A stretch of 64,000 nt of DNA from Parcubacteria group bacterium LiPW_30 (GCA_007375595.1 VMEP01000001.1:479184-543183); one strand, 5' to 3'. Shown: positions 1 to 64,000, counted from the first letter of the stretch. Made by a program: numbers and translations. Notes: generated by a model not told the origin, from the sequence alone.

Positions 1-495
1 TCTATGGGCACTGATGTTGCCGGGGTTAATGCAAAACTTACAGTAGAGGAAAGAGACAAGCTTTTTGAGACGGCAATGAAAGAGTACGGACTTATTTACA
101 TTGAAGATCCTTACGAAGAAAACGACTTTGCTTCTTTTGCAAAAATGAAGGCTCTTTATGGTGATAAATTAATCGTGACGGGAGATGACCTTACTGTGAC
201 AAATTCAGAATTAATGCGCACAGCAGAAAGAAATAAAAGTATTAACGGAGTCATAATAAAACCAAATCAGATTGGAAGCGTTTCAGAAGCAATGGAAGCA
301 GTACGGACGGCGAATAGTTTTGGCTGGAAAGTTATTGCATCACACAGAAGCGGTGAAACAGAAGATACCTTTATCGCGGATTTTGCTTATGCCGTTGGGG
401 CGTTTGGGTTAAAGCTCGGTGTTCCGACGCAGGCTGTTAGGCACGTAAAATATGATCGTTTGCTGGAAATAGATAAAGAAGTTTCCGGTATTTAA
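1..495 (+). CDS. eno: Enolase, C-terminal portion (gene begins upstream of window)
   Basis: Translated ORF contains the enolase C-terminal TIM-barrel signature SHRSGETEDTFIADFAYA and runs in frame to the window edge. Confidence 0.85.
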   Translation, partial: SMGTDVAGVNAKLTVEERDKLFETAMKEYGLIYIEDPYEENDFASFAKMKALYGDKLIVTGDDLTVTNSELMRTAERNKSINGVIIKPNQIGSVSEAMEAVRTANSFGWKVIASHRSGETEDTFIADFAYAVGAFGLKLGVPTQAVRHVKYDRLLEIDKEVSGI

Positions 496-517
496 AAGTA
501 TATTATTTTAATTTTTT

Positions 518-588
518 CGGGGTATAGTATACCGGTAGTACGCGCGTTTCGGGTGCGCGAAGACTGGGTTCGATTCCCAGTACCCCGA
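518..588 (+). tRNA. tRNA-Pro (anticodon CGG)
   Basis: Manual fold: acceptor CGGGGTA/TACCCCG with C1:G72 and A73 (bacterial tRNA-Pro identity), D-stem GTAT/GTAC, anticodon stem CGCGT/GCGCG with loop TTCGGGT, T-arm CTGGG-TTCGATT-CCCAG. No encoded CCA. Confidence 0.7.
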
Positions 589-593
589 TTTAT

Positions 594-1178
594 ATGCTTA
601 ATAAAATAATTAATTTTACAAAGTTATTAAATAAATTCCGCTCTGTTGAGCGGGTTGTTTTAGTTAACGAAAAAGAAAGAAATGAAAATGATGTAGAACA
701 CAGTTATTATATGGCGATGCTTGCTTGGTATATCGTAAATGTTAATAAACTAGATTTGGATATTAATTTAGTTATTAAGTACGCACTGATACATGATTTT
801 GTTGAAGTTTATGCGGGTGATACTTATATATATTCTTCTGATAAGGCTCATATAGAAAGTAAAGAAAAACGGGAAAAAGAAGCAGCAGAGAAACTGCAAA
901 AAGATTTTTCTGAGTTTGAAGATATGCACACGTTAATTGAGAAGTACGAAAAAAGAGAAGATAAAGAGAGTAGGTTTGTTTATGCTTTAGACAAAATACA
1001 ACCGATGGTAAATATTTATACCGACAATGGTCGTTCTTGGAAAGTTAATAAAGTTAAGTTACAAATGCTTGTTGATCATAAAAAAGACAAGGTTGTTGTT
1101 TCCCCAGAGGTGAAAAAGTATTTTGAGGATTTAATTGAATTATTAAAAAAGGAAGAAAAAGACTTATTTAACGCTTAA
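594..1178 (+). CDS. HD-domain phosphohydrolase (YfbR-like 5'-nucleotidase family)
   Basis: HD motif residues in HSYYMAM...IHDFVEVYAGD. Family assignment by motif only. Confidence 0.55.
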   Translation: MLNKIINFTKLLNKFRSVERVVLVNEKERNENDVEHSYYMAMLAWYIVNVNKLDLDINLVIKYALIHDFVEVYAGDTYIYSSDKAHIESKEKREKEAAEKLQKDFSEFEDMHTLIEKYEKREDKESRFVYALDKIQPMVNIYTDNGRSWKVNKVKLQMLVDHKKDKVVVSPEVKKYFEDLIELLKKEEKDLFNA

Positions 1179-1204
1179 TTTACACGTGTTATAATACATA
1201 AACT

Positions 1205-1933
1205 ATGTCAGTAATTATTTTTATTTTATTCACACTTATTTCATCGTTTCTTGGCGGTTTAATTGCCTTTAAGTATCGTGATCATTTGCACATAGTTTTG
1301 GGCTTTACCGCAGGCATCCTTCTTTCTGTTGTTGCTTTTGACTTGATGCCAGAGATTATGGATATGACAGCAGAACTTGCCATTGACCCGCTAGTACCAA
1401 TGGTTGCGCTTATTGCTGGATTTTTCATTTTTCACATACTTGAAAAAGCAGTTTTGGTACACCACGCAAACGAAGACCAATACGGCCCGCATACCCACCC
1501 AACGGTTGGGATTGTTTCTGCTTTGGCGCTTGCCGCACATTCATTTTTGGACGGTGTTGGTATTGGTTTAGGATTTCAGGTCTCACCAGCTTTAGGGATG
1601 CTCGTTTCTTTGGGGGTGATTTCCCACGCATTCTCTGACGGGTTAAACACAGTGACCCTTATGCTTCAGCATAAAAACCCAACAAAGAAAGTTTTTATAT
1701 TTTTAGGAATTGTGGCATTTGCCCCCGTTTTAGGAGGACTTTCAACTTTGTTCTTTACGGTTCCGGCAGAAATTTTACTTATCTATCTAGGATTTTTTGC
1801 TGGATTTTTCCTTTATATTGGAGCATCAGAGGTTTTACCAGAAGCACATAGCCAAAGACCGTCTGGAAGCGCAGTGTTAGCAACAATTGCTGGTGTTGTT
1901 CTAATGTTTACTGCGACATTGCTCGCACACTAA
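1205..1933 (+). CDS. zupT: ZIP-family divalent metal transporter (ZupT-like)
   Basis: Multi-TM protein with ZIP signature HSFLDGVGIGLGF and HAFSDGLN. Confidence 0.6.
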   Translation: MSVIIFILFTLISSFLGGLIAFKYRDHLHIVLGFTAGILLSVVAFDLMPEIMDMTAELAIDPLVPMVALIAGFFIFHILEKAVLVHHANEDQYGPHTHPTVGIVSALALAAHSFLDGVGIGLGFQVSPALGMLVSLGVISHAFSDGLNTVTLMLQHKNPTKKVFIFLGIVAFAPVLGGLSTLFFTVPAEILLIYLGFFAGFFLYIGASEVLPEAHSQRPSGSAVLATIAGVVLMFTATLLAH

Positions 1934-1940
1934 GGTTATT

Positions 1941-2759
1941 ATGGAAACAAAAAAACTAAATATATTTGTAACGATTGCGATGTTGGTTTTTGTTTTCGTT
2001 CCAGTTTTTTCTTTTGCAGAAGATACTATGGTTAAAAATGCCGGTTTTGCTCCTGGCAATATTTGGTTTTCGCAAAATGATTTTACTCCAGGGAGTACGG
2101 TTAAGGTTTACACAATTCTTTGGAATGGAGGAAAAGATACGATTACCGGTGAAGTTGTCTTTTATGATAATGCTTCGGTTGTGGGGAAGGTCGCCTTTTC
2201 ACTATCTTCTTTAGGAACAAAAATCGCGTCAGCGGATTGGAAGGTAACTGACGGATATCATAAAGTTTATGCTGTTGTTGGAACTTCGAAAATAGGAACC
2301 AGTGGAGCAACCCTTGAATATGCAAAAACAGACGAGAGTGAACATTTTATTGGCGCGCCAATAAAATCAACTAGTCCAACTACTACCGCGCAACAAATTG
2401 TTAATGAGAAAGTTAATTTTGCAAAAGAATACGCCGTAGAAAATTTACCAACGCCAATTACTGAAACCACGCAGTCATTTTTTGGTAAGGTTGAACCAAT
2501 GAGAACTAGTGTAAAAACATGGACCGATAGCACTTCTGCTAACGTTCGCAAAGACATAGAAAATTTAGATGAGAAGATAAAAAATAATGAAGGAAAGACC
2601 GATGTTTGGTCTATGGTCAAAAAACCACTAGATTACGTTTATATTTTCGGCTTAACAATAATCGGATTAGTTCTTGGTAACTCAATTATTTTTTATACAG
2701 TCTCTTTTGTTTTAGTGTTTTTATTTTTACGTTTTATTAAAAGGAGATTTATTTTTTGA
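1941..2759 (+). CDS. Hypothetical secreted protein with C-terminal membrane anchor
   Basis: N-terminal signal-like hydrophobic segment, C-terminal TM helix. No recognisable domain. Confidence 0.45.
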   Translation: METKKLNIFVTIAMLVFVFVPVFSFAEDTMVKNAGFAPGNIWFSQNDFTPGSTVKVYTILWNGGKDTITGEVVFYDNASVVGKVAFSLSSLGTKIASADWKVTDGYHKVYAVVGTSKIGTSGATLEYAKTDESEHFIGAPIKSTSPTTTAQQIVNEKVNFAKEYAVENLPTPITETTQSFFGKVEPMRTSVKTWTDSTSANVRKDIENLDEKIKNNEGKTDVWSMVKKPLDYVYIFGLTIIGLVLGNSIIFYTVSFVLVFLFLRFIKRRFIF

Positions 2760-2799
2760 CCTAATTGAAAAATTTTGGCAGAGTGCATGGGTTAAACAA

Positions 2800-3996
2800 A
2801 TGAAACCAGTTAAATTTACTATTGATAAGAAAATATCAGGGGGCCTAGGTAGGGCTGGAACTATTATTACCCCTCATGGAGCACTTGAAACTCCGGTTTT
2901 TATTGTGGTCGGGACTAAAGGGAGTGTGAAGTCTCTTACCACTGAGCAAGTGTTAGGGCTAGGCGGGCAATCAGTTTTAGCGAATACATATCATCTTTAT
3001 CTTGAGCCGGGAGATGAACTTGTAAAAAATTCTGGTGGTTTAGGAAAATTTATGAATTGGGAAGGACCCACTTTTACAGACTCTGGCGGTTTTCAAGTTT
3101 TCTCTCTTGGTGCTGCTATGGGGAAAAGTGTTGGCAAAATCGCTACTGGAGAAGAAATCGCGGAATATACCGATGAGGGAAATTTTGGGGGTAAGCTCGC
3201 GCAAATAGACGAAGAAGGCGTAACATTCAGGTCTTTTATGAACGGTAGCGAACATCGTTTTACCCCAGAGCGTTCTATGGAGATACAGCAAAATTTGGGA
3301 GCCGATATTATTTTTGCTTTTGATGAGTGTACTTCACCGATGGCGCCTAAGGAATATCAAATGCAGGCTATGGAGAGAACACACCGCTGGGCAAAAAGAT
3401 GTTTGGAGTCGCACAGTAAAATTGATCAAGCATTGTTTGGGGTAATCCAAGGTGGTCGCTTTGAAGATTTAAGAAAAGAAAGCGCTAAAGTTCTCGCAGG
3501 TCTTGAGGTTAATGGTAAAACTTTTGACGGTTTTGGTATTGGTGGATCATTCGTCAAAGAGGATATGGCAACGGCCGTAAGATGGGTTAATGAAATTTTA
3601 CCAGAAGATAAGCCAAGACATTTACTTGGGGTGGGGGAACCAGAAGATTTGTTTCTAGGAGTAGAAAATGGATGTGATACGTTTGATTGTGTCGCCCCGA
3701 CACGTCAAGGTAGGAATGGTAATTTTTATACAAACGAAGGAAGGATAATAATACAAAACTCGAAATTCAGAGAAGATTTGAGCCCTGTTGAAAAAGATTG
3801 CGGTTGCTATGCCTGTAAAAATTTTAGTAAGGCCTACATAGCACATCTTTTTAGGGCTAAGGAAATGCTCGGTCCAACATTAGGTTCAATCCATAATCTT
3901 TACTTCATAGTTAATTTGGTAAAGAAAATTAGACAGTCAATTTTGGATGGCAATTTTCCACAGTTTAAAGAAGAATTTTTAGGGAAATATCGTTAG
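2800..3996 (+). CDS. tgt: Queuine tRNA-ribosyltransferase
   Basis: GVGEPEDLFLGVENGCDTFDCVAPTRQGRNG plus the zinc site CGCYACKNFSKAYIAHL. Confidence 0.85.
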   Translation: MKPVKFTIDKKISGGLGRAGTIITPHGALETPVFIVVGTKGSVKSLTTEQVLGLGGQSVLANTYHLYLEPGDELVKNSGGLGKFMNWEGPTFTDSGGFQVFSLGAAMGKSVGKIATGEEIAEYTDEGNFGGKLAQIDEEGVTFRSFMNGSEHRFTPERSMEIQQNLGADIIFAFDECTSPMAPKEYQMQAMERTHRWAKRCLESHSKIDQALFGVIQGGRFEDLRKESAKVLAGLEVNGKTFDGFGIGGSFVKEDMATAVRWVNEILPEDKPRHLLGVGEPEDLFLGVENGCDTFDCVAPTRQGRNGNFYTNEGRIIIQNSKFREDLSPVEKDCGCYACKNFSKAYIAHLFRAKEMLGPTLGSIHNLYFIVNLVKKIRQSILDGNFPQFKEEFLGKYR

Positions 3997-4025
3997 TTGA
4001 CGCAGACATATTTTTGTTGTATCTT
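3997..4025 (+). promoter_or_regulatory. sigma70-like promoter (TTGACG-17 nt-TATCTT) for the downstream small gene
   Basis: -35/-10 spacing read directly from the sequence. No experimental support. Confidence 0.4.
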
Positions 4026-4063
4026 CTTTGGAAGAGCACTTTAACGAACAGGGGAGAGCTAAT

Positions 4064-4417
4064 ATGTCACGGGCAGGTTTCACTTGGTGGTTTACACTTG
4101 TTTTTCAGAGCATAGTTCATTTCGTCGTCGTAATGATTTCCGTTTTTTCGGCGCACGGTGACGGAATAAAACTGATGTATATTTACGTATTTCTCTCTAT
4201 TGTTTTCTGTAACCCAACAAAGGTTATGCCACTTCGGTCCTTTCCGGCGCTGGCAGTTCTTGTTTTCTTTGGTGGAGGGGTGGCTTTGATGTTAATGACA
4301 GGGTCCATCTTTTCCTTCCTTGTCACACACGTTGCCTACCTTCTAGTTGGATACAACCTGTTTGCGATGAAGGGGTGTAGTTTTCAGAAAGCGATTACAC
4401 CATGGGTACGAGAGTGA
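4064..4417 (+). CDS. Small hydrophobic membrane protein (about 117 aa), GC-richer than its surroundings
   Basis: ATG at 4064 is preceded by GGGGAGAG. The ORF-track start at 4028 is a TTG only 3 nt after the -10. Followed by an intrinsic terminator. Content is W/F-rich and unusual, so a non-coding alternative was considered. Confidence 0.4.
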   Translation: MSRAGFTWWFTLVFQSIVHFVVVMISVFSAHGDGIKLMYIYVFLSIVFCNPTKVMPLRSFPALAVLVFFGGGVALMLMTGSIFSFLVTHVAYLLVGYNLFAMKGCSFQKAITPWVRE

Positions 4418-4450
4418 AAATAGCCTATGGCCTTGGCTCATTGCCGGTCT

Positions 4451-4488
4451 GCCGTCGAAAATAAAATATCGACGGCTTTCCTTTTTGT
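4451..4488 (+). terminator. Intrinsic terminator (GCCGTCGA...TCGACGGC plus T-tract)
   Basis: Perfect 8-bp GC-rich stem followed by TTTCCTTTTTGT. Confidence 0.6.
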
Positions 4489-4515
4489 CTCACTACAGTA
4501 TTATTCATTTTACAT

Positions 4516-6591
4516 ATGTCAGTTTTTAAACTATCAAAACACTTTACCCCAGCCGGAGATCAGCCGAAGGCTGTCTCTGCGCTTACAAAGGGCCTCAAAA
4601 AAGGTTTTAAGAAGCAAACCCTGCTTGGTGTGACTGGTTCCGGAAAAACCTTCACCATGGCAAACATAATCGCAAACGAGGGTAAGCCAACTCTTGTGAT
4701 TGCTCATAACAAAACCCTTGCTGCTCAGTTGGCGCAAGAGTATAAAGAGTTTTTTCCAGAGAATGCGGTACATTATTTTGTTTCCTATTATGACTACTAT
4801 CAACCGGAGGCTTATATGCCTGTGACAGACACCTATATTGAAAAAGATGCTCAGATTAATGAAGAAATAGATCGATTAAGACACGCTTCCACTCAGGCGC
4901 TAATGTCGCGTCGTGATGTGGTAATTGTTGCTTCTGTCTCATGTATTTATGGTTTGGGTAGCCCAGAAGAATATCGTAAGGAGAACTTTGAAATTAAGGT
5001 TGGAGATTCTACTGACCGCCAAGAATTAATTAAGCGTCTTATAAGCATCCATTTTGAAAGAACGAATGCAGACATAAATCCTGGAGAATTTAGGAGTATT
5101 GGTTCGCGGGTTGAAATAATGCCAGTCTCCGAGCGATATGTTTTGAATGTTGATATTAATGATGGAAAAATATCAAATATTATTGTTGTTGATCCAGTAT
5201 CACAAAAAATTATTGGTGAAGAAAAAAGTGTTTTTCTTTTTCCAGCAAAACATTTTCTTACAGAAAAATCACAGCGTGAACGGGCAATAAAAATTATAAA
5301 AAAAGAATTAGCTGATACTTTAAAAAAATTTGAAAAAGAAGGAAAGTTGCTTGAAGCAGACAGATTAAAGCGCCGAACCAATTATGACATGGCAATGATT
5401 CGTGAGGTTGGATATTGTTCTGGAATTGAGAACTATTCAAGACCACTTTCTGGAAGACCTGCGGGGGCGGCGCCAGATACATTGCTTTCTTATTTCCCAA
5501 AAACAAAAGACGGGAAACCAGATTTTTTGACTATCATAGATGAGTCCCATGTGACATTGCCACAATTGCGTGGAATGCAGGCGGGGGATTTTTCTCGAAA
5601 GAAAACACTTGTTGAGCACGGGTTTCGTTTACCATCTGCCGTTGATAATCGTCCTTTAAATTTTAAGGAGTTTGAAGAACGTATCGGAGAAGTGATTTAT
5701 ACGTCAGCAACACCAAGTGAGCTCGAGATGACGACAAGTGAACAAATCGTTGAACAAATCATTCGCCCGACTGGGTTGGTTGATCCTGAAATTACAATAA
5801 GACCAATTTCTGCAAAAGGCGTATATGGAGCTAAATCATCCGCCGAGGGGGCGGATGATCGCCCGACCCATTCGCAGAATGGGTATAGGGGTCAAATTGA
5901 AGATTTCATGACTGAAACAAAGAAGGTGACTGCAAAAGGAGAGCGTTCTATTGCAACAACTTTAACCAAAAAAATGGCAGAAGAATTAAGTACATATTTA
6001 AAAGATCAAGGAATTAAAGCGGAGTATTTACATAGCGACATTAAGACAATAGACCGAATTAAAATATTATCGGAATTTCGTCGTGGAACTTTTGACTGTT
6101 TGGTTGGGGTCAACTTACTCCGTGAGGGTTTGGATTTACCAGAAGTTTCCTTCATTGGTATTTTAGATGCAGACAAAGAAGGCTTTTTACGTTCGGCTGT
6201 TTCTTTGATTCAAACTATCGGACGCGCTGCTAGAAATTCTGCTGGGCGAGTAACTCTTTATGCTGACATAGAAACTGATTCAATGAAGAAAGCTATTGGG
6301 GAAACAAATCGTCGTAGAGTTATTCAAATTGCCTATAATAAAGAACATGGCATTACTCCAACAACGATAAAAAAGAAAATTCACGACATTGCTGAACACT
6401 TGGAAAGTAATCACGATAAGTCTGTTAGATTTAACTTAAGTATAGATGAACAAATTTTTCAAAAAAATCCCAAGAAGCTTATTAAACTAAAAGAAAAAGA
6501 AATGAGTATCGCAGTGAAAGAGTTAGACTTCGAGTCGGCAGCGATATTGCGTGATGAAATATTAGCGCTTAAAAATAAGCTCGGGGAATAA
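4516..6591 (+). CDS. uvrB: Excinuclease ABC subunit B
   Basis: Full-length UvrB helicase motifs (GVTGSGKT, DESH, UVR domain at C-terminus). Confidence 0.9.
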   Translation: MSVFKLSKHFTPAGDQPKAVSALTKGLKKGFKKQTLLGVTGSGKTFTMANIIANEGKPTLVIAHNKTLAAQLAQEYKEFFPENAVHYFVSYYDYYQPEAYMPVTDTYIEKDAQINEEIDRLRHASTQALMSRRDVVIVASVSCIYGLGSPEEYRKENFEIKVGDSTDRQELIKRLISIHFERTNADINPGEFRSIGSRVEIMPVSERYVLNVDINDGKISNIIVVDPVSQKIIGEEKSVFLFPAKHFLTEKSQRERAIKIIKKELADTLKKFEKEGKLLEADRLKRRTNYDMAMIREVGYCSGIENYSRPLSGRPAGAAPDTLLSYFPKTKDGKPDFLTIIDESHVTLPQLRGMQAGDFSRKKTLVEHGFRLPSAVDNRPLNFKEFEERIGEVIYTSATPSELEMTTSEQIVEQIIRPTGLVDPEITIRPISAKGVYGAKSSAEGADDRPTHSQNGYRGQIEDFMTETKKVTAKGERSIATTLTKKMAEELSTYLKDQGIKAEYLHSDIKTIDRIKILSEFRRGTFDCLVGVNLLREGLDLPEVSFIGILDADKEGFLRSAVSLIQTIGRAARNSAGRVTLYADIETDSMKKAIGETNRRRVIQIAYNKEHGITPTTIKKKIHDIAEHLESNHDKSVRFNLSIDEQIFQKNPKKLIKLKEKEMSIAVKELDFESAAILRDEILALKNKLGE

Positions 6592-6657
6592 TAAGTAAGA
6601 ATTGCAAAGAAATTTATACTGATGTATAAGTAAGAAATTAGTTCTTTTACTTACTTG

Positions 6658-6721
6658 TTTACCACAGCTGGAAGCGCCTCTATCTACTAAATAGTTCTAG
6701 TCATTTCCAGCTGTGGTAAAC
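6658..6721. repeat. 17-bp inverted repeat GTTTACCACAGCTGGAA / TTCCAGCTGTGGTAAAC separated by 30 bp
   Basis: 17/18 bp complementary arms immediately upstream of the GC-rich ORF at 6771. Possible operator or structured leader. Confidence 0.6.
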
Positions 6722-6770
6722 TTTCACAACGAAAGAACCCTCCAGCATTAATTACACGAAAGGAACAGCC

Positions 6771-7448
6771 ATGGATTCTCATGGAACACCCTCTTGTACC
6801 AACGGGCAATTTGCTACTTTGGCGAGCCGTATTGTCACTGCTTTGCCGAAGGCGATAAAACTGACAGGTCTTGATCCGAAAGTTATCCTCAACCACACAA
6901 GCCAGGGGGAGCGTCTCTCTCTCGCTGTCGCCGAAGCAATCAACATGTTGTACAACGGAAGCGCTAAAACGATTCCGGTGGATGCGGATTTCATTTACGT
7001 TACGGAAGTAACGGTTCCGGCGATAACGAAACGCATGGACCCGAAGGAGTTTTTCAAAAATTCTGCCGGCTGTGATTTCCGGATATTGCCGTCTGTTAGC
7101 GCAATTGATTCGGCGCCGGAGGCCAGTTTTGAGGTTTTTCGTCTCATGCGCAATGTTCACGAGTCAGACATTGTTGAAAAACTCAAGGACTACGATCTTG
7201 CCGAGTGGTACCACTTTGCGGTCCTTGTTGAGAATCAGGTTGACGGGAACGATGGACCGCTTACCATAAACGGGAGAGCAAACATCTTCCACGTTCGAGG
7301 TGGTAGTGATGAAGTTTTCATCTTTGGCGCCCACTGGAAGCCAGCTGGTTTTGACGAGTGGGAAACAAACGAATACCTCCCCGAAGAGGTGTCCCTGGCG
7401 GGCAGGTGGCGTGCTGGTAGCCTCGTTTTTCTCCGGCTTCGACCGTAG
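6771..7448 (+). CDS. Hypothetical protein (225 aa), GC-rich ORFan between uvrB and uvrA
   Basis: RBS AAAGGAA before the ATG and an intrinsic terminator downstream. About 50% GC against about 35% background. No recognisable motif. Confidence 0.5.
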   Translation: MDSHGTPSCTNGQFATLASRIVTALPKAIKLTGLDPKVILNHTSQGERLSLAVAEAINMLYNGSAKTIPVDADFIYVTEVTVPAITKRMDPKEFFKNSAGCDFRILPSVSAIDSAPEASFEVFRLMRNVHESDIVEKLKDYDLAEWYHFAVLVENQVDGNDGPLTINGRANIFHVRGGSDEVFIFGAHWKPAGFDEWETNEYLPEEVSLAGRWRAGSLVFLRLRP

Positions 7449-7472
7449 CTCTCTCTCGTTGTTGCAATGCCA

Positions 7473-7500
7473 AAGCCCCTTCTCGGGGCTTTGTTTTTTA
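7473..7500 (+). terminator. Intrinsic terminator (AAAGCCCC-TTCT-CGGGGCTTT plus T7)
   Basis: Stem-loop followed by TGTTTTTT. Confidence 0.65.
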
Positions 7501-7537
7501 CATCTTATTCATATATAGTTCACTCATATATACCCCT

Positions 7538-10171
7538 ATGAATGGTCGCGGGGTAGTTTTTAGCGTCATTATGAAAAAACCTGAACATAAAGAAATAGAT
7601 AAAATAATCGTCAAAGGGGCGAGAACTCATAATCTTAAAAATGTTACTGTTGAAATGCCACGTAATAAGATGGTTGTTTTTACTGGGTTATCTGGTTCAG
7701 GTAAATCATCTCTTGCTTTTGATACTATTTTTGCTGAAGGGCAACGTCGTTATGTTGAGTCTCTTTCTGCTTATGCTCGACAATTTTTACATCAAATGCA
7801 AAAGCCGGATGTTGATGAGATAATCGGACTTTCACCTGCAATTTCAATTGACCAAAAATCTCGCTCAAACAATCCTCGTTCAACAGTCGCGACTATTACT
7901 GAAATATACGATTACCTCCGTGTTCTTTATGCGCGTATTGGTAAACCATATTGTTTAGTTTGCGGAGAAAAAATTGAAAAACTTACAACCGAGGAGATTG
8001 TAAGTTTTGTTGTTGAGAAAATAGAAACAGCCACTCATTTTAAAGAGAAAAAAGTTTTAGGTGTTAAATATAGTGATGCAACAGTGCAGATTTTTTCTCC
8101 ACTTGTACGCGGGCGAAAAGGGGAATATTACCAAATGCTTTACGACCTTCTTTCTCGTGGTTATACAAAAGTGCGTGTGGACGGAGAATTAAAAAATCTT
8201 CGTGAGAGAATCGCTCTTTCAAAAACAAAAAAACATACGATTGAGGTTCTCGTTGATGAAATTGGTGTAGTTGAATTTAAAGATAATCAAAAACAAGCAG
8301 AGACAAGACTTGCTGAAGCGATAGAGCGCGCAGTTCTAGAATCAGAGGGATTGGTTTCGGGAGTGGTTTCAGGTGAAGAGTTTATTATGTCGGCTAGATT
8401 TTCTTGCCCTAAAGATGGATTTTCTTATCCAGAAATTGAACCGAGATTATTTTCGTTTAATTCGCCATACGGGGCTTGCCCGAAGTGTAATGGTTTAGGC
8501 ACTAAACATTTGTTTGGAGATGAGCCGTGTGATACGTGTGCTGGCGCGCGCTTGAGGCCAGAGGCTTTGAATGTGTACATAGGAGGACCAAAAGGGGTCG
8601 GCAAGAACATAGTTGATTTTACTGATCTATCAATTTTAAAGGCGAATGATTTCGTTAAAGGATTAAAGCTTACAGCTAAAGAAAAAAATATTGCTAGTGT
8701 TGTTTTTAAAGAAATTGAAGCAAGGCTTACTTTCATGCTCGACGTTGGTCTTGATTACCTAACACTCAATCGTCGCGCTAATACGCTTTCTGGTGGTGAA
8801 GCGCAGCGTATTAGGCTTGCCTCACAGCTTGGTTCTCGTTTGGTAGGGGCGTTATATGTTCTTGATGAACCAACAATTGGGCTTCATCAACGCGACAATG
8901 ATCGTTTAATAAAAACACTTCAAGATTTGCGTAATATGGGCAACACAATAATTGTTGTTGAACATGACGAAGATACAATTTTTTCAGCAGATTATCTTGT
9001 TGACATTGGTCCAGGTGCTGGAATTCACGGAGGGAATATTGTTGTCGCTGGTGATCTAGAAGAATTGTTAACCGCCAAGAAAAATGATTCCAAATCTTTA
9101 ACGCTCGCGTATCTTCGTGGAGAGGTAAAAATTGAGGTGCCAGAGGGAAGGCGAGACAAAGACAAAGGAACTCTTCGAATTGCTGGAGGGAAAGTTTTTA
9201 ATATAAAGAATCTTAATGTTGACGTTCCGCTCGGCAGACTTTCTATCGTGACAGGGGTATCTGGTTCTGGAAAATCGTCTTTCCTTTATGAAATTTTATA
9301 TCGCAATTTACAAGCGCGACTTGAGCGCCGTTATCGAAGTAATAAAATCTATAACTGCTCTGGTTTTACTGGAACAGAATACCTTTCGCGCGTGATAATG
9401 ATTAATCAATCTCCAATCGGGAGAACACCAAGGTCAAACCCAGCCACTTATACTGGCTCATTTACGTTTATTCGCGAATTATTCGCTTCGACAGAAGAGG
9501 CACGTACACGAGGGTGGAAGGCCAATAGATTTTCTTTTAATGTGAAAGGTGGACGTTGTGAGGCATGCCAAGGAAACGGAGAAATCGCCGTAGAAATGCA
9601 CTTTTTACCTACAGTTTATGTAACTTGTGATATTTGTAATGGTAAAAGATTTGACAAAGAAACTCTCCATGTTAAATACAAAAAGAAAAATATCCACGAT
9701 ATTTTAAAAATGACGGTTGAGGAAGCACTTACATTTTTTGAAGATATTCCAGCAATTTACGACAGAATAAAAACACTCTCTGATGTTGGGTTGGGTTATT
9801 TGGAACTCGGACAATCAGCAACAACTCTTTCTGGCGGGGAAGCACAGCGTGTAAAAATATCGTCTGAACTTTATCGTCCACATGTTGAAAAAACGATTTA
9901 CCTCTTAGATGAACCGACAGTTGGCTTGCATTACGAAGATGTTCGTAAGCTTATAGAAATTTTGCAAAAACTTGTTGATAAGGGTAATACAGTTGTCGTG
10001 ATTGAACACAATATGGATGTTATAAAAAGCGCTGATTATGTTTTAGATTTTGGACCCGAAGGAGGAGATGGTGGTGGTAATCTTGTTGCTAAAGGGACAC
10101 CGGAAGATATCGCAAATAGTACGAAATCTCATACTGGGAAATATTTGAAAAAAGTTTTACGTAAAAATTAA
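7538..10171 (+). CDS. uvrA: Excinuclease ABC subunit A
   Basis: Two ABC ATPase modules (GLSGSGKSS / [14 protein letters not shown] signatures) and zinc-finger Cys clusters. Alternative start at 7571 (MKKPEHK). Confidence 0.9.
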
Positions 10172-10194
10172 TTTTGGAGGTTAAACCTCCAAAA
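10172..10194 (+). terminator. Palindromic hairpin TTTTGGAGGTT-TAA-ACCTCCAAAA after uvrA
   Basis: Perfect palindrome with a weak T-tract. Possibly bidirectional. Confidence 0.4.
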
Positions 10195-10212
10195 TTAATA
10201 AACTTATGTTGA

Positions 10213-10254
10213 TAAAAAATAAATGCAAAAGGGCGACGCAATAAGCGTCGCCCT
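10213..10254 (-). terminator. Intrinsic terminator for the minus-strand gene (AGGGCGACGC-AATAA-GCGTCGCCCT plus T-tract on minus strand)
   Basis: 10-bp GC stem. The A-tract on the + strand is the T-tract on the minus strand. Confidence 0.6.
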
Positions 10255-10279
10255 AGTATTTTGCCGAAGGTGCTTTACC

Positions 10280-10699
10280 TTAGGCTGCTTGTTTCTTCTC
10301 GTCGGGAATTGCTTTGTGTATGAACGGGTTTATGACCCGACACCACTCTTCCCAGAGCTCTCTCGTGGCTTTCACGTGAGTTGACTCATATTGCCCCCAT
10401 ATTTCCCCCATGGTTACCCAGAAGTGTTCGCTTCTGATGATACACTCGTCTCCGAACAACTTTCTGATTTGATCGTTGTTTTCTGCCGAGACGAAGATCG
10501 AACCGCTTTCTCCAGAGAAATAAATCTCGATACTTTCCCTGGTGATTTTTATTGCGCTGATCTCCGCCTCAACAAAGAGGGAAGCGAGCTTGTGTAGCTC
10601 GTGACAACTGTTTTCGGCCATTTCGGCCATGAATGACGCGATTATCTCCCTACCGCGGAAATCCATTTTTTTCATTAGGAGCCCTTTCACTAGAAACAA
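10280..10699 (-). CDS. Hypothetical protein (132-139 aa), GC-rich ORFan between uvrA and uvrC
   Basis: Likely start at the second ATG (10675, MKKMDFRG), which has AAAGGG upstream. About 50% GC. No recognisable domain. Confidence 0.45.
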   Translation of the reverse strand: MFLVKGLLMKKMDFRGREIIASFMAEMAENSCHELHKLASLFVEAEISAIKITRESIEIYFSGESGSIFVSAENNDQIRKLFGDECIIRSEHFWVTMGEIWGQYESTHVKATRELWEEWCRVINPFIHKAIPDEKKQAA

Positions 10700-10807
10700 A
10701 AACGACGCTCAGTTGAGCGTTTCCGTTTAATACTATACTATACAAATTACAAAATTGCAACCCTGTGTTGAGTCAGCTTGGTACGGGATAGGGTTCGCTA
10801 AAAATTT

Positions 10808-12040
10808 ATGATCATTAAAGATTTTTCAAAATTTAAACTGCCCACAAAACCAGGTATATACCGCTTTTTAGGAGTGCGCAACGAAGTTTTATATGTTGGT
10901 AAAGCAACGTCACTTAAGGAACGTGTACGAAGTTATTTCTCAAAAGACCTAAACAAAATGCGTGGGGCACAAATTGGCGCCATGGTTTTGCAAGCGCGTA
11001 AGATTGATTGGCAGACTACCGATTCAGTTCTTGAAGCACTTTTACTTGAAGCAAGTTTAATTAAAAAATGGAAACCAAAGTATAATACTAAAGAAAAAGA
11101 CGACAAGAGTTTTAATTGTGTCGTTATAACTAACGAGCTCTTTCCAAAAGTTCTTGTTATCAGAAAGAGAGAAATTGATTTTGATGAACTGAGAGCCAGA
11201 AACTATAAGCTGAAAACTATCTTCGGTCCGTTCCCAAATGGCGGGGCTTTGCGCGACGCGATGAAATTAATACGAAAGATTTTTCCATTTCGTGATAAAT
11301 GTAATCCATCATCCAAAAATTCAAAACCATGCTTTGAGAGACAAATTGGATTATGCCCCGGTGTGTGTACCGGAGAAATTTCTAGTGCCGACTATAAAAA
11401 ACACATCAAACTCCTTTCGTTATTTTTTGAAGGAAAAAAGAGAACACTTTTATCGGAGATTAAAAAGAATATGAAGCAGTCGGCAAAAGAGCAAAAATTT
11501 GAAGAAGCACAACGTTTAAAGAAAATCCTTTTTTCACTTGAACATATCCAAGATATCGCTTTAATTAAACGTGAGCCGGAAGCTTTTAATGAAGATGTTT
11601 TTAGGATTGAAGCGTATGATATTGCGCATATCTCTGGGAAGCAAATGGTTGGGGTGATGACGGTGGTTGAAAATGGAGAAGTTAAAAAATCAGATTACCG
11701 TAAATTTAAAGTAAGCGGTTTTTCGAAGGCGAATGATACTGGTGCGCTGTCCGAGGTTTTAAGACGTAGATTTAATCACGGAGAATGGAAGTTTCCCAAC
11801 CTTATTGTCGTAGATGGCGGTCGTGCACAGCTAAATATCGCGCATAGTATTGCAAAGGAGGTGAATATTAAGACCAAAATTGTTTCAGTTGTTAAAGACG
11901 AAAAACATCGTGCCCGAGAGATTTTTGGTGATGTAGATATATGGAAAGGTAAGGAGAGACAGATTTTCCTTGCAAATAGTGAGGCACATAGATTTGCAAT
12001 TAAGTATCACCGGGAGTTAAGAGATAAAATTCGTAAATAA
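10808..12040 (+). CDS. uvrC: Excinuclease ABC subunit C, short form (GIY-YIG plus UVR plus RNase H-like domains; no C-terminal HhH)
   Basis: GIY-YIG motif PGIYRFLG...LYVGKA, a Cys-rich CFERQIGLCPGVC region and an RNase H-like IEAYDIAHISG...VVDGGRAQL. Only 410 aa against about 600 in model bacteria. Confidence 0.8.
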   Translation: MIIKDFSKFKLPTKPGIYRFLGVRNEVLYVGKATSLKERVRSYFSKDLNKMRGAQIGAMVLQARKIDWQTTDSVLEALLLEASLIKKWKPKYNTKEKDDKSFNCVVITNELFPKVLVIRKREIDFDELRARNYKLKTIFGPFPNGGALRDAMKLIRKIFPFRDKCNPSSKNSKPCFERQIGLCPGVCTGEISSADYKKHIKLLSLFFEGKKRTLLSEIKKNMKQSAKEQKFEEAQRLKKILFSLEHIQDIALIKREPEAFNEDVFRIEAYDIAHISGKQMVGVMTVVENGEVKKSDYRKFKVSGFSKANDTGALSEVLRRRFNHGEWKFPNLIVVDGGRAQLNIAHSIAKEVNIKTKIVSVVKDEKHRAREIFGDVDIWKGKERQIFLANSEAHRFAIKYHRELRDKIRK

Positions 12041-12058
12041 CTTTGCTATAATGTTTTT

Positions 12059-13030
12059 ATGACAGCAATTCGAGTCGGAGTGCTCCGAGGAGGAGTTTCA
12101 AATGAGTATGATGTTTCCCTAAAAACAGGGGGTAATGTGCTTAATGTTTTGCCAAAAAATAAATATAAAGGGATAGACGTTCTTATGGAAAAGGACGGAA
12201 CTATTGTTGTAAACGGAATTACATCAAAATTTAGCGATTTATCAAAACACGTTGATGTCGTTTTTAACGCACTTCATGGAGAATTCGGTGAGGATGGAAG
12301 GGTTCAGCAACTTTTAGAAAGTACAGGAATTCCATATACGGGATCGTCTGCAATGCCATCATCTCTTGGGATGAATAAGGTGATTTCAAAAGAATTTGCC
12401 GAGAGGGCGGGGATGAATGTTCCAAAGCATATTTTGATTAAGCGTGAAGAAGTTTCTGATATACCAGAATTTTCTCTTGGTTTATTTAAAAGTATTTCAC
12501 AACCAAGAATAATAAAACCAATTTTCGGTGGTTCTTCTGTTGGGATGACGTTTGCATCAAATTTAGAAAAATTAAAAGAGGGAATTGAAGAAGGGTTTAA
12601 GCATGAAGACGTGATAATGCTCGAAGAACACATTTTAGGGAAAGAAGTTACGTGTGGAGTTATTGATAATTTTAGGGGACAAAAAAGTTACGCACTTCCA
12701 GTTGTTGAAATTCAACCACCAAAAGAAAATAGTTTTTTTGATTACGATGCAAAGTATAGCGGAAAAAGTAGAGAGATTTGTCCTTCTTACTTACCAGCCG
12801 AATTGAAAAAAAAGATTGAAGAGATGGCGGTGTTGATTCATGAGCAATTAGGGTTAAGGCATTATTCTCGTTCGGATTTTATTATCGGCAGAAATAAGGT
12901 TTATTTTATTGAAGTTAATACACTCCCGGGTCTTACAGAAGAATCTCTTTTGCCAAAATCCCTTGAAGTTATTGGTTTGAATATGCCTGATTTTGTTGAT
13001 CATGTGATTAGACTTGCTCTCTTAAAATAA
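12059..13030 (+). CDS. ddl: D-alanine--D-alanine ligase
   Basis: ATP-grasp Ddl architecture: N-terminal GGVSNEYDVSL and C-terminal EVNTLPGLT. Confidence 0.85.
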   Translation: MTAIRVGVLRGGVSNEYDVSLKTGGNVLNVLPKNKYKGIDVLMEKDGTIVVNGITSKFSDLSKHVDVVFNALHGEFGEDGRVQQLLESTGIPYTGSSAMPSSLGMNKVISKEFAERAGMNVPKHILIKREEVSDIPEFSLGLFKSISQPRIIKPIFGGSSVGMTFASNLEKLKEGIEEGFKHEDVIMLEEHILGKEVTCGVIDNFRGQKSYALPVVEIQPPKENSFFDYDAKYSGKSREICPSYLPAELKKKIEEMAVLIHEQLGLRHYSRSDFIIGRNKVYFIEVNTLPGLTEESLLPKSLEVIGLNMPDFVDHVIRLALLK

Positions 13031-13152
13031 TAAGGTAGTATATTCAGGTAGTCGGAAGTTTGAAAGTTTATAAAGTCCATAAAGTACGGAGATAAAAGGT
13101 TTAGTTTTAGGTTACTTTTAACTTTGAGACTTTTTAACTTTTAACTAAAGTA

Positions 13153-13225
13153 GGGCCGTTAGCTCATCTGGTAGAGCACCGCATTTGCAATGCGGGGGTG
13201 GCAGGTTCGAGTCCTGTACGGTCCA
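13153..13225 (+). tRNA. tRNA-Ala (anticodon TGC)
   Basis: Manual fold: acceptor GGGCCGT with G3:U70 (Ala identity), anticodon loop TTTGCAA, T-loop TTCGAGT, discriminator A. No encoded CCA. Confidence 0.9.
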
Positions 13226-13232
13226 CAAAATT

Positions 13233-13257
13233 AATCCGCGTAAGCGGATTTTTTGTT
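13233..13257 (+). terminator. Hairpin AATCCGC-GTAA-GCGGATT plus T6 after tRNA-Ala
   Basis: Stem-loop directly followed by TTTTTTG. Confidence 0.5.
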
Positions 13258-13660
13258 GGAACGTAAAAAACTGCTGGGAGCAGTTTTGCCAGGACTCGAA
13301 AAGCGGAGCGGGGTACCCATGCACCAGCATGGGTCGCGAGCTGCGGACACGAGAAAAATTTTCGACGGAAAATTTTTACTCGCGGAAGAGTCCTGTACGG
13401 TCCACAATGATTCGCTGAGCACATTGTGTAGTTATTTGTGCGAAGCATCATTGTCAGACCTTACTGATGAGAAAGCCGGAGCGCGACGGCGCGAGTCGGG
13501 TGAGAAAGCGAAGAATGAAGCTTTCGCAAGGTCGGACTGAGCGAAGGCGAAGGAGACGGGGTCGCGGGTTTTGCTAGCAAGCAAAAACCTGTGACCGCAC
13601 AAATTTTCAGCAGAAAATTATGGAAAGTAAAAGGTTGCTATTATTTTTAATAATTACTAA
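13258..13660 (+). other. GC-rich, hairpin-dense non-coding region (candidate structured RNA or degenerate integrated element)
   Basis: No convincing ORF in any frame, only overlapping short ORFs. Multiple stem-loops, including CTGCT-GGG-AGCAG, CCCATGC-ACCA-GCATGGG, AAAATTTTC-GACG-GAAAATTTT and GGTTTTGCT-AGC-AAGCAAAAACC. Contains modules shared with other intergenic loci. Confidence 0.3.
13389..13408 (+). repeat. Exact 20-bp direct repeat of the tRNA-Ala 3' end (GAGTCCTGTACGGTCCACAA, also at 13209-13228)
   Basis: Identical 20-mer 160 bp downstream of the tRNA, the pattern expected of an attL/attR-type remnant. Confidence 0.8.
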
Positions 13661-13669
13661 TATAAACAT

Positions 13670-14443
13670 ATGAAAAAAATATTATCTATATTTGCTTTAA
13701 TCCTTATGTTTGCAGCCGCTGAATCTGCCTACGCGACGCTCATTCCTTATACCTCTCAAGAAAGACCGGAATTGGGTGAGATGTACAAAGTTACGCAGGA
13801 AGTCAAAAAGGGCTGGAATCTCATCCCAGCTTTTAATATGAACTACGACCTTTCTGGTTATGACCGAGGTAGTGTTCCGAAATCTGAATACAAAGCGAGA
13901 GGCCCAATATCTTTTGATAGTGAAATACAAAAGGAAAATATACAAGCATTGTTTTACTACTCAGCTAATCAAAATAAATACTTGAATTTTTGGCCAAATG
14001 TAAACGAGGCGTGGGATGGTATTGGAAAAGATGTCTACGCTTTAGGCATAGACCCAAACAATGAACAAGACACAAAAATTCATAATTACCTTTTGACAAG
14101 CGGAATGTGGTTGTACTCCAACAAAGATGGAATTCTGAAATACGAAATGTTTGCGGGGCAAATGAAGGAGTTAATGAACAAAAGAAAATTACTCAAAGGT
14201 TGGAATTTTGTTGTTGTAACTCCTGACATGGGAACAAAAACTTTTGAAGAAATAGTGGGCACATGCAAAATAGAAAAATCATACTACTACGATAGTGTTG
14301 ATACTAAACAATGGATATCTTTTCCGGTTGATCGCATCAAAGACGCAACAGGGATAGTATGGGTTGTGAAAGTTTCAAATAATTGCCAACTTGGAACGAG
14401 TGGTTCCGTCCCTGTTGCGCCATTACCACAATTGCCAAATTAA
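13670..14443 (+). CDS. Hypothetical secreted protein (257 aa)
   Basis: Signal-peptide-like N-terminus (MKKILSIFALILMFAAAESAYA). No recognisable domain. Confidence 0.5.
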   Translation: MKKILSIFALILMFAAAESAYATLIPYTSQERPELGEMYKVTQEVKKGWNLIPAFNMNYDLSGYDRGSVPKSEYKARGPISFDSEIQKENIQALFYYSANQNKYLNFWPNVNEAWDGIGKDVYALGIDPNNEQDTKIHNYLLTSGMWLYSNKDGILKYEMFAGQMKELMNKRKLLKGWNFVVVTPDMGTKTFEEIVGTCKIEKSYYYDSVDTKQWISFPVDRIKDATGIVWVVKVSNNCQLGTSGSVPVAPLPQLPN

Positions 14444-14448
14444 AATTT

Positions 14449-14715
14449 ATGAACAAATGGATAGTCGTTATAATTATATTGGTCTTGGTGGCGCTTGGCA
14501 TAGGTTTTTATCTGAACAAAAAAAATAACGATTCAACTTTGTATCCGCCAGCATTTCCAAGCGATGAATCCTCTCAAGCCACTCAATCTAACAAAGAAGT
14601 TATAAATAATTTTGGTGTAGACAAAACAACTTCGACGCAAACGTCACTAACACAGAAAAAAACTGAAACACAAAAACCGTCGGCAATACCTAAACCCCCA
14701 GAACTTCCACAGTAA
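14449..14715 (+). CDS. Small membrane-anchored protein with low-complexity T/S/P/Q-rich tail
   Basis: Internal ATG at 14449 (MNKWIVVIIILVLVALGIGF) avoids overlap with the upstream gene. One TM helix. Confidence 0.4.
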   Translation: MNKWIVVIIILVLVALGIGFYLNKKNNDSTLYPPAFPSDESSQATQSNKEVINNFGVDKTTSTQTSLTQKKTETQKPSAIPKPPELPQ

Positions 14716-14770
14716 TAGTTTACTTTAGTCCACCAAAACCACTTTAAAATATTTGTATTGACGCACATCT

Positions 14771-15109
14771 ATGCCAACCGTAAATATCTTCTACAAAGAT
14801 TCAGAAAAAGAACCGCCACTCCAAGCATTAGTGGGCGGACTTAAGGATTATATCGCTGAAGAATTAACCTGTGGAGATATTAAGTTAAAACCAAACGAAG
14901 TAAGCATCCGTCTTATTGAGGTTACTGGCGGTGAAATGATCGGTGCCGTAGAAGTTGAGATAACTGCTCACTCTTTTGCAGAACGAGTGAAAAAACAGGA
15001 TGAAATTTGTCTTAAAATTATGGAGTATATACAAAAAGAAAACCCTTCGCTGAGAGAAGTTAAAGTTTGGTTGCAACTTTCTGAATTAGGACATAGTTGG
15101 AAAGAGTAA
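14771..15109 (+). CDS. Hypothetical protein (112 aa)
   Basis: Intact ORF with no recognisable motif. Confidence 0.4.
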   Translation: MPTVNIFYKDSEKEPPLQALVGGLKDYIAEELTCGDIKLKPNEVSIRLIEVTGGEMIGAVEVEITAHSFAERVKKQDEICLKIMEYIQKENPSLREVKVWLQLSELGHSWKE

Positions 15110-15179
15110 CTTCCCAAACAGCCAATTCTTTTATAATTTTGTTTCAATCAACACAGACGTAGTCCACAAAATAAAGAAG

Positions 15180-15215
15180 CCAGATATCAAAGTATCTGGT
15201 GTTTTTTATTTTTGT
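15180..15215 (+). terminator. Intrinsic terminator (CCAGATA-TCAAAG-TATCTGG plus T-rich tail)
   Basis: 7-bp stem followed by TGTTTTTTATTTTTG. Confidence 0.6.
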
Positions 15216-15273
15216 ATGTGGCTGAGTTCCTGTTAAATTGTTTTTGCAAAAATGTTAAAATATCACCATAATT

Positions 15274-15468
15274 ATGTTTTCTTTAGAACCACAATTTTTT
15301 GATATTTTCGGTTTTGTTGTTTTTGTCTATATTACTTTATTGTCTTGGTTATTATTGCGTAGAATTTATGTAAAAAAGTGGATGATTATTGTTTTGTTTT
15401 TAATAGGAGTTATAGGCCTATTGGTTGATGGTTCTGTTGTTTATGTTTATTATTTGAAATCATTTTAA
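15274..15468 (+). CDS. Small two-TM membrane protein (64 aa)
   Basis: Hydrophobic ORF; could be spurious in AT-rich DNA. Confidence 0.3.
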   Translation: MFSLEPQFFDIFGFVVFVYITLLSWLLLRRIYVKKWMIIVLFLIGVIGLLVDGSVVYVYYLKSF

Positions 15469-15478
15469 TTTTTTATAT

Positions 15479-15820
15479 ATGAATCAATTAGAACAGCCAT
15501 CTTCAAAAAAACCAGAGTTGTCGGCGGTTGATAGTGAAAAAGTTTTTTTAGTGCGTAATTTTTTACAGCTTTATCATGCTCAAAGAAAGACAGGCGTAGA
15601 TGCTGAACTGTATTCCCCAAATAAAGAAGAAAATGAAATTATAGCAGAAGAAACAAGAAATTTCGGTAGTGAATTTCATGATTGGATTGATACAGAAGAA
15701 GGTAAGTTCGTAGTTGAAAATTACACCAAAAACCATTCCTTAGAAGAGGTTGGAAAATTCGAAGATATGGAAGACGTTATGAAGAAGTACGAAGCGTATT
15801 GCGCCAAAACACTCCATTAA
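15479..15820 (+). CDS. Hypothetical acidic protein (113 aa)
   Basis: Intact ORF with no motif. Confidence 0.4.
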   Translation: MNQLEQPSSKKPELSAVDSEKVFLVRNFLQLYHAQRKTGVDAELYSPNKEENEIIAEETRNFGSEFHDWIDTEEGKFVVENYTKNHSLEEVGKFEDMEDVMKKYEAYCAKTLH

Positions 15821-15824
15821 TTTT

Positions 15825-16085
15825 TTACTTACTCTCTTCGGTTTTGTCCTTCATTTTACTAAACACAAAGATATAGAGTATTTCAAGAATTCCAATAGTG
15901 TTTATTAAGAGCATGGCGATAAACCACCACTTCTTTCCTAGCTGTGCTGATTTCCAGAGGGCTAGCCCCTTCCACACCAAACTCCAAACTAAAAGCACTG
16001 CGAACAAAAAACTCAGGTATGGAATTAATTGGGGGTTGCTTGCTATGTATTGATCTAAAAAACTTTGTGAAAAAATTTGGTTCAT
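15825..16085 (-). CDS. Small membrane protein (86 aa)
   Basis: Two predicted TM helices; convergent with the upstream + strand genes. Confidence 0.4.
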   Translation of the reverse strand: MNQIFSQSFLDQYIASNPQLIPYLSFLFAVLLVWSLVWKGLALWKSAQLGKKWWFIAMLLINTIGILEILYIFVFSKMKDKTEESK

Positions 16086-16096
16086 TGTGTTTGTTT

Positions 16097-17101
16097 TTAA
16101 TAATAACGATTAATATTTTTAACGTGTTCTTGGTATGTTACAGAGCAGTGGATATTCCTTCTTTTATCGTGTAGATAAAAGAGGCACTCTGTTTTTTTTG
16201 GATTTAATGCAGCTTGGATTGCTGCCATGCTTGGACTTGAGATTGGTGATGGTGGAAGCCCTTTGTTCTGATACGTATTATATGGTGATTCTATGTATTT
16301 GTCTTCAGATAATACTTTTGGCCACCAACCATTTTTCTCAGATCCTTTTGCGTATTGTAATGTTGCGTCAATATCTAAGCTCATTCCGTTGAAAATACGA
16401 TTCCAGATAATCCCCGAAATAAGACGCATATCACGGGTCCCGTTTGATTCACGTTCGATTATTGAGGCTATCTTGAGAGCAGTTTCTATTGAGATTATGG
16501 ATTTGGTTGAACTAGCAAACTTATCAGCAATTTCTTCCTTAAATTCACTTATCATTACCTCAGCAACCTTTTCTGGCGGTGTGTTTTTTTCAAAAGAATA
16601 ACCAGTTGGGAAATAATACCCTTCGGTAAATTTTATATCATCAAGAGCAACCACACTTCTTGTTGTTAGAAAAATATTTTCAGCCTTTGCATCCCAGTTT
16701 AATTTTTTTGCGAGAATGTCGGCAATTTCTTCTTTCCGCATTCCCGGTTGTACACGTATATGTTTAATAGATGGATTTGCAAGCGATGCGACAGAGGAAA
16801 TATTGTCACTTAAAATTTCATAAACCTTCATTGAGATTTCTCGCGCAAGCTGAGCATCTTTATTTTCAGGCTCAAATCGATCGTCAGCAATCGTCTTTTT
16901 TATCGGGTTAACTGTAACAATAAAGTTTTGGTCTGGAGAAAGAGATTCTTTTTTCCCGGCCAGATATAGGATTATTATTGCAACAAAAAATAGTACAAGA
17001 AAAAATCCAGTTGCAATTATTTTTTTACTAAGGAGTTTTGTTTTTTGTTGAGTTCTTGGAATTCTTTTTGATATCCTTTTCGTGGTGGTTCTAGATTTCA
17101 T
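16097..17101 (-). CDS. mltG: Endolytic murein transglycosylase MltG (YceG-like), paralog 1
   Basis: N-terminal TM and a C-terminal YceG signature (SPYNTYQNKGLPPSPISSPS...AALNP...LFYL). Confidence 0.75.
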   Translation of the reverse strand: MKSRTTTKRISKRIPRTQQKTKLLSKKIIATGFFLVLFFVAIIILYLAGKKESLSPDQNFIVTVNPIKKTIADDRFEPENKDAQLAREISMKVYEILSDNISSVASLANPSIKHIRVQPGMRKEEIADILAKKLNWDAKAENIFLTTRSVVALDDIKFTEGYYFPTGYSFEKNTPPEKVAEVMISEFKEEIADKFASSTKSIISIETALKIASIIERESNGTRDMRLISGIIWNRIFNGMSLDIDATLQYAKGSEKNGWWPKVLSEDKYIESPYNTYQNKGLPPSPISSPSMAAIQAALNPKKTECLFYLHDKRRNIHCSVTYQEHVKNINRYY

Positions 17102-17203
17102 CTATATAGTATAAGTTAATTTGTATCTGTTTAGAAGTCTTTATTTTTTTAATAAATGATTTTTATGTGTTGACCAATTTAGGGTATAGGGTATGCTAAA
17201 CGA

Positions 17204-17399
17204 AGGCACCTTAAGGAGAAAACCATGAAATTCGAATATTTGAGTGACGTTCACGGAAGTATTTCTGGCCTCATGCTTGCCTGGTGGTTTGCGACCTTTG
17301 TGCATGGGCCAGCCGTTATTTATGCCCATGCCATGAGCTTTCCGCTGAAAAAGACAGAGGATGAGGTGGAGAAATAGTCTTCTCGCCAGGCACCTTAAG
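17204..17399. repeat. 12-bp direct repeat AGGCACCTTAAG (17204-17215 and 17388-17399) bracketing a small GC-rich ORF
   Basis: Exact 12-mers on both sides of the 50-aa ORF. Confidence 0.4.
17225..17377 (+). CDS. Small hydrophobic peptide (50 aa) with a strong Shine-Dalgarno sequence
   Basis: AAGGAG 6 nt upstream of the ATG. Peptide MKFEYLSDVHGSISGLMLAWWFATFVHGPAVIYAHAMSFPLKKTEDEVEK. About 47% GC. Below the 60-aa cutoff of the ORF track. Confidence 0.35.
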   Translation: MKFEYLSDVHGSISGLMLAWWFATFVHGPAVIYAHAMSFPLKKTEDEVEK

Positions 17400-17443
17400 T
17401 CATCGCCGGAAAACGTGTTTTGTGGTTTAATAAATTTGGTAAA

Positions 17444-17476
17444 ACACCGTCTGTGTAATTTTTAAACAGACGGTGT
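17444..17476 (-). terminator. Strong hairpin ACACCGTCTGT-(11 nt)-ACAGACGGTGT with T-rich run on the minus strand
   Basis: 11-bp perfect stem. The orientation fits a minus-strand transcript, which could be antisense to the small ORF. Confidence 0.35.
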
Positions 17477-17530
17477 AACCAATATTTATTAATGCTTGAT
17501 ACCCTTTATAAATAAAGATAAAAAAATATT

Positions 17531-17890
17531 ATGAATTTTGGAGAACATGACCCAGCACAGCGAAAAGAGGTTTTTATTTCTGATGAAGATATAACAACCC
17601 CATTGATTAAAAAGGAAGGTCGTAGTTTAGAAATCTCGGACATCGAAGAAGATTTTTATGAGCGAGTTGACGCCATAAATCAACTTATCGGTAATCTTAT
17701 GGTGTTGCGCGAAGTTGATGGGCCATCATCTGAAAACGTTGATATGTTGGAAAAACAAATTATTGGCGTAAAGAATGAATTAGGTGGTTATTTAGCTACT
17801 GTCGTAAAAGAAGGACACAACGTAGCGCTAAGAGAAGATATTGAAGATGTTTTGCAAAAAATTAGCAAAGCAATCGGAACGATTCAGTAA
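17531..17890 (+). CDS. Hypothetical protein (119 aa)
   Basis: Intact ORF with no motif. Confidence 0.4.
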   Translation: MNFGEHDPAQRKEVFISDEDITTPLIKKEGRSLEISDIEEDFYERVDAINQLIGNLMVLREVDGPSSENVDMLEKQIIGVKNELGGYLATVVKEGHNVALREDIEDVLQKISKAIGTIQ

Positions 17891-17897
17891 ATAAAGC

Positions 17898-18437
17898 ATG
17901 GATACGCTAGCGCATGGACTCTGGGGAGGACTTTCCGGGAGAGCTCTTTCTAATAAAACTCGCCGAGTGAGTGCTATTAAGGCGTTTCTTTGGGGTGTGT
18001 TTCCAGATTTATTTGCTTTTACCATTCCGATATTTTTCCTTTTATGGAATATATTTTTTGGTGATATGCCACTTTCTTATTGGCCGCCACCTTCGCCACA
18101 TGTCGAGCCGTCACAAGATTTACTCCCTTTTTCGTCGCTCGTAAACAACTTATACAACATAAGCCACAGCTTTTTTGTTTTTGGCGTAATATTTGGGTTT
18201 GTGTATGTATTTACAAAACGACTGCCACTTGAAATGTTTGGTTGGTTTTTACACATTCTTTTTGATATCCCGACACATAGTTATCAATTTTTTCCAACGC
18301 CGTTTCTTTGGCCATTTTCTGATTTTAAGGTAGATGGTATTTCGTGGGGCGTCTTGTGGTTTATGGTTTTAAATTATTCGGTTCTACTTCTTTTTTATGC
18401 GATAATTAGATTTCGAGAAAAAAATAAAAAAATATGA
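17898..18437 (+). CDS. Membrane protein, possibly a membrane-bound metal-dependent hydrolase (YdjM/DUF457-like)
   Basis: Multi-TM protein with His residues at helix starts (LAHG..., HILFDIPTHSY). Family assignment is tentative. Confidence 0.35.
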   Translation: MDTLAHGLWGGLSGRALSNKTRRVSAIKAFLWGVFPDLFAFTIPIFFLLWNIFFGDMPLSYWPPPSPHVEPSQDLLPFSSLVNNLYNISHSFFVFGVIFGFVYVFTKRLPLEMFGWFLHILFDIPTHSYQFFPTPFLWPFSDFKVDGISWGVLWFMVLNYSVLLLFYAIIRFREKNKKI

Positions 18438-18655
18438 AAGAATTTTTAATGAAAAAAATGCTTGAAAGGCAGCTAAAAGATATCCCTAAAGAAATGCAAG
18501 ATAAGATTGTTAAGGTTGCAAGCGAAAACCCAGAACTTATTTCTAAAATAATGGGAGAAGTAGAGGTTGAAGTGAAAAATGGAAAAGATTATATGTCGGC
18601 GGCGAAAGATGTCGCAGTAAAATACAAAGATCAGTTGTCTTCGCTAATTTCTTAA
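18434..18655 (+). CDS. Hypothetical small protein (73 aa)
   Basis: Overlaps the upstream stop by 4 nt, suggesting translational coupling. No motif. Confidence 0.4.
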   Translation: MKEFLMKKMLERQLKDIPKEMQDKIVKVASENPELISKIMGEVEVEVKNGKDYMSAAKDVAVKYKDQLSSLIS

Positions 18656-18658
18656 TAA

Positions 18659-19243
18659 ATGGACAATAAGAAAAAAATAACAATAATAATCGGACACCCA
18701 GATAAGAACACATATTGTGGTGAGCTTGCGCGGCGCTATGAAAAAGGGGCAAAAGAAGCTGGCCATGAAGTGCGATTGGTCGCTATTGGGGATTTAAAGT
18801 TTGATCCAATTTTGCACTATGGATATAAAGTAATTCAGCCACTTGAACCTGATTTAACAAAGGTGCAAGAAGATATTAAGTGGGCGGAACATTTGGTTGT
18901 TGTTTATCCAAATTGGTGGGGGACAATGCCGGCACTACTTAAGGGAATGTTCGACAGAATGATTTTGCCTGGTTTTGCTTTTCGTTTTCACAAGAATGGG
19001 TATATGTGGGATAAACTTTTATCTGACCGCAGTGCTCGTGTTTACATAACAATGGATTCACCTCCACTTATTGCTCGAATGATGTTTGGTGATAATGCTA
19101 ATGAAATCAAGAGAGACATTTTAGGTTTTGTTGGTTTTAGCCCTGTTTCGATAACAAAAATAGGCGCGATTAAAATGATGTCAGATGATGAGCGTGTTCA
19201 TTGGCTTGAAAAAGTAGAGAAGCACGGGAAGAAAGTCGCTTAA
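18659..19243 (+). CDS. Flavodoxin-like NAD(P)H-dependent oxidoreductase (NQO1/MdaB/KefF family)
   Basis: KITIIIGHPDKNTYCGEL N-terminus typical of the flavodoxin-like fold quinone reductases. Confidence 0.55.
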   Translation: MDNKKKITIIIGHPDKNTYCGELARRYEKGAKEAGHEVRLVAIGDLKFDPILHYGYKVIQPLEPDLTKVQEDIKWAEHLVVVYPNWWGTMPALLKGMFDRMILPGFAFRFHKNGYMWDKLLSDRSARVYITMDSPPLIARMMFGDNANEIKRDILGFVGFSPVSITKIGAIKMMSDDERVHWLEKVEKHGKKVA

Positions 19244-19252
19244 ACTTTAATT

Positions 19253-20353
19253 ATGAATCTATCTATAGGAATCGTAGGACTTCCAAACGTCGGCAAATCG
19301 ACGCTTTTTAATGCGCTCACTAAAAATTCGGTGCCGGCTGAGAATTATCCATTTTGTACGATTGACCCATCTGTTGGGGTTGTTTCTGTGCCAGACGAAC
19401 GAGTGGAGAAACTAACAACTTTATCTCATTCAGCAAAGACAATACCAGCAGTCGTTCAGTTTGTTGATATTGCGGGCCTTGTTAAGGGTGCGGCAGACGG
19501 TGAAGGCCTTGGAAATAAATTTCTTTCTCATATCAGAGAAACAAACGCAATAGCAGAAGTCGTTAGAATTTTTGAGGACGATAATGTCATTCATGTTGAT
19601 GGTGGAATAAATCCTCTTCGTGACATTGAAACAATAAATACAGAACTTGCTCTTGCTGATTTAGACACGGTTTCAAAGAGATTAATAAATATTGAACGCG
19701 ATGTTAAAAAGGGCGACAAAATCGCCATATTTGAAAAGGGTATTTTGGAAAAAGTAAAAATTGCTCTTTTAGAAGGTAAACTTGCTTCAGAAATACCACT
19801 TTCGGTAGAAGAGACCGCGGTTGTAAGAAGTATTCACTTGATTACTTCAAAACAGTTTCTTTATGTTTTAAACAAAAAGGCTGGAGGAAAAAATCTTGAC
19901 GAATCACCGGAGGATGAGCGTTTTGTTGCCCTGATGAAGTTTTTAAAAGATGGGAACAGAAGTTTTGTTATTGTTGACGCAAAAATTGAAGACGAACTTA
20001 AGTCGTTTGAAGGGGAAGAAAAAAATAACTTAAGAGAAGAGCTCGGTGCAAAAGATGATGGTATTAAAGATTTAATTCGTGCTGGGTATGAGATGCTTGG
20101 TTTAATTACGTATTTTACAACAGGGGAAGACGAGACGAGAGCTTGGACAGTTCCCAAAAATTCAACTGCGCCAGAAGCGGGTACTGCAATTCATAATGAT
20201 TTTAAAGATAAATTTATTCGTGCTGAAGTTGTTTATTGTGATGATTTACTGTCGTCTGGATCGTATACTGAAGCGCGCGCCAAGGGGCTAGTCCGTATAG
20301 AAGGAAAAGAATATATCGTCAAAGACGGAGATGTGATTGAGTTTAGGATTTAA
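19253..20353 (+). CDS. ychF: Ribosome-binding ATPase YchF
   Basis: GIVGLPNVGKSTLFNALT P-loop, a TGS C-terminus and the typical 366-aa length. Confidence 0.85.
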   Translation: MNLSIGIVGLPNVGKSTLFNALTKNSVPAENYPFCTIDPSVGVVSVPDERVEKLTTLSHSAKTIPAVVQFVDIAGLVKGAADGEGLGNKFLSHIRETNAIAEVVRIFEDDNVIHVDGGINPLRDIETINTELALADLDTVSKRLINIERDVKKGDKIAIFEKGILEKVKIALLEGKLASEIPLSVEETAVVRSIHLITSKQFLYVLNKKAGGKNLDESPEDERFVALMKFLKDGNRSFVIVDAKIEDELKSFEGEEKNNLREELGAKDDGIKDLIRAGYEMLGLITYFTTGEDETRAWTVPKNSTAPEAGTAIHNDFKDKFIRAEVVYCDDLLSSGSYTEARAKGLVRIEGKEYIVKDGDVIEFRI

Positions 20354-20426
20354 GTACTCTTTAGTTAATACCTGTTACCTCTAAATGATCTTTTTATAAC
20401 CCAAAGGTGTTAACTGGACGTGGCAC

Positions 20427-20454
20427 TTGACAAATAAAATAGACCTGCTATAGT
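20427..20454 (+). promoter_or_regulatory. sigma70-like promoter TTGACA-16 nt-TATAGT
   Basis: Near-consensus hexamers read directly from the sequence. Confidence 0.5.
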
Positions 20455-20460
20455 GGGCGA

Positions 20461-20727
20461 TAGTGATGAGGGAACCAGCCTTGGGTGCAAACCCGAGGTG
20501 GGACCGGAAAGTGGTGAACTCATAACGGGATGATTGCAAAAGTCCCTTCTGTTCTTTAAGCGCAGAATGCGCAACGTGGTCTTCTGTTTAGTCAGTCTGG
20601 TATCGTGAGCCGGTCAAAATAGCCACGACGCCTTCAATCTGGCACACGTTAGTACGGAAAAACTATTGGTCTTCGGATCACCAGGGCCCCCAGCACAACT
20701 TCGGTTGAGTGGGGCCCTTTTCATTTT
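20461..20727 (+). ncRNA. Candidate structured non-coding RNA of unknown class (about 270 nt)
   Basis: Promoter upstream, and a strong terminator at the 3' end (GGGCCCC...GGGGCCC plus TTTTCATTTT). About 52% GC, with no ORF of 60 aa or more in any frame. No conserved RNase P, tmRNA or SRP motifs seen. Confidence 0.4.
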
Positions 20728-20884
20728 CGGAAAATAAAACTGATACAATCTGATACACAACATATATTAAATTGGTTGCTATATAAAACCGTGTTTGCAA
20801 GCTTTCTGTAGATATTTAAGTTTAAACCATTTTAGAAAATGGCGGTGCGGTAAAGTCTGAGATTTAAATAAGAACAAACTAATA

Positions 20885-20925
20885 CCCCACCTATAATTAC
20901 GCTATAGCGTAATTATAGGTGGGGG
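20885..20925 (-). terminator. Perfect palindromic hairpin CCCACCTATAATTACGC-TATA-GCGTAATTATAGGTGGG downstream of the minus-strand gene
   Basis: 17-bp stem, with T-rich sequence after it on the minus strand. Confidence 0.55.
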
Positions 20926-20929
20926 TTCA

Positions 20930-21394
20930 CTACTTCTTTTTTAGTTCTTCGATTTCTCGAACAATAGTCATGAGCTGGTTTTCAATATTTGAAAGAAGTT
21001 TTTTATCTTCGCGGTCTTTCTTTTCTTCCTCTGTTTCGTCTTCTTGAATATCCTCAACATCCTCTTGAATGTCTTCAACGTCTTCCTGGATTTCTTCAAC
21101 GTCTTCCTGAATTTCCTCTATGTCCTCAGAGATTTCCTCAATGTCTTTCTCGACGGCATGCAATTGTGCGGTTGTGCGGTTTATCGTTAGCTGAATAAAG
21201 ATTGAAAGATAAATCGCCTCAAGAGAAACGATAGTTGTTAGGACGAGCATTATTTTATCAAATGACACATCAAGTAAGGCGAGGGTAAAAATACCAATAA
21301 AAAATAAGGTATGAATAACAAGCGAAGGAACTGAACCAATTCCGCCGGTAATTTTCATCGAATATTTTTCTAGTAATTCTTTAAACTTGTTCAT
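20930..21394 (-). CDS. Membrane protein with an acidic heptad tandem-repeat tail (EDVEEIQ x about 5)
   Basis: Two TM helices, then repeats of EDIEEIQEDVEEIQEDVEDIQEDVEDIQED and a coiled-coil C-terminus. Confidence 0.5.
   Translation of the reverse strand: MNKFKELLEKYSMKITGGIGSVPSLVIHTLFFIGIFTLALLDVSFDKIMLVLTTIVSLEAIYLSIFIQLTINRTTAQLHAVEKDIEEISEDIEEIQEDVEEIQEDVEDIQEDVEDIQEDETEEEKKDREDKKLLSNIENQLMTIVREIEELKKK
21040..21150. repeat. Coding 21-bp tandem repeat (about 5 units) inside the gene at 20930-21394
   Basis: Units of CTTCAACGTCTTCCTGGATTT, with variants, seen directly in the DNA. Confidence 0.5.
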
Positions 21395-21489
21395 TTCTGC
21401 GCATTATACTCACGAAAACAAAAAGCACAAAAAATGATGCTTTACAAGGGTCTTTTCGAACATTATGATGAGAACACGTAATTAAACTT

Positions 21490-24324
21490 ATGGAGCAGTA
21501 CGACCACCGAAAAATTGAAAAAAAATGGCAGAAGGTTTGGGAAGAAGAAAATACTTTTGCTACAGACGAAGATTTAAGTAAACCAAAATCTTATATTTTG
21601 GATATGTTTCCATATCCATCAGGAGAGGGTCTTCACACCGGACACGTTAAGGTCTACACGGCGAGTGATATTTACGCACGTTATAAACGAATGAATGGTT
21701 TTCGAGTTCTTCACCCAACAGGGTGGGATGCTTTCGGTTTACCAGCAGAGCGTTTCGCGATAAAACATAAAATTCATCCTCGTGTGGCGGTGGATAATAA
21801 TGTTGCTACTTTTAAACGGCAAATGAAGTCGGTTGGTTTTTCTTATGATTGGGAAAGAGAAATTGATACCACTGATCCAAAGTTTTACAAATGGACGCAG
21901 TGGATGTTTCTTAAAATGTATGAAAAAGGGTTAGCTTACGAGTCTTATCAGCCGATAGTTTGGTGTCCTACGTGTCAGACCGGATTGTCTAACGAGGATT
22001 TGGAGGGCAACGCCTGCGAAATATGTGGAACCGTAGCAGAAAAAAAACTAATGAGACAGTGGGTTATTAAAATTACTGAATATGCAGATAGGTTGGTTGA
22101 GGATTTGGATATTTTGAAAGATTGGCCGGAATCATTTAAAGAAGCGGAAAGAAATTGGATAGGAAAAAGCGAAGGCTCAGAAATAGATTTTAAGATAGAT
22201 GGAATGGATAAAAAATTTACAGTGTTTACGACGCGCGCAGATACCCTTTTTGGTGCGACATATACAGTTCTTTCGCCAGAACATAAATTAGTTGCTGAGT
22301 TAAAATCTAATATTACAAATTGGGATGAAGTTTTGCAGTATCAAAAAATAGCAGGTGAAAAAACGGAGATTGAACGAACATCTGAAGGAAAAGAAAAAAC
22401 GGGGGTGAAATTAGAGGGAATTTTTGCAATTAATCCAGCAAATCAAGACAAGCTTCCGGTTTTTATTGCAGATTATGTTTTAGTTCACTATGGTACTGGG
22501 GCAATTATGGCGGTTCCAGCGCACGATGATAGAGACTATGAATTTGCCAAAAAATTTAATTTACCGATTAAGGTGGTTATCGAGCCTGTTACAGGGGAAG
22601 TTAAGGAAAATGAAGAAAAAAGAAAAAGTATCGTTGCGATAGTTAGAGACCCAAAAAATGGGAAAATCCTATCTCTTAATTGGGGTGAAAAATTTGGTGG
22701 ACAGTTATTTATTGGTGGTGGAATTGAAGACGGAGAAAATGCGGAGAGCACGGCAATTAGGGAAATAAAAGAAGAGACAGGTTATAGCGAGATCCGTTTG
22801 GTTGGAACTTCGGAAACAATTCATCATCATTACTTCGCACATTCAAAAGGGGTGGCAAGGAATATTGATGCTATTGGTTTGCATTTTGAACTAATTGGAA
22901 ATAAACAAGAATTAACATCACAAGACGAATCCGAAAGAGGTAAGTTTAAGGTGGAGTGGATAACAGAAGAGGAGGCCGAGAAAAAAGTGAGTGACCCGCT
23001 ACATCAATATGTGTTTCAAAAATTTATAAAAAATAAAGTGTATACAGGAAATGGAATTCTTACTGAGTCACCTGATTTTAGTGGTTTATCTTCCGAAGAG
23101 GCAAAGATAAAAATAACCAAATTTGTTGGCGGAAAAATGAAAACCACATACAAGCTTCGTGATTGGGTTTTTTCTCGCCAGAGATATTGGGGGGAACCGA
23201 TTCCAATTATTCACTGTGAAAGCTGTGGAGTTGTACCCGTGCCAGAAAAGGATCTGCCGGTTGTTTTGCCGGATGTTAAGGCATATGAGCCAACAGGAAC
23301 GGGGGAATCACCACTTGCTGATATTCCTGAATGGGTAAATACAAAGTGTCCAAAATGTGGAGGTAATGCTAAGCGCGAGACAAATACAATGCCTCAGTGG
23401 GCAGGCTCATCTTGGTATTATTTAAGATTTATCGATCCTAAAAATGATAAGGCCTTAGTAGACGAGAAGAAAGAAAAAAATTGGTCTCCGGTTGATGTTT
23501 ATGTTGGTGGGGCGGAACATGCGACACGGCATCTTATTTATGCCCGCTTCTGGCATAAGTTTTTATATGATTTGGGGATAGTTTCAACCAAAGAGCCATT
23601 CATGCGCCTTGAAAGTGTCGGTCTTATTTTGGCTGGTGGTGGGGTAAAGATGTCTAAGCGTTTAGGCAATATAGTTAATCCCGATGAGATAGTTGAGTTA
23701 TATGGGGCCGACACACTTCGAATTTACGAAATGTTTATGGGACCTTTCGGTCAAGCTAGCGCATGGGACACAAAATCAATAATCGGCCCACGTAGATTTT
23801 TGGAAAGAGTTTGGAAACTACAAGAAAAAATTTCAAGTGATGAAAATTATACCGAAAGTGATAATACGATAATGGTTTTAAATCAGACTATAAAAAAGGT
23901 TGGAGAAGATGTTGAAGAATTTAAGTTTAATACCGCAATAAGCCAAATGATGATTTTAGTGAGCACGCTTGAGTCTGAGGAAAATATCTCTCATAAATCT
24001 TTTAATGAACTGTTGCTTCTTTTATCACCGTTTGCTCCACATTTCGCCGAAGAGTTGTGGGAGATAGTTGGTAACGAAAAATCAATGAATAAGGCTGTTT
24101 GGCCAATCTACGACGAATCTAAATTAACTGGAGGGAAGGTTGTAATTGCAGTGCAGATTAACGGAAAATTGAGAGAGACACTCGAGTTTTTAAGCAACGT
24201 TTCAGAGGATGAAATTAAGGAAGCGGTTATGAATTCTCCTCGTGTTAAATCGTGGATTTTGGATAAAAAAATTAAGAAAACAATATATATAAAAGGAAGA
24301 ATGTTTAGTATTGTTTTGGAGTAA
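21490..24324 (+). CDS. leuS: Leucyl-tRNA synthetase with an embedded Nudix-box domain
   Basis: HTGH and KMSKR class I motifs and CP1 motifs (TRADTLFGATY, GTGAIMAVPAHDDRDYEFA). A roughly 130-aa insert contains a perfect Nudix box, GGIEDGENAESTAIREIKEETGY. Confidence 0.9.
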   Translation: MEQYDHRKIEKKWQKVWEEENTFATDEDLSKPKSYILDMFPYPSGEGLHTGHVKVYTASDIYARYKRMNGFRVLHPTGWDAFGLPAERFAIKHKIHPRVAVDNNVATFKRQMKSVGFSYDWEREIDTTDPKFYKWTQWMFLKMYEKGLAYESYQPIVWCPTCQTGLSNEDLEGNACEICGTVAEKKLMRQWVIKITEYADRLVEDLDILKDWPESFKEAERNWIGKSEGSEIDFKIDGMDKKFTVFTTRADTLFGATYTVLSPEHKLVAELKSNITNWDEVLQYQKIAGEKTEIERTSEGKEKTGVKLEGIFAINPANQDKLPVFIADYVLVHYGTGAIMAVPAHDDRDYEFAKKFNLPIKVVIEPVTGEVKENEEKRKSIVAIVRDPKNGKILSLNWGEKFGGQLFIGGGIEDGENAESTAIREIKEETGYSEIRLVGTSETIHHHYFAHSKGVARNIDAIGLHFELIGNKQELTSQDESERGKFKVEWITEEEAEKKVSDPLHQYVFQKFIKNKVYTGNGILTESPDFSGLSSEEAKIKITKFVGGKMKTTYKLRDWVFSRQRYWGEPIPIIHCESCGVVPVPEKDLPVVLPDVKAYEPTGTGESPLADIPEWVNTKCPKCGGNAKRETNTMPQWAGSSWYYLRFIDPKNDKALVDEKKEKNWSPVDVYVGGAEHATRHLIYARFWHKFLYDLGIVSTKEPFMRLESVGLILAGGGVKMSKRLGNIVNPDEIVELYGADTLRIYEMFMGPFGQASAWDTKSIIGPRRFLERVWKLQEKISSDENYTESDNTIMVLNQTIKKVGEDVEEFKFNTAISQMMILVSTLESEENISHKSFNELLLLLSPFAPHFAEELWEIVGNEKSMNKAVWPIYDESKLTGGKVVIAVQINGKLRETLEFLSNVSEDEIKEAVMNSPRVKSWILDKKIKKTIYIKGRMFSIVLE

Positions 24325-24351
24325 TTCTTCTCTTTTTTGCATTATTACCTA

Positions 24352-24445
24352 CCCGCATACACCCCTAAAATACCTTGCGCAGATTGACGAATCGAGCAGA
24401 GCGAAAATTCAGCAGAATTTTACGTGTGTATTTTAGTGGTGTATG
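24352..24445. repeat. Intergenic hairpin element, copy B (module 1 plus an inner AAAATTC-AGCA-GAATTTT hairpin, closed by an 18-bp outer stem)
   Basis: The outer stem CATACACCCCTAAAATAC pairs with GTGTATTTTAGTGGTGTATG. The first 32 nt are identical to 38652-38683. Confidence 0.5.
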
Positions 24446-24534
24446 AAAAAACGAGTACTTGACCTTTACCTTAATAAATGATAGAAATTAGAACACATAA
24501 GCAGTTAGCCAGTCATTTCTAAGAAAAAAACAAA

Positions 24535-25563
24535 ATGTCACAAATCAATTTTAAGCCAAAACAGGTAGCTAAAAAACTTTTGACCGTTCTTCCAGAGCGT
24601 AATTTTGACGTCATCGTTAATCGCTTTGGTTTAGGGGAATCAAGCGAAGCCAAAACCCTTGATGCTATTGGGAAGAAATATGGTATTACCCGTGAACGCG
24701 TCAGACAAATTGAAAATTTTTCTATTCAGGCTATAAAAAAATCAGAAGTTTTTGCGAAAGAAAAAGAGGCTTTTGAGAACCTATTTTCTGCTATAGAGGC
24801 ATTAGGTGCCGTTGTTTCAGAGGATGAATTACTTAGTCACTTCTCGGAAGACAAGGCAACACAAAATCATATTAATTTCTTTTTAGTTTTAGGTGACGCT
24901 TTTGTTCGCTCAAAAGAAGATAATCATTTTAAACACCGATGGAGTATTGATTCAGATATGTCTGAAAAGGTTCACGCTTCATTAAAAAAACTTTACGAAG
25001 GATTAAGTGATGAGGAGATAGTTCCAGAAGGTGAATTGGTCACACGTTTCCTTTCTCACCTTAAAGATGTTTCAGAAAAATATCGTGATGAAGAGATTTT
25101 AAAGCGATGGTTAAAACTTTCTAAATTGATAGACCGTAATCCTTTTGGAGAATGGGGTCGTTCATCTTCTTCAAACATTAGAGCGCGCGGAATGAGAGAT
25201 TATGCATATTTAGTTTTACGTAGACACGGTTCTCCAATGCATTTCTCTGAAGTTGCAAAAGCAATTACTGCTTCTTTTAAAAAACCAGCGCACGTTGCTA
25301 CTTGTCACAACGAGCTTATAAAAGACAAACGCTTTGTTTTAGTTGGTCGTGGTTTATACGCACTATCTGAGTGGGGCTACAACAAAGGGGTTGTTCGCGA
25401 CGTTATAAAAGAGCTTTTAAAGAAAGAAGGCCCAATGAGTAAAGAAGATATATTGAAAAGAGTTATGAAGGAAAGATACGTTAAAGAAAATACAGTCTTG
25501 GTTAACCTTCAAAATACTAATAACTTTAAGAAAAATAAGAACGGTTTGTACACAGCTGTTTAA
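24535..25563 (+). CDS. Putative DNA-binding protein with an N-terminal sigma70 region-4-like HTH and a C-terminal HARE-HTH-like domain
   Basis: TLDAIGKKYGITRERVRQIE resembles sigma region 4.2. The C-terminal KRFVLVGRGLYALSEWGY resembles the RpoE-delta HARE-HTH. Confidence 0.4.
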   Translation: MSQINFKPKQVAKKLLTVLPERNFDVIVNRFGLGESSEAKTLDAIGKKYGITRERVRQIENFSIQAIKKSEVFAKEKEAFENLFSAIEALGAVVSEDELLSHFSEDKATQNHINFFLVLGDAFVRSKEDNHFKHRWSIDSDMSEKVHASLKKLYEGLSDEEIVPEGELVTRFLSHLKDVSEKYRDEEILKRWLKLSKLIDRNPFGEWGRSSSSNIRARGMRDYAYLVLRRHGSPMHFSEVAKAITASFKKPAHVATCHNELIKDKRFVLVGRGLYALSEWGYNKGVVRDVIKELLKKEGPMSKEDILKRVMKERYVKENTVLVNLQNTNNFKKNKNGLYTAV

Positions 25564-25651
25564 TCTAAAAAACTATAGTAAAAAGGCGGGTCGCTATATG
25601 ACCCGCCTTTTTAACTACCACTTAATTTAATTTCGCGATAAGATATAGAGA

Positions 25652-26830
25652 ATGGTAGATTTTCTTTTTTATATACTGGTAATTATATTTGAATTTATAA
25701 ACAACTCCGCCAATTTTTGGTTGCCGGTAGTCCTTGTTTATGTTTTTTGGAAAGTTTGGATTGCGTATATTCAAGCTGATTGGATTTCTAAACTAAAATG
25801 GATACTTCTTGAAGTTAGATTACCAAAAGAGGTTTTCAAAACTCCAATGGCAATGGAGCTTGTTTTAAATGGGCTTCAACAACCTAGCTCGGGGAATAAA
25901 CTAGATCAGTATTGGAAGGGTCGTGTTCCAGACTGGTTTTCTTTCGAGATTGTTTCTGTTGAGGGATCTATTCGCGTATACATTAGATGTCTTTCAAAAT
26001 ACAAAAATATTATTGAAGCACATGTGTATTCGCAATATCCAGAGGCGATAATTAGTGAAGCCTCTGATTACACAGAAAACATGCCTTGGGATAATAAAAG
26101 CGAAATATCTCTTTGGGGTTCTGAATTTGCGCTTACCCAACCAGATCCATATCCAATAAAAACTTATGTTGATTATGGAATGGATAAGGGCTATGTAGAC
26201 GAAAAACAGCGTATTGAGACAATGGCTCCAACACTAGAGTTTCTCGGTTCTATGGGAAAGGGAGAACAAACGTGGATTCAGATTCTTGTTCGCGCAACGA
26301 GGGGGGAAGGTTGGAAAGCTGAAGGTAAAGAGTTGATAAAAAAGTTAATGCACAGAGACGATAAGGATGATGATAAGGCCGTAACAACAAGATTAACGAA
26401 AGGAGAAACCGATGTTATTAACGCTATCGAAAGAAGCATCTCAAAACCAGCCTTTGAAGTTGGTATTCGGGGATTATATTTTGCAGAAAAAGGTAAATTT
26501 AACCCTGCAAATATTACCGCGCTTTTAAGCACCTTTAAACAGTATTCATCACATAATATGAATGGGTTTAAACCGGGTTATGGACTTACTGTTCTTGATT
26601 ATCCATGGGATGACTTTAGAGATATTCGTAAAAAGACAATTTTGAAAAGTCTCTTTGATTCATATCGACTCAGAGCTTATTTTTATGAGCCATATAAGCG
26701 TAAACCATTTGTATTAAACGTTGAAGAGTTGGCCACTATATTCCATTTTCCAAGTGGAGTTGCTGAGACGCCAACTTTGGCAAGAGTTGATTCTAAGCGT
26801 TCAGAGCCACCAGCAAATTTACCGTTTTAA
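25652..26830 (+). CDS. Hypothetical membrane protein (392 aa)
   Basis: N-terminal TM helices and a large soluble domain with no motif. Confidence 0.45.
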   Translation: MVDFLFYILVIIFEFINNSANFWLPVVLVYVFWKVWIAYIQADWISKLKWILLEVRLPKEVFKTPMAMELVLNGLQQPSSGNKLDQYWKGRVPDWFSFEIVSVEGSIRVYIRCLSKYKNIIEAHVYSQYPEAIISEASDYTENMPWDNKSEISLWGSEFALTQPDPYPIKTYVDYGMDKGYVDEKQRIETMAPTLEFLGSMGKGEQTWIQILVRATRGEGWKAEGKELIKKLMHRDDKDDDKAVTTRLTKGETDVINAIERSISKPAFEVGIRGLYFAEKGKFNPANITALLSTFKQYSSHNMNGFKPGYGLTVLDYPWDDFRDIRKKTILKSLFDSYRLRAYFYEPYKRKPFVLNVEELATIFHFPSGVAETPTLARVDSKRSEPPANLPF

Positions 26831-26836
26831 TTTTTT

Positions 26837-27814
26837 ATGATTCCTTTTAAAAATTACGCTTTTTATTCATTGATATCTGGTAAGTGGTGGAGATGGATAG
26901 CCGTTGCTGTACTTTCGATTTTTGTGTTTTTGGGGGTGTATATAATTCCACCATATAATTTTCCTGCACAACATTCTATTGAGATAAAAGAAGGGCTTAC
27001 TCTTTCAGAAACGGCTGATCTTTTGAAAAATGAAAATGTAATTCGTTCACCATTTGTATTTAAGGCATTTGTCTACATTCTTGGTGGAGAACGTGGTGTG
27101 CAAGTTGGGGAATATTTTTTACCGAAACCAGCCAGTGTTGTTAGTTTGTCTTTTAGAATTATAAAAGGTGATTTTGGTTTTGAACCAGTGAAGATAACTT
27201 TTCCCGAAGGCTCGACAATAGCGGAGATGGCAAAAATTGCAGAAAAAAAACTCCCAAGATTTAATGCCGAGGAATTTATTAAATTGACGGAAGGTAAGGA
27301 GGGTTATCTCTTTCCAGATACTTATGTTTTTTACACAAACACAAAAACAGAAAATGTGGCAAATATGTTAGAAGAAAATTTTAAAGTAAAAACAGATACA
27401 CTGAAACGCTCAGCCGAAAAATTAGGCAAAGATTTTAGGGATATTATAATTATGGCTTCAATTATTGAAGAAGAGGCAAGGAAAGAGGAAGACAGAAAAA
27501 TGATTTCTGGGATTTTATGGAAAAGAATTAAGATCGGTATGGCACTACAAGTTGATGCACCTTTTATATATTCAATTGGTAGAAATACCTATGAATTAAC
27601 AAAAAGCGATTTGAGGGGTAATTCGCCATATAACACTTATCAAAATAGAGGTTTGCCGGTTGGACCAATTTCAAATCCAGGAATTTCTTCAATAACAGCA
27701 GCTCTTTATCCTACAGAATCGCCTTATCTTTTCTACCTTTCAGATAAAAATGGTACTGTCTATTACGGGAAGGATTTTGAGGAGCATAAAAGAAATCGGG
27801 AATTATATCTATAA
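26837..27814 (+). CDS. mltG: Endolytic murein transglycosylase MltG (YceG-like), paralog 2
   Basis: SPYNTYQNRGLPVGPISNPG...LFYL signature, with an N-terminal TM. Confidence 0.7.
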   Translation: MIPFKNYAFYSLISGKWWRWIAVAVLSIFVFLGVYIIPPYNFPAQHSIEIKEGLTLSETADLLKNENVIRSPFVFKAFVYILGGERGVQVGEYFLPKPASVVSLSFRIIKGDFGFEPVKITFPEGSTIAEMAKIAEKKLPRFNAEEFIKLTEGKEGYLFPDTYVFYTNTKTENVANMLEENFKVKTDTLKRSAEKLGKDFRDIIIMASIIEEEARKEEDRKMISGILWKRIKIGMALQVDAPFIYSIGRNTYELTKSDLRGNSPYNTYQNRGLPVGPISNPGISSITAALYPTESPYLFYLSDKNGTVYYGKDFEEHKRNRELYL

Positions 27815-27841
27815 AAACTGGAAAGCTAAATAATTTAAAGA

Positions 27842-28393
27842 ATGAAAAATCAAATACTGGCATTTATCGATTTAGAGACAACAGGGCTTTTGCCTAATAA
27901 ACACGAAATCATAGAAATTGGTTGTGTTTTAGCTCGACAAGAATTCTCAGAGAGCGGAGTTTTAACTTTGGAGTATATTGATGAGTTTGAATATAAGGTA
28001 AAACCAACGCATATTGAAACAGCTGATCCTGTCGGTCTTAGTATTAATGGCTACGACGAGAAAGATTGGATTTTTGCAATTGGTTTAAAAGAAGCGATTG
28101 AGGCCACAGCCGCAAGAGTTAAAAATACGATTATGGTTGGGCATAATGTTGCTTTTGATTTCGCTTTTTTGGAAAAAGCTTTTGAAGAAACCGGAATTCA
28201 AAACCCAATGCATTACCACAAGCTCGATACAATTTCTATTGCTTACGCCAAATTACATAACCATAAAGAAGTTGAAAAATTTTCCCTAAGGGCGCTTTGT
28301 GATTATTTAGGAATAGAAAATAAGCGTGCTCACTCAGCGTTATCTGATGCCCGTGCTACATATGAGATTTTTCAAAAGCTTGTAAATATGTAA
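27842..28393 (+). CDS. DEDDh 3'-5' exonuclease (DnaQ/epsilon-like)
   Basis: Exo I FIDLETTGL, Exo II VGHNVAFDFAFL and Exo III HSALSDARATYEIF. Confidence 0.7.
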   Translation: MKNQILAFIDLETTGLLPNKHEIIEIGCVLARQEFSESGVLTLEYIDEFEYKVKPTHIETADPVGLSINGYDEKDWIFAIGLKEAIEATAARVKNTIMVGHNVAFDFAFLEKAFEETGIQNPMHYHKLDTISIAYAKLHNHKEVEKFSLRALCDYLGIENKRAHSALSDARATYEIFQKLVNM

Positions 28394-28428
28394 CTTTACC
28401 ATCGGTTTTTCTCTGATAGGATAGCGTT

Positions 28429-29541
28429 ATGAAAAAGGAAAAGGTATTTATCGGGCTGTCTGGTGGAGTTGATTCATCTGTATCTGCAGCTTTACTTAAA
28501 AAAGACGGGTATGAAGTGGTAGGTGTTTTTATAAAGGTTTGGCAACCGGATTTTTTTGCCTGCACCTGGAAGGAAGACAGATTAGACGCTATGCGCGTTG
28601 CTGCCAAGCTTAACATTCCATTTTTAACATTAGACCTAGAAAAAGAATATAAAAAGGAAGTTATTGATTACATGATTTCTGAATACAAAAATGGTCGTAC
28701 TCCAAATCCAGATGTCATGTGTAATAAGCATGTTAAGTTTGGTGCATTTTTGGATTTTGCGTTAAAAAATGGAGCAGATTTTGTGGCCACAGGGCATTAT
28801 GCCAGAGTAGAGAGTAGAGAGTTGAAAGTTGAAAGTAAAAATAAAGGTAGTCAAGAGTACCAACTTTTAGCAGGTGTCGATAAAGAAAAAGACCAGTCAT
28901 ATTTTCTTTGGACAATAAAAAAAGGATTACTCCCTAAAATTTTATTTCCAGTGGGTGGTTATAAAAAAACAGAAGTCCGCGCGCTCGCAAAAAAATATAA
29001 TTTGATAACCTGGGAGAAGAAAGATAGTCAGGGTCTTTGTTTTGTCGGCAAATTAGATATCAAGGATTTTTTAAAGCATTACATAAAAGAAAAAAAGGGT
29101 AATTTATTGAATGAAAATGGCGAGATAATTGGCTACCATAGTGGGGCAATTTTTCTTACAGAAGGGGAGAGGCATAATTTTGTTGTAACAAAAAAGACAA
29201 ACTCAAAAGAAACACCGCCACAATATGTTGTTTCTAAAAACTTAAAAAATAACACAGTAACCGTTTCTCCTTTTCCTAAAAAAAGCCATGGCTTATCAAA
29301 GATTGTCAGGTTAAATGATTTCAACCTTATTGAATCGGATATTAAGATTGGTGAAAAACTTGATGCTCGAACAAGATATCGGGAAAAATTATCACCCTGC
29401 TCTTTGGTTGGTATAGATTTATCAAAAAAAACAGTAGAAATAAGGTTTAATAAAGAAAAACTTGTATCAACTGGGCAGTCTCTTGTTTTGTACAAAAAAG
29501 ATGTTTGTGTTGGTGGTGGTGTAATTGTTGAGAAGAATTAA
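28429..29541 (+). CDS. mnmA: tRNA-specific 2-thiouridylase MnmA
   Basis: PP-loop SGGVDSSV and conserved catalytic Cys context. Confidence 0.85.
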   Translation: MKKEKVFIGLSGGVDSSVSAALLKKDGYEVVGVFIKVWQPDFFACTWKEDRLDAMRVAAKLNIPFLTLDLEKEYKKEVIDYMISEYKNGRTPNPDVMCNKHVKFGAFLDFALKNGADFVATGHYARVESRELKVESKNKGSQEYQLLAGVDKEKDQSYFLWTIKKGLLPKILFPVGGYKKTEVRALAKKYNLITWEKKDSQGLCFVGKLDIKDFLKHYIKEKKGNLLNENGEIIGYHSGAIFLTEGERHNFVVTKKTNSKETPPQYVVSKNLKNNTVTVSPFPKKSHGLSKIVRLNDFNLIESDIKIGEKLDARTRYREKLSPCSLVGIDLSKKTVEIRFNKEKLVSTGQSLVLYKKDVCVGGGVIVEKN

Positions 29542-29645
29542 AAATACCCTCATTTTTTTAATTTTGCCGACGGTGTGTATATCCGAAATGTTTAAAGAGG
29601 TATCTTTTGCTATACTATATTTAAGTTAACTTTAAATTTAAATAT

Positions 29646-30137
29646 ATGATTTCAGACTTAGCCATTTTGGTCACCCCAGAAAACACCGAAACATTTGTTC
29701 GTCTTTTCCTTGCAATGTCCCTTGGTGCAATTCTTGGATTAGAGCGTGTTTTTGCGAAAAAGAGTGCCGGAATAAGAACATACGCCCTTGTTTCGATGGG
29801 TTCGGCTCTCTTCATCCTTTCTTCTGAGTATGTTGTAAAACAATATCTCTATACCGGCATTCAAGTTAATCCGCTTCAGGTTGCGTCAAACATTGTTGTG
29901 GGGGTGGGTTTTTTGGGGGCAGGAATAATTATCTTCAAAGATTCCAAGCTTACAGGATTAACCACGGCTGCTGGTTTGTGGGTTGTTTCAGCGATCGGAA
30001 TGGCTGTTGGTTTTGGGTATTATCTTGCAGCCTTTTTTACAACAATTTTTACTTTGGCAATTTTCACGCTACTTTGGTACGTTGAAGAAAAACTATTCAC
30101 TGCCTATAAAGGGATTGATGTTCCTGAAGAGCGTTAG
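29646..30137 (+). CDS. MgtC/SapB-family membrane protein
   Basis: LGLERVFAKKSAGIRTYALVSMGSALF is the MgtC family signature. Confidence 0.6.
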   Translation: MISDLAILVTPENTETFVRLFLAMSLGAILGLERVFAKKSAGIRTYALVSMGSALFILSSEYVVKQYLYTGIQVNPLQVASNIVVGVGFLGAGIIIFKDSKLTGLTTAAGLWVVSAIGMAVGFGYYLAAFFTTIFTLAIFTLLWYVEEKLFTAYKGIDVPEER

Positions 30138-30140
30138 TAT

Positions 30141-30563
30141 ATGTGGTTTTGGTACGCAATTTTCTCCGCAGTATTTGCTTCGCTTGTAGCTATTTTCGGA
30201 AAAATGGGTCTTAGGGGTATTGATACAACGCTTGCGACAACTGTTCGCGCTGTTATCATGGCGGGGTTTCTTCTTATAACGAGCCTTTCTCTTAAAAAAT
30301 TTAATGATTTTTCTTTTTCTAGTTTTACTGGGCGTGATTGGATTTTTATTATTTTATCTGCTGTTGCAGGTGCTCTTTCTTGGCTGTTTTATTTTTCTGC
30401 GTTGAAAGAAGGAAAGACAACGAGCGTCGCAACAATAGATAAGTTGAGCATTGTTTTTGTTATTATCTTTGCTGCTCTTTTTCTTGGAGAAGAACTTGGG
30501 GTTAAATCTTTGGCTGGTGCGTTCTTAATAGTTGCTGGAGCCCTCTTGATTGTATTACGGTAA
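30141..30563 (+). CDS. Small EamA-like (DMT superfamily) transporter
   Basis: Four TM helices, with an EamA-like pattern. Confidence 0.5.
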   Translation: MWFWYAIFSAVFASLVAIFGKMGLRGIDTTLATTVRAVIMAGFLLITSLSLKKFNDFSFSSFTGRDWIFIILSAVAGALSWLFYFSALKEGKTTSVATIDKLSIVFVIIFAALFLGEELGVKSLAGAFLIVAGALLIVLR

Positions 30564-30707
30564 AAATTAATAAGTTATACATAGCAGTTATAATAAATCT
30601 TCGTTGAATTAAAAATATAGAGTTGTTTTGCATATCCATTTTGTTAGTATGCCTGTGGGTATCTTTTCTTTTTTAAATAGGAGCATAAATGGTATATTTA
30701 TGAGTAT

Positions 30708-33700
30708 ATGAAAAAAATTTTCTTTTTCTTGTCGTTTCTTTTATTTTTAGTTTCATTCCAAGCACAGGCGCAAACACCAGTTACTGGTATTTCTGACGGT
30801 GGTGTGCCTAAGGATATTCAAATTATTATTGACAGAGATAGTAAGACTTGGACCACAGAGGAAAAAGAAAAGGTTACTGGTTATGTTATTTCAACAAATT
30901 CTCCTAGTGTCGGATCAACCGGTCCTTCTCTTCCCGGAACAGTTAATTGTTTTGATTACTATCATTTTGGGTCTGTTCAAGTTGACTTGTCTACGACACT
31001 TTCCCAAACTGTTCCTGGTGCGACAATCGGTTTTTCTGGGGAAATAAAAAACAATAATGTTTATCCAATTGTAGATGGGCAAGTTTATGTAAAAATATTT
31101 AAGGTAAAAAACGGTGATTTCAACCAAGAGAATGGTTCCGCTCTTGTTGACCAGTTTCCACTTGAAGAAATGTTTGTTATTCCGGCACTCGGTAGTAAAA
31201 AAATAACATTTTCTTGGAACGTTCCAGAAAATGCAGAAGGGGGAGAATATACCGCGGCTTTCTTTTTTCAGACTAGTAAGCGGTACAATCTTTTGGGTCT
31301 TTCTTTTACTGACGACGTGACAGGTAACCAAGTCCACTTTTCTGTGATAAGTGATGATGACAAAGGAACTGTCGCTTTGGATAAAAATACAGTAACTTTA
31401 AATAACCAAACACACCGTTTCGCTGCCTTCCCACTTCGTTTTGCTAAAGATGAAAACGTAAAAGTTGTTGTTCGGATTGTAAACCCAAGAAACGAAGCTG
31501 TTACGGTTCCTGTTGTGTGGAAATTGTATGCATGGGATAGTCTTCGCGAAGAAGCTCTTAGAGACACAAAAATAGAAGCTGTTCAATTAAAACCAAAGGA
31601 GATAAAGGAAATTTCATATACAGCTTTGCCAATTAAGGAAATTGTTTCCTATCTTGTAGTAGAAACCAGTGATCAAGCAAGTAAATCAATTCTTAATATT
31701 CGTTTTGCTCGCGATGGTATAGAAGAAACTAGAATAAATTTTCCAAGCATTGTTGCTTATCCACTGGAAAAAAATAAGGAGAATAATATTTTTTCATGCG
31801 TTCACTCAATTGGCGATGGTGTGGTTAAAGATAATAGTTTGACTTTAACGTTAAGGGACGAGAAAGAAAGGGTTATTCATACTTACACCTATGAAGGGGA
31901 TATAACAAGCGCAATGATGGGAATAAAGGACTCTTTTGTTCCATTAAAAAATTATACAACTTTCTCTCTCACTGCAAACCTTAAACATAAAGGTAAGACA
32001 GTTGAAGAAGTGAGGGTTGTTTATGATTGTCGTGATATTGATGTGAATTCTTGCCCAAAACCAATGAGTACTACGACAAAAGTTATAATTGTGGTGACTG
32101 TCTTGCTATTTATTTTTGCTTTTGGAAAAATTTTGAAAAATAAAGGGATAATACCATTAGCCGTTTATTTACTTATTGTTTTACCTGCTTTGTTTTTAGG
32201 AACACCCAATAGCGCAGAGGCAAAGAGCGTTTCAGTTACGCAAAGTTTGCCAATACTTGGTTTTTACGAAGGGTCTGCTAACCCTGGAGGTAATGGTATT
32301 GGCGGAATATCAACGACAGTGACATATAACGCGACCGTATCTCTTTTTGGGGCAGACCTTGTCGACGGATCCTCAATTCCTTCTGGTTCCACTGTCCGGG
32401 TGCAGTGGGCCCCAGGTAGCAGTAATACTTCATGGGTTGGTACTGGCGGGACATACGATTCTCCTTATGGGCGATGGGATTCTTCGGCTAAATCTTGTAC
32501 GACTTATAGTGATTGTTATGGGATTAACACTATTTACGGTAGTTTTTATCGGATTATATATCAAGGAGATATGGCTATTACCCCACCTTCATTTTCTATT
32601 TCTGGAAGTGGTCTTACTTGTGGGACTACTTTAGGTGGGGTTAGAACAAGTGGCCCATATAATGCTTTTATGTGCCAATATGTTCCATCGCCAACTTATT
32701 GCGCCACCGTGGTGAGCTACTCTCCTTTTTACGCCGATTGTGTGGTTACCGCTCTTTCTGGGGAGTCAATAACAATGAATGTTGCGTACCCTTCTGCAAG
32801 TGGAGCTATGAGAGCTGGGGAATTTGTAAGTTACGACAGCGGATCGACGGCCACATACTCTCGTTCCGGTGGCCTTAGTTTTAGTGTCCCAGCCCAAGCA
32901 ATCTCTTTTTCGTTTGTTGCCGCTCCTCCAAGTAGCCCACCAACAACACCAACTGTTACATATCAAAATCCAAGCCTTGTTAATACTCCCGTTGACTTTA
33001 CTGTTACTTCAACCGATGCTGACGGTGATAATATTAGGTATGGTTTTGATTGGGATCGAAATAATACGATTGACGAGTGGGTCCCTTCCGTTGGATATGT
33101 ATCGTCAGGTACATCGCAAACAGTTAGTCACACATGGAGTACAACTGGGTATAAATATTTTAACGCAAAAACTCAAGATATAAATAATAACTACTCAACC
33201 CAAGTTTTAAAAAGTATTAATATTGTATCTACTATAGTTAACGGTGTGTGTGGTCCAGCTAATGGTACTACAAGATTAACAACCGCTCCGACCTCTGGTC
33301 TTTGTGATGCTGGTACTTTGAGTTTTGTTATGGACGGGGGTACTTATTACAGATGGGATTGTCGCGGAACTAATGGAACAGATTCCGTTTGTTATGCTTA
33401 CAAAAATAAAACACCAACGGCTTCTATTTCTAGCCCTACTACAAACATTACAATAAATACTTCCCAATCACAGCAGTTTACAGGGACGGCTACTGACCTT
33501 GATGCCGATGGGACAATCGTGGCCTATGAATGGAGAACTGGTGGTTGTTCCTCCGGTACGCTACTTAGCTCTTTGGCAAGTTTTGTTCATCAATTTTCTG
33601 CCGGAACATACAGGGTTTATTTTAGGGGTAAAGATGATTCTGGTGTGTGGTCTACTAATTGTCCGAATCGCCTGATAACCGTGAACACTCCAGATCCAAT

Positions 33701-33992
33701 AAACGGAGTTTGCGGGTCTGCAAATGGGGCTGCATCTCAAAACAAACCAACATCGAATCTCTGTAATACAGTAGGATTACCAGGACCCGTTGTCTCGCCG
33801 GAAAATATTAGCGTCTTACCAGAAAGTGGTACTCCTTCTTCATGGACATGGACTTGTGCAGGAGAATACGGAGGAACGGATGTTTCGTGCAGTTCAAATA
33901 CATCTTGTGGTGATAATAAATGTCAGCGAACTAAAGGAGAAAGCCCTGCGACATGTAGAGCAGATTGCAAGGTTAAGTTTTTTGAGTTCTAG
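30708..33992 (+). CDS. Large cell-surface protein (1094 aa) with a signal peptide, a mid-protein TM segment and repeated Cys motifs
   Basis: N-terminal signal. Internal TM VIIVVTVLLFIFAFGKIL...LLIVLPALFLG. Two copies of NGVCG[PS]ANG...W.W.C.G, and PKD-like DADGD motifs. Confidence 0.6.
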   Translation: MKKIFFFLSFLLFLVSFQAQAQTPVTGISDGGVPKDIQIIIDRDSKTWTTEEKEKVTGYVISTNSPSVGSTGPSLPGTVNCFDYYHFGSVQVDLSTTLSQTVPGATIGFSGEIKNNNVYPIVDGQVYVKIFKVKNGDFNQENGSALVDQFPLEEMFVIPALGSKKITFSWNVPENAEGGEYTAAFFFQTSKRYNLLGLSFTDDVTGNQVHFSVISDDDKGTVALDKNTVTLNNQTHRFAAFPLRFAKDENVKVVVRIVNPRNEAVTVPVVWKLYAWDSLREEALRDTKIEAVQLKPKEIKEISYTALPIKEIVSYLVVETSDQASKSILNIRFARDGIEETRINFPSIVAYPLEKNKENNIFSCVHSIGDGVVKDNSLTLTLRDEKERVIHTYTYEGDITSAMMGIKDSFVPLKNYTTFSLTANLKHKGKTVEEVRVVYDCRDIDVNSCPKPMSTTTKVIIVVTVLLFIFAFGKILKNKGIIPLAVYLLIVLPALFLGTPNSAEAKSVSVTQSLPILGFYEGSANPGGNGIGGISTTVTYNATVSLFGADLVDGSSIPSGSTVRVQWAPGSSNTSWVGTGGTYDSPYGRWDSSAKSCTTYSDCYGINTIYGSFYRIIYQGDMAITPPSFSISGSGLTCGTTLGGVRTSGPYNAFMCQYVPSPTYCATVVSYSPFYADCVVTALSGESITMNVAYPSASGAMRAGEFVSYDSGSTATYSRSGGLSFSVPAQAISFSFVAAPPSSPPTTPTVTYQNPSLVNTPVDFTVTSTDADGDNIRYGFDWDRNNTIDEWVPSVGYVSSGTSQTVSHTWSTTGYKYFNAKTQDINNNYSTQVLKSINIVSTIVNGVCGPANGTTRLTTAPTSGLCDAGTLSFVMDGGTYYRWDCRGTNGTDSVCYAYKNKTPTASISSPTTNITINTSQSQQFTGTATDLDADGTIVAYEWRTGGCSSGTLLSSLASFVHQFSAGTYRVYFRGKDDSGVWSTNCPNRLITVNTPDPINGVCGSANGAASQNKPTSNLCNTVGLPGPVVSPENISVLPESGTPSSWTWTCAGEYGGTDVSCSSNTSCGDNKCQRTKGESPATCRADCKVKFFEF

Positions 33993-34099
33993 GAGTTCTT
34001 GGAGTTTTTGTTTTTTAAACGAGGTGAAAATGAGTAATTTAATCCTACTCTTCTTGTTATGTTTGCCCAGATAGTTTTAATTGTATTACAATAGAAAAA

Positions 34100-35956
34100 A
34101 TGAACGGGACTGAGATAAGAAAAAAATATCTGGAATATTTTAATTCGCGTGAACACGCGATTATTCCGTCCGCCCCAATTATTCCGGAAAATGACCCCAC
34201 AACCCTTTTTACGAGCTCTGGGATGCAACCACTTCTCCCGTATCTTTTGGGTTCTCCTCACCCAAAAGGGGCTCGTTTGGTTAATTCTCAGAAATGTTTT
34301 CGTGCCGAAGATATTGAGGAAATAGGAGATAATCGCCATACGACCTGTTTTGAAATGCTCGGCAATTGGTCTTTAGGTGACTACTTTAAAAAAGAACAAT
34401 TAAATTGGATTTTTGATTTTTTCACTAAAGAGGTCGGCCTTTCTCCTGAAAAATTATATGTAACAGTTTTTGCGGGAGAAGAAAAATATGGAATTCCAAA
34501 AGATAACGAAGCGGTTTTGATCTGGAAAGAACTTTTTAAAAAAGTTGGAATTGATGCTAAAGATATATTTATTGGTAGCGAAGAAGATGGCGGAAAGACT
34601 GGAATGCAAGGCGGAAGAATTTTTTATTACAACTCTAAAAAGAATTGGTGGAGTCGCTCTGGTGTCCCAGAAAATATGCCAGCAGGTGAGCCGGGTGGAC
34701 CAGATTCTGAGGTTTTTTATGATTTTGGAACACCACACGATAAAAGTTTTGGGGAGAATTGTCACCCTAATTGTGACTGCGGGCGTTTTATGGAGATAGG
34801 TAATTCCGTATTTATGGAATACGTAAAAGAAGCAGATGGAAGTTTTTCTACATTGCCTCAAAAAAATGTTGATTTTGGTGGTGGGCTGGAAAGAATTGCG
34901 GCAGCTAGCTTAGGTGGAGCTGATATTTTCGGGACAGATCTTTTTAAGCCTATTATTGAATCTATAGAAAAACTTTCTCAGAAAAAATATCAAGGCGGTT
35001 TAGTAAAAGATGACTCTGCTTTTAGAATTATTGCGGATCATATGAAGGGAGCTGTCTTTATGATGAGTGGTGGAATTTTGCCGGCAAATACTGAACAGGG
35101 CTACGTCTTAAGAAGGTTAATTAGACGCGCCGTTAGATACGCGGATCTACTCGGGCTAAAAGAAAACGAACTTCAAAAAACAGTTGATTCAATTTCTTTG
35201 ATTTATAAAGATGTTTATCCTGAAATTCAGGAGAAAATTGAATATATTCGTGAAGGAGTAAAAAACGAGGAAGTGAAGTTTAGAAAAACTCTTGAGGTTG
35301 GAATGCGTCAATTTGAAAAAATAAAAAGTGAAGGTATTAGCGGACACGAAGCTTTTCTTCTGTTTACTACCTACGGTTTTCCTATCGAGCTTACACTGGA
35401 GCTTGCAAAAGAAAAAGAACTTTCTGTTGATTTAGATGGGTTTAAGGCTGAGATGGAAAAGCATAAGATTTTGTCGAAATCACAATCAGATCAGAAATTT
35501 AAAGGTGGATTAGCTGATCACGGTGAAATGGCTGTTAAATATCACACTGCAACACATTTACTTCAAAAAGCACTTATAGAAATATTAGGTAATCATGTCG
35601 CGCAAAAGGGTAGTAATATAACGGGGGAACGACTTCGTTTTGATTTTTCGCATAACCAAAAAATGACCGATGAGGAAAAAAAGAAAGTTGAAGATTTAGT
35701 TAATCAAAAAATAAAAGAAGCACTTCCTGTGTCATATGAGGATATTCCACTTGTTGAGGCGGAAAAAAGAGGGGCAATAAGATTATTTGAAGAGAAGTAT
35801 GGTGACGTTGTTCGTGTTTATAAAGTTGGGGATTTTAGTCTTGAGTTTTGTGGAGGACCACATGTTAAAAATACGAGCGAGCTTGGTAATTTTAAAATAA
35901 CAAAAGAAGAAGCCGTTTCTTCTGGAGTGCGTAGAATTAAAGCGATTTTGACTTAA
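34100..35956 (+). CDS. alaS: Alanyl-tRNA synthetase, short form (catalytic, tRNA-recognition and editing domains; no C-Ala domain)
   Basis: Class II AlaRS N-terminus (FTSSGMQPL, FEMLGNWSLGDYFK) and the editing-domain HxxxH...CGGPHV motif. Only 618 aa. Confidence 0.8.
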   Translation: MNGTEIRKKYLEYFNSREHAIIPSAPIIPENDPTTLFTSSGMQPLLPYLLGSPHPKGARLVNSQKCFRAEDIEEIGDNRHTTCFEMLGNWSLGDYFKKEQLNWIFDFFTKEVGLSPEKLYVTVFAGEEKYGIPKDNEAVLIWKELFKKVGIDAKDIFIGSEEDGGKTGMQGGRIFYYNSKKNWWSRSGVPENMPAGEPGGPDSEVFYDFGTPHDKSFGENCHPNCDCGRFMEIGNSVFMEYVKEADGSFSTLPQKNVDFGGGLERIAAASLGGADIFGTDLFKPIIESIEKLSQKKYQGGLVKDDSAFRIIADHMKGAVFMMSGGILPANTEQGYVLRRLIRRAVRYADLLGLKENELQKTVDSISLIYKDVYPEIQEKIEYIREGVKNEEVKFRKTLEVGMRQFEKIKSEGISGHEAFLLFTTYGFPIELTLELAKEKELSVDLDGFKAEMEKHKILSKSQSDQKFKGGLADHGEMAVKYHTATHLLQKALIEILGNHVAQKGSNITGERLRFDFSHNQKMTDEEKKKVEDLVNQKIKEALPVSYEDIPLVEAEKRGAIRLFEEKYGDVVRVYKVGDFSLEFCGGPHVKNTSELGNFKITKEEAVSSGVRRIKAILT

Positions 35957-35988
35957 TGGTGTGATACAATTTTAGGAATAGAAAACTT

Positions 35989-37203
35989 ATGGGATTTTTT
36001 TCAAAAAATGATAAGGAGTTCGTTCTTTTGTTTGATATCGGAAATGGGAGTATTGGTGTTGCTGTCGCTGAAATTTCTGACAATAAAAATATCTTAAACA
36101 AAGCAAAGCTCGTAGAGGTTTATAGAGAAACGATTCCTTTTCAAGAGCATTTACGATTTGATCATTTTACGAAAACTGTTGCTAAGAGTATTGAAAGTGC
36201 CGCAAAGAGGGTGCAAGCTGAGTTAAAATATCCAATTGAAAAAGCATATCTTATTTTGGCTTCTCCTTGGTATGCATCCCAAACGCGAGTGGTTAATTTA
36301 CGCAAAAGCGAACCCTTTACTTTTACTGAAGAATTATTCGCAGAAATGATTAAAAAAGAGAGTGATGATTTTAAGAATGAACATATAAAAGGCAGGTTTA
36401 AGAAGGCCGCAAAAGAAGATAATTTGGTTTTAATTGAGCAACATGTCGTTCAGCTAAAATGTAATGGTTATGAAATTGAAGATCCTTTTGATAAGAAAGT
36501 AAAAACCATTGAAATGCCTTTGTATTTAAGTGTTGCCCCACAAGTTGTTTTGGAGGCGTTTGTTTCCGCTATAAAAAATGTTTTTCCGAAAATTGACATA
36601 GTTTTCGGTACGTTTCCGTTAGCCTACTTTTTCGCAGCTCGAGAACTTTATCCTAAATTTGACGATGCGCTTTTAGTTGATGTGAGTGGAGAGGTGACCG
36701 ATATAGCTTTTGTTTTAAACGGAGCATTACTTGAAATAACGTCTTTCCCTCTTGGGAGAAACACAATTTTTCGTCGACTCTCTTCTTCTTTACATAGACC
36801 AGCAGAAGAAATTATTTCTTTATTGAGCACTTTCTTTACCGGTAAAACCAATAAAGAAATGAGTATTAAGATTGAAAAAGCTTTTGCTGAAGTAGCTGAT
36901 TCCTGGGTGGTTTCGTTTGAAAAAGCGCTCGAGAAATTAGCTGACACGTTTTATCTACCAGATCAGGTTTTCTTGACAGCCGACGATGACATCAAAAAAT
37001 GGCTTGTTGAGGGCATAAAAAAAGAAAGTTTTAGTCAATACGTTATGACTCACACTCCGTTTTCCGTTGTTGATACGAATACTCTTTTTAATGCGCGAGG
37101 AAAGCATATTTTTGAAAAAGGAGAAGTCGATGTTTTTCTTGGAATAGGGGCTTTTTACATTATTCATAATACTAATAAAAATTTTCGTTCGGAGGCGTTC
37201 TAG
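35989..37203 (+). CDS. Actin-fold ATPase-like protein (FtsA/PilM family)
   Basis: FDIGNGSIGVAV phosphate-1-like motif and VDVSGEVTDIAFVLNG phosphate-2-like motif. Glycines are degenerate. Confidence 0.4.
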   Translation: MGFFSKNDKEFVLLFDIGNGSIGVAVAEISDNKNILNKAKLVEVYRETIPFQEHLRFDHFTKTVAKSIESAAKRVQAELKYPIEKAYLILASPWYASQTRVVNLRKSEPFTFTEELFAEMIKKESDDFKNEHIKGRFKKAAKEDNLVLIEQHVVQLKCNGYEIEDPFDKKVKTIEMPLYLSVAPQVVLEAFVSAIKNVFPKIDIVFGTFPLAYFFAARELYPKFDDALLVDVSGEVTDIAFVLNGALLEITSFPLGRNTIFRRLSSSLHRPAEEIISLLSTFFTGKTNKEMSIKIEKAFAEVADSWVVSFEKALEKLADTFYLPDQVFLTADDDIKKWLVEGIKKESFSQYVMTHTPFSVVDTNTLFNARGKHIFEKGEVDVFLGIGAFYIIHNTNKNFRSEAF

Positions 37204-37221
37204 GTGGTATAATCTAAATAT

Positions 37222-38583
37222 ATGAAGGAAAAGAAAATTCTAAGTGATGTGGTAATACGAAATACAGCTGGAAGAAGACCACTTTCCGACGTCATTCAAA
37301 GAAATAATCATAAACAACAAACACCTATAAAAAACAGGGAGGTGATAAAACCTGTACAGAAAAAGAAAGAAGTTGAGTATGTTATTAAAGAACCAACTAT
37401 CCACCGAGAAAATGCTACTGTTGGAGACCTTAATAAAACTAAAAATCTTGTTAAAAAAACAGCTTGGGTTTCAATTCCAGTCGGCATCATTTTGGTTGTT
37501 TATCTCGTAATATCAATTTTATTTTCTGGCGCAGAACTAAAAATTACCCCAAAGTCTGAACAGCTTGAAGTTTCAGCTTCACTAAATGCAAAAAAGGGTG
37601 ATGCAAAAACAAGTTTTGCTTTTGAGACAGTAAGTTTATCTGAAGAGGGAAGTAAACTCGTTGCCTCAACTGGTACTAAAGACGTTTCAGAAAAAGCTAC
37701 TGGCCGAGTTGTTATTTATAATGCCTATAGCACTGCAACTCAGAAATTAATTAAAGACACTAGATTAGAAACTACCGACGGAAAAATATACCGTATTGTT
37801 TCAAACATTGTTGTTCCAGGTCTTAAAACTGTTAATGGAGAGACAATCCCCGGTTCAGTCGAAGTTTCGGTATATGCTGACAAGCCCGGCGAGCAATACA
37901 ACATAGGACTAGCAGACTTCACAATTACAGGATTTAAAGGTGACCCTAGGTACAGTAAATTCTATGCACGCTCGAAGGGGGAGATAAAAGGAGGTTATGT
38001 TGGCAGTGTTCAAGTGGCATCACCAGACGCTGTCAATGCGACCAGAAATGAACTTAGAACAGTGATTAAGGACTCACTATTAAGACAAATTTCATCACAA
38101 ATACCAGAATCTTTTGTCTTATTTAAAGAGGCGTCAGAAATTACCTTCGAGACAAAAGACGATCTAAAGAATGAAAGTGGAGTTATTGTCAAAGAGGAAG
38201 GAACTTATACGGGAATACTTTTACCAAAGAATTTGTTGTCTGAAGAAATTTTAAAGAAGGCCAACTATTCAATGAAAGATGTTGATGCGACAACTCTAAA
38301 AAATACAGAAAGCTTAGTTTTTATGTTTGATGGTGCCAACGAGTCACTACTTAAAGCAACAAGCATAAGCTTCACGCTTAAAGGAACAGCAATAGTAGAA
38401 GCTCTGGTTGATACTGAAAAATTGAAAAAAGATATTGCCGGAAAACCAAGAAGTGATTTTAATAAACTACTTGCAGATTACAAGGGGATTAAGACCGCAA
38501 CACTTTCTATGAATCCTTTCTGGGCTCGATATATTCCAACAAATGAAGAAAAGATCACTATTGTCCAAACTAGCGATAGATAG
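37222..38583 (+). CDS. Hypothetical bitopic membrane protein (453 aa) with a large extracytoplasmic domain
   Basis: Basic N-terminus, a single TM (AWVSIPVGIILVVYLVISILF) and a soluble domain with no motif. Confidence 0.45.
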   Translation: MKEKKILSDVVIRNTAGRRPLSDVIQRNNHKQQTPIKNREVIKPVQKKKEVEYVIKEPTIHRENATVGDLNKTKNLVKKTAWVSIPVGIILVVYLVISILFSGAELKITPKSEQLEVSASLNAKKGDAKTSFAFETVSLSEEGSKLVASTGTKDVSEKATGRVVIYNAYSTATQKLIKDTRLETTDGKIYRIVSNIVVPGLKTVNGETIPGSVEVSVYADKPGEQYNIGLADFTITGFKGDPRYSKFYARSKGEIKGGYVGSVQVASPDAVNATRNELRTVIKDSLLRQISSQIPESFVLFKEASEITFETKDDLKNESGVIVKEEGTYTGILLPKNLLSEEILKKANYSMKDVDATTLKNTESLVFMFDGANESLLKATSISFTLKGTAIVEALVDTEKLKKDIAGKPRSDFNKLLADYKGIKTATLSMNPFWARYIPTNEEKITIVQTSDR

Positions 38584-38651
38584 CTACAAGTTAATGAGTT
38601 CTTTTTAAGGTAAGACGTTTTTCCGTACGCACATTTCTGGGTATTTTATTT

Positions 38652-38683
38652 CCCGCATACACCCCTAAAATACCTTGCGCAGA
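38652..38683. repeat. Intergenic element copy C: 32-nt module 1 (CCCGCATACACCCCTAAAATACCTTGCGCAGA), identical to 24352-24383
   Basis: Exact 32-mer shared with locus B. A longer variable body (to about 38850) contains the module CATTACGGAGCGCGACGG, shared with loci A and D. Confidence 0.5.
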
Positions 38684-38866
38684 CTTGTGAATTTTCTTAA
38701 AAATTCCCCTTTTTCCATTTTAAAAACATTACGGAGCGCGACGGTATTTCGTATCTAAATACCCATAAGATACAGCTGAAAGACATTGCGGAATGCGGCG
38801 GCATGAGCATAGCAAAAATTTAGCAAAGTTTTATGCGTGTCTTTCAGATGTATCTTAATAAGAAAT

Positions 38867-38895
38867 TTGACTAAAAACCCATATTTTGTTATATT
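38867..38895 (+). promoter_or_regulatory. sigma70-like promoter TTGACT-17 nt-TATATT upstream of infA
   Basis: Hexamers and spacing read from the sequence. Confidence 0.4.
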
Positions 38896-38906
38896 TCAAA
38901 CACTAA

Positions 38907-39125
38907 ATGAGTAATGAAGTTGATCCAGAATTAGTGAAAGAGGGGGTTGTAACCGAAGCGTTACCTAGCACCCTTTTTAGAGTTACGCTTAAGGATGGGT
39001 CAGAGATTCTTGCTTACTTGGGAGGGAAAATGCGCTTTAACCGAATCAAGGTTTTAATCGGAGATAAGGTTTCGGTACAGCTTGACCCGTACGGTGGTAA
39101 AGGAAGGGTTGTAAAAAGATTATAG
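38907..39125 (+). CDS. infA: Translation initiation factor IF-1
   Basis: 72-aa S1-like OB fold (GVVTEALPSTLFRVTLKDG...GKMR). Confidence 0.9.
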   Translation: MSNEVDPELVKEGVVTEALPSTLFRVTLKDGSEILAYLGGKMRFNRIKVLIGDKVSVQLDPYGGKGRVVKRL

Positions 39126-39207
39126 ATATTGTAGTATACGAAACACGACACTCCCTGAAAAAGGGTTGGGTTCTGTTTTTGTTAGTGCAAAATTTTAAAT
39201 AAAAAAA

Positions 39208-39321
39208 ATGAAAGTAAAGTCGTCGGTAAAAAAAAGATGCGCAAAATGTAAAATGGTACGCCGTAAGGGTTTAGTCGTTGTTATTTGCGATAATCCACGC
39301 CATAAACAAAGACAAGGATAG
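39208..39321 (+). CDS. rpmJ: 50S ribosomal protein L36
   Basis: 37-aa [37 protein letters not shown], found by eye because it is below the ORF-track cutoff. Sits in the expected infA-rpmJ-rpsM position. Confidence 0.85.
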
Positions 39322-39341
39322 TCTTAATTTTAAGTATAAAC

Positions 39342-39722
39342 ATGAGAATTTTTGGTATAACAGTCCCAGAACAAAAAAGATTAGAGATAGCTCTAACTGT
39401 TTTTTACGGAATTGGTCGCCCAAGAGCTCAAGAAATCCTTGATCGTGCCGGCGTGCCATATGGTAAAAAAGCAACCGAATTAAGTACCGACGAAGAAGCT
39501 AAGATTCGTAAAGAAATTGAATCCATAAAACTTGAAGGAGATTTGAGACGCGAAATAGGAGCAAACGTTAAGCGATTGAAAGACATTAAGTCTTATCGCG
39601 GAACAAGACACGCAAAACGCCTTCCAGCACGCGGTCAGCGCACAAAAACTAACTCCCGTACCGTTCGTGGAAACGTTCGAAAGACGATGGGTTCAGGAAG
39701 ACGTAAGGCTGAAAAGACATAA
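39342..39722 (+). CDS. rpsM: 30S ribosomal protein S13
   Basis: MRIFGITVPEQKRLEIALTVFYGIGRPRAQEIL. Confidence 0.9.
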   Translation: MRIFGITVPEQKRLEIALTVFYGIGRPRAQEILDRAGVPYGKKATELSTDEEAKIRKEIESIKLEGDLRREIGANVKRLKDIKSYRGTRHAKRLPARGQRTKTNSRTVRGNVRKTMGSGRRKAEKT

Positions 39723-39728
39723 AATAAC

Positions 39729-40163
39729 ATGGGTAAAAAAAGAATTATAAAAAAAGGAGGAAGTGGAGCCGATGAAGGACTAAAGTCCCGTTCTTTGTCG
39801 AAGGTTCCAAAAAAGAAAGTTGTATCAGGAACCCTTTATGTTGGCGCAACATACAACAACACCAAGTTGCTCTTGGCGGATAAAAGCGGAAATGCTTTGT
39901 TCTGGTCATCTTCTGGTGCACTTGGTTTCAAAGGTGCAAAAAAGGGTACTCCATTCGCAGCCGCAAAAGTTGGCGAGCTTATGGGTGAAAAAGGTTTACT
40001 CGTTGGAATGAAAGAAGTCAACGTTATTATAAAAGGGGTTGGCCCAGGAAGAGAGTCTTCTGTTAGAGCTTTTATTTCAAAAGGAATTGACCTTGAGGGT
40101 GTTAAGGATAAAACACCAGTCCCACATAATGGACCAAAGCCTAAGAAGCCACGAAGAATATAA
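39729..40163 (+). CDS. rpsK: 30S ribosomal protein S11
   Basis: GTLYVGATYNNTKLLLADKSGNAL...ALGFKGAKKGTPFAA. Confidence 0.9.
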   Translation: MGKKRIIKKGGSGADEGLKSRSLSKVPKKKVVSGTLYVGATYNNTKLLLADKSGNALFWSSSGALGFKGAKKGTPFAAAKVGELMGEKGLLVGMKEVNVIIKGVGPGRESSVRAFISKGIDLEGVKDKTPVPHNGPKPKKPRRI

Positions 40164-40168
40164 ATATC

Positions 40169-40801
40169 ATGATAATCGATAAAAAATGTAAAGTTTGCCG
40201 TCGTGCTGGAGAGAAACTTTTCCTTAAAGGGGAAAAGTGTTTTACCCCAAAATGTGTTTTTAATAAAAAACCATATGCACCAGGCAAGCTTGATTCAGAA
40301 AGAAAGCATAAATCAACTCTTACTGAATATGGTCGCCAGCTTAGAGAAAAGCAGAAAGTTCGTAATATTTACGGAGTAAGCGAAAAGCAATTTTCAAACT
40401 ATGTTGTTAAGGCATCTGAAAAGAAATCTGGAGACCCAGCAGAGCGCCTTTATCAGAGTCTTGAGAATCGTCTTGATAACGTTACATTCCGTCTTGGTTT
40501 AGCAAAATCAAGAACAATGGCAAGGCAGATGGTTTCCCATGGACACATTACAGTCAACGGGGTTCGTTCAATGGTGGCTTCAAGAGCAATTAAAATTGGA
40601 GATGTTATTGCTGTTCGAGAGGGAAGCAAGGAAACAGCTCCAATCATTGAAGCCGGAAAAAGAATGTTAGATCATAAAGTACCAGGGTGGATTTCTTTTG
40701 ACGCAAAGACAGGTAGGGCGGAAATAAAAAGCCTACCTTCTGAGAAAGAAAAAGATATGACGGTTAACTTACATTCGGTGATTGAATTTTATAGTCGTTA
40801 A
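40169..40801 (+). CDS. rpsD: 30S ribosomal protein S4
   Basis: N-terminal Cys cluster, then a YGVSEKQF and S4 domain. Confidence 0.9.
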   Translation: MIIDKKCKVCRRAGEKLFLKGEKCFTPKCVFNKKPYAPGKLDSERKHKSTLTEYGRQLREKQKVRNIYGVSEKQFSNYVVKASEKKSGDPAERLYQSLENRLDNVTFRLGLAKSRTMARQMVSHGHITVNGVRSMVASRAIKIGDVIAVREGSKETAPIIEAGKRMLDHKVPGWISFDAKTGRAEIKSLPSEKEKDMTVNLHSVIEFYSR

Positions 40802-40824
40802 TTTATTAATTTTAAAAAAATATT

Positions 40825-41793
40825 ATGTCTGACCACAACATTATTTTACCTTCAAAGCCGAAAGTTATTTCGGATGAGGAAACAAGTGCTGTTTTTGAAA
40901 TCGAGGGACTCTATCCTGGTTATGGACACACACTAGGTAACTCTCTTCGTCGTATAATTCTATCCTCCCTTCCTGGGGCTGCTATAACTGCGCTCAAGAT
41001 AGATGGAGTTAGCCATGAATTTTCTGTAATCGACGGAGTTAAAGAAGATGTTGTTGGTATTTTGTTGAACTTAAAGAAGGTTCGTTTTAAACTACTTACC
41101 GACGAACCACAGAAGGTTACCCTTTCTGTTAAGGGACCTAAGGTTGTTACCGCAAAGGATATTGTCACACCAGGACAGGTTGAAGTTTTAAATGGAGATG
41201 CTTACATAGCAGAACTTGTTGGAAAGGGTTCATCTTTAAATATTGAATTAAGTATTGAAAAAGGCCTTGGTTACGTTCCAAAAGAGGCGATGCATAAAGA
41301 CAAGGTTGATATAGGTAGTATTGCAGTAGATGCCATTTTTACTCCAATTCGTCGCGTTAATTACGAAGTTGAGAACATGCGTGTTGGCGATCGTACAGAC
41401 TACAACCGCCTACGTATTTTTGTTGAGACCGATGGTACATTAACTCCCCGCGAAGCTCTTGAAAATTCTATTGAAGTTATGATTCATCAGCTTAAAGCCA
41501 TCGTTGGTTTTAAGGAACCTGAAGTTGAGATTGATGGACGAGCTGTTTCTTCTTCTAGTAAGAATGAAGGTGAGGGAGAGAAAGGTGAAGACGATGACGT
41601 TATGAAGACAAGAATAGAAACTCTTGATTTTTCAACTAGAACATTAAATGCCTTGACCAATGCAAACATCCGCACAATCGGTGGTTTGGCACGAAAAAAG
41701 AAAGATGATTTACTTGAAGTCGGCGGTTTAGGAGAAAAAGGAATTCAGGAAATCAAGCGTGTGCTTGGTAATTTCGGAATCACACTAAAATAA
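40825..41793 (+). CDS. rpoA: DNA-directed RNA polymerase subunit alpha
   Basis: N-terminal dimerisation domain ([25 protein letters not shown]) and an alpha-CTD HhH. Confidence 0.9.
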   Translation: [322 protein letters not shown]

Positions 41794-41794
41794 C

Positions 41795-42151
41795 ATGCGT
41801 CACCATAATGCAAACAGAAAATTCGGTCGTGTAAGAAAAGTGAGAAAAGCACTTATGCGTTCTCTCGCGCTTGCTCTTATTGTTCGTGGGAAGATAAAAA
41901 CTACAGAAGCAAAAGCAAAAGAACTTCGACCATATATTGAAAAATTTGTTACAAGAGCAAAGAAAGATTCTCTTGCGTCAAGACGCCTTGTTGGTGCTGA
42001 GTTTTTCAACAGCACGAAAGAAGTCAAAAAACTTTTTGAAGTTATCGCCCCTAAATATGTTGAAAGACCGGGTGGTTATACTCGTATAACCAAACTTTCA
42101 ACACCAAGAAAGGGTGATGCAAGTAAGCTTGCTGTTATCGAATTTATATAA
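41795..42151 (+). CDS. rplQ: 50S ribosomal protein L17
   Basis: MRHHNANRKFGRVRKVRKALMRSLALALI. Confidence 0.9.
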   Translation: MRHHNANRKFGRVRKVRKALMRSLALALIVRGKIKTTEAKAKELRPYIEKFVTRAKKDSLASRRLVGAEFFNSTKEVKKLFEVIAPKYVERPGGYTRITKLSTPRKGDASKLAVIEFI

Positions 42152-42159
42152 AAAAGATT

Positions 42160-42504
42160 ATGAAATACACAATAGATGCTACAGGAAGAACAATAGGTAG
42201 AGTCGCAGCGGAAGCAGCTTCTTTGCTTATGGGTAAAAACACAACATCTTTTGTGCGAAACAAAGCACCGGAGGTTACTGTCACTGTTCTAAACTGCTCA
42301 AAAGCAAAGGTTACAGAGAAGAAAAAGAAGCAAACTCTATTTCATACTTACTCTGGATACCCTGGTGGTTTAAAAGAAAGGCGCTTAGAAGAGGTTGCCG
42401 AGAAAAAGGGTATGAAGGAAGTTATGTTAATTGCAATCACAGGAATGCTTCCCAAAAATAGATTGCAAGCCGTTATGTTAAAGAATTTGATTGTCACCGA
42501 ATAA
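42160..42504 (+). CDS. rplM: 50S ribosomal protein L13
   Basis: IDATGRTIGRVAAEAASLLMGKN. Confidence 0.85.
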   Translation: MKYTIDATGRTIGRVAAEAASLLMGKNTTSFVRNKAPEVTVTVLNCSKAKVTEKKKKQTLFHTYSGYPGGLKERRLEEVAEKKGMKEVMLIAITGMLPKNRLQAVMLKNLIVTE

Positions 42505-42508
42505 TAAT

Positions 42509-42928
42509 ATGGAAACTACAACAAAAACCAAAAAAGAAGGACGCTATATTGAGACAGTCGGCCGTCGCAAGACATCATCTGCTCGTGTTCGCGTAACTCC
42601 TGGAGCAAAATTGAATGTTATTGTTAATGAGAAAGACTACAAAGAATATTTCCCAACAGAAGAAATGCAGGGAATTATCACAGATGCTTTCAATAAAGCA
42701 AAGCCACTAGAGAAATACTCTGTTACAGCACTTGTTAAGGGTGGTGGTATTCACTCACAGGCAGAAGCTGTGCGACACGGAATAGCTCGCGCGCTATCTA
42801 CAACAGACGAGGAATTGAAAACTCGTCTAAAGAGACTTGGTTATTTAAAGCGTGACCCAAGAATGAAGGAAAGAAGGAAGTTCGGTTTGAAGAAGGCACG
42901 AAAGGCTCCACAGTGGTCGAAACGTTAG
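42509..42928 (+). CDS. rpsI: 30S ribosomal protein S9
   Basis: GRRKTSSARVRV...C-terminal KKARKAPQWSKR. Start taken at the internal METTTK, to avoid overlap with rplM. Confidence 0.85.
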   Translation: METTTKTKKEGRYIETVGRRKTSSARVRVTPGAKLNVIVNEKDYKEYFPTEEMQGIITDAFNKAKPLEKYSVTALVKGGGIHSQAEAVRHGIARALSTTDEELKTRLKRLGYLKRDPRMKERRKFGLKKARKAPQWSKR

Positions 42929-43000
42929 TTTTCTAATAACACTCAACTATTTATCTATAATTTGATCTATGTAAAAAGTAGCTCATAATTATTTAAATTT

Positions 43001-43573
43001 ATGACAGATGAATTAAACGAGGAGGAAAATATTAAAGACGACTTTGCTTTTGAACCAGACGAAGGCGAAGGTGAAATTTCTGTTTCTAAACAAAAAATTA
43101 AAGAACTTCGTGACAAGCTGGCCACAGCGCTAAAGGAAAGAGATGAATATTTAGCTGGTTGGCAGAGGGCTAAGGCAGATTATATAAACGCAAGAAAAGA
43201 TGAACTTGCCTCGGGGACAAATGCGACACGTATTGCTAGCGAAAGAATGGTTTTAGAAATATTACCGGTACTTGATAGCTTTGCTTTAGCTTTTGCTAAC
43301 AAAGAATCGTGGGAAAAGGTTGATGAAAATTGGCGAAAAGGGGTTGAGTATATTGCATCACAACTGAAAACATCAATAAGTAATATGGGGGTAGAGGAGA
43401 TTGGTAAAATAGGTGAAGTTTTTGATCCCAATTACCACAATGCGGTAGAAAATATTCCAACTGAAGATAAGAAAGATGACCATACCATTGCGGAAATAAT
43501 TCAAAATGGATATGTTTTACAGGGAAAAGTAATAAGACCGGCAAAAGTGAAAGTTTTTGTTTTTAGTGAGTAG
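43001..43573 (+). CDS. grpE: Nucleotide exchange factor GrpE
   Basis: Coiled-coil N-terminus and a GrpE C-terminal beta domain. Confidence 0.85.
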   Translation: MTDELNEEENIKDDFAFEPDEGEGEISVSKQKIKELRDKLATALKERDEYLAGWQRAKADYINARKDELASGTNATRIASERMVLEILPVLDSFALAFANKESWEKVDENWRKGVEYIASQLKTSISNMGVEEIGKIGEVFDPNYHNAVENIPTEDKKDDHTIAEIIQNGYVLQGKVIRPAKVKVFVFSE

Positions 43574-43602
43574 AATAGGAATTTTGTCTTTTGAACCCCT
43601 GT

Positions 43603-43690
43603 ATTCGCCATTAAAATACATTACGGAGTCTGACGAGGCGAGTATAGTAAATTTTCAGCAGAAAATTATACGCGTATTTTAATGGCGAAT
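43603..43690. repeat. Intergenic hairpin element, copy D (17-bp perfect outer stem ATTCGCCATTAAAATAC/GTATTTTAATGGCGAAT enclosing CATTACGGAG... and an AATTTTC-AGCA-GAAAATT hairpin)
   Basis: Perfect 17-bp inverted repeat. The inner 21-mer AAATTTTCAGCAGAAAATTAT is identical to 13601-13621. Confidence 0.5.
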
Positions 43691-43701
43691 ATTAAAAATA
43701 A

Positions 43702-43729
43702 TTGACAATTATAAATTATTCGGTATAAT
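43702..43729 (+). promoter_or_regulatory. sigma70-like promoter TTGACA-16 nt-TATAAT upstream of dnaK
   Basis: Consensus hexamers immediately downstream of element D. No CIRCE element found. Confidence 0.55.
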
Positions 43730-43772
43730 AATTTTAATTAAGATATTTAATTTATAACTTTGTAATAAAAAT

Positions 43773-45695
43773 ATGGGAAAAATAATCGGTATTGACTTAG
43801 GAACAACAAATTCGGCCGTCGCCTTAATAGAAGGTGGCGTTCCAAAAATAATTGAAAATATTGAAGGTAATCGTACAACTCCTTCGGTTGTTGCGCTTGC
43901 TAAAAACGGAGAAAGACTTGTTGGTTTACTTGCAAAGCGTCAAGCGGTTACAAATCCAGAAAATACAGTCTATGGAATCAAGCGTCTTATGGGTCACCGT
44001 TTTGACGACGCAGAAGTAAAACGAGACAAGAGTTTTTCACCATATGCTATTGAAGAAAACGAAGGTGGAGGCGTTAAGGTTAAGATGGGTGTAGATTTTT
44101 ATCGTCCTGAGGAAATTTCAGCGATGATTCTTCAGAAGATAAAACACGACGTGGAAGCTAAGATTGGTGAGCCTGTAACAGAGGCGGTTATTACTGTGCC
44201 GGCATACTTTGATGATTCACAGCGTAAAGCAACAAAAGATGCTGGTAAAATTGCGGGCCTTGATGTAAAGCGCATTATTAATGAACCAACTGCCGCTGCT
44301 TTAGCTTATGGATTTAATAAAAAGAAAAACGAGAAAATAGTTGTTTACGACTTTGGTGGAGGAACTTTTGACGTTTCTATCTTGGAAGTTGGAGACGATG
44401 TTATTGAAGTTAAAGCAACCGACGGAGATTCTCACATGGGTGGTGAAGATATTGATCAAAAAATTGTTGCTTGGATTGCAGAACAATTTAAAAAAGAAAG
44501 TGGTATTGATATTACTAAAGATGTTTTAGCGCTTCAGAGATTAAAAGAATCTGCTGAAAAAGCAAAACACGAACTTTCGACAACAATGGAATCGGAAATT
44601 AATATTCCGTTTATAAGTTCAGACGCATCAGGACCAAAACATCTTCTTCTTAAGATGTCTCGATCGACACTAGAAGAGCTTGCTCGTGAATTTATTGATC
44701 GCTCTATTGAAATTACAAAAAGAGCTTTTGAAAAGTCACCGGTTAAGATGGGTGAAATTAATGAAATCGTAATGGTTGGTGGGCAAACACGAATGCCGGC
44801 GATTATTGCTGCGGTTAAAGAATTATTTGGCAAAGAACCAAATCGCTCAATCAACCCAGACGAAGTTGTGGCCGCAGGAGCCGCAGTTCAAGCTGGTGTT
44901 TTGCAGGGAGATGTCCGTGATATCCTATTGCTCGATGTTATTCCGCTTTCCCTTGGTATCGAGACGTTTGGAGGTGTTGCGACAAAACTTATTGAAAAGA
45001 ACATGACTATCCCAACATCTAAGTCACAGGTTTTTTCAACGGCGGCCGATAATCAAACATCTGTTGAAATACACATTGTTCAAGGTGAACGACCAATGGC
45101 GGCTGACAATAAATCTTTAGGTAGATTTATTTTGGATGGAGTGCCACCAGCACCACGTGGAATGCCCCAAGTTGAAGTTTCTCTTGATGTTGATGCCAAT
45201 GGAATTTTAAATGTCACGGCAAAAGAAAAAACTTCTGGTAAAACACAAAGCATTCGCATTGAAGCAAGTTCTGGTTTAACAGATGCTGATATTGAAAGAA
45301 TGACCAAAGAAGCTGAATTACACGCCGACGAAGATCGCAAGAAAAAAGAAGTTGCTGATTTTAAAAATGATTCAGAAATAATGGTTTATACCGCGGAAAA
45401 ATCTCTACGTGATGCAGGTGATAAGGTTCCAGCAGAAATAAAAACTTCAGTTGAAGAAAAAGTTAATGCACTAAAGGCTGTTAAAAATGGAACCGATATT
45501 GAGGCTATTAGAAAGGCTTCAACAGAGCTTTCTCTTGAAATGCAAAAAATAGGAGAGGCGATGATGAAGGCACAACAAGAAAGTGGGACTAAAGAGGAAG
45601 CGCCAAAAGATGGTGGCTCAGGGGCTCCCGAAGATAAAATCCACGACGCCGACTTTAAGGAAGGCGATACCGGGACAGAAGATAAAACATCGTAA
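43773..45695 (+). CDS. dnaK: Chaperone DnaK (Hsp70)
   Basis: [10 protein letters not shown] and DFGGGTFD Hsp70 signatures. Confidence 0.9.
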
Positions 45696-45703
45696 AATCA
45701 ACA

Positions 45704-45740
45704 AAAAAACTACTTTTTTGATAAGTAGTTTTTTTGTTTT
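45704..45740 (+). terminator. Intrinsic terminator after dnaK (AAAAAACTACTT-TTTTGAT-AAGTAGTTTTTT)
   Basis: Stem-loop with a long T-tract. Confidence 0.6.
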
Positions 45741-45912
45741 TCTTAAACTTCACCTTTATTTGTTTTTATGTATAATTCCGTATAATAATCCCGTTAGAAA
45801 TCACGCAGTTATGTTTACGGGATAAAGACGAATAAAATCGGTAATTAAAAATGAGAAAGATTATATTAAAATTAAATGATAGAAGTATTTTATACTTCTA
45901 ATTTCTAATGGG

Positions 45913-46992
45913 ATGCAAAAAGACTACTACCAAATTTTAGGAGTTGAGCGAAAGGCTTCTAAAGAGGAAATAAAAAAAGCTTTTCACAAGCTAGCTCACA
46001 AATATCATCCTGATAAAAAGGGGGGTGATGAGGAGCGATTTAAAGAGGTAAACGAAGCATACCAGGTTCTTTCCAATGAAAAGAAAAGGTCTGAGTATGA
46101 TACTTATGGCCAAGTTTTTAATGATGGAAGTGGTCAGCAACAAGGGGCATCTGGATTTCATGGTTTTGATCCATCACAGTTTGGTGATTTTGATTTTAGT
46201 AACGCTGGTGGTTTTGGAGATATTTTTAGTGAAATATTTAACGGCGGTCGTGGTGGCGCACAAGGAAGACGTGGCTCCGATATTTCTATTGAAATAACAG
46301 TAAGCTTTTCAGAATCAATCTTTGGAACAACTCGCAAAGTTTTGATAACAAAAAGAGCGCTATGCGATACCTGTAAAGGAGACGGCGAAAAGCCGGGAAC
46401 AAAACGTAAGAAGTGTGATACCTGTAATGGTCAAGGAAAAGTTCGCGAGACAAAGAAATCGTTTATAGGTGTTTTCACGAGCGTGAGAGAATGTAATTCT
46501 TGTATGGGCTCTGGCACAATTCCAGAAGAGAAGTGTTCAACCTGTAAAGGTCAAGGCATTCTTAGGAAGCAGGAAGAAATTGCTATCCATGTTCCAGCGG
46601 GAATTGAAAATGGTGAAATGATTCGTCTTTCAGGTATGGGTGAAGCAGTTTTGCGTGGTGTTTCTGGTGATTTGTACGTTAAGATAAGCGTTTTGCCACA
46701 CCAGACCTTGAAACGCGAAGGAAACAACCTAACAATGAATCTTGATATTAAACTGACAGAAGCGTTGCTTGGGGGAGAGCGTTCGATTGATACTCTTGAC
46801 GGGAAAATTGATTTGAAAATTCCAGAAGGCGTTAATACTGGAGAAATTCTTCGACTAAAAGGTAAGGGCGTCCCACAGGGTAATAATAACCAAAGAGGAG
46901 ATTTGCTTGTGAAAATAAAAGTTGTTTTGCCCCATAAACTATCCAAAAAAGCCCGTGGCATAGTAGAGGACTTAAAGGGAGAGGGAATGTAA
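45913..46992 (+). CDS. dnaJ: Chaperone DnaJ
   Basis: J-domain HPD (YHPDK), a G/F region and four CxxCxGxG zinc-finger repeats. Confidence 0.9.
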
Positions 46993-46997
46993 ATAAA

Positions 46998-48437
46998 ATG
47001 ACAATTCTCGGCGCATCAGTATTTATATATCTTGTTGCGATGATACCAGTGAGCTTTTATGCTTCACGATTTGTTAAGAACTCAAAAGATTATGTTTTAG
47101 CTGGGCGAAACTTGCCTTTTTATATGGCACTTGCCACTGTTTTTGCTACTTGGTTTGGATCAGAATCTATTTTAGGGGCTAGTTCAAAAATGGCAGAGGG
47201 TGGTTTTTTAAACGTGATTGAAGATCCGTTTGGCGCCGGGTTATGTCTTATTTTAATTGGTTTATTTTTTGCAAAAAAATTATATTCATTAAATCATTTA
47301 ACAATAGGAGACTACTTTGCTGAACGTTATAACAAGACAGTTGCGATGCTTTTAAGTATCGCCATAACTGTCACTTATTTTGGTTGGGTCGCCGCGCAAT
47401 TTGTTGCGCTTGGTATTATCATGCAGTTCGTTTTTGGGATGTCTTTTATAAATGGTTTATTGGTAGCAGCAGGGGTTGTTGTTCTTTATACATACATTGG
47501 TGGAATGTGGTCGGTTGTTATGCATGACCTTATACAAACCACAATAATTATTTTAGGGCTTTTCGCAATATTAATTGAAATAACCTATAAAATAAGTATC
47601 CACGATGTAATCGTGGCAACCCCTCCAGAATTTTTTAATATTATTCCGGAACATACAACTAAAGATTGGCTTGCGTTTATTGCGGCATTAATGACAATTG
47701 GCCTCGGCTCAATTCCACAGCAAGATGTTTATCAAAGAGCGATGTCTGCAAAATCAGCAGATGTATCAAAATGGGCCGCGATTGTGGGCGGAGTGTTGTA
47801 TTTTACAATCGTTTTAATTCCAATTTTCTTAGGGCTTGCCGCTCGCGCACTTTATCCGGAATTAGTTGCCCCAGGGGCAGATTCTCAGCTTTTGATACCA
47901 ACTCTTATTGCTAATAATACAAACATATTTACTCAGGTAATATTTTATGGGGCATTACTCTCAGCAATCATGAGTACTGCCTCGGGGGCGCTTCTTGCTC
48001 CTGCAACACTACTTGCAGAAAATATTATTAAGCCCTTTTTCCCACGTGTATCTGACATTCGTTTGTTGCGTTTTATTAAAATATCGATTTTGGTTATTTC
48101 TGCTGGTGCAATATTGCTCGCAGTTAAACAAGGAAATATTTACGAATTGGTTGGTGGTGCGTATTCAATAACACTTGTTTCTGCTTTTGTGCCACTTGCT
48201 GCTGGTTTGTATTTAAAGAAGGCAAATAGTTTAGGAGCAATGTTTGCAATGCTTCTCGGGGCGCTTTCTTGGCAATACGTTGAACATTTCACAGATGAGA
48301 ATTTTATTGTTCCTTCAATAATTGTTGGCTTTTTGGCTAGTATTACTGGTATGCTATTAGGAATCATTGTTGAGCGTGTTGTTTTAAACAAAAAACAGAC
48401 GACAGGCGAGAACATTTCTGTTCAAATGAATAATTAA
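46998..48437 (+). CDS. Sodium:solute symporter family transporter
   Basis: About 13 TM helices, SSF-like. Confidence 0.65.
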   Translation: MTILGASVFIYLVAMIPVSFYASRFVKNSKDYVLAGRNLPFYMALATVFATWFGSESILGASSKMAEGGFLNVIEDPFGAGLCLILIGLFFAKKLYSLNHLTIGDYFAERYNKTVAMLLSIAITVTYFGWVAAQFVALGIIMQFVFGMSFINGLLVAAGVVVLYTYIGGMWSVVMHDLIQTTIIILGLFAILIEITYKISIHDVIVATPPEFFNIIPEHTTKDWLAFIAALMTIGLGSIPQQDVYQRAMSAKSADVSKWAAIVGGVLYFTIVLIPIFLGLAARALYPELVAPGADSQLLIPTLIANNTNIFTQVIFYGALLSAIMSTASGALLAPATLLAENIIKPFFPRVSDIRLLRFIKISILVISAGAILLAVKQGNIYELVGGAYSITLVSAFVPLAAGLYLKKANSLGAMFAMLLGALSWQYVEHFTDENFIVPSIIVGFLASITGMLLGIIVERVVLNKKQTTGENISVQMNN

Positions 48438-48441
48438 ATAA

Positions 48442-49086
48442 ATGAAAGAATTTTTACCACCTTTTTTTCTACAGAATCTAGTTTGGGTGCCTACTCGAAT
48501 ATTTCTAAAATTTTTTGGACATTTTGAAATTATTGGATTTGAGAATTTGAAAAACCTAAAAGGAAAAATTATTTTTGTTAGTAATCATAGTAGTGAACTT
48601 GATCCAATATTATTACCGGCCTCGTTCCCATTTTTGTCACGATTCTCACCAGCTTTCTACACATCAAGAGAGAAGGAGTTTTATGATAGACATTCTTTTT
48701 TAAAATGGCTTTTTTATCGTGAATGGTTTTTCGAAATATGGGGCGCGTATCGCGTTTTAGTTGGAAAGCATGATTACGAAAAATCACTAAAAAAGCATCT
48801 AGAAATTTTAAACAAAGGACACTCTTTGTTAGTTTTCCCGGAAGGTGAAAAAACTAAGGATGGAAATTTGTTGCCCGCACACGGTGGAGCGATATATCTA
48901 GCAAGGGCTTCACAGGCGCCGATAGTGCCAACTTCAATTAAGGGTGTTTTCAATATCAAATTAAGTGATTTTATTTTTCGTCGCGCGAGAATAAAGATAA
49001 TCTTTGGTACTCCGGTTTTTCCATTAACCGATGATTATAAAACAGAGATACAAAAAATTATGGATATTATCGCGAAAAATCTTTAA
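48442..49086 (+). CDS. Lysophospholipid acyltransferase (PlsC-like)
   Basis: HxxxxD motif NHSSELD and an FPEGEKT motif. Confidence 0.65.
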   Translation: MKEFLPPFFLQNLVWVPTRIFLKFFGHFEIIGFENLKNLKGKIIFVSNHSSELDPILLPASFPFLSRFSPAFYTSREKEFYDRHSFLKWLFYREWFFEIWGAYRVLVGKHDYEKSLKKHLEILNKGHSLLVFPEGEKTKDGNLLPAHGGAIYLARASQAPIVPTSIKGVFNIKLSDFIFRRARIKIIFGTPVFPLTDDYKTEIQKIMDIIAKNL

Positions 49087-49417
49087 TAGTTATTTTTTAT
49101 CGCTAGCTTTAACCTTGACTCTCAATATAAAAACAAAAAAATTTAAGCGGAATATTGAAGACTTTACTTGTAGTGAATGTGGTTTTTTTGTTGAGGGGAA
49201 TGGTTATACAAACCACTGTCCAAAATGTTTATGGAGTAAACACGTTGATATAAATCCAGGAGATAGAAAATCCGATTGTTTAGGATCTATGGAACCAACT
49301 GGGGTTGAGGTTAAGGCGGGGGAGTATGTAATTACACACCAGTGTATTAAATGTGGTTTTGTTCGAAAAAATAAAACCACAAAAGATGACGATTTTAATT
49401 TATTGTTGAACTTATAA
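49031..49417 (+). CDS. RNHCP-domain zinc-ribbon protein
   Basis: CSECGF...NHCPKCLW...CIKCGF. The 5' part of the ORF overlaps the upstream acyltransferase. The true start is probably internal, for example the TTG near 49119. Confidence 0.45.
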   Translation: MIIKQRYKKLWILSRKIFNSYFLSLALTLTLNIKTKKFKRNIEDFTCSECGFFVEGNGYTNHCPKCLWSKHVDINPGDRKSDCLGSMEPTGVEVKAGEYVITHQCIKCGFVRKNKTTKDDDFNLLLNL

Positions 49418-50342
49418 TGTTTTTAGACCGCTTTTCTGTTAATACGTCGGCGATTTTTATAAAAAATTCTTCGTCTATTTTTTTCTTGTTGTTTACATAT
49501 TCCCAGAAAAAATCTTTACAATAAAAAGCGTATAAATAATAGACTCGGTGAAAACTATAATTATCTTTTTTATTAAACTTTCCATTCAGTAATTCATCTT
49601 TATCTGTAAATTGTTTTGGGTTATATTTTTGTAAATTATAAATACCCTCTTTTTTACCAAGATAACTAAAGTCCCAATTTGAAAATAAATTGGCAAGTAT
49701 TTCTCTTGTTATATAATATCCATTTCCAAATTCCTTTTTTAACAAAAACCAAGATTTATAGAAGTCTTTTTCTCTTGGTCTAAAAATATTTTTTATTTTT
49801 TCTAAAACACGTTCTTTTTCGTGTAAGTGGGCTAGTTCGTGAATTAAATTAATTTTCAAGTTTGAAATATAGTCCTTACTCTTCTTGTTTAGTATATAAA
49901 TATAGATAGAATCTATACTGGAGCTTGCACTAGCACCAACGTTTTTTTTGTCTAAATATGACGGCAAAAGGTATATATTGATATTTTTGACTTTAATACC
50001 ATAAAACCCCTCTATAACTTTTATTGTTTCTTGAACATTAAATTTTTTTATAATATTTTTAGAGAATAGAAAATTTTTACCATTTTTTATTTCAAAATCT
50101 TTTTCTGAAATTATACTTTTTATGTATTCAAAGAGTTTCTCTTCTAACTTTCTATCACTGTCATTTTTTTTAGATAGCAAAGATTTTACTTCTTTTAGGT
50201 TTTTGCGCGTAAAAAATAATTTTTTTATAGCTTGAAACTCTTCTTTTATGAAAGATGGAAGTATTTTGTCATCATTTTCTTTAATAAAATTAAGTACCAA
50301 TCTGTCAACAAAAACCTTATATCCGTAATTTATTTTTATCAT
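49395..50342 (-). CDS. Hypothetical HExxH protein (putative zinc metallopeptidase), extremely AT-rich
   Basis: LIHELAHLHE motif. About 24% GC. Minus strand inside a + strand block, convergent with and overlapping the RNHCP gene by 23 nt. Confidence 0.45.
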   Translation of the reverse strand: MIKINYGYKVFVDRLVLNFIKENDDKILPSFIKEEFQAIKKLFFTRKNLKEVKSLLSKKNDSDRKLEEKLFEYIKSIISEKDFEIKNGKNFLFSKNIIKKFNVQETIKVIEGFYGIKVKNINIYLLPSYLDKKNVGASASSSIDSIYIYILNKKSKDYISNLKINLIHELAHLHEKERVLEKIKNIFRPREKDFYKSWFLLKKEFGNGYYITREILANLFSNWDFSYLGKKEGIYNLQKYNPKQFTDKDELLNGKFNKKDNYSFHRVYYLYAFYCKDFFWEYVNNKKKIDEEFFIKIADVLTEKRSKNIISSTIN

Positions 50343-50380
50343 AATTTAGAAAATCTTTATTTAGGTTATATGTGTTTAAT

Positions 50381-50417
50381 GGCAACGAAAACGGGTAGAA
50401 GCGCAAAACTTCTACCC
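50381..50417 (-). terminator. Intrinsic terminator on the minus strand (GGGTAGAAG-7 nt-CTTCTACCC plus GTTTTCGTT)
   Basis: 9-bp stem, with a T-rich tail in the minus orientation. Confidence 0.55.
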
Positions 50418-50436
50418 GCACGACCAGGCCGAAGGG

Positions 50437-50523
50437 TCAAGCTGGGGGATTCCCCGGATTGTTGCCCTGCTCATCCGCGGGCGTGGAGTCCCAGTCGTCA
50501 TCGCCACCAAACAGCTTTTTCAT
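50437..50523 (-). CDS. Small acidic, Pro/Gly/Asn-rich peptide (28 aa) with a strong Shine-Dalgarno sequence
   Basis: GAGGAG 6 nt before the ATG. Peptide MKKLFGGDDDWDSTPADEQGNNPGNPPA, followed by a terminator. About 60% GC. Divergent from the TPR gene. Confidence 0.35.
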   Translation of the reverse strand: MKKLFGGDDDWDSTPADEQGNNPGNPPA

Positions 50524-50623
50524 TTAAATCTCCTCGTGACCTACCGGTTAAGAAATCCCAACCTTTTAATAGGCCATATAAAGCATGACGTTTTATTTAT
50601 ATTATGTCAACGCCTAGAATCCT

Positions 50624-50664
50624 CGGTATTTTTACGGTATAATTTCGACATGAATTCGCACCGA
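50624..50664 (+). repeat. Left copy of a roughly 40-bp direct repeat covering the promoter-like TATAAT and the first codons of the TPR gene (partner at 55104-55144)
   Basis: GTATTTTTACGGTATAATTT[C/T]GA[C/T]ATGAATTCG[C/T]ACC, with 3 mismatches over about 40 bp. Confidence 0.6.
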
Positions 50665-51690
50665 CCAACAATTATAGTTGATGTTGATCCAGAGTTGTCT
50701 TTTGAAACAAATGGAGTGCTTAGAAAAATATTTAATTTTTTTGAAAATGGAAAATTTCAAACAGCACTTGAGAGCCTTCATAACATTAAAATTAATAGTT
50801 TAAAACCATCAGAACAAGTCATATTAAAACTCTTTACTGGAGAGATCTACGAAAAAATGGGCTATTTTTTAAAGGCGCTACAAAATTACCGCATGGCCCG
50901 CGAACTAGCAGTAAAAATTAAAAAAGTAGATCTCGCAAATGTAGCTAGAATTAAAGTTGGCCGGATTAATATTGCAATGGGACATATTGATGTTGGGTTA
51001 AAGCAACTTAAAAATTTAGCATCGGAGTCAGGTATTTTGCTCAACAATGAATTATTTGCAAATACCCTGAACGCTATTGGGTATGGTTACCGAGTTGCTG
51101 GTAATAGAAAAATGGCGCTCCGATATATTGATATGGCGACTGGTCTTTTTGGAAAAAAACATGATATTTCAATCAAAACAGAATTCGCGGTACTTCATAA
51201 TAAGGCAGGGTTGTTGAGGGAAACATCCAACTATGATGATGCGCTAAAAATTTACTTATTTTTGATTAAAAGGGTGAATAAAAATAATACTTTCTTTCGT
51301 GCTCGATTACTCAACAATATTGGTTTTATTTTCCGCAAACAAGGGCAATATCGGAGGGCTCGGATATATTACACGAAGGCCCATAAACTTGAGCGGGATA
51401 TCAACGCGCGGCAATTACAAGCACGAACCTTAAACAATCTTGGTGGAGTATCAAGAATGGAGGGAGATCTAACCAAGGCTTTGGAGTATTTTAACGAAAG
51501 TGTCCGCATAAGAAAACAGTTACACGATCAATTAGGTCTTTCGTCATCATTACTAAATAAAGGTATACTACTAAAGCAGATGGGTAAGAAAAAAACTGGC
51601 GAAAAGTACCTTATACAAAGCTACAAAATAAGGAAGTTGAGTGGATCGAAGCACATGCTACGTGAAGTATTAGCAGAACTAAAAAATTAA
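50650..51690 (+). CDS. TPR-repeat protein (about 346 aa)
   Basis: Multiple 34-residue TPR-like repeats. Start taken at MNSHRPTIIV, because the ORF-track start at 50536 runs through the GC island. Confidence 0.55.
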   Translation: MNSHRPTIIVDVDPELSFETNGVLRKIFNFFENGKFQTALESLHNIKINSLKPSEQVILKLFTGEIYEKMGYFLKALQNYRMARELAVKIKKVDLANVARIKVGRINIAMGHIDVGLKQLKNLASESGILLNNELFANTLNAIGYGYRVAGNRKMALRYIDMATGLFGKKHDISIKTEFAVLHNKAGLLRETSNYDDALKIYLFLIKRVNKNNTFFRARLLNNIGFIFRKQGQYRRARIYYTKAHKLERDINARQLQARTLNNLGGVSRMEGDLTKALEYFNESVRIRKQLHDQLGLSSSLLNKGILLKQMGKKKTGEKYLIQSYKIRKLSGSKHMLREVLAELKN

Positions 51691-51692
51691 CA

Positions 51693-52442
51693 ATGAGAGG
51701 GATAAACCTAAGAATGCAGAAACTACTACATAGGAAGCAAGTCGTCTTTCTTGCTCTTGATCATGGGTTCTCCATGGGACCAATATATGGTCTTGAAGAC
51801 CTTGGCGCAACAGTTAAAAAACTAGCTCGTTGTGATGTAGATGCGGTGATTCTTCATAGGGGAGCGATTAAGAACTTACCACTAAATACCTTTGAGGGTA
51901 ATTTTCCACCGCTCATAATGCATTTAGCGGGGAGTGATATAAGTAATGGTGTAAATAAATTCTTGACCGCTGATCCATACCAAGCTCTTCTTTTAGGGGC
52001 GGATGCTGTTTCGTTTCAAATTAACATCGGTACACAGAACGAGGAAACACAGATTAAAGAGGCTGTACATTTGATTGAGAGGGCCGACGGTCTCGAGTTA
52101 CCAGTTTTGCTTATGATTTACGATAAAAGAAATCACATAGAGATTGGAGAGCGAATCAGGGGATCTATTCGTTTAAGTATTGAGCTTGGTGCTGATATGG
52201 TAAAAATAGATCCAGGTGATGATTTCCAAGGTCTTCAAGAGGCGATAGGCTACTCTTCAATCCCAGTTTTTATTGCGGGAGGTGAAAAAATGTCGGATGA
52301 AGCTGTTTTTTTGAGAAAAATCCAAAATGGTCTCGGTAGTGGAATCCGCGGTGTTTCGGTGGGAAGGAACATTTTTCAAAATTCAAATGCTATAAATATT
52401 TTGGAAAAGTTATGCGATTTTGTCCATAAATATGAAAAATAA
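51693..52442 (+). CDS. DhnA-type class I aldolase family protein (FbaB / AroA'-like, COG1830)
   Basis: LALDHG N-terminal motif, a candidate Schiff-base lysine in DMVKID, and a length of about 250 aa like archaeal AroA'. Confidence 0.6.
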   Translation: MRGINLRMQKLLHRKQVVFLALDHGFSMGPIYGLEDLGATVKKLARCDVDAVILHRGAIKNLPLNTFEGNFPPLIMHLAGSDISNGVNKFLTADPYQALLLGADAVSFQINIGTQNEETQIKEAVHLIERADGLELPVLLMIYDKRNHIEIGERIRGSIRLSIELGADMVKIDPGDDFQGLQEAIGYSSIPVFIAGGEKMSDEAVFLRKIQNGLGSGIRGVSVGRNIFQNSNAINILEKLCDFVHKYEK

Positions 52443-53598
52443 GAGTTTTGAGATCGTGTTTGTCGAAGTTAATCAACATACGCCAATAGAAATTCGCGAA
52501 CGTCTTAATTATCATAGCACTGAATTAAAACTAATTATAGAGTCTTTGCGCGACGAACCAATTTTACTAGAAAAACTATTCCTGTGCACATGCAATAGGA
52601 GTCTACTTATCTTTATTTGTCATAAAGAAAATCTGAATAACGCAAAAAAACGGTCATTGGAACTTTTTGACCTGTGGGCAAAAATACATATTTCAGAACA
52701 GTATATTCAGTTTTATACTGGACGTAACGCTTTATCGAGGCTTGTCCGCCTTGCCGTTGGTATGGAATCGCCCATTTTTGGTGAAGATCAAATTTTAGGA
52801 CAGATTAAGTTATTTTTTGGAATTTTCCTTAAGCATAAATTAACCGGCCCGATTCTTAATAGAGTATTCCAGCAACTACAATTTATTGCACGAAAAATTA
52901 AACGAAAAATTCCGATTTCAAGAGGAAGGCTTTCACTCTCAGGGTTGGTTATTCAGGAAGTTGAGGGGTTTATAAAAAAAACAGGCCAAGACAAATTGCA
53001 GGTTCTGATTATTGGGTGGGGTGAAATTACCGCTACCATATTTAAGATACTCAATTCAATGAAAGAAATTGAAAAAATCAGCGTCGCAAACCGTACTTTA
53101 AATAAAGTTAATGTGTCATGTGATAAGTTAAAAATAGACAAAGTTGTAGAAATAGCAAAATATTTTGATATCATTGTCAGTATGACCAGTAGATTTGGCT
53201 ATGTTGTAAATTCAGACTGCTTTAGGGATGGAGTCGAAAGGGATATGTTACTTGTAGACCTTGGAGTTCCACGTAACATTGACCCACATTTAGCAAAAAT
53301 ATCGCTAGTAAAGCTTGTTAACATTGATACATTAAATCTTAAGACAATAAAAAATATACGTGGTCGAAAACAACAAATACCACAAGCACAGGTGTATATT
53401 TCTGGATTTCAAGATAAAATGATAAAATTCATTGAGAATTATCAGAAACAACAAAATATTGTCCAGATTCTGAAACAAGCCAAGTCCGTTTATATTCATG
53501 ACCGCAAACTGTTTTTCAGAACTATTAGCCCCAAAAAAAGTAAGCAGATAGTTAATTCTTTTTGCAAAAAAACATACCGAGAAATAATTACTCAGTAA
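52420..53598 (+). CDS. hemA: Glutamyl-tRNA reductase homolog
   Basis: EVNQHTPIEIRERL, the catalytic LCTCNRS motif, GEDQILGQIK, the Rossmann motif IIGWGEIT, ANRT, and LLVDLGVPRNIDP. All align with E. coli HemA. Alternative start at 52432 overlaps the aldolase stop. Confidence 0.75.
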   Translation: MSINMKNKSFEIVFVEVNQHTPIEIRERLNYHSTELKLIIESLRDEPILLEKLFLCTCNRSLLIFICHKENLNNAKKRSLELFDLWAKIHISEQYIQFYTGRNALSRLVRLAVGMESPIFGEDQILGQIKLFFGIFLKHKLTGPILNRVFQQLQFIARKIKRKIPISRGRLSLSGLVIQEVEGFIKKTGQDKLQVLIIGWGEITATIFKILNSMKEIEKISVANRTLNKVNVSCDKLKIDKVVEIAKYFDIIVSMTSRFGYVVNSDCFRDGVERDMLLVDLGVPRNIDPHLAKISLVKLVNIDTLNLKTIKNIRGRKQQIPQAQVYISGFQDKMIKFIENYQKQQNIVQILKQAKSVYIHDRKLFFRTISPKKSKQIVNSFCKKTYREIITQ

Positions 53599-53606
53599 TT
53601 TATATT

Positions 53607-53681
53607 GCCCCTGTCGTTTAGGTAGGACAAGGACGCTAGATTTTCGATCTAGAAACAGAGGTTCGAATCCTCTCAGGGGTA
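53607..53681 (+). tRNA. tRNA-Glu (anticodon TTC)
   Basis: Manual fold: acceptor GCCCCTG/CAGGGGT, anticodon stem CTAGA/TCTAG with loop TTTTCGA, T-arm AGAGG-TTCGAAT-CCTCT. Confidence 0.85.
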
Positions 53682-53708
53682 CTTACAATAAGCAAAAGAA
53701 GTTCAGTT

Positions 53709-55085
53709 ATGAATAAAAATAATGAAAAAATAGTCGTGCGATTCGCCCCATCTCCTACGGGGGTTGTTCATCTTGGAACAGCGAGAACAGCACTTTTTAA
53801 CTTTCTTTTTTCAAAAAAAAATAATGGTAAATATATTTTACGCATTGAGGACACGGATAAAGATAGGTCAAAAAAAGAGTTTGAGGATAATATTTTAGAG
53901 ACGCTTTCGTGGCTTGGTCTTGATTTCGATGAATTATATTACCAATCTAAAAGGGTAGATATCTATAAAAATTATATCCAACAACTTATAACTCGGAATT
54001 TGGCCTATATTTCACAAGAGGGTATATCTGGTAGTGGGGATAATATTGAAAAACGAGATGAGGTTATTAGATTTCGGAATCCGAATAAAATCGTTATGTT
54101 TAAGGACGAACTTCGTGGCAATATTCAATTTGATACAACCGACTTAGGCGATTTCGTTATAGCAAAGAGTTTCGAGGAACCACTCTATAATTTTGCGGTT
54201 GTTGTTGATGATTATGAAATGGGGGTAACGCATATTATCCGAGGAGAAGACCATATACCGAACACACCCAGACAAATACTCATACAAGAAGCAATTGGTG
54301 CTCGGTTACCAATATATATTCATTTACCACTTATTTTAGGAAGGGATCGCTCTAAACTTTCTAAACGAGATGGTGCTCTGCCGGTTTTAGAATATCGAAA
54401 TGCTGGTTATCTACCATCTACCATCGTTAATTATTTAGCTTTTCTTGGGTGGAATCCGGGGAATGACAAAGAAGTACTTACACAAGAGCAACTCATTGAG
54501 TTTTTTGGTATTGAAGGGTTACAAAAATCACCAGCAGTGTTTAATGAAGAAAAAATTGATTGGTTAAACCGAAAGCACATGGCCTTACTTTCCGATGATG
54601 ATTTTGGGAAAGGTGTACTTTCTTTTCTGCCTAAGGAGGTCTGGGGAAGGTATACAAAACTGTCAAAACGCCTACTACCGTTTATCAGGGAGCGCATTTC
54701 TAAATTTGGAGATATTCGAGATAGGTACGACGATGAATGGGTATATTTTTTTGAGCGACCAGAATATTTAATTGATAATTTAATTTACCCACCAAATATT
54801 AAGAAAGGAGAATCTGTGGGAATAATACAAAAGCACCTCTCGTTTATCCTAGATGCATTATCTTCTATTGAGGAAAATGAATTTGATATCGAAAGAATTA
54901 AAGGTCTTGTTTGGAATTACGCCACCGAAAACGACAGAGGTACAGTGCTTTGGCCGATGCGTTTTGCGCTTTCTGGAAAAGAGAAATCTCTCGACCCTTT
55001 TAGTATTGCTGCTATTTTGGGAAAAAAAGAGACATTAGAAAGAATTTCTATAGCAATTAAAAAATTTTCTTATTCATCAGTATAA
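53709..55085 (+). CDS. gltX: Glutamyl-tRNA synthetase
   Basis: Class I HIGH-type motif PSPTGVVHLGTART, a KMSK-like LSKRDG, and an anticodon-binding C-terminus. Confidence 0.9.
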   Translation: MNKNNEKIVVRFAPSPTGVVHLGTARTALFNFLFSKKNNGKYILRIEDTDKDRSKKEFEDNILETLSWLGLDFDELYYQSKRVDIYKNYIQQLITRNLAYISQEGISGSGDNIEKRDEVIRFRNPNKIVMFKDELRGNIQFDTTDLGDFVIAKSFEEPLYNFAVVVDDYEMGVTHIIRGEDHIPNTPRQILIQEAIGARLPIYIHLPLILGRDRSKLSKRDGALPVLEYRNAGYLPSTIVNYLAFLGWNPGNDKEVLTQEQLIEFFGIEGLQKSPAVFNEEKIDWLNRKHMALLSDDDFGKGVLSFLPKEVWGRYTKLSKRLLPFIRERISKFGDIRDRYDDEWVYFFERPEYLIDNLIYPPNIKKGESVGIIQKHLSFILDALSSIEENEFDIERIKGLVWNYATENDRGTVLWPMRFALSGKEKSLDPFSIAAILGKKETLERISIAIKKFSYSSV

Positions 55086-55103
55086 TATGAGGGTTACAAT
55101 CTT

Positions 55104-55144
55104 TAGTATTTTTACGGTATAATTTTGATATGAATTCGTACCAA
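55104..55144 (+). repeat. Right copy of the roughly 40-bp direct repeat. It carries a duplicated start (MNSYQPVMFF-stop, 55130-55162) of the TPR gene
   Basis: Matches 50624-50664. The remnant 10-codon ORF ends in TAG. Confidence 0.6.
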
Positions 55145-55190
55145 CCGGTGATGTTTTTTTAGGACACGAAAAACCCTTACATAAAATAGG

Positions 55191-55886
55191 ATGAAAATAC
55201 CACATCGTGATAATTTGTTTTTTGAAATTGCTTACCACACAATAAGAATATTTCTTTCCCCGTTCGTTAAGTTATTTTGGATTAAAAGAGTATCTGGACT
55301 TGAAAATATACCGAAAGAAGGAGCTGCTATATTAGCGTTTAATCATCAAAGTTATTTTGACTTTATTTGTTTTATTGCAGTGTGCCCACGACATATACAC
55401 TATCTTTCCGCAGAAAAATTTTTCTCCAGTTATTTTTGGCGTCCTGTTATGAAAATAATGGGGCAAATAAAGGTAGAAAGAACTAGTAAGAATAAAAATC
55501 TTTTACATTCCTCAATACAATCACACTTAAAACGCGGTAAATTAGTGGGAATATTTCCAGAGGGAACACGTTCTCCACATAAAGAAAAAATGCTTGAGGC
55601 ATTTATCGGGGTAGCTAGATACGCCTATCATGGTAACGTCCCAGTTATACCAATTGGCATAAAAGGTGCATATGAAGTAATGTCTCGTTTTGATGAAAAG
55701 CCGAAAATTAAAAAAAGCATCCAAATTATTATTGGGAGCCCTATAGACCTTTCTGTATATCACAAAAGTAAATTAAACCGCAAAGCCTTTAAGGTTATAA
55801 CAAACAAGATAATGTTAAGAATCTCTGAGTTATCAGGAAAAGCTTATCCGTATAAAATTTACCCACCATGGCCACAAAAAATTTAG
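55191..55886 (+). CDS. Lysophospholipid acyltransferase family protein (second PlsC-like paralog)
   Basis: NHQSYFDF (HxxxxD) and FPEGTRS motifs. Confidence 0.6.
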   Translation: MKIPHRDNLFFEIAYHTIRIFLSPFVKLFWIKRVSGLENIPKEGAAILAFNHQSYFDFICFIAVCPRHIHYLSAEKFFSSYFWRPVMKIMGQIKVERTSKNKNLLHSSIQSHLKRGKLVGIFPEGTRSPHKEKMLEAFIGVARYAYHGNVPVIPIGIKGAYEVMSRFDEKPKIKKSIQIIIGSPIDLSVYHKSKLNRKAFKVITNKIMLRISELSGKAYPYKIYPPWPQKI

Positions 55887-56530
55887 CCATTTTTGATATT
55901 GATAGAACTTTAATTAAAGGGCAAAGCCAAGAAGCTTTGCTTAAATTTATTTATAAAAAGGGGTACATTAAAAATTGTTATTACATTAAAATTATTTTTT
56001 GGTTTGTTTTATATAAATTACATATTGTAAAAAACCCAAAAAAAATAATGGAATACGCCTTTTCCGTTTTTGGTGGAAAGTCAGAACAAGAAGTAAAAGA
56101 AATTATCAATGAGTTTTTCAATGAAGACCTAAAAGGTAGGTTTTATGGTGATGGAATAAAATTAGTTAATGAATTAAAAGATAAGAGATTTCGTATAATT
56201 TTAATATCAAATGCCGTCGATGTTTTGGTAGAAAAAATCGCAGAATATCTTGCGGTGAATGATTTTAGGGGAACTACTCTTGAAGTAAAAGACGGTAAAC
56301 TTACTGGGAAAATTGAAGGTCCAATTGTTTATGGAGTTGAGAAAAGCAATATTGTTAAAAAATATATATCAGACAACAATATAGAACTGGATAATGTATA
56401 CGCATACGGAGATCACATTTCAGATGTCTTCATGTTAGAATTAGCTAAACACCCGTTTGTTGTTAACCCGTCAAATAATTTAAGAAATATTGCGGTAAAA
56501 AGAAACTGGCCAATTTTGATTTTTAAGTAA
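55868..56530 (+). CDS. HAD-superfamily hydrolase (phosphoserine-phosphatase-like, subfamily IB)
   Basis: IFDIDRTLI motif I and the downstream HAD motifs. Overlaps the upstream gene by 19 nt. Confidence 0.6.
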   Translation: MATKNLAIFDIDRTLIKGQSQEALLKFIYKKGYIKNCYYIKIIFWFVLYKLHIVKNPKKIMEYAFSVFGGKSEQEVKEIINEFFNEDLKGRFYGDGIKLVNELKDKRFRIILISNAVDVLVEKIAEYLAVNDFRGTTLEVKDGKLTGKIEGPIVYGVEKSNIVKKYISDNNIELDNVYAYGDHISDVFMLELAKHPFVVNPSNNLRNIAVKRNWPILIFK

Positions 56531-56536
56531 ACAAAT

Positions 56537-58126
56537 ATGAATCTTTTTTATATTTCAAGCATCCTCATATTTTTTGCAAGTTTAACCTTTGGTTTATTTG
56601 TTTACGTTAATAACACAAAAGCAAAATTAAACAGTTCTTGGTTTTTATTCTCATCCCTTATTGCGTTTTGGGGATTCTCGCTTTATGGAGTAACTTCAGC
56701 TAAAGATGTTGAAACTGCGATGTTGTGGCAATACGCACTTGATGTGATAGCAATTTTTATTCCGGTTCTTTACCTTAATTTTATTTTAAGTTTTCTTTCA
56801 ATTAGAAAAAAATGGTTAATTTTCATTACTTTTATCGTTGGGTTATTTTTAGCCTTTTTAAGCACAACACCACTTTTTAAAATTGGCATTGTAAATAAGT
56901 TTGGTTTTTTCTGGATAAATCCCGGACCTTATTATCTATTGTTCCCAGCTTTTTTTATTGTATGTGTTTTGTTATCTTTAGCCTTTCTTTTTAACTCGTA
57001 CTGGAAACACAAAACTGATAAACGCTTACGCGCACAAATACGCTTACAAATAATCGCCGGGGCTATCGGTTTTAGTGGTGGTATTACGAATTTTCTACCG
57101 CAATTTTTTAATATTTTTCCGTTCGGCAATTATTTTGTTTTGCTTTATATATTTTTTATTAGTTATTCAATTATTAAATATAAGTTTTTTGACCTTAAGA
57201 CCGCCGCGACAGAACTTTTTGCCGGTGGTGTTGTTATTTTATTTTTCTTTAATTTGCTTACCTCGGTTACGTTACAAGATTGGCTTATTAGGGCGTTGCT
57301 CTTAGCTCTGGTTTCATTTTTTAGTATTCTTATTGTTCGCGGTGTTTCAAAAGAAGTTAGGGCTCGCGAACAGATTGAATTACTTGCAGGTGATCTAAAA
57401 AAGGCTAATGATAGACTGCAATTCCTTGATAAACAAAAGTCTGAATTCGTTTCTATCGCATCACATCAACTAAGAAGTCCGCTTACAGCCATTAAGGGGT
57501 ATACATCAATGGTTCTTGAGGGGTCATTTGGTTTTATAGAACCAAAAACAAGAGAGGCTGTTGAGCGCATTTTTCAATCGGCTCAAAATCTTGTTGGGAT
57601 TGTTGATGATTTGCTAAACATTACGCGTCTAGAGCAAGGTAGAATGGAATATTCTTTTGAGAAAGTTGATCTATCAGCATTAACTAAAGAAATTGTTGAT
57701 TCGCTTTATCCAAACGCGCTTAATAAAAAACTCGGACTAACTTTTGAAAACGATAACGCTCAAGATTATTTTGTGAACGCAGATTTATTGAAAATTCGCC
57801 AAGTTGTACTAAATTTAGTTGATAACGCAATAAAATATACAAAGGAAGGATCGGTTAAGGTGAATGTTTCTAGAGATTCTGTGAAAAAAATAATTAAGGT
57901 TATGGTTACAGATTCTGGTGTTGGTATTACTCCGGAATTACGTACGCGACTTTTTGAAAAATTTAGCCGAGGGGATGACGTCAGTAAGCTTCACGCAAAT
58001 GGCACAGGGTTAGGTTTATACATTGCAAAACAAATGATAGAAGCCCACAAAGGTTCAATTGGGGTTAATTCTGAAGGAGAGGGTAAGGGCTCAACATTTT
58101 ATATAGAACTTCCTGCGTTGAATTAA
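56537..58126 (+). CDS. Membrane sensor histidine kinase (orphan in this window)
   Basis: Six TM helices, then a HisKA domain (SHQLRSPLTAI) and HATPase (DNAIKYT...GTGLGLYIAK). Confidence 0.75.
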   Translation: MNLFYISSILIFFASLTFGLFVYVNNTKAKLNSSWFLFSSLIAFWGFSLYGVTSAKDVETAMLWQYALDVIAIFIPVLYLNFILSFLSIRKKWLIFITFIVGLFLAFLSTTPLFKIGIVNKFGFFWINPGPYYLLFPAFFIVCVLLSLAFLFNSYWKHKTDKRLRAQIRLQIIAGAIGFSGGITNFLPQFFNIFPFGNYFVLLYIFFISYSIIKYKFFDLKTAATELFAGGVVILFFFNLLTSVTLQDWLIRALLLALVSFFSILIVRGVSKEVRAREQIELLAGDLKKANDRLQFLDKQKSEFVSIASHQLRSPLTAIKGYTSMVLEGSFGFIEPKTREAVERIFQSAQNLVGIVDDLLNITRLEQGRMEYSFEKVDLSALTKEIVDSLYPNALNKKLGLTFENDNAQDYFVNADLLKIRQVVLNLVDNAIKYTKEGSVKVNVSRDSVKKIIKVMVTDSGVGITPELRTRLFEKFSRGDDVSKLHANGTGLGLYIAKQMIEAHKGSIGVNSEGEGKGSTFYIELPALN

Positions 58127-58234
58127 GCAGGGTTTATTTAGTTTTAAATACGTGCTACCGTTTTTGGTAGGCGTTGATGGTTTAATTGTTGGGAGAATCC
58201 TGACGACATCAATGTTCTTTTTAGGGAGCTTGTC

Positions 58235-58450
58235 ATGGGAAAATGGACTAACGCTGATACCGCAGCCTATAGCGGTGATTCCGCAAGCAAGGTCGCAGAG
58301 GCAGAGCACACTGCACGCGACGACGCAACAAAAGCCGGTGTTTTCGAGCGTGGAAATAGCTCGAAAAACAGCGAGCGCTTTAGTCGAGACGATGAGTCTG
58401 GGCGCGAAGCGACGGGTTTTTGGAACTCGATTTTCGGGTCCAAAAAATGA
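58235..58450 (+). CDS. Small hydrophilic protein (71 aa), GC-rich cassette
   Basis: AGGGAG 6 nt upstream of the ATG, and a terminator downstream. D/E/S/G-rich and stress-protein-like in composition. About 52% GC. Confidence 0.4.
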   Translation: MGKWTNADTAAYSGDSASKVAEAEHTARDDATKAGVFERGNSSKNSERFSRDDESGREATGFWNSIFGSKK

Positions 58451-58465
58451 TGGTTGGGTTTGGCT

Positions 58466-58500
58466 GGGGTGAGTGCTTGCGCTCACCCCTTCATATTTTT
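58466..58500 (+). terminator. Intrinsic terminator (GGGGTGAG-TGCTTGCG-CTCACCCC plus T-tract)
   Basis: 8-bp GC stem followed by TTCATATTTTT. Confidence 0.55.
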
Positions 58501-58511
58501 AATATTGTTGT

Positions 58512-59048
58512 GTGGTAAAATATGTAGAAATGGACAAGATTTATAATATTAAATACGTTGACGCTTCCTATAGTTATGAGGAAAGTATAAATCAAACTAA
58601 GTTAGATTTATTTGAAGCTTATGGATATGTTGAAAAGAATAAAAATAATATTGTCATAACTTTTATAAAAAAACACGGAATATCTGAGGAGAAGCAAAAT
58701 CATGACAAAGAGGTAAACATCATCAACGGCTTAGTGATACCAGATACTTCTTTGGCGTCAATTTCTTCTGCTTATAAAACGAATATTTTAGATAACATTA
58801 AGATAAATTATGCTGTTTCTGTAACATGGCGCGACGTAGTACATGTTGAAAATTTACCAAGATATGATTGTTCTGTTATGTATACAGAAGGAATTTTAGT
58901 TAAAATTGAAAGTGACTACGTTATTTTAAAAGATCCAAAAACTATTCGCACATATCCAACGCCAGTTAAAAATCATCCAGGTAGCGGGCTTCCAACATAC
59001 CTTGTTATACCAATATCATTTATTACTGATATTGAAGTTGTGAAGTAA
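58512..59048 (+). CDS. Hypothetical protein (178 aa)
   Basis: Intact AT-rich ORF with no motif. A start at 58530 (MDKIYN) is also possible. Confidence 0.4.
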   Translation: MVKYVEMDKIYNIKYVDASYSYEESINQTKLDLFEAYGYVEKNKNNIVITFIKKHGISEEKQNHDKEVNIINGLVIPDTSLASISSAYKTNILDNIKINYAVSVTWRDVVHVENLPRYDCSVMYTEGILVKIESDYVILKDPKTIRTYPTPVKNHPGSGLPTYLVIPISFITDIEVVK

Positions 59049-59053
59049 AAAAT

Positions 59054-59290
59054 ATGAAAAAATTACTTGTAAAAGATAGTGATGAAAATGTAATTGTAGA
59101 CGTTATTTTTAGGGCTGACGACAACAACGAATATGAATGCGTTGGCGTTTTAGTGGAAGAAAACGACAATTTAATCGAGGTAGCTTTTAATTCTAAAAAC
59201 GGTGAAATTGTAGATTCTATAAACATAAAAAGAGCAGACATAATTAGTATTAATGTTTTAGATTCGTCAAAAATAGAAAAGCTGACATAG
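59054..59290 (+). CDS. Hypothetical small protein (78 aa)
   Basis: Intact ORF, 5 nt after the previous stop. Confidence 0.4.
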   Translation: MKKLLVKDSDENVIVDVIFRADDNNEYECVGVLVEENDNLIEVAFNSKNGEIVDSINIKRADIISINVLDSSKIEKLT

Positions 59291-59349
59291 CTAATCTTTT
59301 AAATCTCAAAAGCTTTTAAAATAAGCCATATTTTGCTATTATTTCAAGC

Positions 59350-60327
59350 ATGTCCGATAAGAAAATAATGCTTTCCGGGGTAAAACCAACAGGGGAGCCA
59401 CATATTGGCAACTATTTCGGCGCTATGCGTCAGTTTGTTCTATTGCAGGATAAATACAAAGGATTCGTTTTTGTGGCCAATTATCATGCACTAACTAATA
59501 ATCCAACAAAAGAAGAGCTTTTAAGTAACTCAAAAAATGTTATTGCGACATATCTTGCGATTGGTCTTGATCCAAAACAAACAACACTATTCTTACAATC
59601 TGATGTTCCAGAAGTTACAGAGCTTATGGCAATTTTTAATAACTTGATTACGATGCCATATCTTATGAGGGCGCACGCGTATAAAGATGCAGCAGCAAAA
59701 AATAAAGAGTTAAATGTTGGAACTTTCGAATACCCAGTTTTAATGGCTGCCGACATTTTGCTTTATGGAGCTGATGTTGTTCCTGTTGGGCAAGACCAAA
59801 AACAACACGTTGAATACGCAAGAGATATTGCAGAAAAATTCAACTATGTTTACGGAGAAACATTTAAATTACCAGAACCTTACATTTTAGATGACGTTAA
59901 AACGGTTGTTGGTACAGACGGAAGAAAAATGAGCAAGAGTTATAACAACACAATTCCACTTTTTGCAGAATATGAAGAAATAAAAAAAGCGGTGATGTCC
60001 ATTCCAACAGACTCAAAGGGCGTTGATGAGGAGAAAGACCCAGAAGTTTGTAATGTTTTTGCCTTACATAAACTATTTAGCGAAGATAGTTTACCTTTAC
60101 TTGAAGAGCGATATCGCAATGGTGGTATTGGTTATAAAGAATCTAAAGAAATTTTAGTTGAGAATATTGAAAAATTTATTGCACCTCTTCGAGAAAAGCG
60201 TAAAGAAATTATTGTGGATGACGATTTTATCATGCAAACTCTTAAAGATGGTAGGGAAGTTGCACAAAAAATTGCTCGCGAAAAAATGATCGAGGTTAGA
60301 GAAAAAGTTGGACTAATAACTACATAA
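59350..60327 (+). CDS. trpS: Tryptophanyl-tRNA synthetase
   Basis: Class I motifs GEPHIGNYFG (HIGH) and KMSKS. Confidence 0.85.
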   Translation: MSDKKIMLSGVKPTGEPHIGNYFGAMRQFVLLQDKYKGFVFVANYHALTNNPTKEELLSNSKNVIATYLAIGLDPKQTTLFLQSDVPEVTELMAIFNNLITMPYLMRAHAYKDAAAKNKELNVGTFEYPVLMAADILLYGADVVPVGQDQKQHVEYARDIAEKFNYVYGETFKLPEPYILDDVKTVVGTDGRKMSKSYNNTIPLFAEYEEIKKAVMSIPTDSKGVDEEKDPEVCNVFALHKLFSEDSLPLLEERYRNGGIGYKESKEILVENIEKFIAPLREKRKEIIVDDDFIMQTLKDGREVAQKIAREKMIEVREKVGLITT

Positions 60328-60329
60328 TT

Positions 60330-61718
60330 ATGAAAAGGACATACATAGACAAGCTTCGTGAACATGTTGGTGAGGAAGTTTTAATTTCTGGCTGGGTAGA
60401 CGTGCGTCGTGATCAGGGTAAGCTTGTTTTTTTTGATTTTCGCGACATGACCGGGAAGGTGCAAGGTGTTGTTTTACCAGCATCTCCTGCAATGGAAATT
60501 GCAAAAGGAATTCGCGATGAATTTGTCGTAACGGTGCGTGGAAAAATCAACGAGCGACCAGAAAAAAATAAACAAGCGGATAGATTAAATGGAGGCGTTG
60601 AGCTTGAGATTTTAGAGATAACCATTTTAAATGGAGCTGAGCCAATGCCTTTTGATATCCACTCTGATACTCGTGAAGTGAACGAGGAAGTTCGTCTTAA
60701 ATACCGCTACCTTGATTTGAGAAGTGAGCGTATGCAAAAAAACATTAGAATGCGTGACAAGATTATTTCTTTTTTCCGTGACTACATGCATAGAAATAAT
60801 TTTGTTGAAATTGAAACACCAATGCTTATGAAGGGGACACCGGAAGGAAGTCGTGAATATGTTGTTCCTTCCCGCCTACATGCGGGAAAATTTTATGTTT
60901 TACCGCAATCACCACAGCAGTTTAAGCAACTCTCAATGGTTGCCTCGTTTGAGAGATATTTCCAAATTGCTCGATGTATGCGTGACGAAGACCAACGAGG
61001 AGACCGTCAACCAGAATTTACACAACTCGACTTTGAAATGTCTTTTGTGGAAAGAGAAGATATTCTTTCTTATACCGAAGAGATGTTTATTGAACTCGTC
61101 AAAAAACTTTATCCTGAGAAAAAGATTTCTGAAACTCCTTTCCCTCGCATAACCTACAAAGAATCTATTGAAAAATATGGTAGCGATAAACCAGATTTAC
61201 GTAAAGATAAAAATGATGCAAACGAGCTTGCTTTTGCTTGGATTGTTGATTTCCCAATGTTTGAAAAAACAAAAGATGGTGAAATCCAAGCAGCGCACCA
61301 TCCTTTCTGTGCGATTAATCCAGAGGATAAGGAAAACTTTATGTCAGGTGAAGATATTTTTTCAATCAGGGCAAATTCTTACGACCTAGTTTTAAATGGT
61401 TACGAACTTTCATCTGGCTCAATTCGTATTCACCAAGAAGCTGAACAAAAACGTGTTTTTGAATTATTAAATATAAGCGAGGAAGAACAACAAAAGAAAT
61501 TTGGACACATGTTGTCAGCTTTCAAATTTGGGGCTCCTCCTCATGGAGGTTTTGCACCTGGAATAGATAGAATTGTAATGCTCCTTCAAGGAGAACCGAA
61601 TATTCGTGAAGTTATTGCGTTTCCTAAGACTGGCGAAGGAAAAGACTTAATGATGGATGCTCCAGCAGAAATCAGTGACAAGCAACTTAAAGAAGTTGGA
61701 ATCAAGATAATTAAGTAG
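60330..61718 (+). CDS. aspS: Aspartyl-tRNA synthetase, short archaeal/eukaryal-type (possibly non-discriminating; AsnRS not excluded)
   Basis: Class IIb OB anticodon-binding N-terminus, motif 2 FQIARCMRDEDQRGDRQPEFTQLDFEMSF and motif 3 GGFAPGIDRIVML. No GAD insertion; 462 aa. Confidence 0.7.
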   Translation: MKRTYIDKLREHVGEEVLISGWVDVRRDQGKLVFFDFRDMTGKVQGVVLPASPAMEIAKGIRDEFVVTVRGKINERPEKNKQADRLNGGVELEILEITILNGAEPMPFDIHSDTREVNEEVRLKYRYLDLRSERMQKNIRMRDKIISFFRDYMHRNNFVEIETPMLMKGTPEGSREYVVPSRLHAGKFYVLPQSPQQFKQLSMVASFERYFQIARCMRDEDQRGDRQPEFTQLDFEMSFVEREDILSYTEEMFIELVKKLYPEKKISETPFPRITYKESIEKYGSDKPDLRKDKNDANELAFAWIVDFPMFEKTKDGEIQAAHHPFCAINPEDKENFMSGEDIFSIRANSYDLVLNGYELSSGSIRIHQEAEQKRVFELLNISEEEQQKKFGHMLSAFKFGAPPHGGFAPGIDRIVMLLQGEPNIREVIAFPKTGEGKDLMMDAPAEISDKQLKEVGIKIIK

Positions 61719-61785
61719 AAAACTTCCGTTTTTTAACCCGTAAATATCCCTAAAGCCTTGAAAATGGCTGTAAAATTGGTATTAT

Positions 61786-62544
61786 TTGACGATGGTAGAA
61801 ACCTATCGTGTTAAAACTGATGCATTTGAAGGGCCGGTTGAGCTTCTCCTGTCTCTCATTGAAAAGCGTAAACTTTTTATAAACGAGGTGTCACTCGCAA
61901 GTGTTACCGATGAGTATTTAAACTTTTTAAAAGGCGCTACCGCTATTTCAATTGGAAGTATCGCAAATTTTATCGTTATTGCTTCAACTCTTCTTTTGGT
62001 TAAGTCAAAATCTTTACTCCCAGACTTTACACTAACGAGTGAAGAAGAAGAATCAATCGGGGATCTTGAAAACAGAATCAGGCTTTACAAAATAGTACGT
62101 GATATCGTTCCAACTCTACGTTCTTTATTCCTTGGAAACACAATTTTTGCTAGACCGTTTTCTAGAAACAAAGAAGTAGTTTTTTTGCCAGATGAGGCGA
62201 TGACAAAAGATAATTTACACGGAGCAATTCTTAATATAATTGAGAGATTGCCTAAAAAAAATCTAGTTCCAGAGGTTGCTGTAAAAAAGGTTATTACAAT
62301 AGAGGAGATGATTAGTAATTTAACTGATAGAATTACAGCTGGGATGTCGATGAGTTTTAAAAGGATTTCAAGCGGGGATGGTGGCAAAGAAGCACGCGTC
62401 CACATGATTGTTAGTTTTCTTGCGCTACTTGAGCTTGTTAAGCAAGGTATTTTTGAAGTTAAGCAAGCAGCGCATTTTGACGATATAATTATCGAGAAAA
62501 ATAACCCTGATACTGAAGCAGAAATAAACCCACAATATACATGA
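61786..62544 (+). CDS. scpA: Segregation and condensation protein A
   Basis: FEGPVELLLSLIEKRKL N-terminus, typical of the ScpA kleisin. Confidence 0.8.
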   Translation: MTMVETYRVKTDAFEGPVELLLSLIEKRKLFINEVSLASVTDEYLNFLKGATAISIGSIANFIVIASTLLLVKSKSLLPDFTLTSEEEESIGDLENRIRLYKIVRDIVPTLRSLFLGNTIFARPFSRNKEVVFLPDEAMTKDNLHGAILNIIERLPKKNLVPEVAVKKVITIEEMISNLTDRITAGMSMSFKRISSGDGGKEARVHMIVSFLALLELVKQGIFEVKQAAHFDDIIIEKNNPDTEAEINPQYT

Positions 62545-63131
62545 CAATAGACGCAAAAATTGAAGCAATGCTTTTTTTTAAAACCGAACCGGTGTCTTCT
62601 TTGGATTTGGCGAAAATGCTTAAAGTTTCAGAAGAAGAAATTTTAAACGGAATAAAAATACTTGAAGAAAAACTAGAAGGGCGTGGAATTTGTCTTCTCA
62701 AGAAAGGCGAATCTTTTATGCTTGGAACTGCTTCGGAGATGAGTCCCATTGTTGAAGAGTTGATAAAGGAAGAACTAAACCGCGACTTAGGAAAAGCTGG
62801 GCTTGAAACGTTGGCGATTGTTTTGTATCGTGGGCCAATATTAAAGAGCGAGATAGACTATATTCGTGGTGTAAACTCTGGTTTTATTTTACGTAACCTT
62901 TTAGTAAGGGGGCTTATTGAAAAAGAGCAGAATAAGGTTGGTCGTGGTTTTATCTATAAACCAACTTTTGATTTAATGCAGCATCTCGGTATAACAGAAG
63001 TTCAAAAATTGCCGGATTTTAACGAGATTAACGCCTCTTTGGATTCTGGAATTAAACAAGGAGACAATTCTTCCGATGAAGAAGGGGAGGTGCCTTCAGG
63101 AGAGGAAGTAAAAACACAAACAAATGGATAG
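62541..63131 (+). CDS. scpB: Segregation and condensation protein B
   Basis: Tandem winged-helix ScpB pattern (IEAMLFF...ETLAIVLYRGPI). Overlaps scpA by 4 nt. Confidence 0.8.
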   Translation: MTIDAKIEAMLFFKTEPVSSLDLAKMLKVSEEEILNGIKILEEKLEGRGICLLKKGESFMLGTASEMSPIVEELIKEELNRDLGKAGLETLAIVLYRGPILKSEIDYIRGVNSGFILRNLLVRGLIEKEQNKVGRGFIYKPTFDLMQHLGITEVQKLPDFNEINASLDSGIKQGDNSSDEEGEVPSGEEVKTQTNG

Positions 63132-64000
63132 AATCAAAGACATTACACTTATTTTTACGCTCGGAACAATGCTTTCCGTCGGTATTTTTTCGTCGTTCGG
63201 GTTGCCAGTGTCTGACCATAAAAAACAATCTGCATCCCTACTTCTTGCTACAACCCTTAAAGAAAAACAGTTTTATTTTGAGAATATTTCTTTGGATGCA
63301 CAAGCAGCGTATGTATGGGATATAAAAAATGACAAGGTTCTTTTTGAAAAAAATTCCACCTATCAATTACCGTTGGCCTCTCTTAATAAAATTATGACGG
63401 CAGTGGTCGCGCTTGAAGGTGGCAAGGAAAATATAATTATTGGTTCATCGGATATAAAAGCGTTTGGTGACTCAGGATTAAAAACAAAAGAGGTATTTAA
63501 AAATACTGAAATTGTTAAGCTCATGCTTACATCATCATCAAACGACGCCGCTTCCGCAATTTCATCAAACTATAACGAAGTGGCGGGTAGTCAAAACTTT
63601 ATTGATTTAATGAATAATAAAGCGTTAGAACTTGGTTTGACTCAAACATACTATGTAAACGAATCTGGTTTAGATTTGTCTAAAGAATTGAGTGGGGGAT
63701 ATGGATCGGCAGAAGATATAGCAAAACTACTTTATTACAGCGTAAAAAAATATCCTGAAATCTTTTCTGCTACAACACAAAAAACGGAAGAGCTTTACTC
63801 TCTAGAGAAGAAACACGTAGTAAAAAATACTAATCCCATAGTAGAAACCATCCCAGGTATTTTAGCTTCAAAAACCGGATTTACAGATATGGCTCAAGGA
63901 AACCTAGCAATAGTTTTTAATGTTGGTTTAAATAGACTAGTCGCAGTTATCGTTTTGGGTTCAACTCAAGATGGACGTTTTGAGGACGCCCAAAAACTCA
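63124..64000 (+). CDS. D-alanyl-D-alanine carboxypeptidase (PBP5/6-like S11 peptidase), truncated by the window end
   Basis: Signal/TM N-terminus, then SxxK (ASLNKIMTA) and SxN (SSSND) motifs. The ORF runs to the window edge. Confidence 0.65.
   Translation, partial: MDRIKDITLIFTLGTMLSVGIFSSFGLPVSDHKKQSASLLLATTLKEKQFYFENISLDAQAAYVWDIKNDKVLFEKNSTYQLPLASLNKIMTAVVALEGGKENIIIGSSDIKAFGDSGLKTKEVFKNTEIVKLMLTSSSNDAASAISSNYNEVAGSQNFIDLMNNKALELGLTQTYYVNESGLDLSKELSGGYGSAEDIAKLLYYSVKKYPEIFSATTQKTEELYSLEKKHVVKNTNPIVETIPGILASKTGFTDMAQGNLAIVFNVGLNRLVAVIVLGSTQDGRFEDAQKL

Follow-up and report, generated by a model that had tools for sequence, protein, structure and literature searches.

A block of genes in the Parcubacteria (Paceibacteria) bacterium LiPW_30 joins a reductase of the heme-pathway type to its own tRNA, to the enzyme that charges this tRNA, and to an unusual aldolase, with heme genes absent nearby. 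This arrangement points to an undescribed tRNA-dependent pathway in a bacterium with a tiny genome. We propose that the block is the form taken in LiPW_30 by an operon that is rare but conserved in Paceibacteria, and that this operon encodes a tRNA-dependent route by which glutamate-1-semialdehyde (GSA) enters an aldol condensation; taken whole, this reading has in our estimation about an even chance of being correct. The block occupies positions 50615-55146 of the window, i.e., the 64-kb stretch of LiPW_30 DNA that was analyzed, and every gene that the original prediction placed between two repeats (a TPR protein, a 249-aa aldolase, a hemA homolog, tRNA-Glu and gltX) is present:

50615..50666, + strand: left copy of a 52-nt direct repeat, with a -35-like TAGAAT, TATAAT (50638-50643), a 6-nt spacer, ATG (50650) and the first five TPR codons
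50650..51690, + strand: TPR protein, 346 aa (Pfam TPR_12, 3e-24)
51693..52442, + strand: putative Schiff-base aldolase (class I), DhnA/ADH-synthase branch, DeoC/DhnA family, 249 aa (PF01791, 1.4e-27)
52432..53598, + strand: divergent glutamyl-tRNA reductase homolog, 388 aa (GlutR_N, PF05201, 1.5e-25; Shikimate_DH, PF01488, 3.4e-19)
53607..53682, + strand: tRNA-Glu(UUC) (ARAGORN; Rfam tRNA, 55.5 bits)
53709..55085, + strand: gltX, glutamate-tRNA ligase (GluRS), 458 aa (TIGR00464, 429.5 bits; cut-off 290)
55095..55146, + strand: right copy of the 52-nt repeat, with the same promoter/start module, 45 nt 5' of acyltransferase-HAD-histidine kinase genes
55130..55162, + strand: 10-codon ORF (MNSYQPVMFF, read from the sequence) beginning at the ATG of the right copy

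The reductase retains the residues that characterize glutamyl-tRNA reductase (GluTR). In an alignment of its clade with canonical GluTRs, the TCNR motif bearing the catalytic Cys (T53, C54, N55, R56) is invariant, as are the GxG/NR NADPH motifs of the Rossmann domain (G195, G197, N220, R221) and the S...GExQILxQ motif (S113, G117, E118, Q120, I121, L122, Q124), to which work on 1GPJ reportedly assigns glutamate recognition. An AF2 model (pLDDT 89) can be superposed on 1GPJ from end to end (TM 0.73) and includes the spinal helix and two terminal helices; the protein is thus predicted to have the GluTR fold. Other features set it apart. Its score against TIGR01035 is 176.9 bits, under the HemA equivalog cut-off of 209.55, and it falls far below the cut-offs of all other GluTR equivalog models. 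PF00745 (GlutR_dimer) matches 0 of 14 clade members, whereas nearly all canonical hits have such a match, and the C-terminus is about 35-40 aa shorter than in canonical enzymes. Further, the position of the canonical active-site His (H84 in M. kandleri numbering), a residue important for GluTR catalysis, is occupied by Lys or Arg in all eight aligned clade members; canonical sequences have His (7 of 8) or Tyr (one). The replacement raises the possibility that the chemistry may differ from that of canonical GluTR.

The most familiar role for such a protein would be in the ordinary C5 pathway, with GSA converted to 5-aminolevulinate and on to tetrapyrroles. The genes for the remaining steps, from hemL on, would then reside at other sites or in a host, and the genes next to the reductase (aldolase, TPR and HAD) would be unrelated to it. 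The conserved catalytic Cys, glutamate and NADPH motifs and the GluTR fold are consistent with this role, and the GluTR family is not known to serve any purpose other than tetrapyrrole synthesis. However, the low score (177 bits vs. the HemA cut-off of 209.6), the lack of PF00745 in all 14 members, the shorter C-terminus and the change of His to Lys/Arg argue against it. The gene neighborhoods do so as well: hemB, hemC, hemD or hemL is found near 122 of 158 canonical GluTR loci but near 0 of 13 cassette loci (local neighborhoods, including the 64-kb window). No HemB/C/D/L homologs were found in the window or at any cassette locus, and a Pfam scan of 50 window ORFs showed no tetrapyrrole families. 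Paceibacteria are also generally described as being without heme synthesis. Finally, the reductase is strictly co-inherited and translationally coupled with a cassette-specific aldolase. We regard the C5 pathway as decidedly unlikely here.

The aldolase gene starts 2 nt past the TPR stop codon. The best-scoring families for its product are NF005556 (185.6 bits, cut-off 241) and TIGR01949 (172.4, cut-off 299.45), with the GriI/BagB/FevI-type family third at 134 bits; the protein lies below every curated cut-off of these families. Its best solved relative is the ADH synthase MJ0400 (5e-37), and the alignment spans residues 6-246. Asp23, Tyr143 and the Lys of DMVKID, whose catalytic roles are taken from PMC2728841, are conserved in the cassette clade, as are the phosphate-binding GG and GRN loops; at the Tyr motif, a clade-specific YDK replaces Y-x-R-G. 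Judging from these residues, the protein should be a class I aldolase TIM barrel with a Schiff-base Lys, a general-base Asp and a proton-donor Tyr. By analogy with its relatives (ADH synthase, and GriI/BagB, which use aspartate semialdehyde), it may accept an alpha-amino aldehyde. No AroB' (dehydroquinate synthase II) or shikimate genes were called within 8 kb of any cassette, nor did the Pfam scan of 50 window ORFs reveal AroB'. A glycolytic fructose-bisphosphate aldolase (FBA), raised as an alternative in the original prediction, was rejected: the protein scores 91.8 bits against the archaeal class I FBA model NF040816 (cut-off 430), well below its ADH-synthase scores, and 38 bits against the FBA model NF006704 (cut-off 277), and it belongs to a narrow clade co-conserved with the reductase beside it. 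Only about 14 close homologs exist among 5.8 billion proteins, and every one with a readable context adjoins the reductase. This clade of about 14 clusters is found only with the reductase, and its size equals that of the reductase clade, not the breadth of Paceibacteria.

A new observation is that these genes form a conserved cassette. The order (HAD-IIB phosphatase-)TPR, aldolase and GluTR-like reductase recurs at seven further loci and on two partial contigs. Start and stop codons within the cassette overlap or nearly touch. In LiPW_30, the reductase ATG (52432) lies within the aldolase gene, so that the two genes share 11 nt; an overlap had been predicted, and it is conserved across cassettes at 11-38 nt. 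The outer flanks are unrelated in every cassette locus. The clade occurs in 2 of 185,579 species genomes (GTDB). An exhaustive search of 1.84 billion entries with the reductase yielded only three representatives above 570 bits; the next hit scored 264, and canonical GluTRs scored 212 or less. With about 14 clusters each, the clades of the aldolase and of the reductase match in their small size, and score gaps set both apart from every other homolog. Pairwise identities of the reductase, aldolase and TPR proteins correlate (r 0.74-0.91). As for canonical GluTR loci, tRNA-Glu was found within 8 kb of 0 of 60, and a cassette-type aldolase near 0 of 158. The central idea of the original prediction, that a functional link unconnected with tetrapyrroles joins the reductase, aldolase, tRNA-Glu and GluRS, thus gains support from conservation in eight lineages and two partial contigs, from congruent protein divergence, and from clean negative controls in the 158 canonical loci.

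All of the examples come from one narrow lineage, and part of the conservation could therefore reflect inheritance rather than selection; inheritance as the only cause is disfavored by the reshuffled flanks and gltX positions. A rival reading is that the clustering is a matter of chance or housekeeping, with an archaeal-type class I FBA and a HAD sugar-bisphosphatase kept beside translation genes by phylogenetic inertia. The DhnA family does include bona fide FBAs, the archaeal class I model gives 92 bits, and all of the examples share one lineage. Yet this score is far short of the FBA cut-off (430) and is much lower than those obtained with ADH-synthase models, the close homologs of the aldolase are as few as those of the reductase and do not match the breadth of Paceibacteria, the cassette is intact while its flanks are completely reshuffled, and no such aldolase occurs at any of the 158 canonical loci. 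The probability of chance clustering is very small indeed.

The tRNA-Glu gene begins 8 nt past the reductase stop codon. The tRNA, which was aligned with those of six other cassettes, features a 4-nt variable loop of canonical type, G1-U72 and A73, and CCA is not encoded. In every locus that reaches this point, a tRNA-Glu lies directly 3' of the reductase, about 10 nt away or overlapping its called end; the anticodon is CUC in one locus, and NUDIX and GluRS genes usually accompany the tRNA. No tRNA-Glu was found beside gltX in the cassette-less relatives having the closest gltX. The LiPW_30 gltX itself encodes an ordinary Paceibacteria housekeeping GluRS rather than a dedicated one, as more than 100 Patescibacteria GluRS proteins form a continuum with it at 50-56% identity. 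Cassette GluRS proteins are of two types that are only about 30% identical and are encoded either upstream or downstream; GluRS was recruited at least twice. The LiPW_30 LeuRS carries a NUDIX insertion, and a different NUDIX adjoins gltX in cassette-less relatives. The NUDIX protein has no role in the scheme that we propose, and these facts suggest that it may belong with the aminoacyl-tRNA synthetases instead.

The LiPW_30 TPR protein matches the C-terminal half of a HAD-IIB phosphatase-TPR fusion present in the other cassettes (37-53% identity to the TPR halves, with RTLNNLGG and GLSSSLLNKGI invariant in the alignment). Its phosphatase domain is deleted, and its first 20 or so residues are new. 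Where present, the HAD domain retains DxDxT and is sucrose-phosphatase-like. The ancestral unit therefore differs from the block as first described, in that it includes the HAD-IIB domain and a NUDIX gene, both of which have been lost in LiPW_30. Because the LiPW_30 cassette is without a phosphatase domain, the dephosphorylation step would be either dispensable or supplied in trans.

This loss bears on the direct repeat. As the original prediction held, the repeat duplicates the TATAAT promoter region and the first TPR codons. It is present at both sites over 52 nt, with 85% identity, a spacing of 4480 and three mismatches in a 34-nt core. Each copy comprises a -35-like hexamer, TATAAT, the 6-nt spacer, ATG and five codons, and the geometry of the left copy suggests a leaderless-type promoter/start module. 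The 10-codon ORF assigned to the right copy was read directly at 55130-55162; it represents a remnant or else a mini-leader. Within the window, the repeat is restricted to these two sites (0 matches in 100 shuffles). The independent assembly of a 99.4%-identical strain has both copies at the same spacing, and so the repeat is not an assembly artifact. The left copy lies inside a strain-hypervariable patch (50526-50718).

The repeats had also been taken as a sign that the block moved as a unit, and this claim did not hold. The comparison with related genomes located the cassette, but none of the other cassettes has the 52-nt repeat. No integrase, transposase or recombinase gene lies in the block, and the GC content of the block is genome-like (35.9% vs. 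37.1% for the window). A mobile or integrated element bounded by the repeats was rejected on these grounds; with respect to presence/absence polymorphism, the one other strain examined has an identical structure. Our preferred reading of the repeat is a promoter-plus-start module that was duplicated in connection with the loss of the HAD domain, rather than a mobile-element boundary. One copy of this promoter-plus-ATG module would have given the truncated, HAD-less TPR gene a new 5' end, and the other would drive the downstream acyltransferase/HAD-IB genes. The two acyltransferase genes said to flank the block do exist, but they are merely 26% identical and are distant superfamily relatives; we rejected them as a duplicated bracket around it.

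The genes, the residues they conserve, and the conserved cassette with its specificity are observations; from them, we infer the following substrates, order of steps and product. The ancestral operon would have encoded a HAD-IIB sugar-phosphate phosphatase-TPR fusion, an ADH-synthase-like class I aldolase, the divergent reductase, tRNA-Glu, a NUDIX hydrolase and GluRS; LiPW_30 has lost the HAD domain and NUDIX. GluRS would charge the co-transcribed tRNA-Glu, and the reductase Cys would attack Glu-tRNA and, using NADPH, release GSA. Rather than passing to a HemL-type aminomutase, this unstable amino-aldehyde would be captured by the translationally coupled aldolase. The Lys of the aldolase would form a Schiff base with the donor, a ketose phosphate such as DHAP, and a C-C bond would then be made. 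This would yield an amino-deoxy keto-sugar acid phosphate, with eight carbons (C8) in the case of DHAP, from which the HAD-IIB domain would remove the phosphate. The TPR domain probably serves to assemble the enzymes, comparable to the binding of GluTR by the plant TPR protein FLU.

Canonical GluTR also has esterase activity. A GluTR-like protein and its TPR partner could thus form a regulatory or quality-control module that senses or deacylates Glu-tRNA(Glu). A sugar-phosphate module (aldolase and phosphatase) would in this way respond to the status of glutamate or of translation, with no shared intermediate. Such a regulatory role would account for tRNA-Glu and GluRS being tied to the cassette more strictly than any metabolic gene, for the NUDIX-synthetase links seen in the lineage, and for the replacement of a His important for GluTR catalysis. 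The conserved TPR partner has a precedent in FLU (PMC4726326). On the other hand, a sensor or esterase does not readily explain the invariant NADPH motifs (G195, G197, N220, R221), the 11-38 nt aldolase-reductase overlap is conserved, and the aldolase clade occurs solely together with the reductase. We judge such a module unlikely.

Alternatively, the enzyme could transfer glutamate rather than reduce it. The Cys-glutamyl thioester is an established intermediate of GluTR chemistry; if it were attacked by an amine or hydroxyl of a sugar phosphate made by the aldolase, a glutamylated sugar would result and then be dephosphorylated. The Lys/Arg replacement and shortened C-terminus suggest an altered second half-reaction, and other tRNA-dependent glutamyl transfers exist, as in LanB-type dehydratases. 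But the NADPH domain is fully conserved, motifs included, and the closest characterized relatives of the aldolase take amino-aldehyde acceptors, which fits GSA (PMC2728841). Glutamyl transfer is, in our view, quite improbable, and we retain reduction to GSA followed by aldol condensation as the preferred scheme.

The reductase resembles GluTR (HemA, EC 1.2.1.70; M. kandleri 1GPJ, Arabidopsis 4N7R) in its modeled three-domain fold (TM 0.73 to 1GPJ), its TCNR nucleophile, its S...GExQILxQ and GxG/NR(T) NADPH motifs, and its physical linkage to the genes for its substrate. It differs in its score below the TIGR01035 cut-off, its lack of a PF00745 match, its length (shorter by about 35-40 residues), its Lys/Arg in place of His, and its surroundings: it is never beside hemB/C/D/L (122 of 158 canonical genes are), and it has a tRNA-Glu after it (0 of 60 canonical) and an aldolase before it (0 of 158).

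GriI condenses an amino-acid semialdehyde with a ketose phosphate, and ADH synthase (AroA', MJ0400) carries out the same kind of condensation (PMC2728841). The cassette aldolase is like these proteins, including GriI/BagB/FevI of the 3,4-AHBA pathways, in that they are its best-scoring families and share the Asp/Tyr/Lys set and phosphate loops. It departs from them in its sub-cut-off scores, its YDK motif and the absence of AroB'/shikimate genes nearby. Further, its partner is a tRNA-dependent reductase, and thus its presumed aldehyde is GSA, an alpha-amino aldehyde, not aspartate semialdehyde.

In plants, the TPR domain of FLU binds the dimerization domain of GluTR (5CHE; PMC4726326). The cassette likewise has a TPR protein specifically associated with a GluTR; the association is physical in plants (PMC4726326), and genetic and co-evolving (r 0.74) here. 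[quoted passage not shown]

In LanB-type glutamylation/dehydration, Glu-tRNA(Glu) is diverted from translation to small-molecule chemistry, and tRNA-Glu or GluRS genes lie in the cluster. The cassette uses another enzyme family and has no peptide substrate gene, its proposed reaction is reduction to an aldehyde rather than glutamyl transfer to Ser/Thr, and its host is a minimal-genome, symbiont-type bacterium. What it would share with LanB-type systems is the diversion of Glu-tRNA, along with tRNA or synthetase genes located in the cluster.

To our knowledge, glutamyl-tRNA reductase (GluTR) is, in textbook accounts, exclusive to tetrapyrrole synthesis. The genes described here could be a departure from that rule: it is possible, with a chance that we put somewhat short of even, that they form a cassette encoding a new tRNA-dependent pathway. 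In LiPW_30, the block comprises the following features.

50650-51690, + strand: TPR gene
51693-52442, + strand: DeoC/DhnA-family aldolase gene
52432-53598, + strand: GluTR homologue (reductase) gene
53607-53682, + strand: tRNA-Glu(UUC)
53709-55085, + strand: gltX

The original prediction had placed the reductase, aldolase, tRNA-Glu and gltX together, and all are indeed present on the + strand with short gaps or overlaps. Only 2 nt separate the TPR stop from the aldolase start; the ATG of the reductase lies inside the end of the aldolase gene, giving the expected overlap (11 nt); the tRNA-Glu begins 8 nt beyond the stop codon of the reductase; gltX follows it after 27 nt. Because no terminator-like sites were found within the block, it is likely transcribed as one unit.

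A comparison of gene neighbourhoods, which had been suggested as a check, recovered the block as a conserved cassette in further loci, with the gene orders listed here.

L001/2 and L007: HAD-IIB-TPR fusion, aldolase, reductase, tRNA-Glu(UUC), NUDIX, long GluRS (L001, 9729-11402; L007, 9810-11441)
L008/9: HAD and TPR as two genes, aldolase, reductase, tRNA-Glu(UUC), NUDIX, long GluRS (L008, 4754-6427)
L006: HAD-TPR, aldolase, reductase, tRNA-Glu(UUC), short GluRS, NUDIX
L003: HAD-TPR, aldolase, reductase, tRNA-Glu(UUC), NUDIX; GluRS absent
L004/5: HAD-TPR, aldolase, reductase, tRNA-Glu(CUC), NUDIX; GluRS absent
P0123 contig (partial): long GluRS, HAD-less TPR, aldolase, reductase, then contig end
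L090 (partial): HAD-TPR, aldolase, reductase

The genes flanking the cassette differ from locus to locus, overlaps of 4-38 nt between cassette genes are usual, and the pairwise identities of the reductase, aldolase and TPR proteins co-vary (r 0.80, 0.74 and 0.91). The HAD domain carries a DxDxT motif and is sucrose-phosphatase-like, and the NUDIX box is intact in every cassette copy. The TPR protein of LiPW_30 aligns with the C-terminal half of the HAD-TPR fusion and is missing the phosphatase domain; its first ~20 residues have no counterpart in the fusions. Searches with HMMs built from the relatives found no cassette-type HAD or NUDIX in the whole 64-kb window, and these components are thus either lost or located elsewhere in LiPW_30. 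At L006 (3426-4233 and 4319-5428), the aldolase is frameshifted into two ORFs and the reductase lacks its N-terminus, which would reflect either decay of that cassette or an assembly error.

The reductase is a GluTR homologue whose motifs suggest that it works like GluTR. Its GlutR_N and NADPH domains are matched, GlutR_dimer is not, and it scores 177 bits on TIGR01035 (cut-off 209.6). Alignment with canonical GluTRs shows that TCNR, S...GExQILxQ, GxG and NR are kept. An AlphaFold model (pLDDT 89.4) superposes over its full length on the Methanopyrus kandleri GluTR, with TM scores of 0.73/0.71. The canonical His is Lys or Arg in every reductase of the cassette clade, and the C-terminus is ~35-40 residues shorter than that of canonical GluTR.

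The best solved relative of the aldolase is the 2-amino-3,7-dideoxy-D-threo-hept-6-ulosonate (ADH) synthase MJ0400 (5e-37). Among NCBIfam models, the order is ADH synthase (186/172 bits), BagB/FevI (134) and LsrF (101), with the protein below cut-off in every model ranked; archaeal class I FBA follows with 92 bits. The alignment shows retention of three catalytic residues (Asp, Tyr and the Lys that forms the Schiff base) and of the GG and GRN loops that bind phosphate, with residue roles taken from PMC2728841. Where ADH-synthase-like proteins have Y-x-R-G, the cassette aldolases have a clade-specific YDK. Separately, three Desulfovibrionaceae proteins in the same alignment (P0201, P0213 and P0224; alignment A5), of which two bear an ADH synthase annotation and the third is called a class I FBA, have Cys or Ala at the Schiff-base Lys position, so that the standard class I mechanism is impossible there.

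By its sequence, the product of the window's gltX is a normal bacterial housekeeping GluRS: it scores 429 bits (cut-off 290) and falls within a continuum of >100 Patescibacteria GluRS at 50-56% identity. The long GluRS is the cassette-linked synthetase in most lineages (543-559 aa; TIGR00464, 321 bits) and might be a dedicated second GluRS. As it is only ~30% identical to the short housekeeping form, gltX was recruited to the cassette at least twice. Among the closest relatives of the window GluRS (72-56% identity), gltX adjoins neither the cassette nor a tRNA-Glu; it is therefore the tRNA-Glu that travels with the reductase, and gltX that was recruited.

Canonical GluTR loci look different. 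None of 60 such loci from other phyla has a tRNA-Glu within 8 kb. In a set of 158, the cassette-type aldolase, HAD and NUDIX are all absent, three loci have gltX, and 122 carry at least one of HemB, HemC, HemD and HemL. None of the last four was found at the 13 cassette loci, the whole 64-kb window included, and Pfam searches of 50 window ORFs returned housekeeping families only. The Hem queries came from two MAG contigs with canonical GluTR, L020 (GC 59%) and L038, labelled Patescibacteria/Saccharimonadales, which carry full hemA-hemC-hemB-hemL operons, with hemD confirmed too in L020. We do not take these contigs as evidence for heme synthesis in CPR bacteria, as they are probably mis-binned soil contigs, and they have no bearing on the cassette clade.

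The cassette is rare. Among 5.8 billion clustered proteins, the reductase has ~13 close relatives at 41-62% identity, after which E-values step from 1e-75 to 1e-31 (the canonical GluTRs); the aldolase likewise has ~13 relatives and then a score gap. The clade occurs in two of 185,579 GTDB species genomes. When 1.84 billion representatives were searched exhaustively with HMMER, three matched at 570-592 bits and then P0361 at 264, with canonical GluTRs at 212 or less; a metagenome scan with the clade profile gave only canonical GluTRs among the matches listed and added no cassette loci. P0361, from a high-GC organism, is a sister of the reductase clade that shares its GWG and GVPRNIDP motifs and has CSCER in place of CTCNR. 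The sole source of P0361, as of the divergent cassette-type aldolase P0134, is a 5,237-bp Logan contig, and the two are probably on the same contig. The cassette examples read all come from one lineage; this pairing, if true, would reach beyond the AT-rich Paceibacteria. No paper in the literature searched ties GluTR to Patescibacteria, Parcubacteria or CPR bacteria.

The direct repeat that brackets the LiPW_30 block is real: it spans 52 nt at 85% identity, is unique in the window, was never reached in shuffles, and recurs at the same spacing in a second strain, 99.4% identical over 9 kb and independently assembled (L175). In each copy, a -35-like hexamer, TATAAT, 6 nt and ATG are arranged as in a leaderless start. 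From the left copy come the promoter and a new 5' end for the truncated TPR gene. The right copy lies 45 nt upstream of acyltransferase, HAD-IB and histidine-kinase genes and opens the 10-codon ORF noted earlier. In the simplest history, a duplication junction would have joined the promoter/start module to the TPR half, with the HAD part lost afterwards. The original prediction had taken the repeats to suggest that the block moved or was duplicated as a unit. We reject a mobile element: the block has no recombinase gene, its GC content is native (35.9% vs 37.1%), and other cassettes lack the repeat. The flanking acyltransferases, which had been called paralogues, are only 26% identical to each other. 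Nor is the repeat a common motif; unique in the window, its core has no match in any fetched locus, and it is thus neither cassette-wide nor lineage-wide. Over 9 kb, 35 of the 56 differences between L175 and the window lie in 50526-50718 (~190 nt, the left copy and the TPR 5' end). Further, L175 carries 3.4 kb that the window lacks, with genes for radical SAM, PNP_UDP_1 and ABC ATPase proteins, at 49410/49431, between the RNHCP and 315-aa genes and 1 kb upstream of the left boundary. This clustering and the nearby indel identify the left boundary of the block as a recombination hot spot.

Other features of the window merit mention. A 180-nt patch between the 315-aa and TPR genes (50380-50560, - strand) reaches 55-62% GC, against 37% for the genome. 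It bears a GGAG Shine-Dalgarno sequence and a 28-codon ORF (MKKLFGGDDDWDSTPADEQGNNPGNPPA), which is followed on the - strand by a terminator with a 12-bp stem (50419-50391), ~50 nt ahead of the 315-aa gene, whose product contains HExxH. Its predicted RNA fold (-88.4 kcal/mol, z -4.6) is matched by no Rfam family even at E<=1, and the patch could be a leader, a riboswitch or a small-protein gene. In the 13153-13610 region, a tRNA-Ala(UGC) has a terminator hairpin downstream. The 3' end of this tRNA (GAGTCCTGTACGGTCCACAA, 13209-13228) has an exact second copy that starts 179 nt on (13388-13407), in a 380-nt, 60% GC intergenic stretch without an Rfam match; it resembles either the att-type scar left by an integrated element or an RNA of no known family. 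A third patch (58211-58490, 57% GC) is intergenic, with the histidine kinase gene on one side and the next ORF on the other. Rfam searches of 50300-50680, 13100-13700 and 58100-58540 returned no family except the tRNA, and the three patches have no sequence in common. Two YceG (MltG-like) paralogues, at 16097-17101 (-) and 26837-27814 (+), are less than 10 kb apart in this very small genome.

Our proposal for the cassette draws on its coupled, conserved operon, on a reductase with nucleophile, glutamate and NADPH motifs intact, on a Schiff-base aldolase with an intact phosphate site, on a sugar-phosphate phosphatase, and on the presence of the substrate tRNA and its synthetase. The reductase would reduce Glu-tRNA(Glu) to glutamate-1-semialdehyde (GSA), the aldolase would join GSA to a phosphorylated ketose donor, and the HAD phosphatase would remove the phosphate from the resulting amino-deoxy keto-sugar acid phosphate. 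The product of the AroA' transaldol reaction carries no phosphate. Given that a phosphatase is present, a GriI-like direct aldol reaction with DHAP fits better than an AroA'-type transaldol. The TPR protein could be a scaffold or regulator, by analogy to the interaction of the plant protein FLU with GluTR (PMC4726326); a specific kinship to FLU was discarded, as only generic and designed TPR proteins were matched. The NUDIX protein has no clear role in this scheme and may belong with the synthetase. Elsewhere in the window, LeuRS (21490-24324, +, 944 aa) has a NUDIX domain (PF00293, residues 378-508, E 1.8e-13) inserted right after its editing domain, an unusual aaRS-NUDIX fusion that may explain the NUDIX gene beside tRNA-Glu and gltX in the cassettes. 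In the cassette-less relatives L171/172, an unrelated NUDIX gene adjoins gltX.

Taken as a whole, TPR-channelled GSA, aldol addition and dephosphorylation would form a complete tRNA-dependent pathway of its own in minimal-genome, heme-less Paceibacteria, and the first non-tetrapyrrole use of GluTR; we advance this reading tentatively, as one slightly more apt to fail than to hold. With a GluTR-family enzyme acting alongside its tRNA, its synthetase and an aldolase of the amino-aldehyde type, tRNA-dependent metabolism, primary or secondary, would gain a new class. The hosts have ~0.7-Mb genomes with no heme genes near the cassette, and the pathway would show that ultra-reduced CPR bacteria keep at least one dedicated, unusual biosynthetic route. 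The cassette would also be a natural system for the handover of the very unstable GSA without HemL. Its product, if the scheme is true, would be a new amino-deoxy keto-sugar acid that could cyclise to an iminosugar-like compound, with possible roles as, for example, a surface glycan, signal or inhibitor.

Both central enzymes resemble known systems without coinciding with them. The reductase stands apart from HemA in its equivalog score, its substituted His, its unmatched dimerisation domain and its pathway context. The nearest characterised relatives of the aldolase join amino-acid semialdehydes to ketose phosphates; the cassette enzyme is akin to AroA' and GriI, but it falls under their cut-offs and has no partner genes of theirs nearby.
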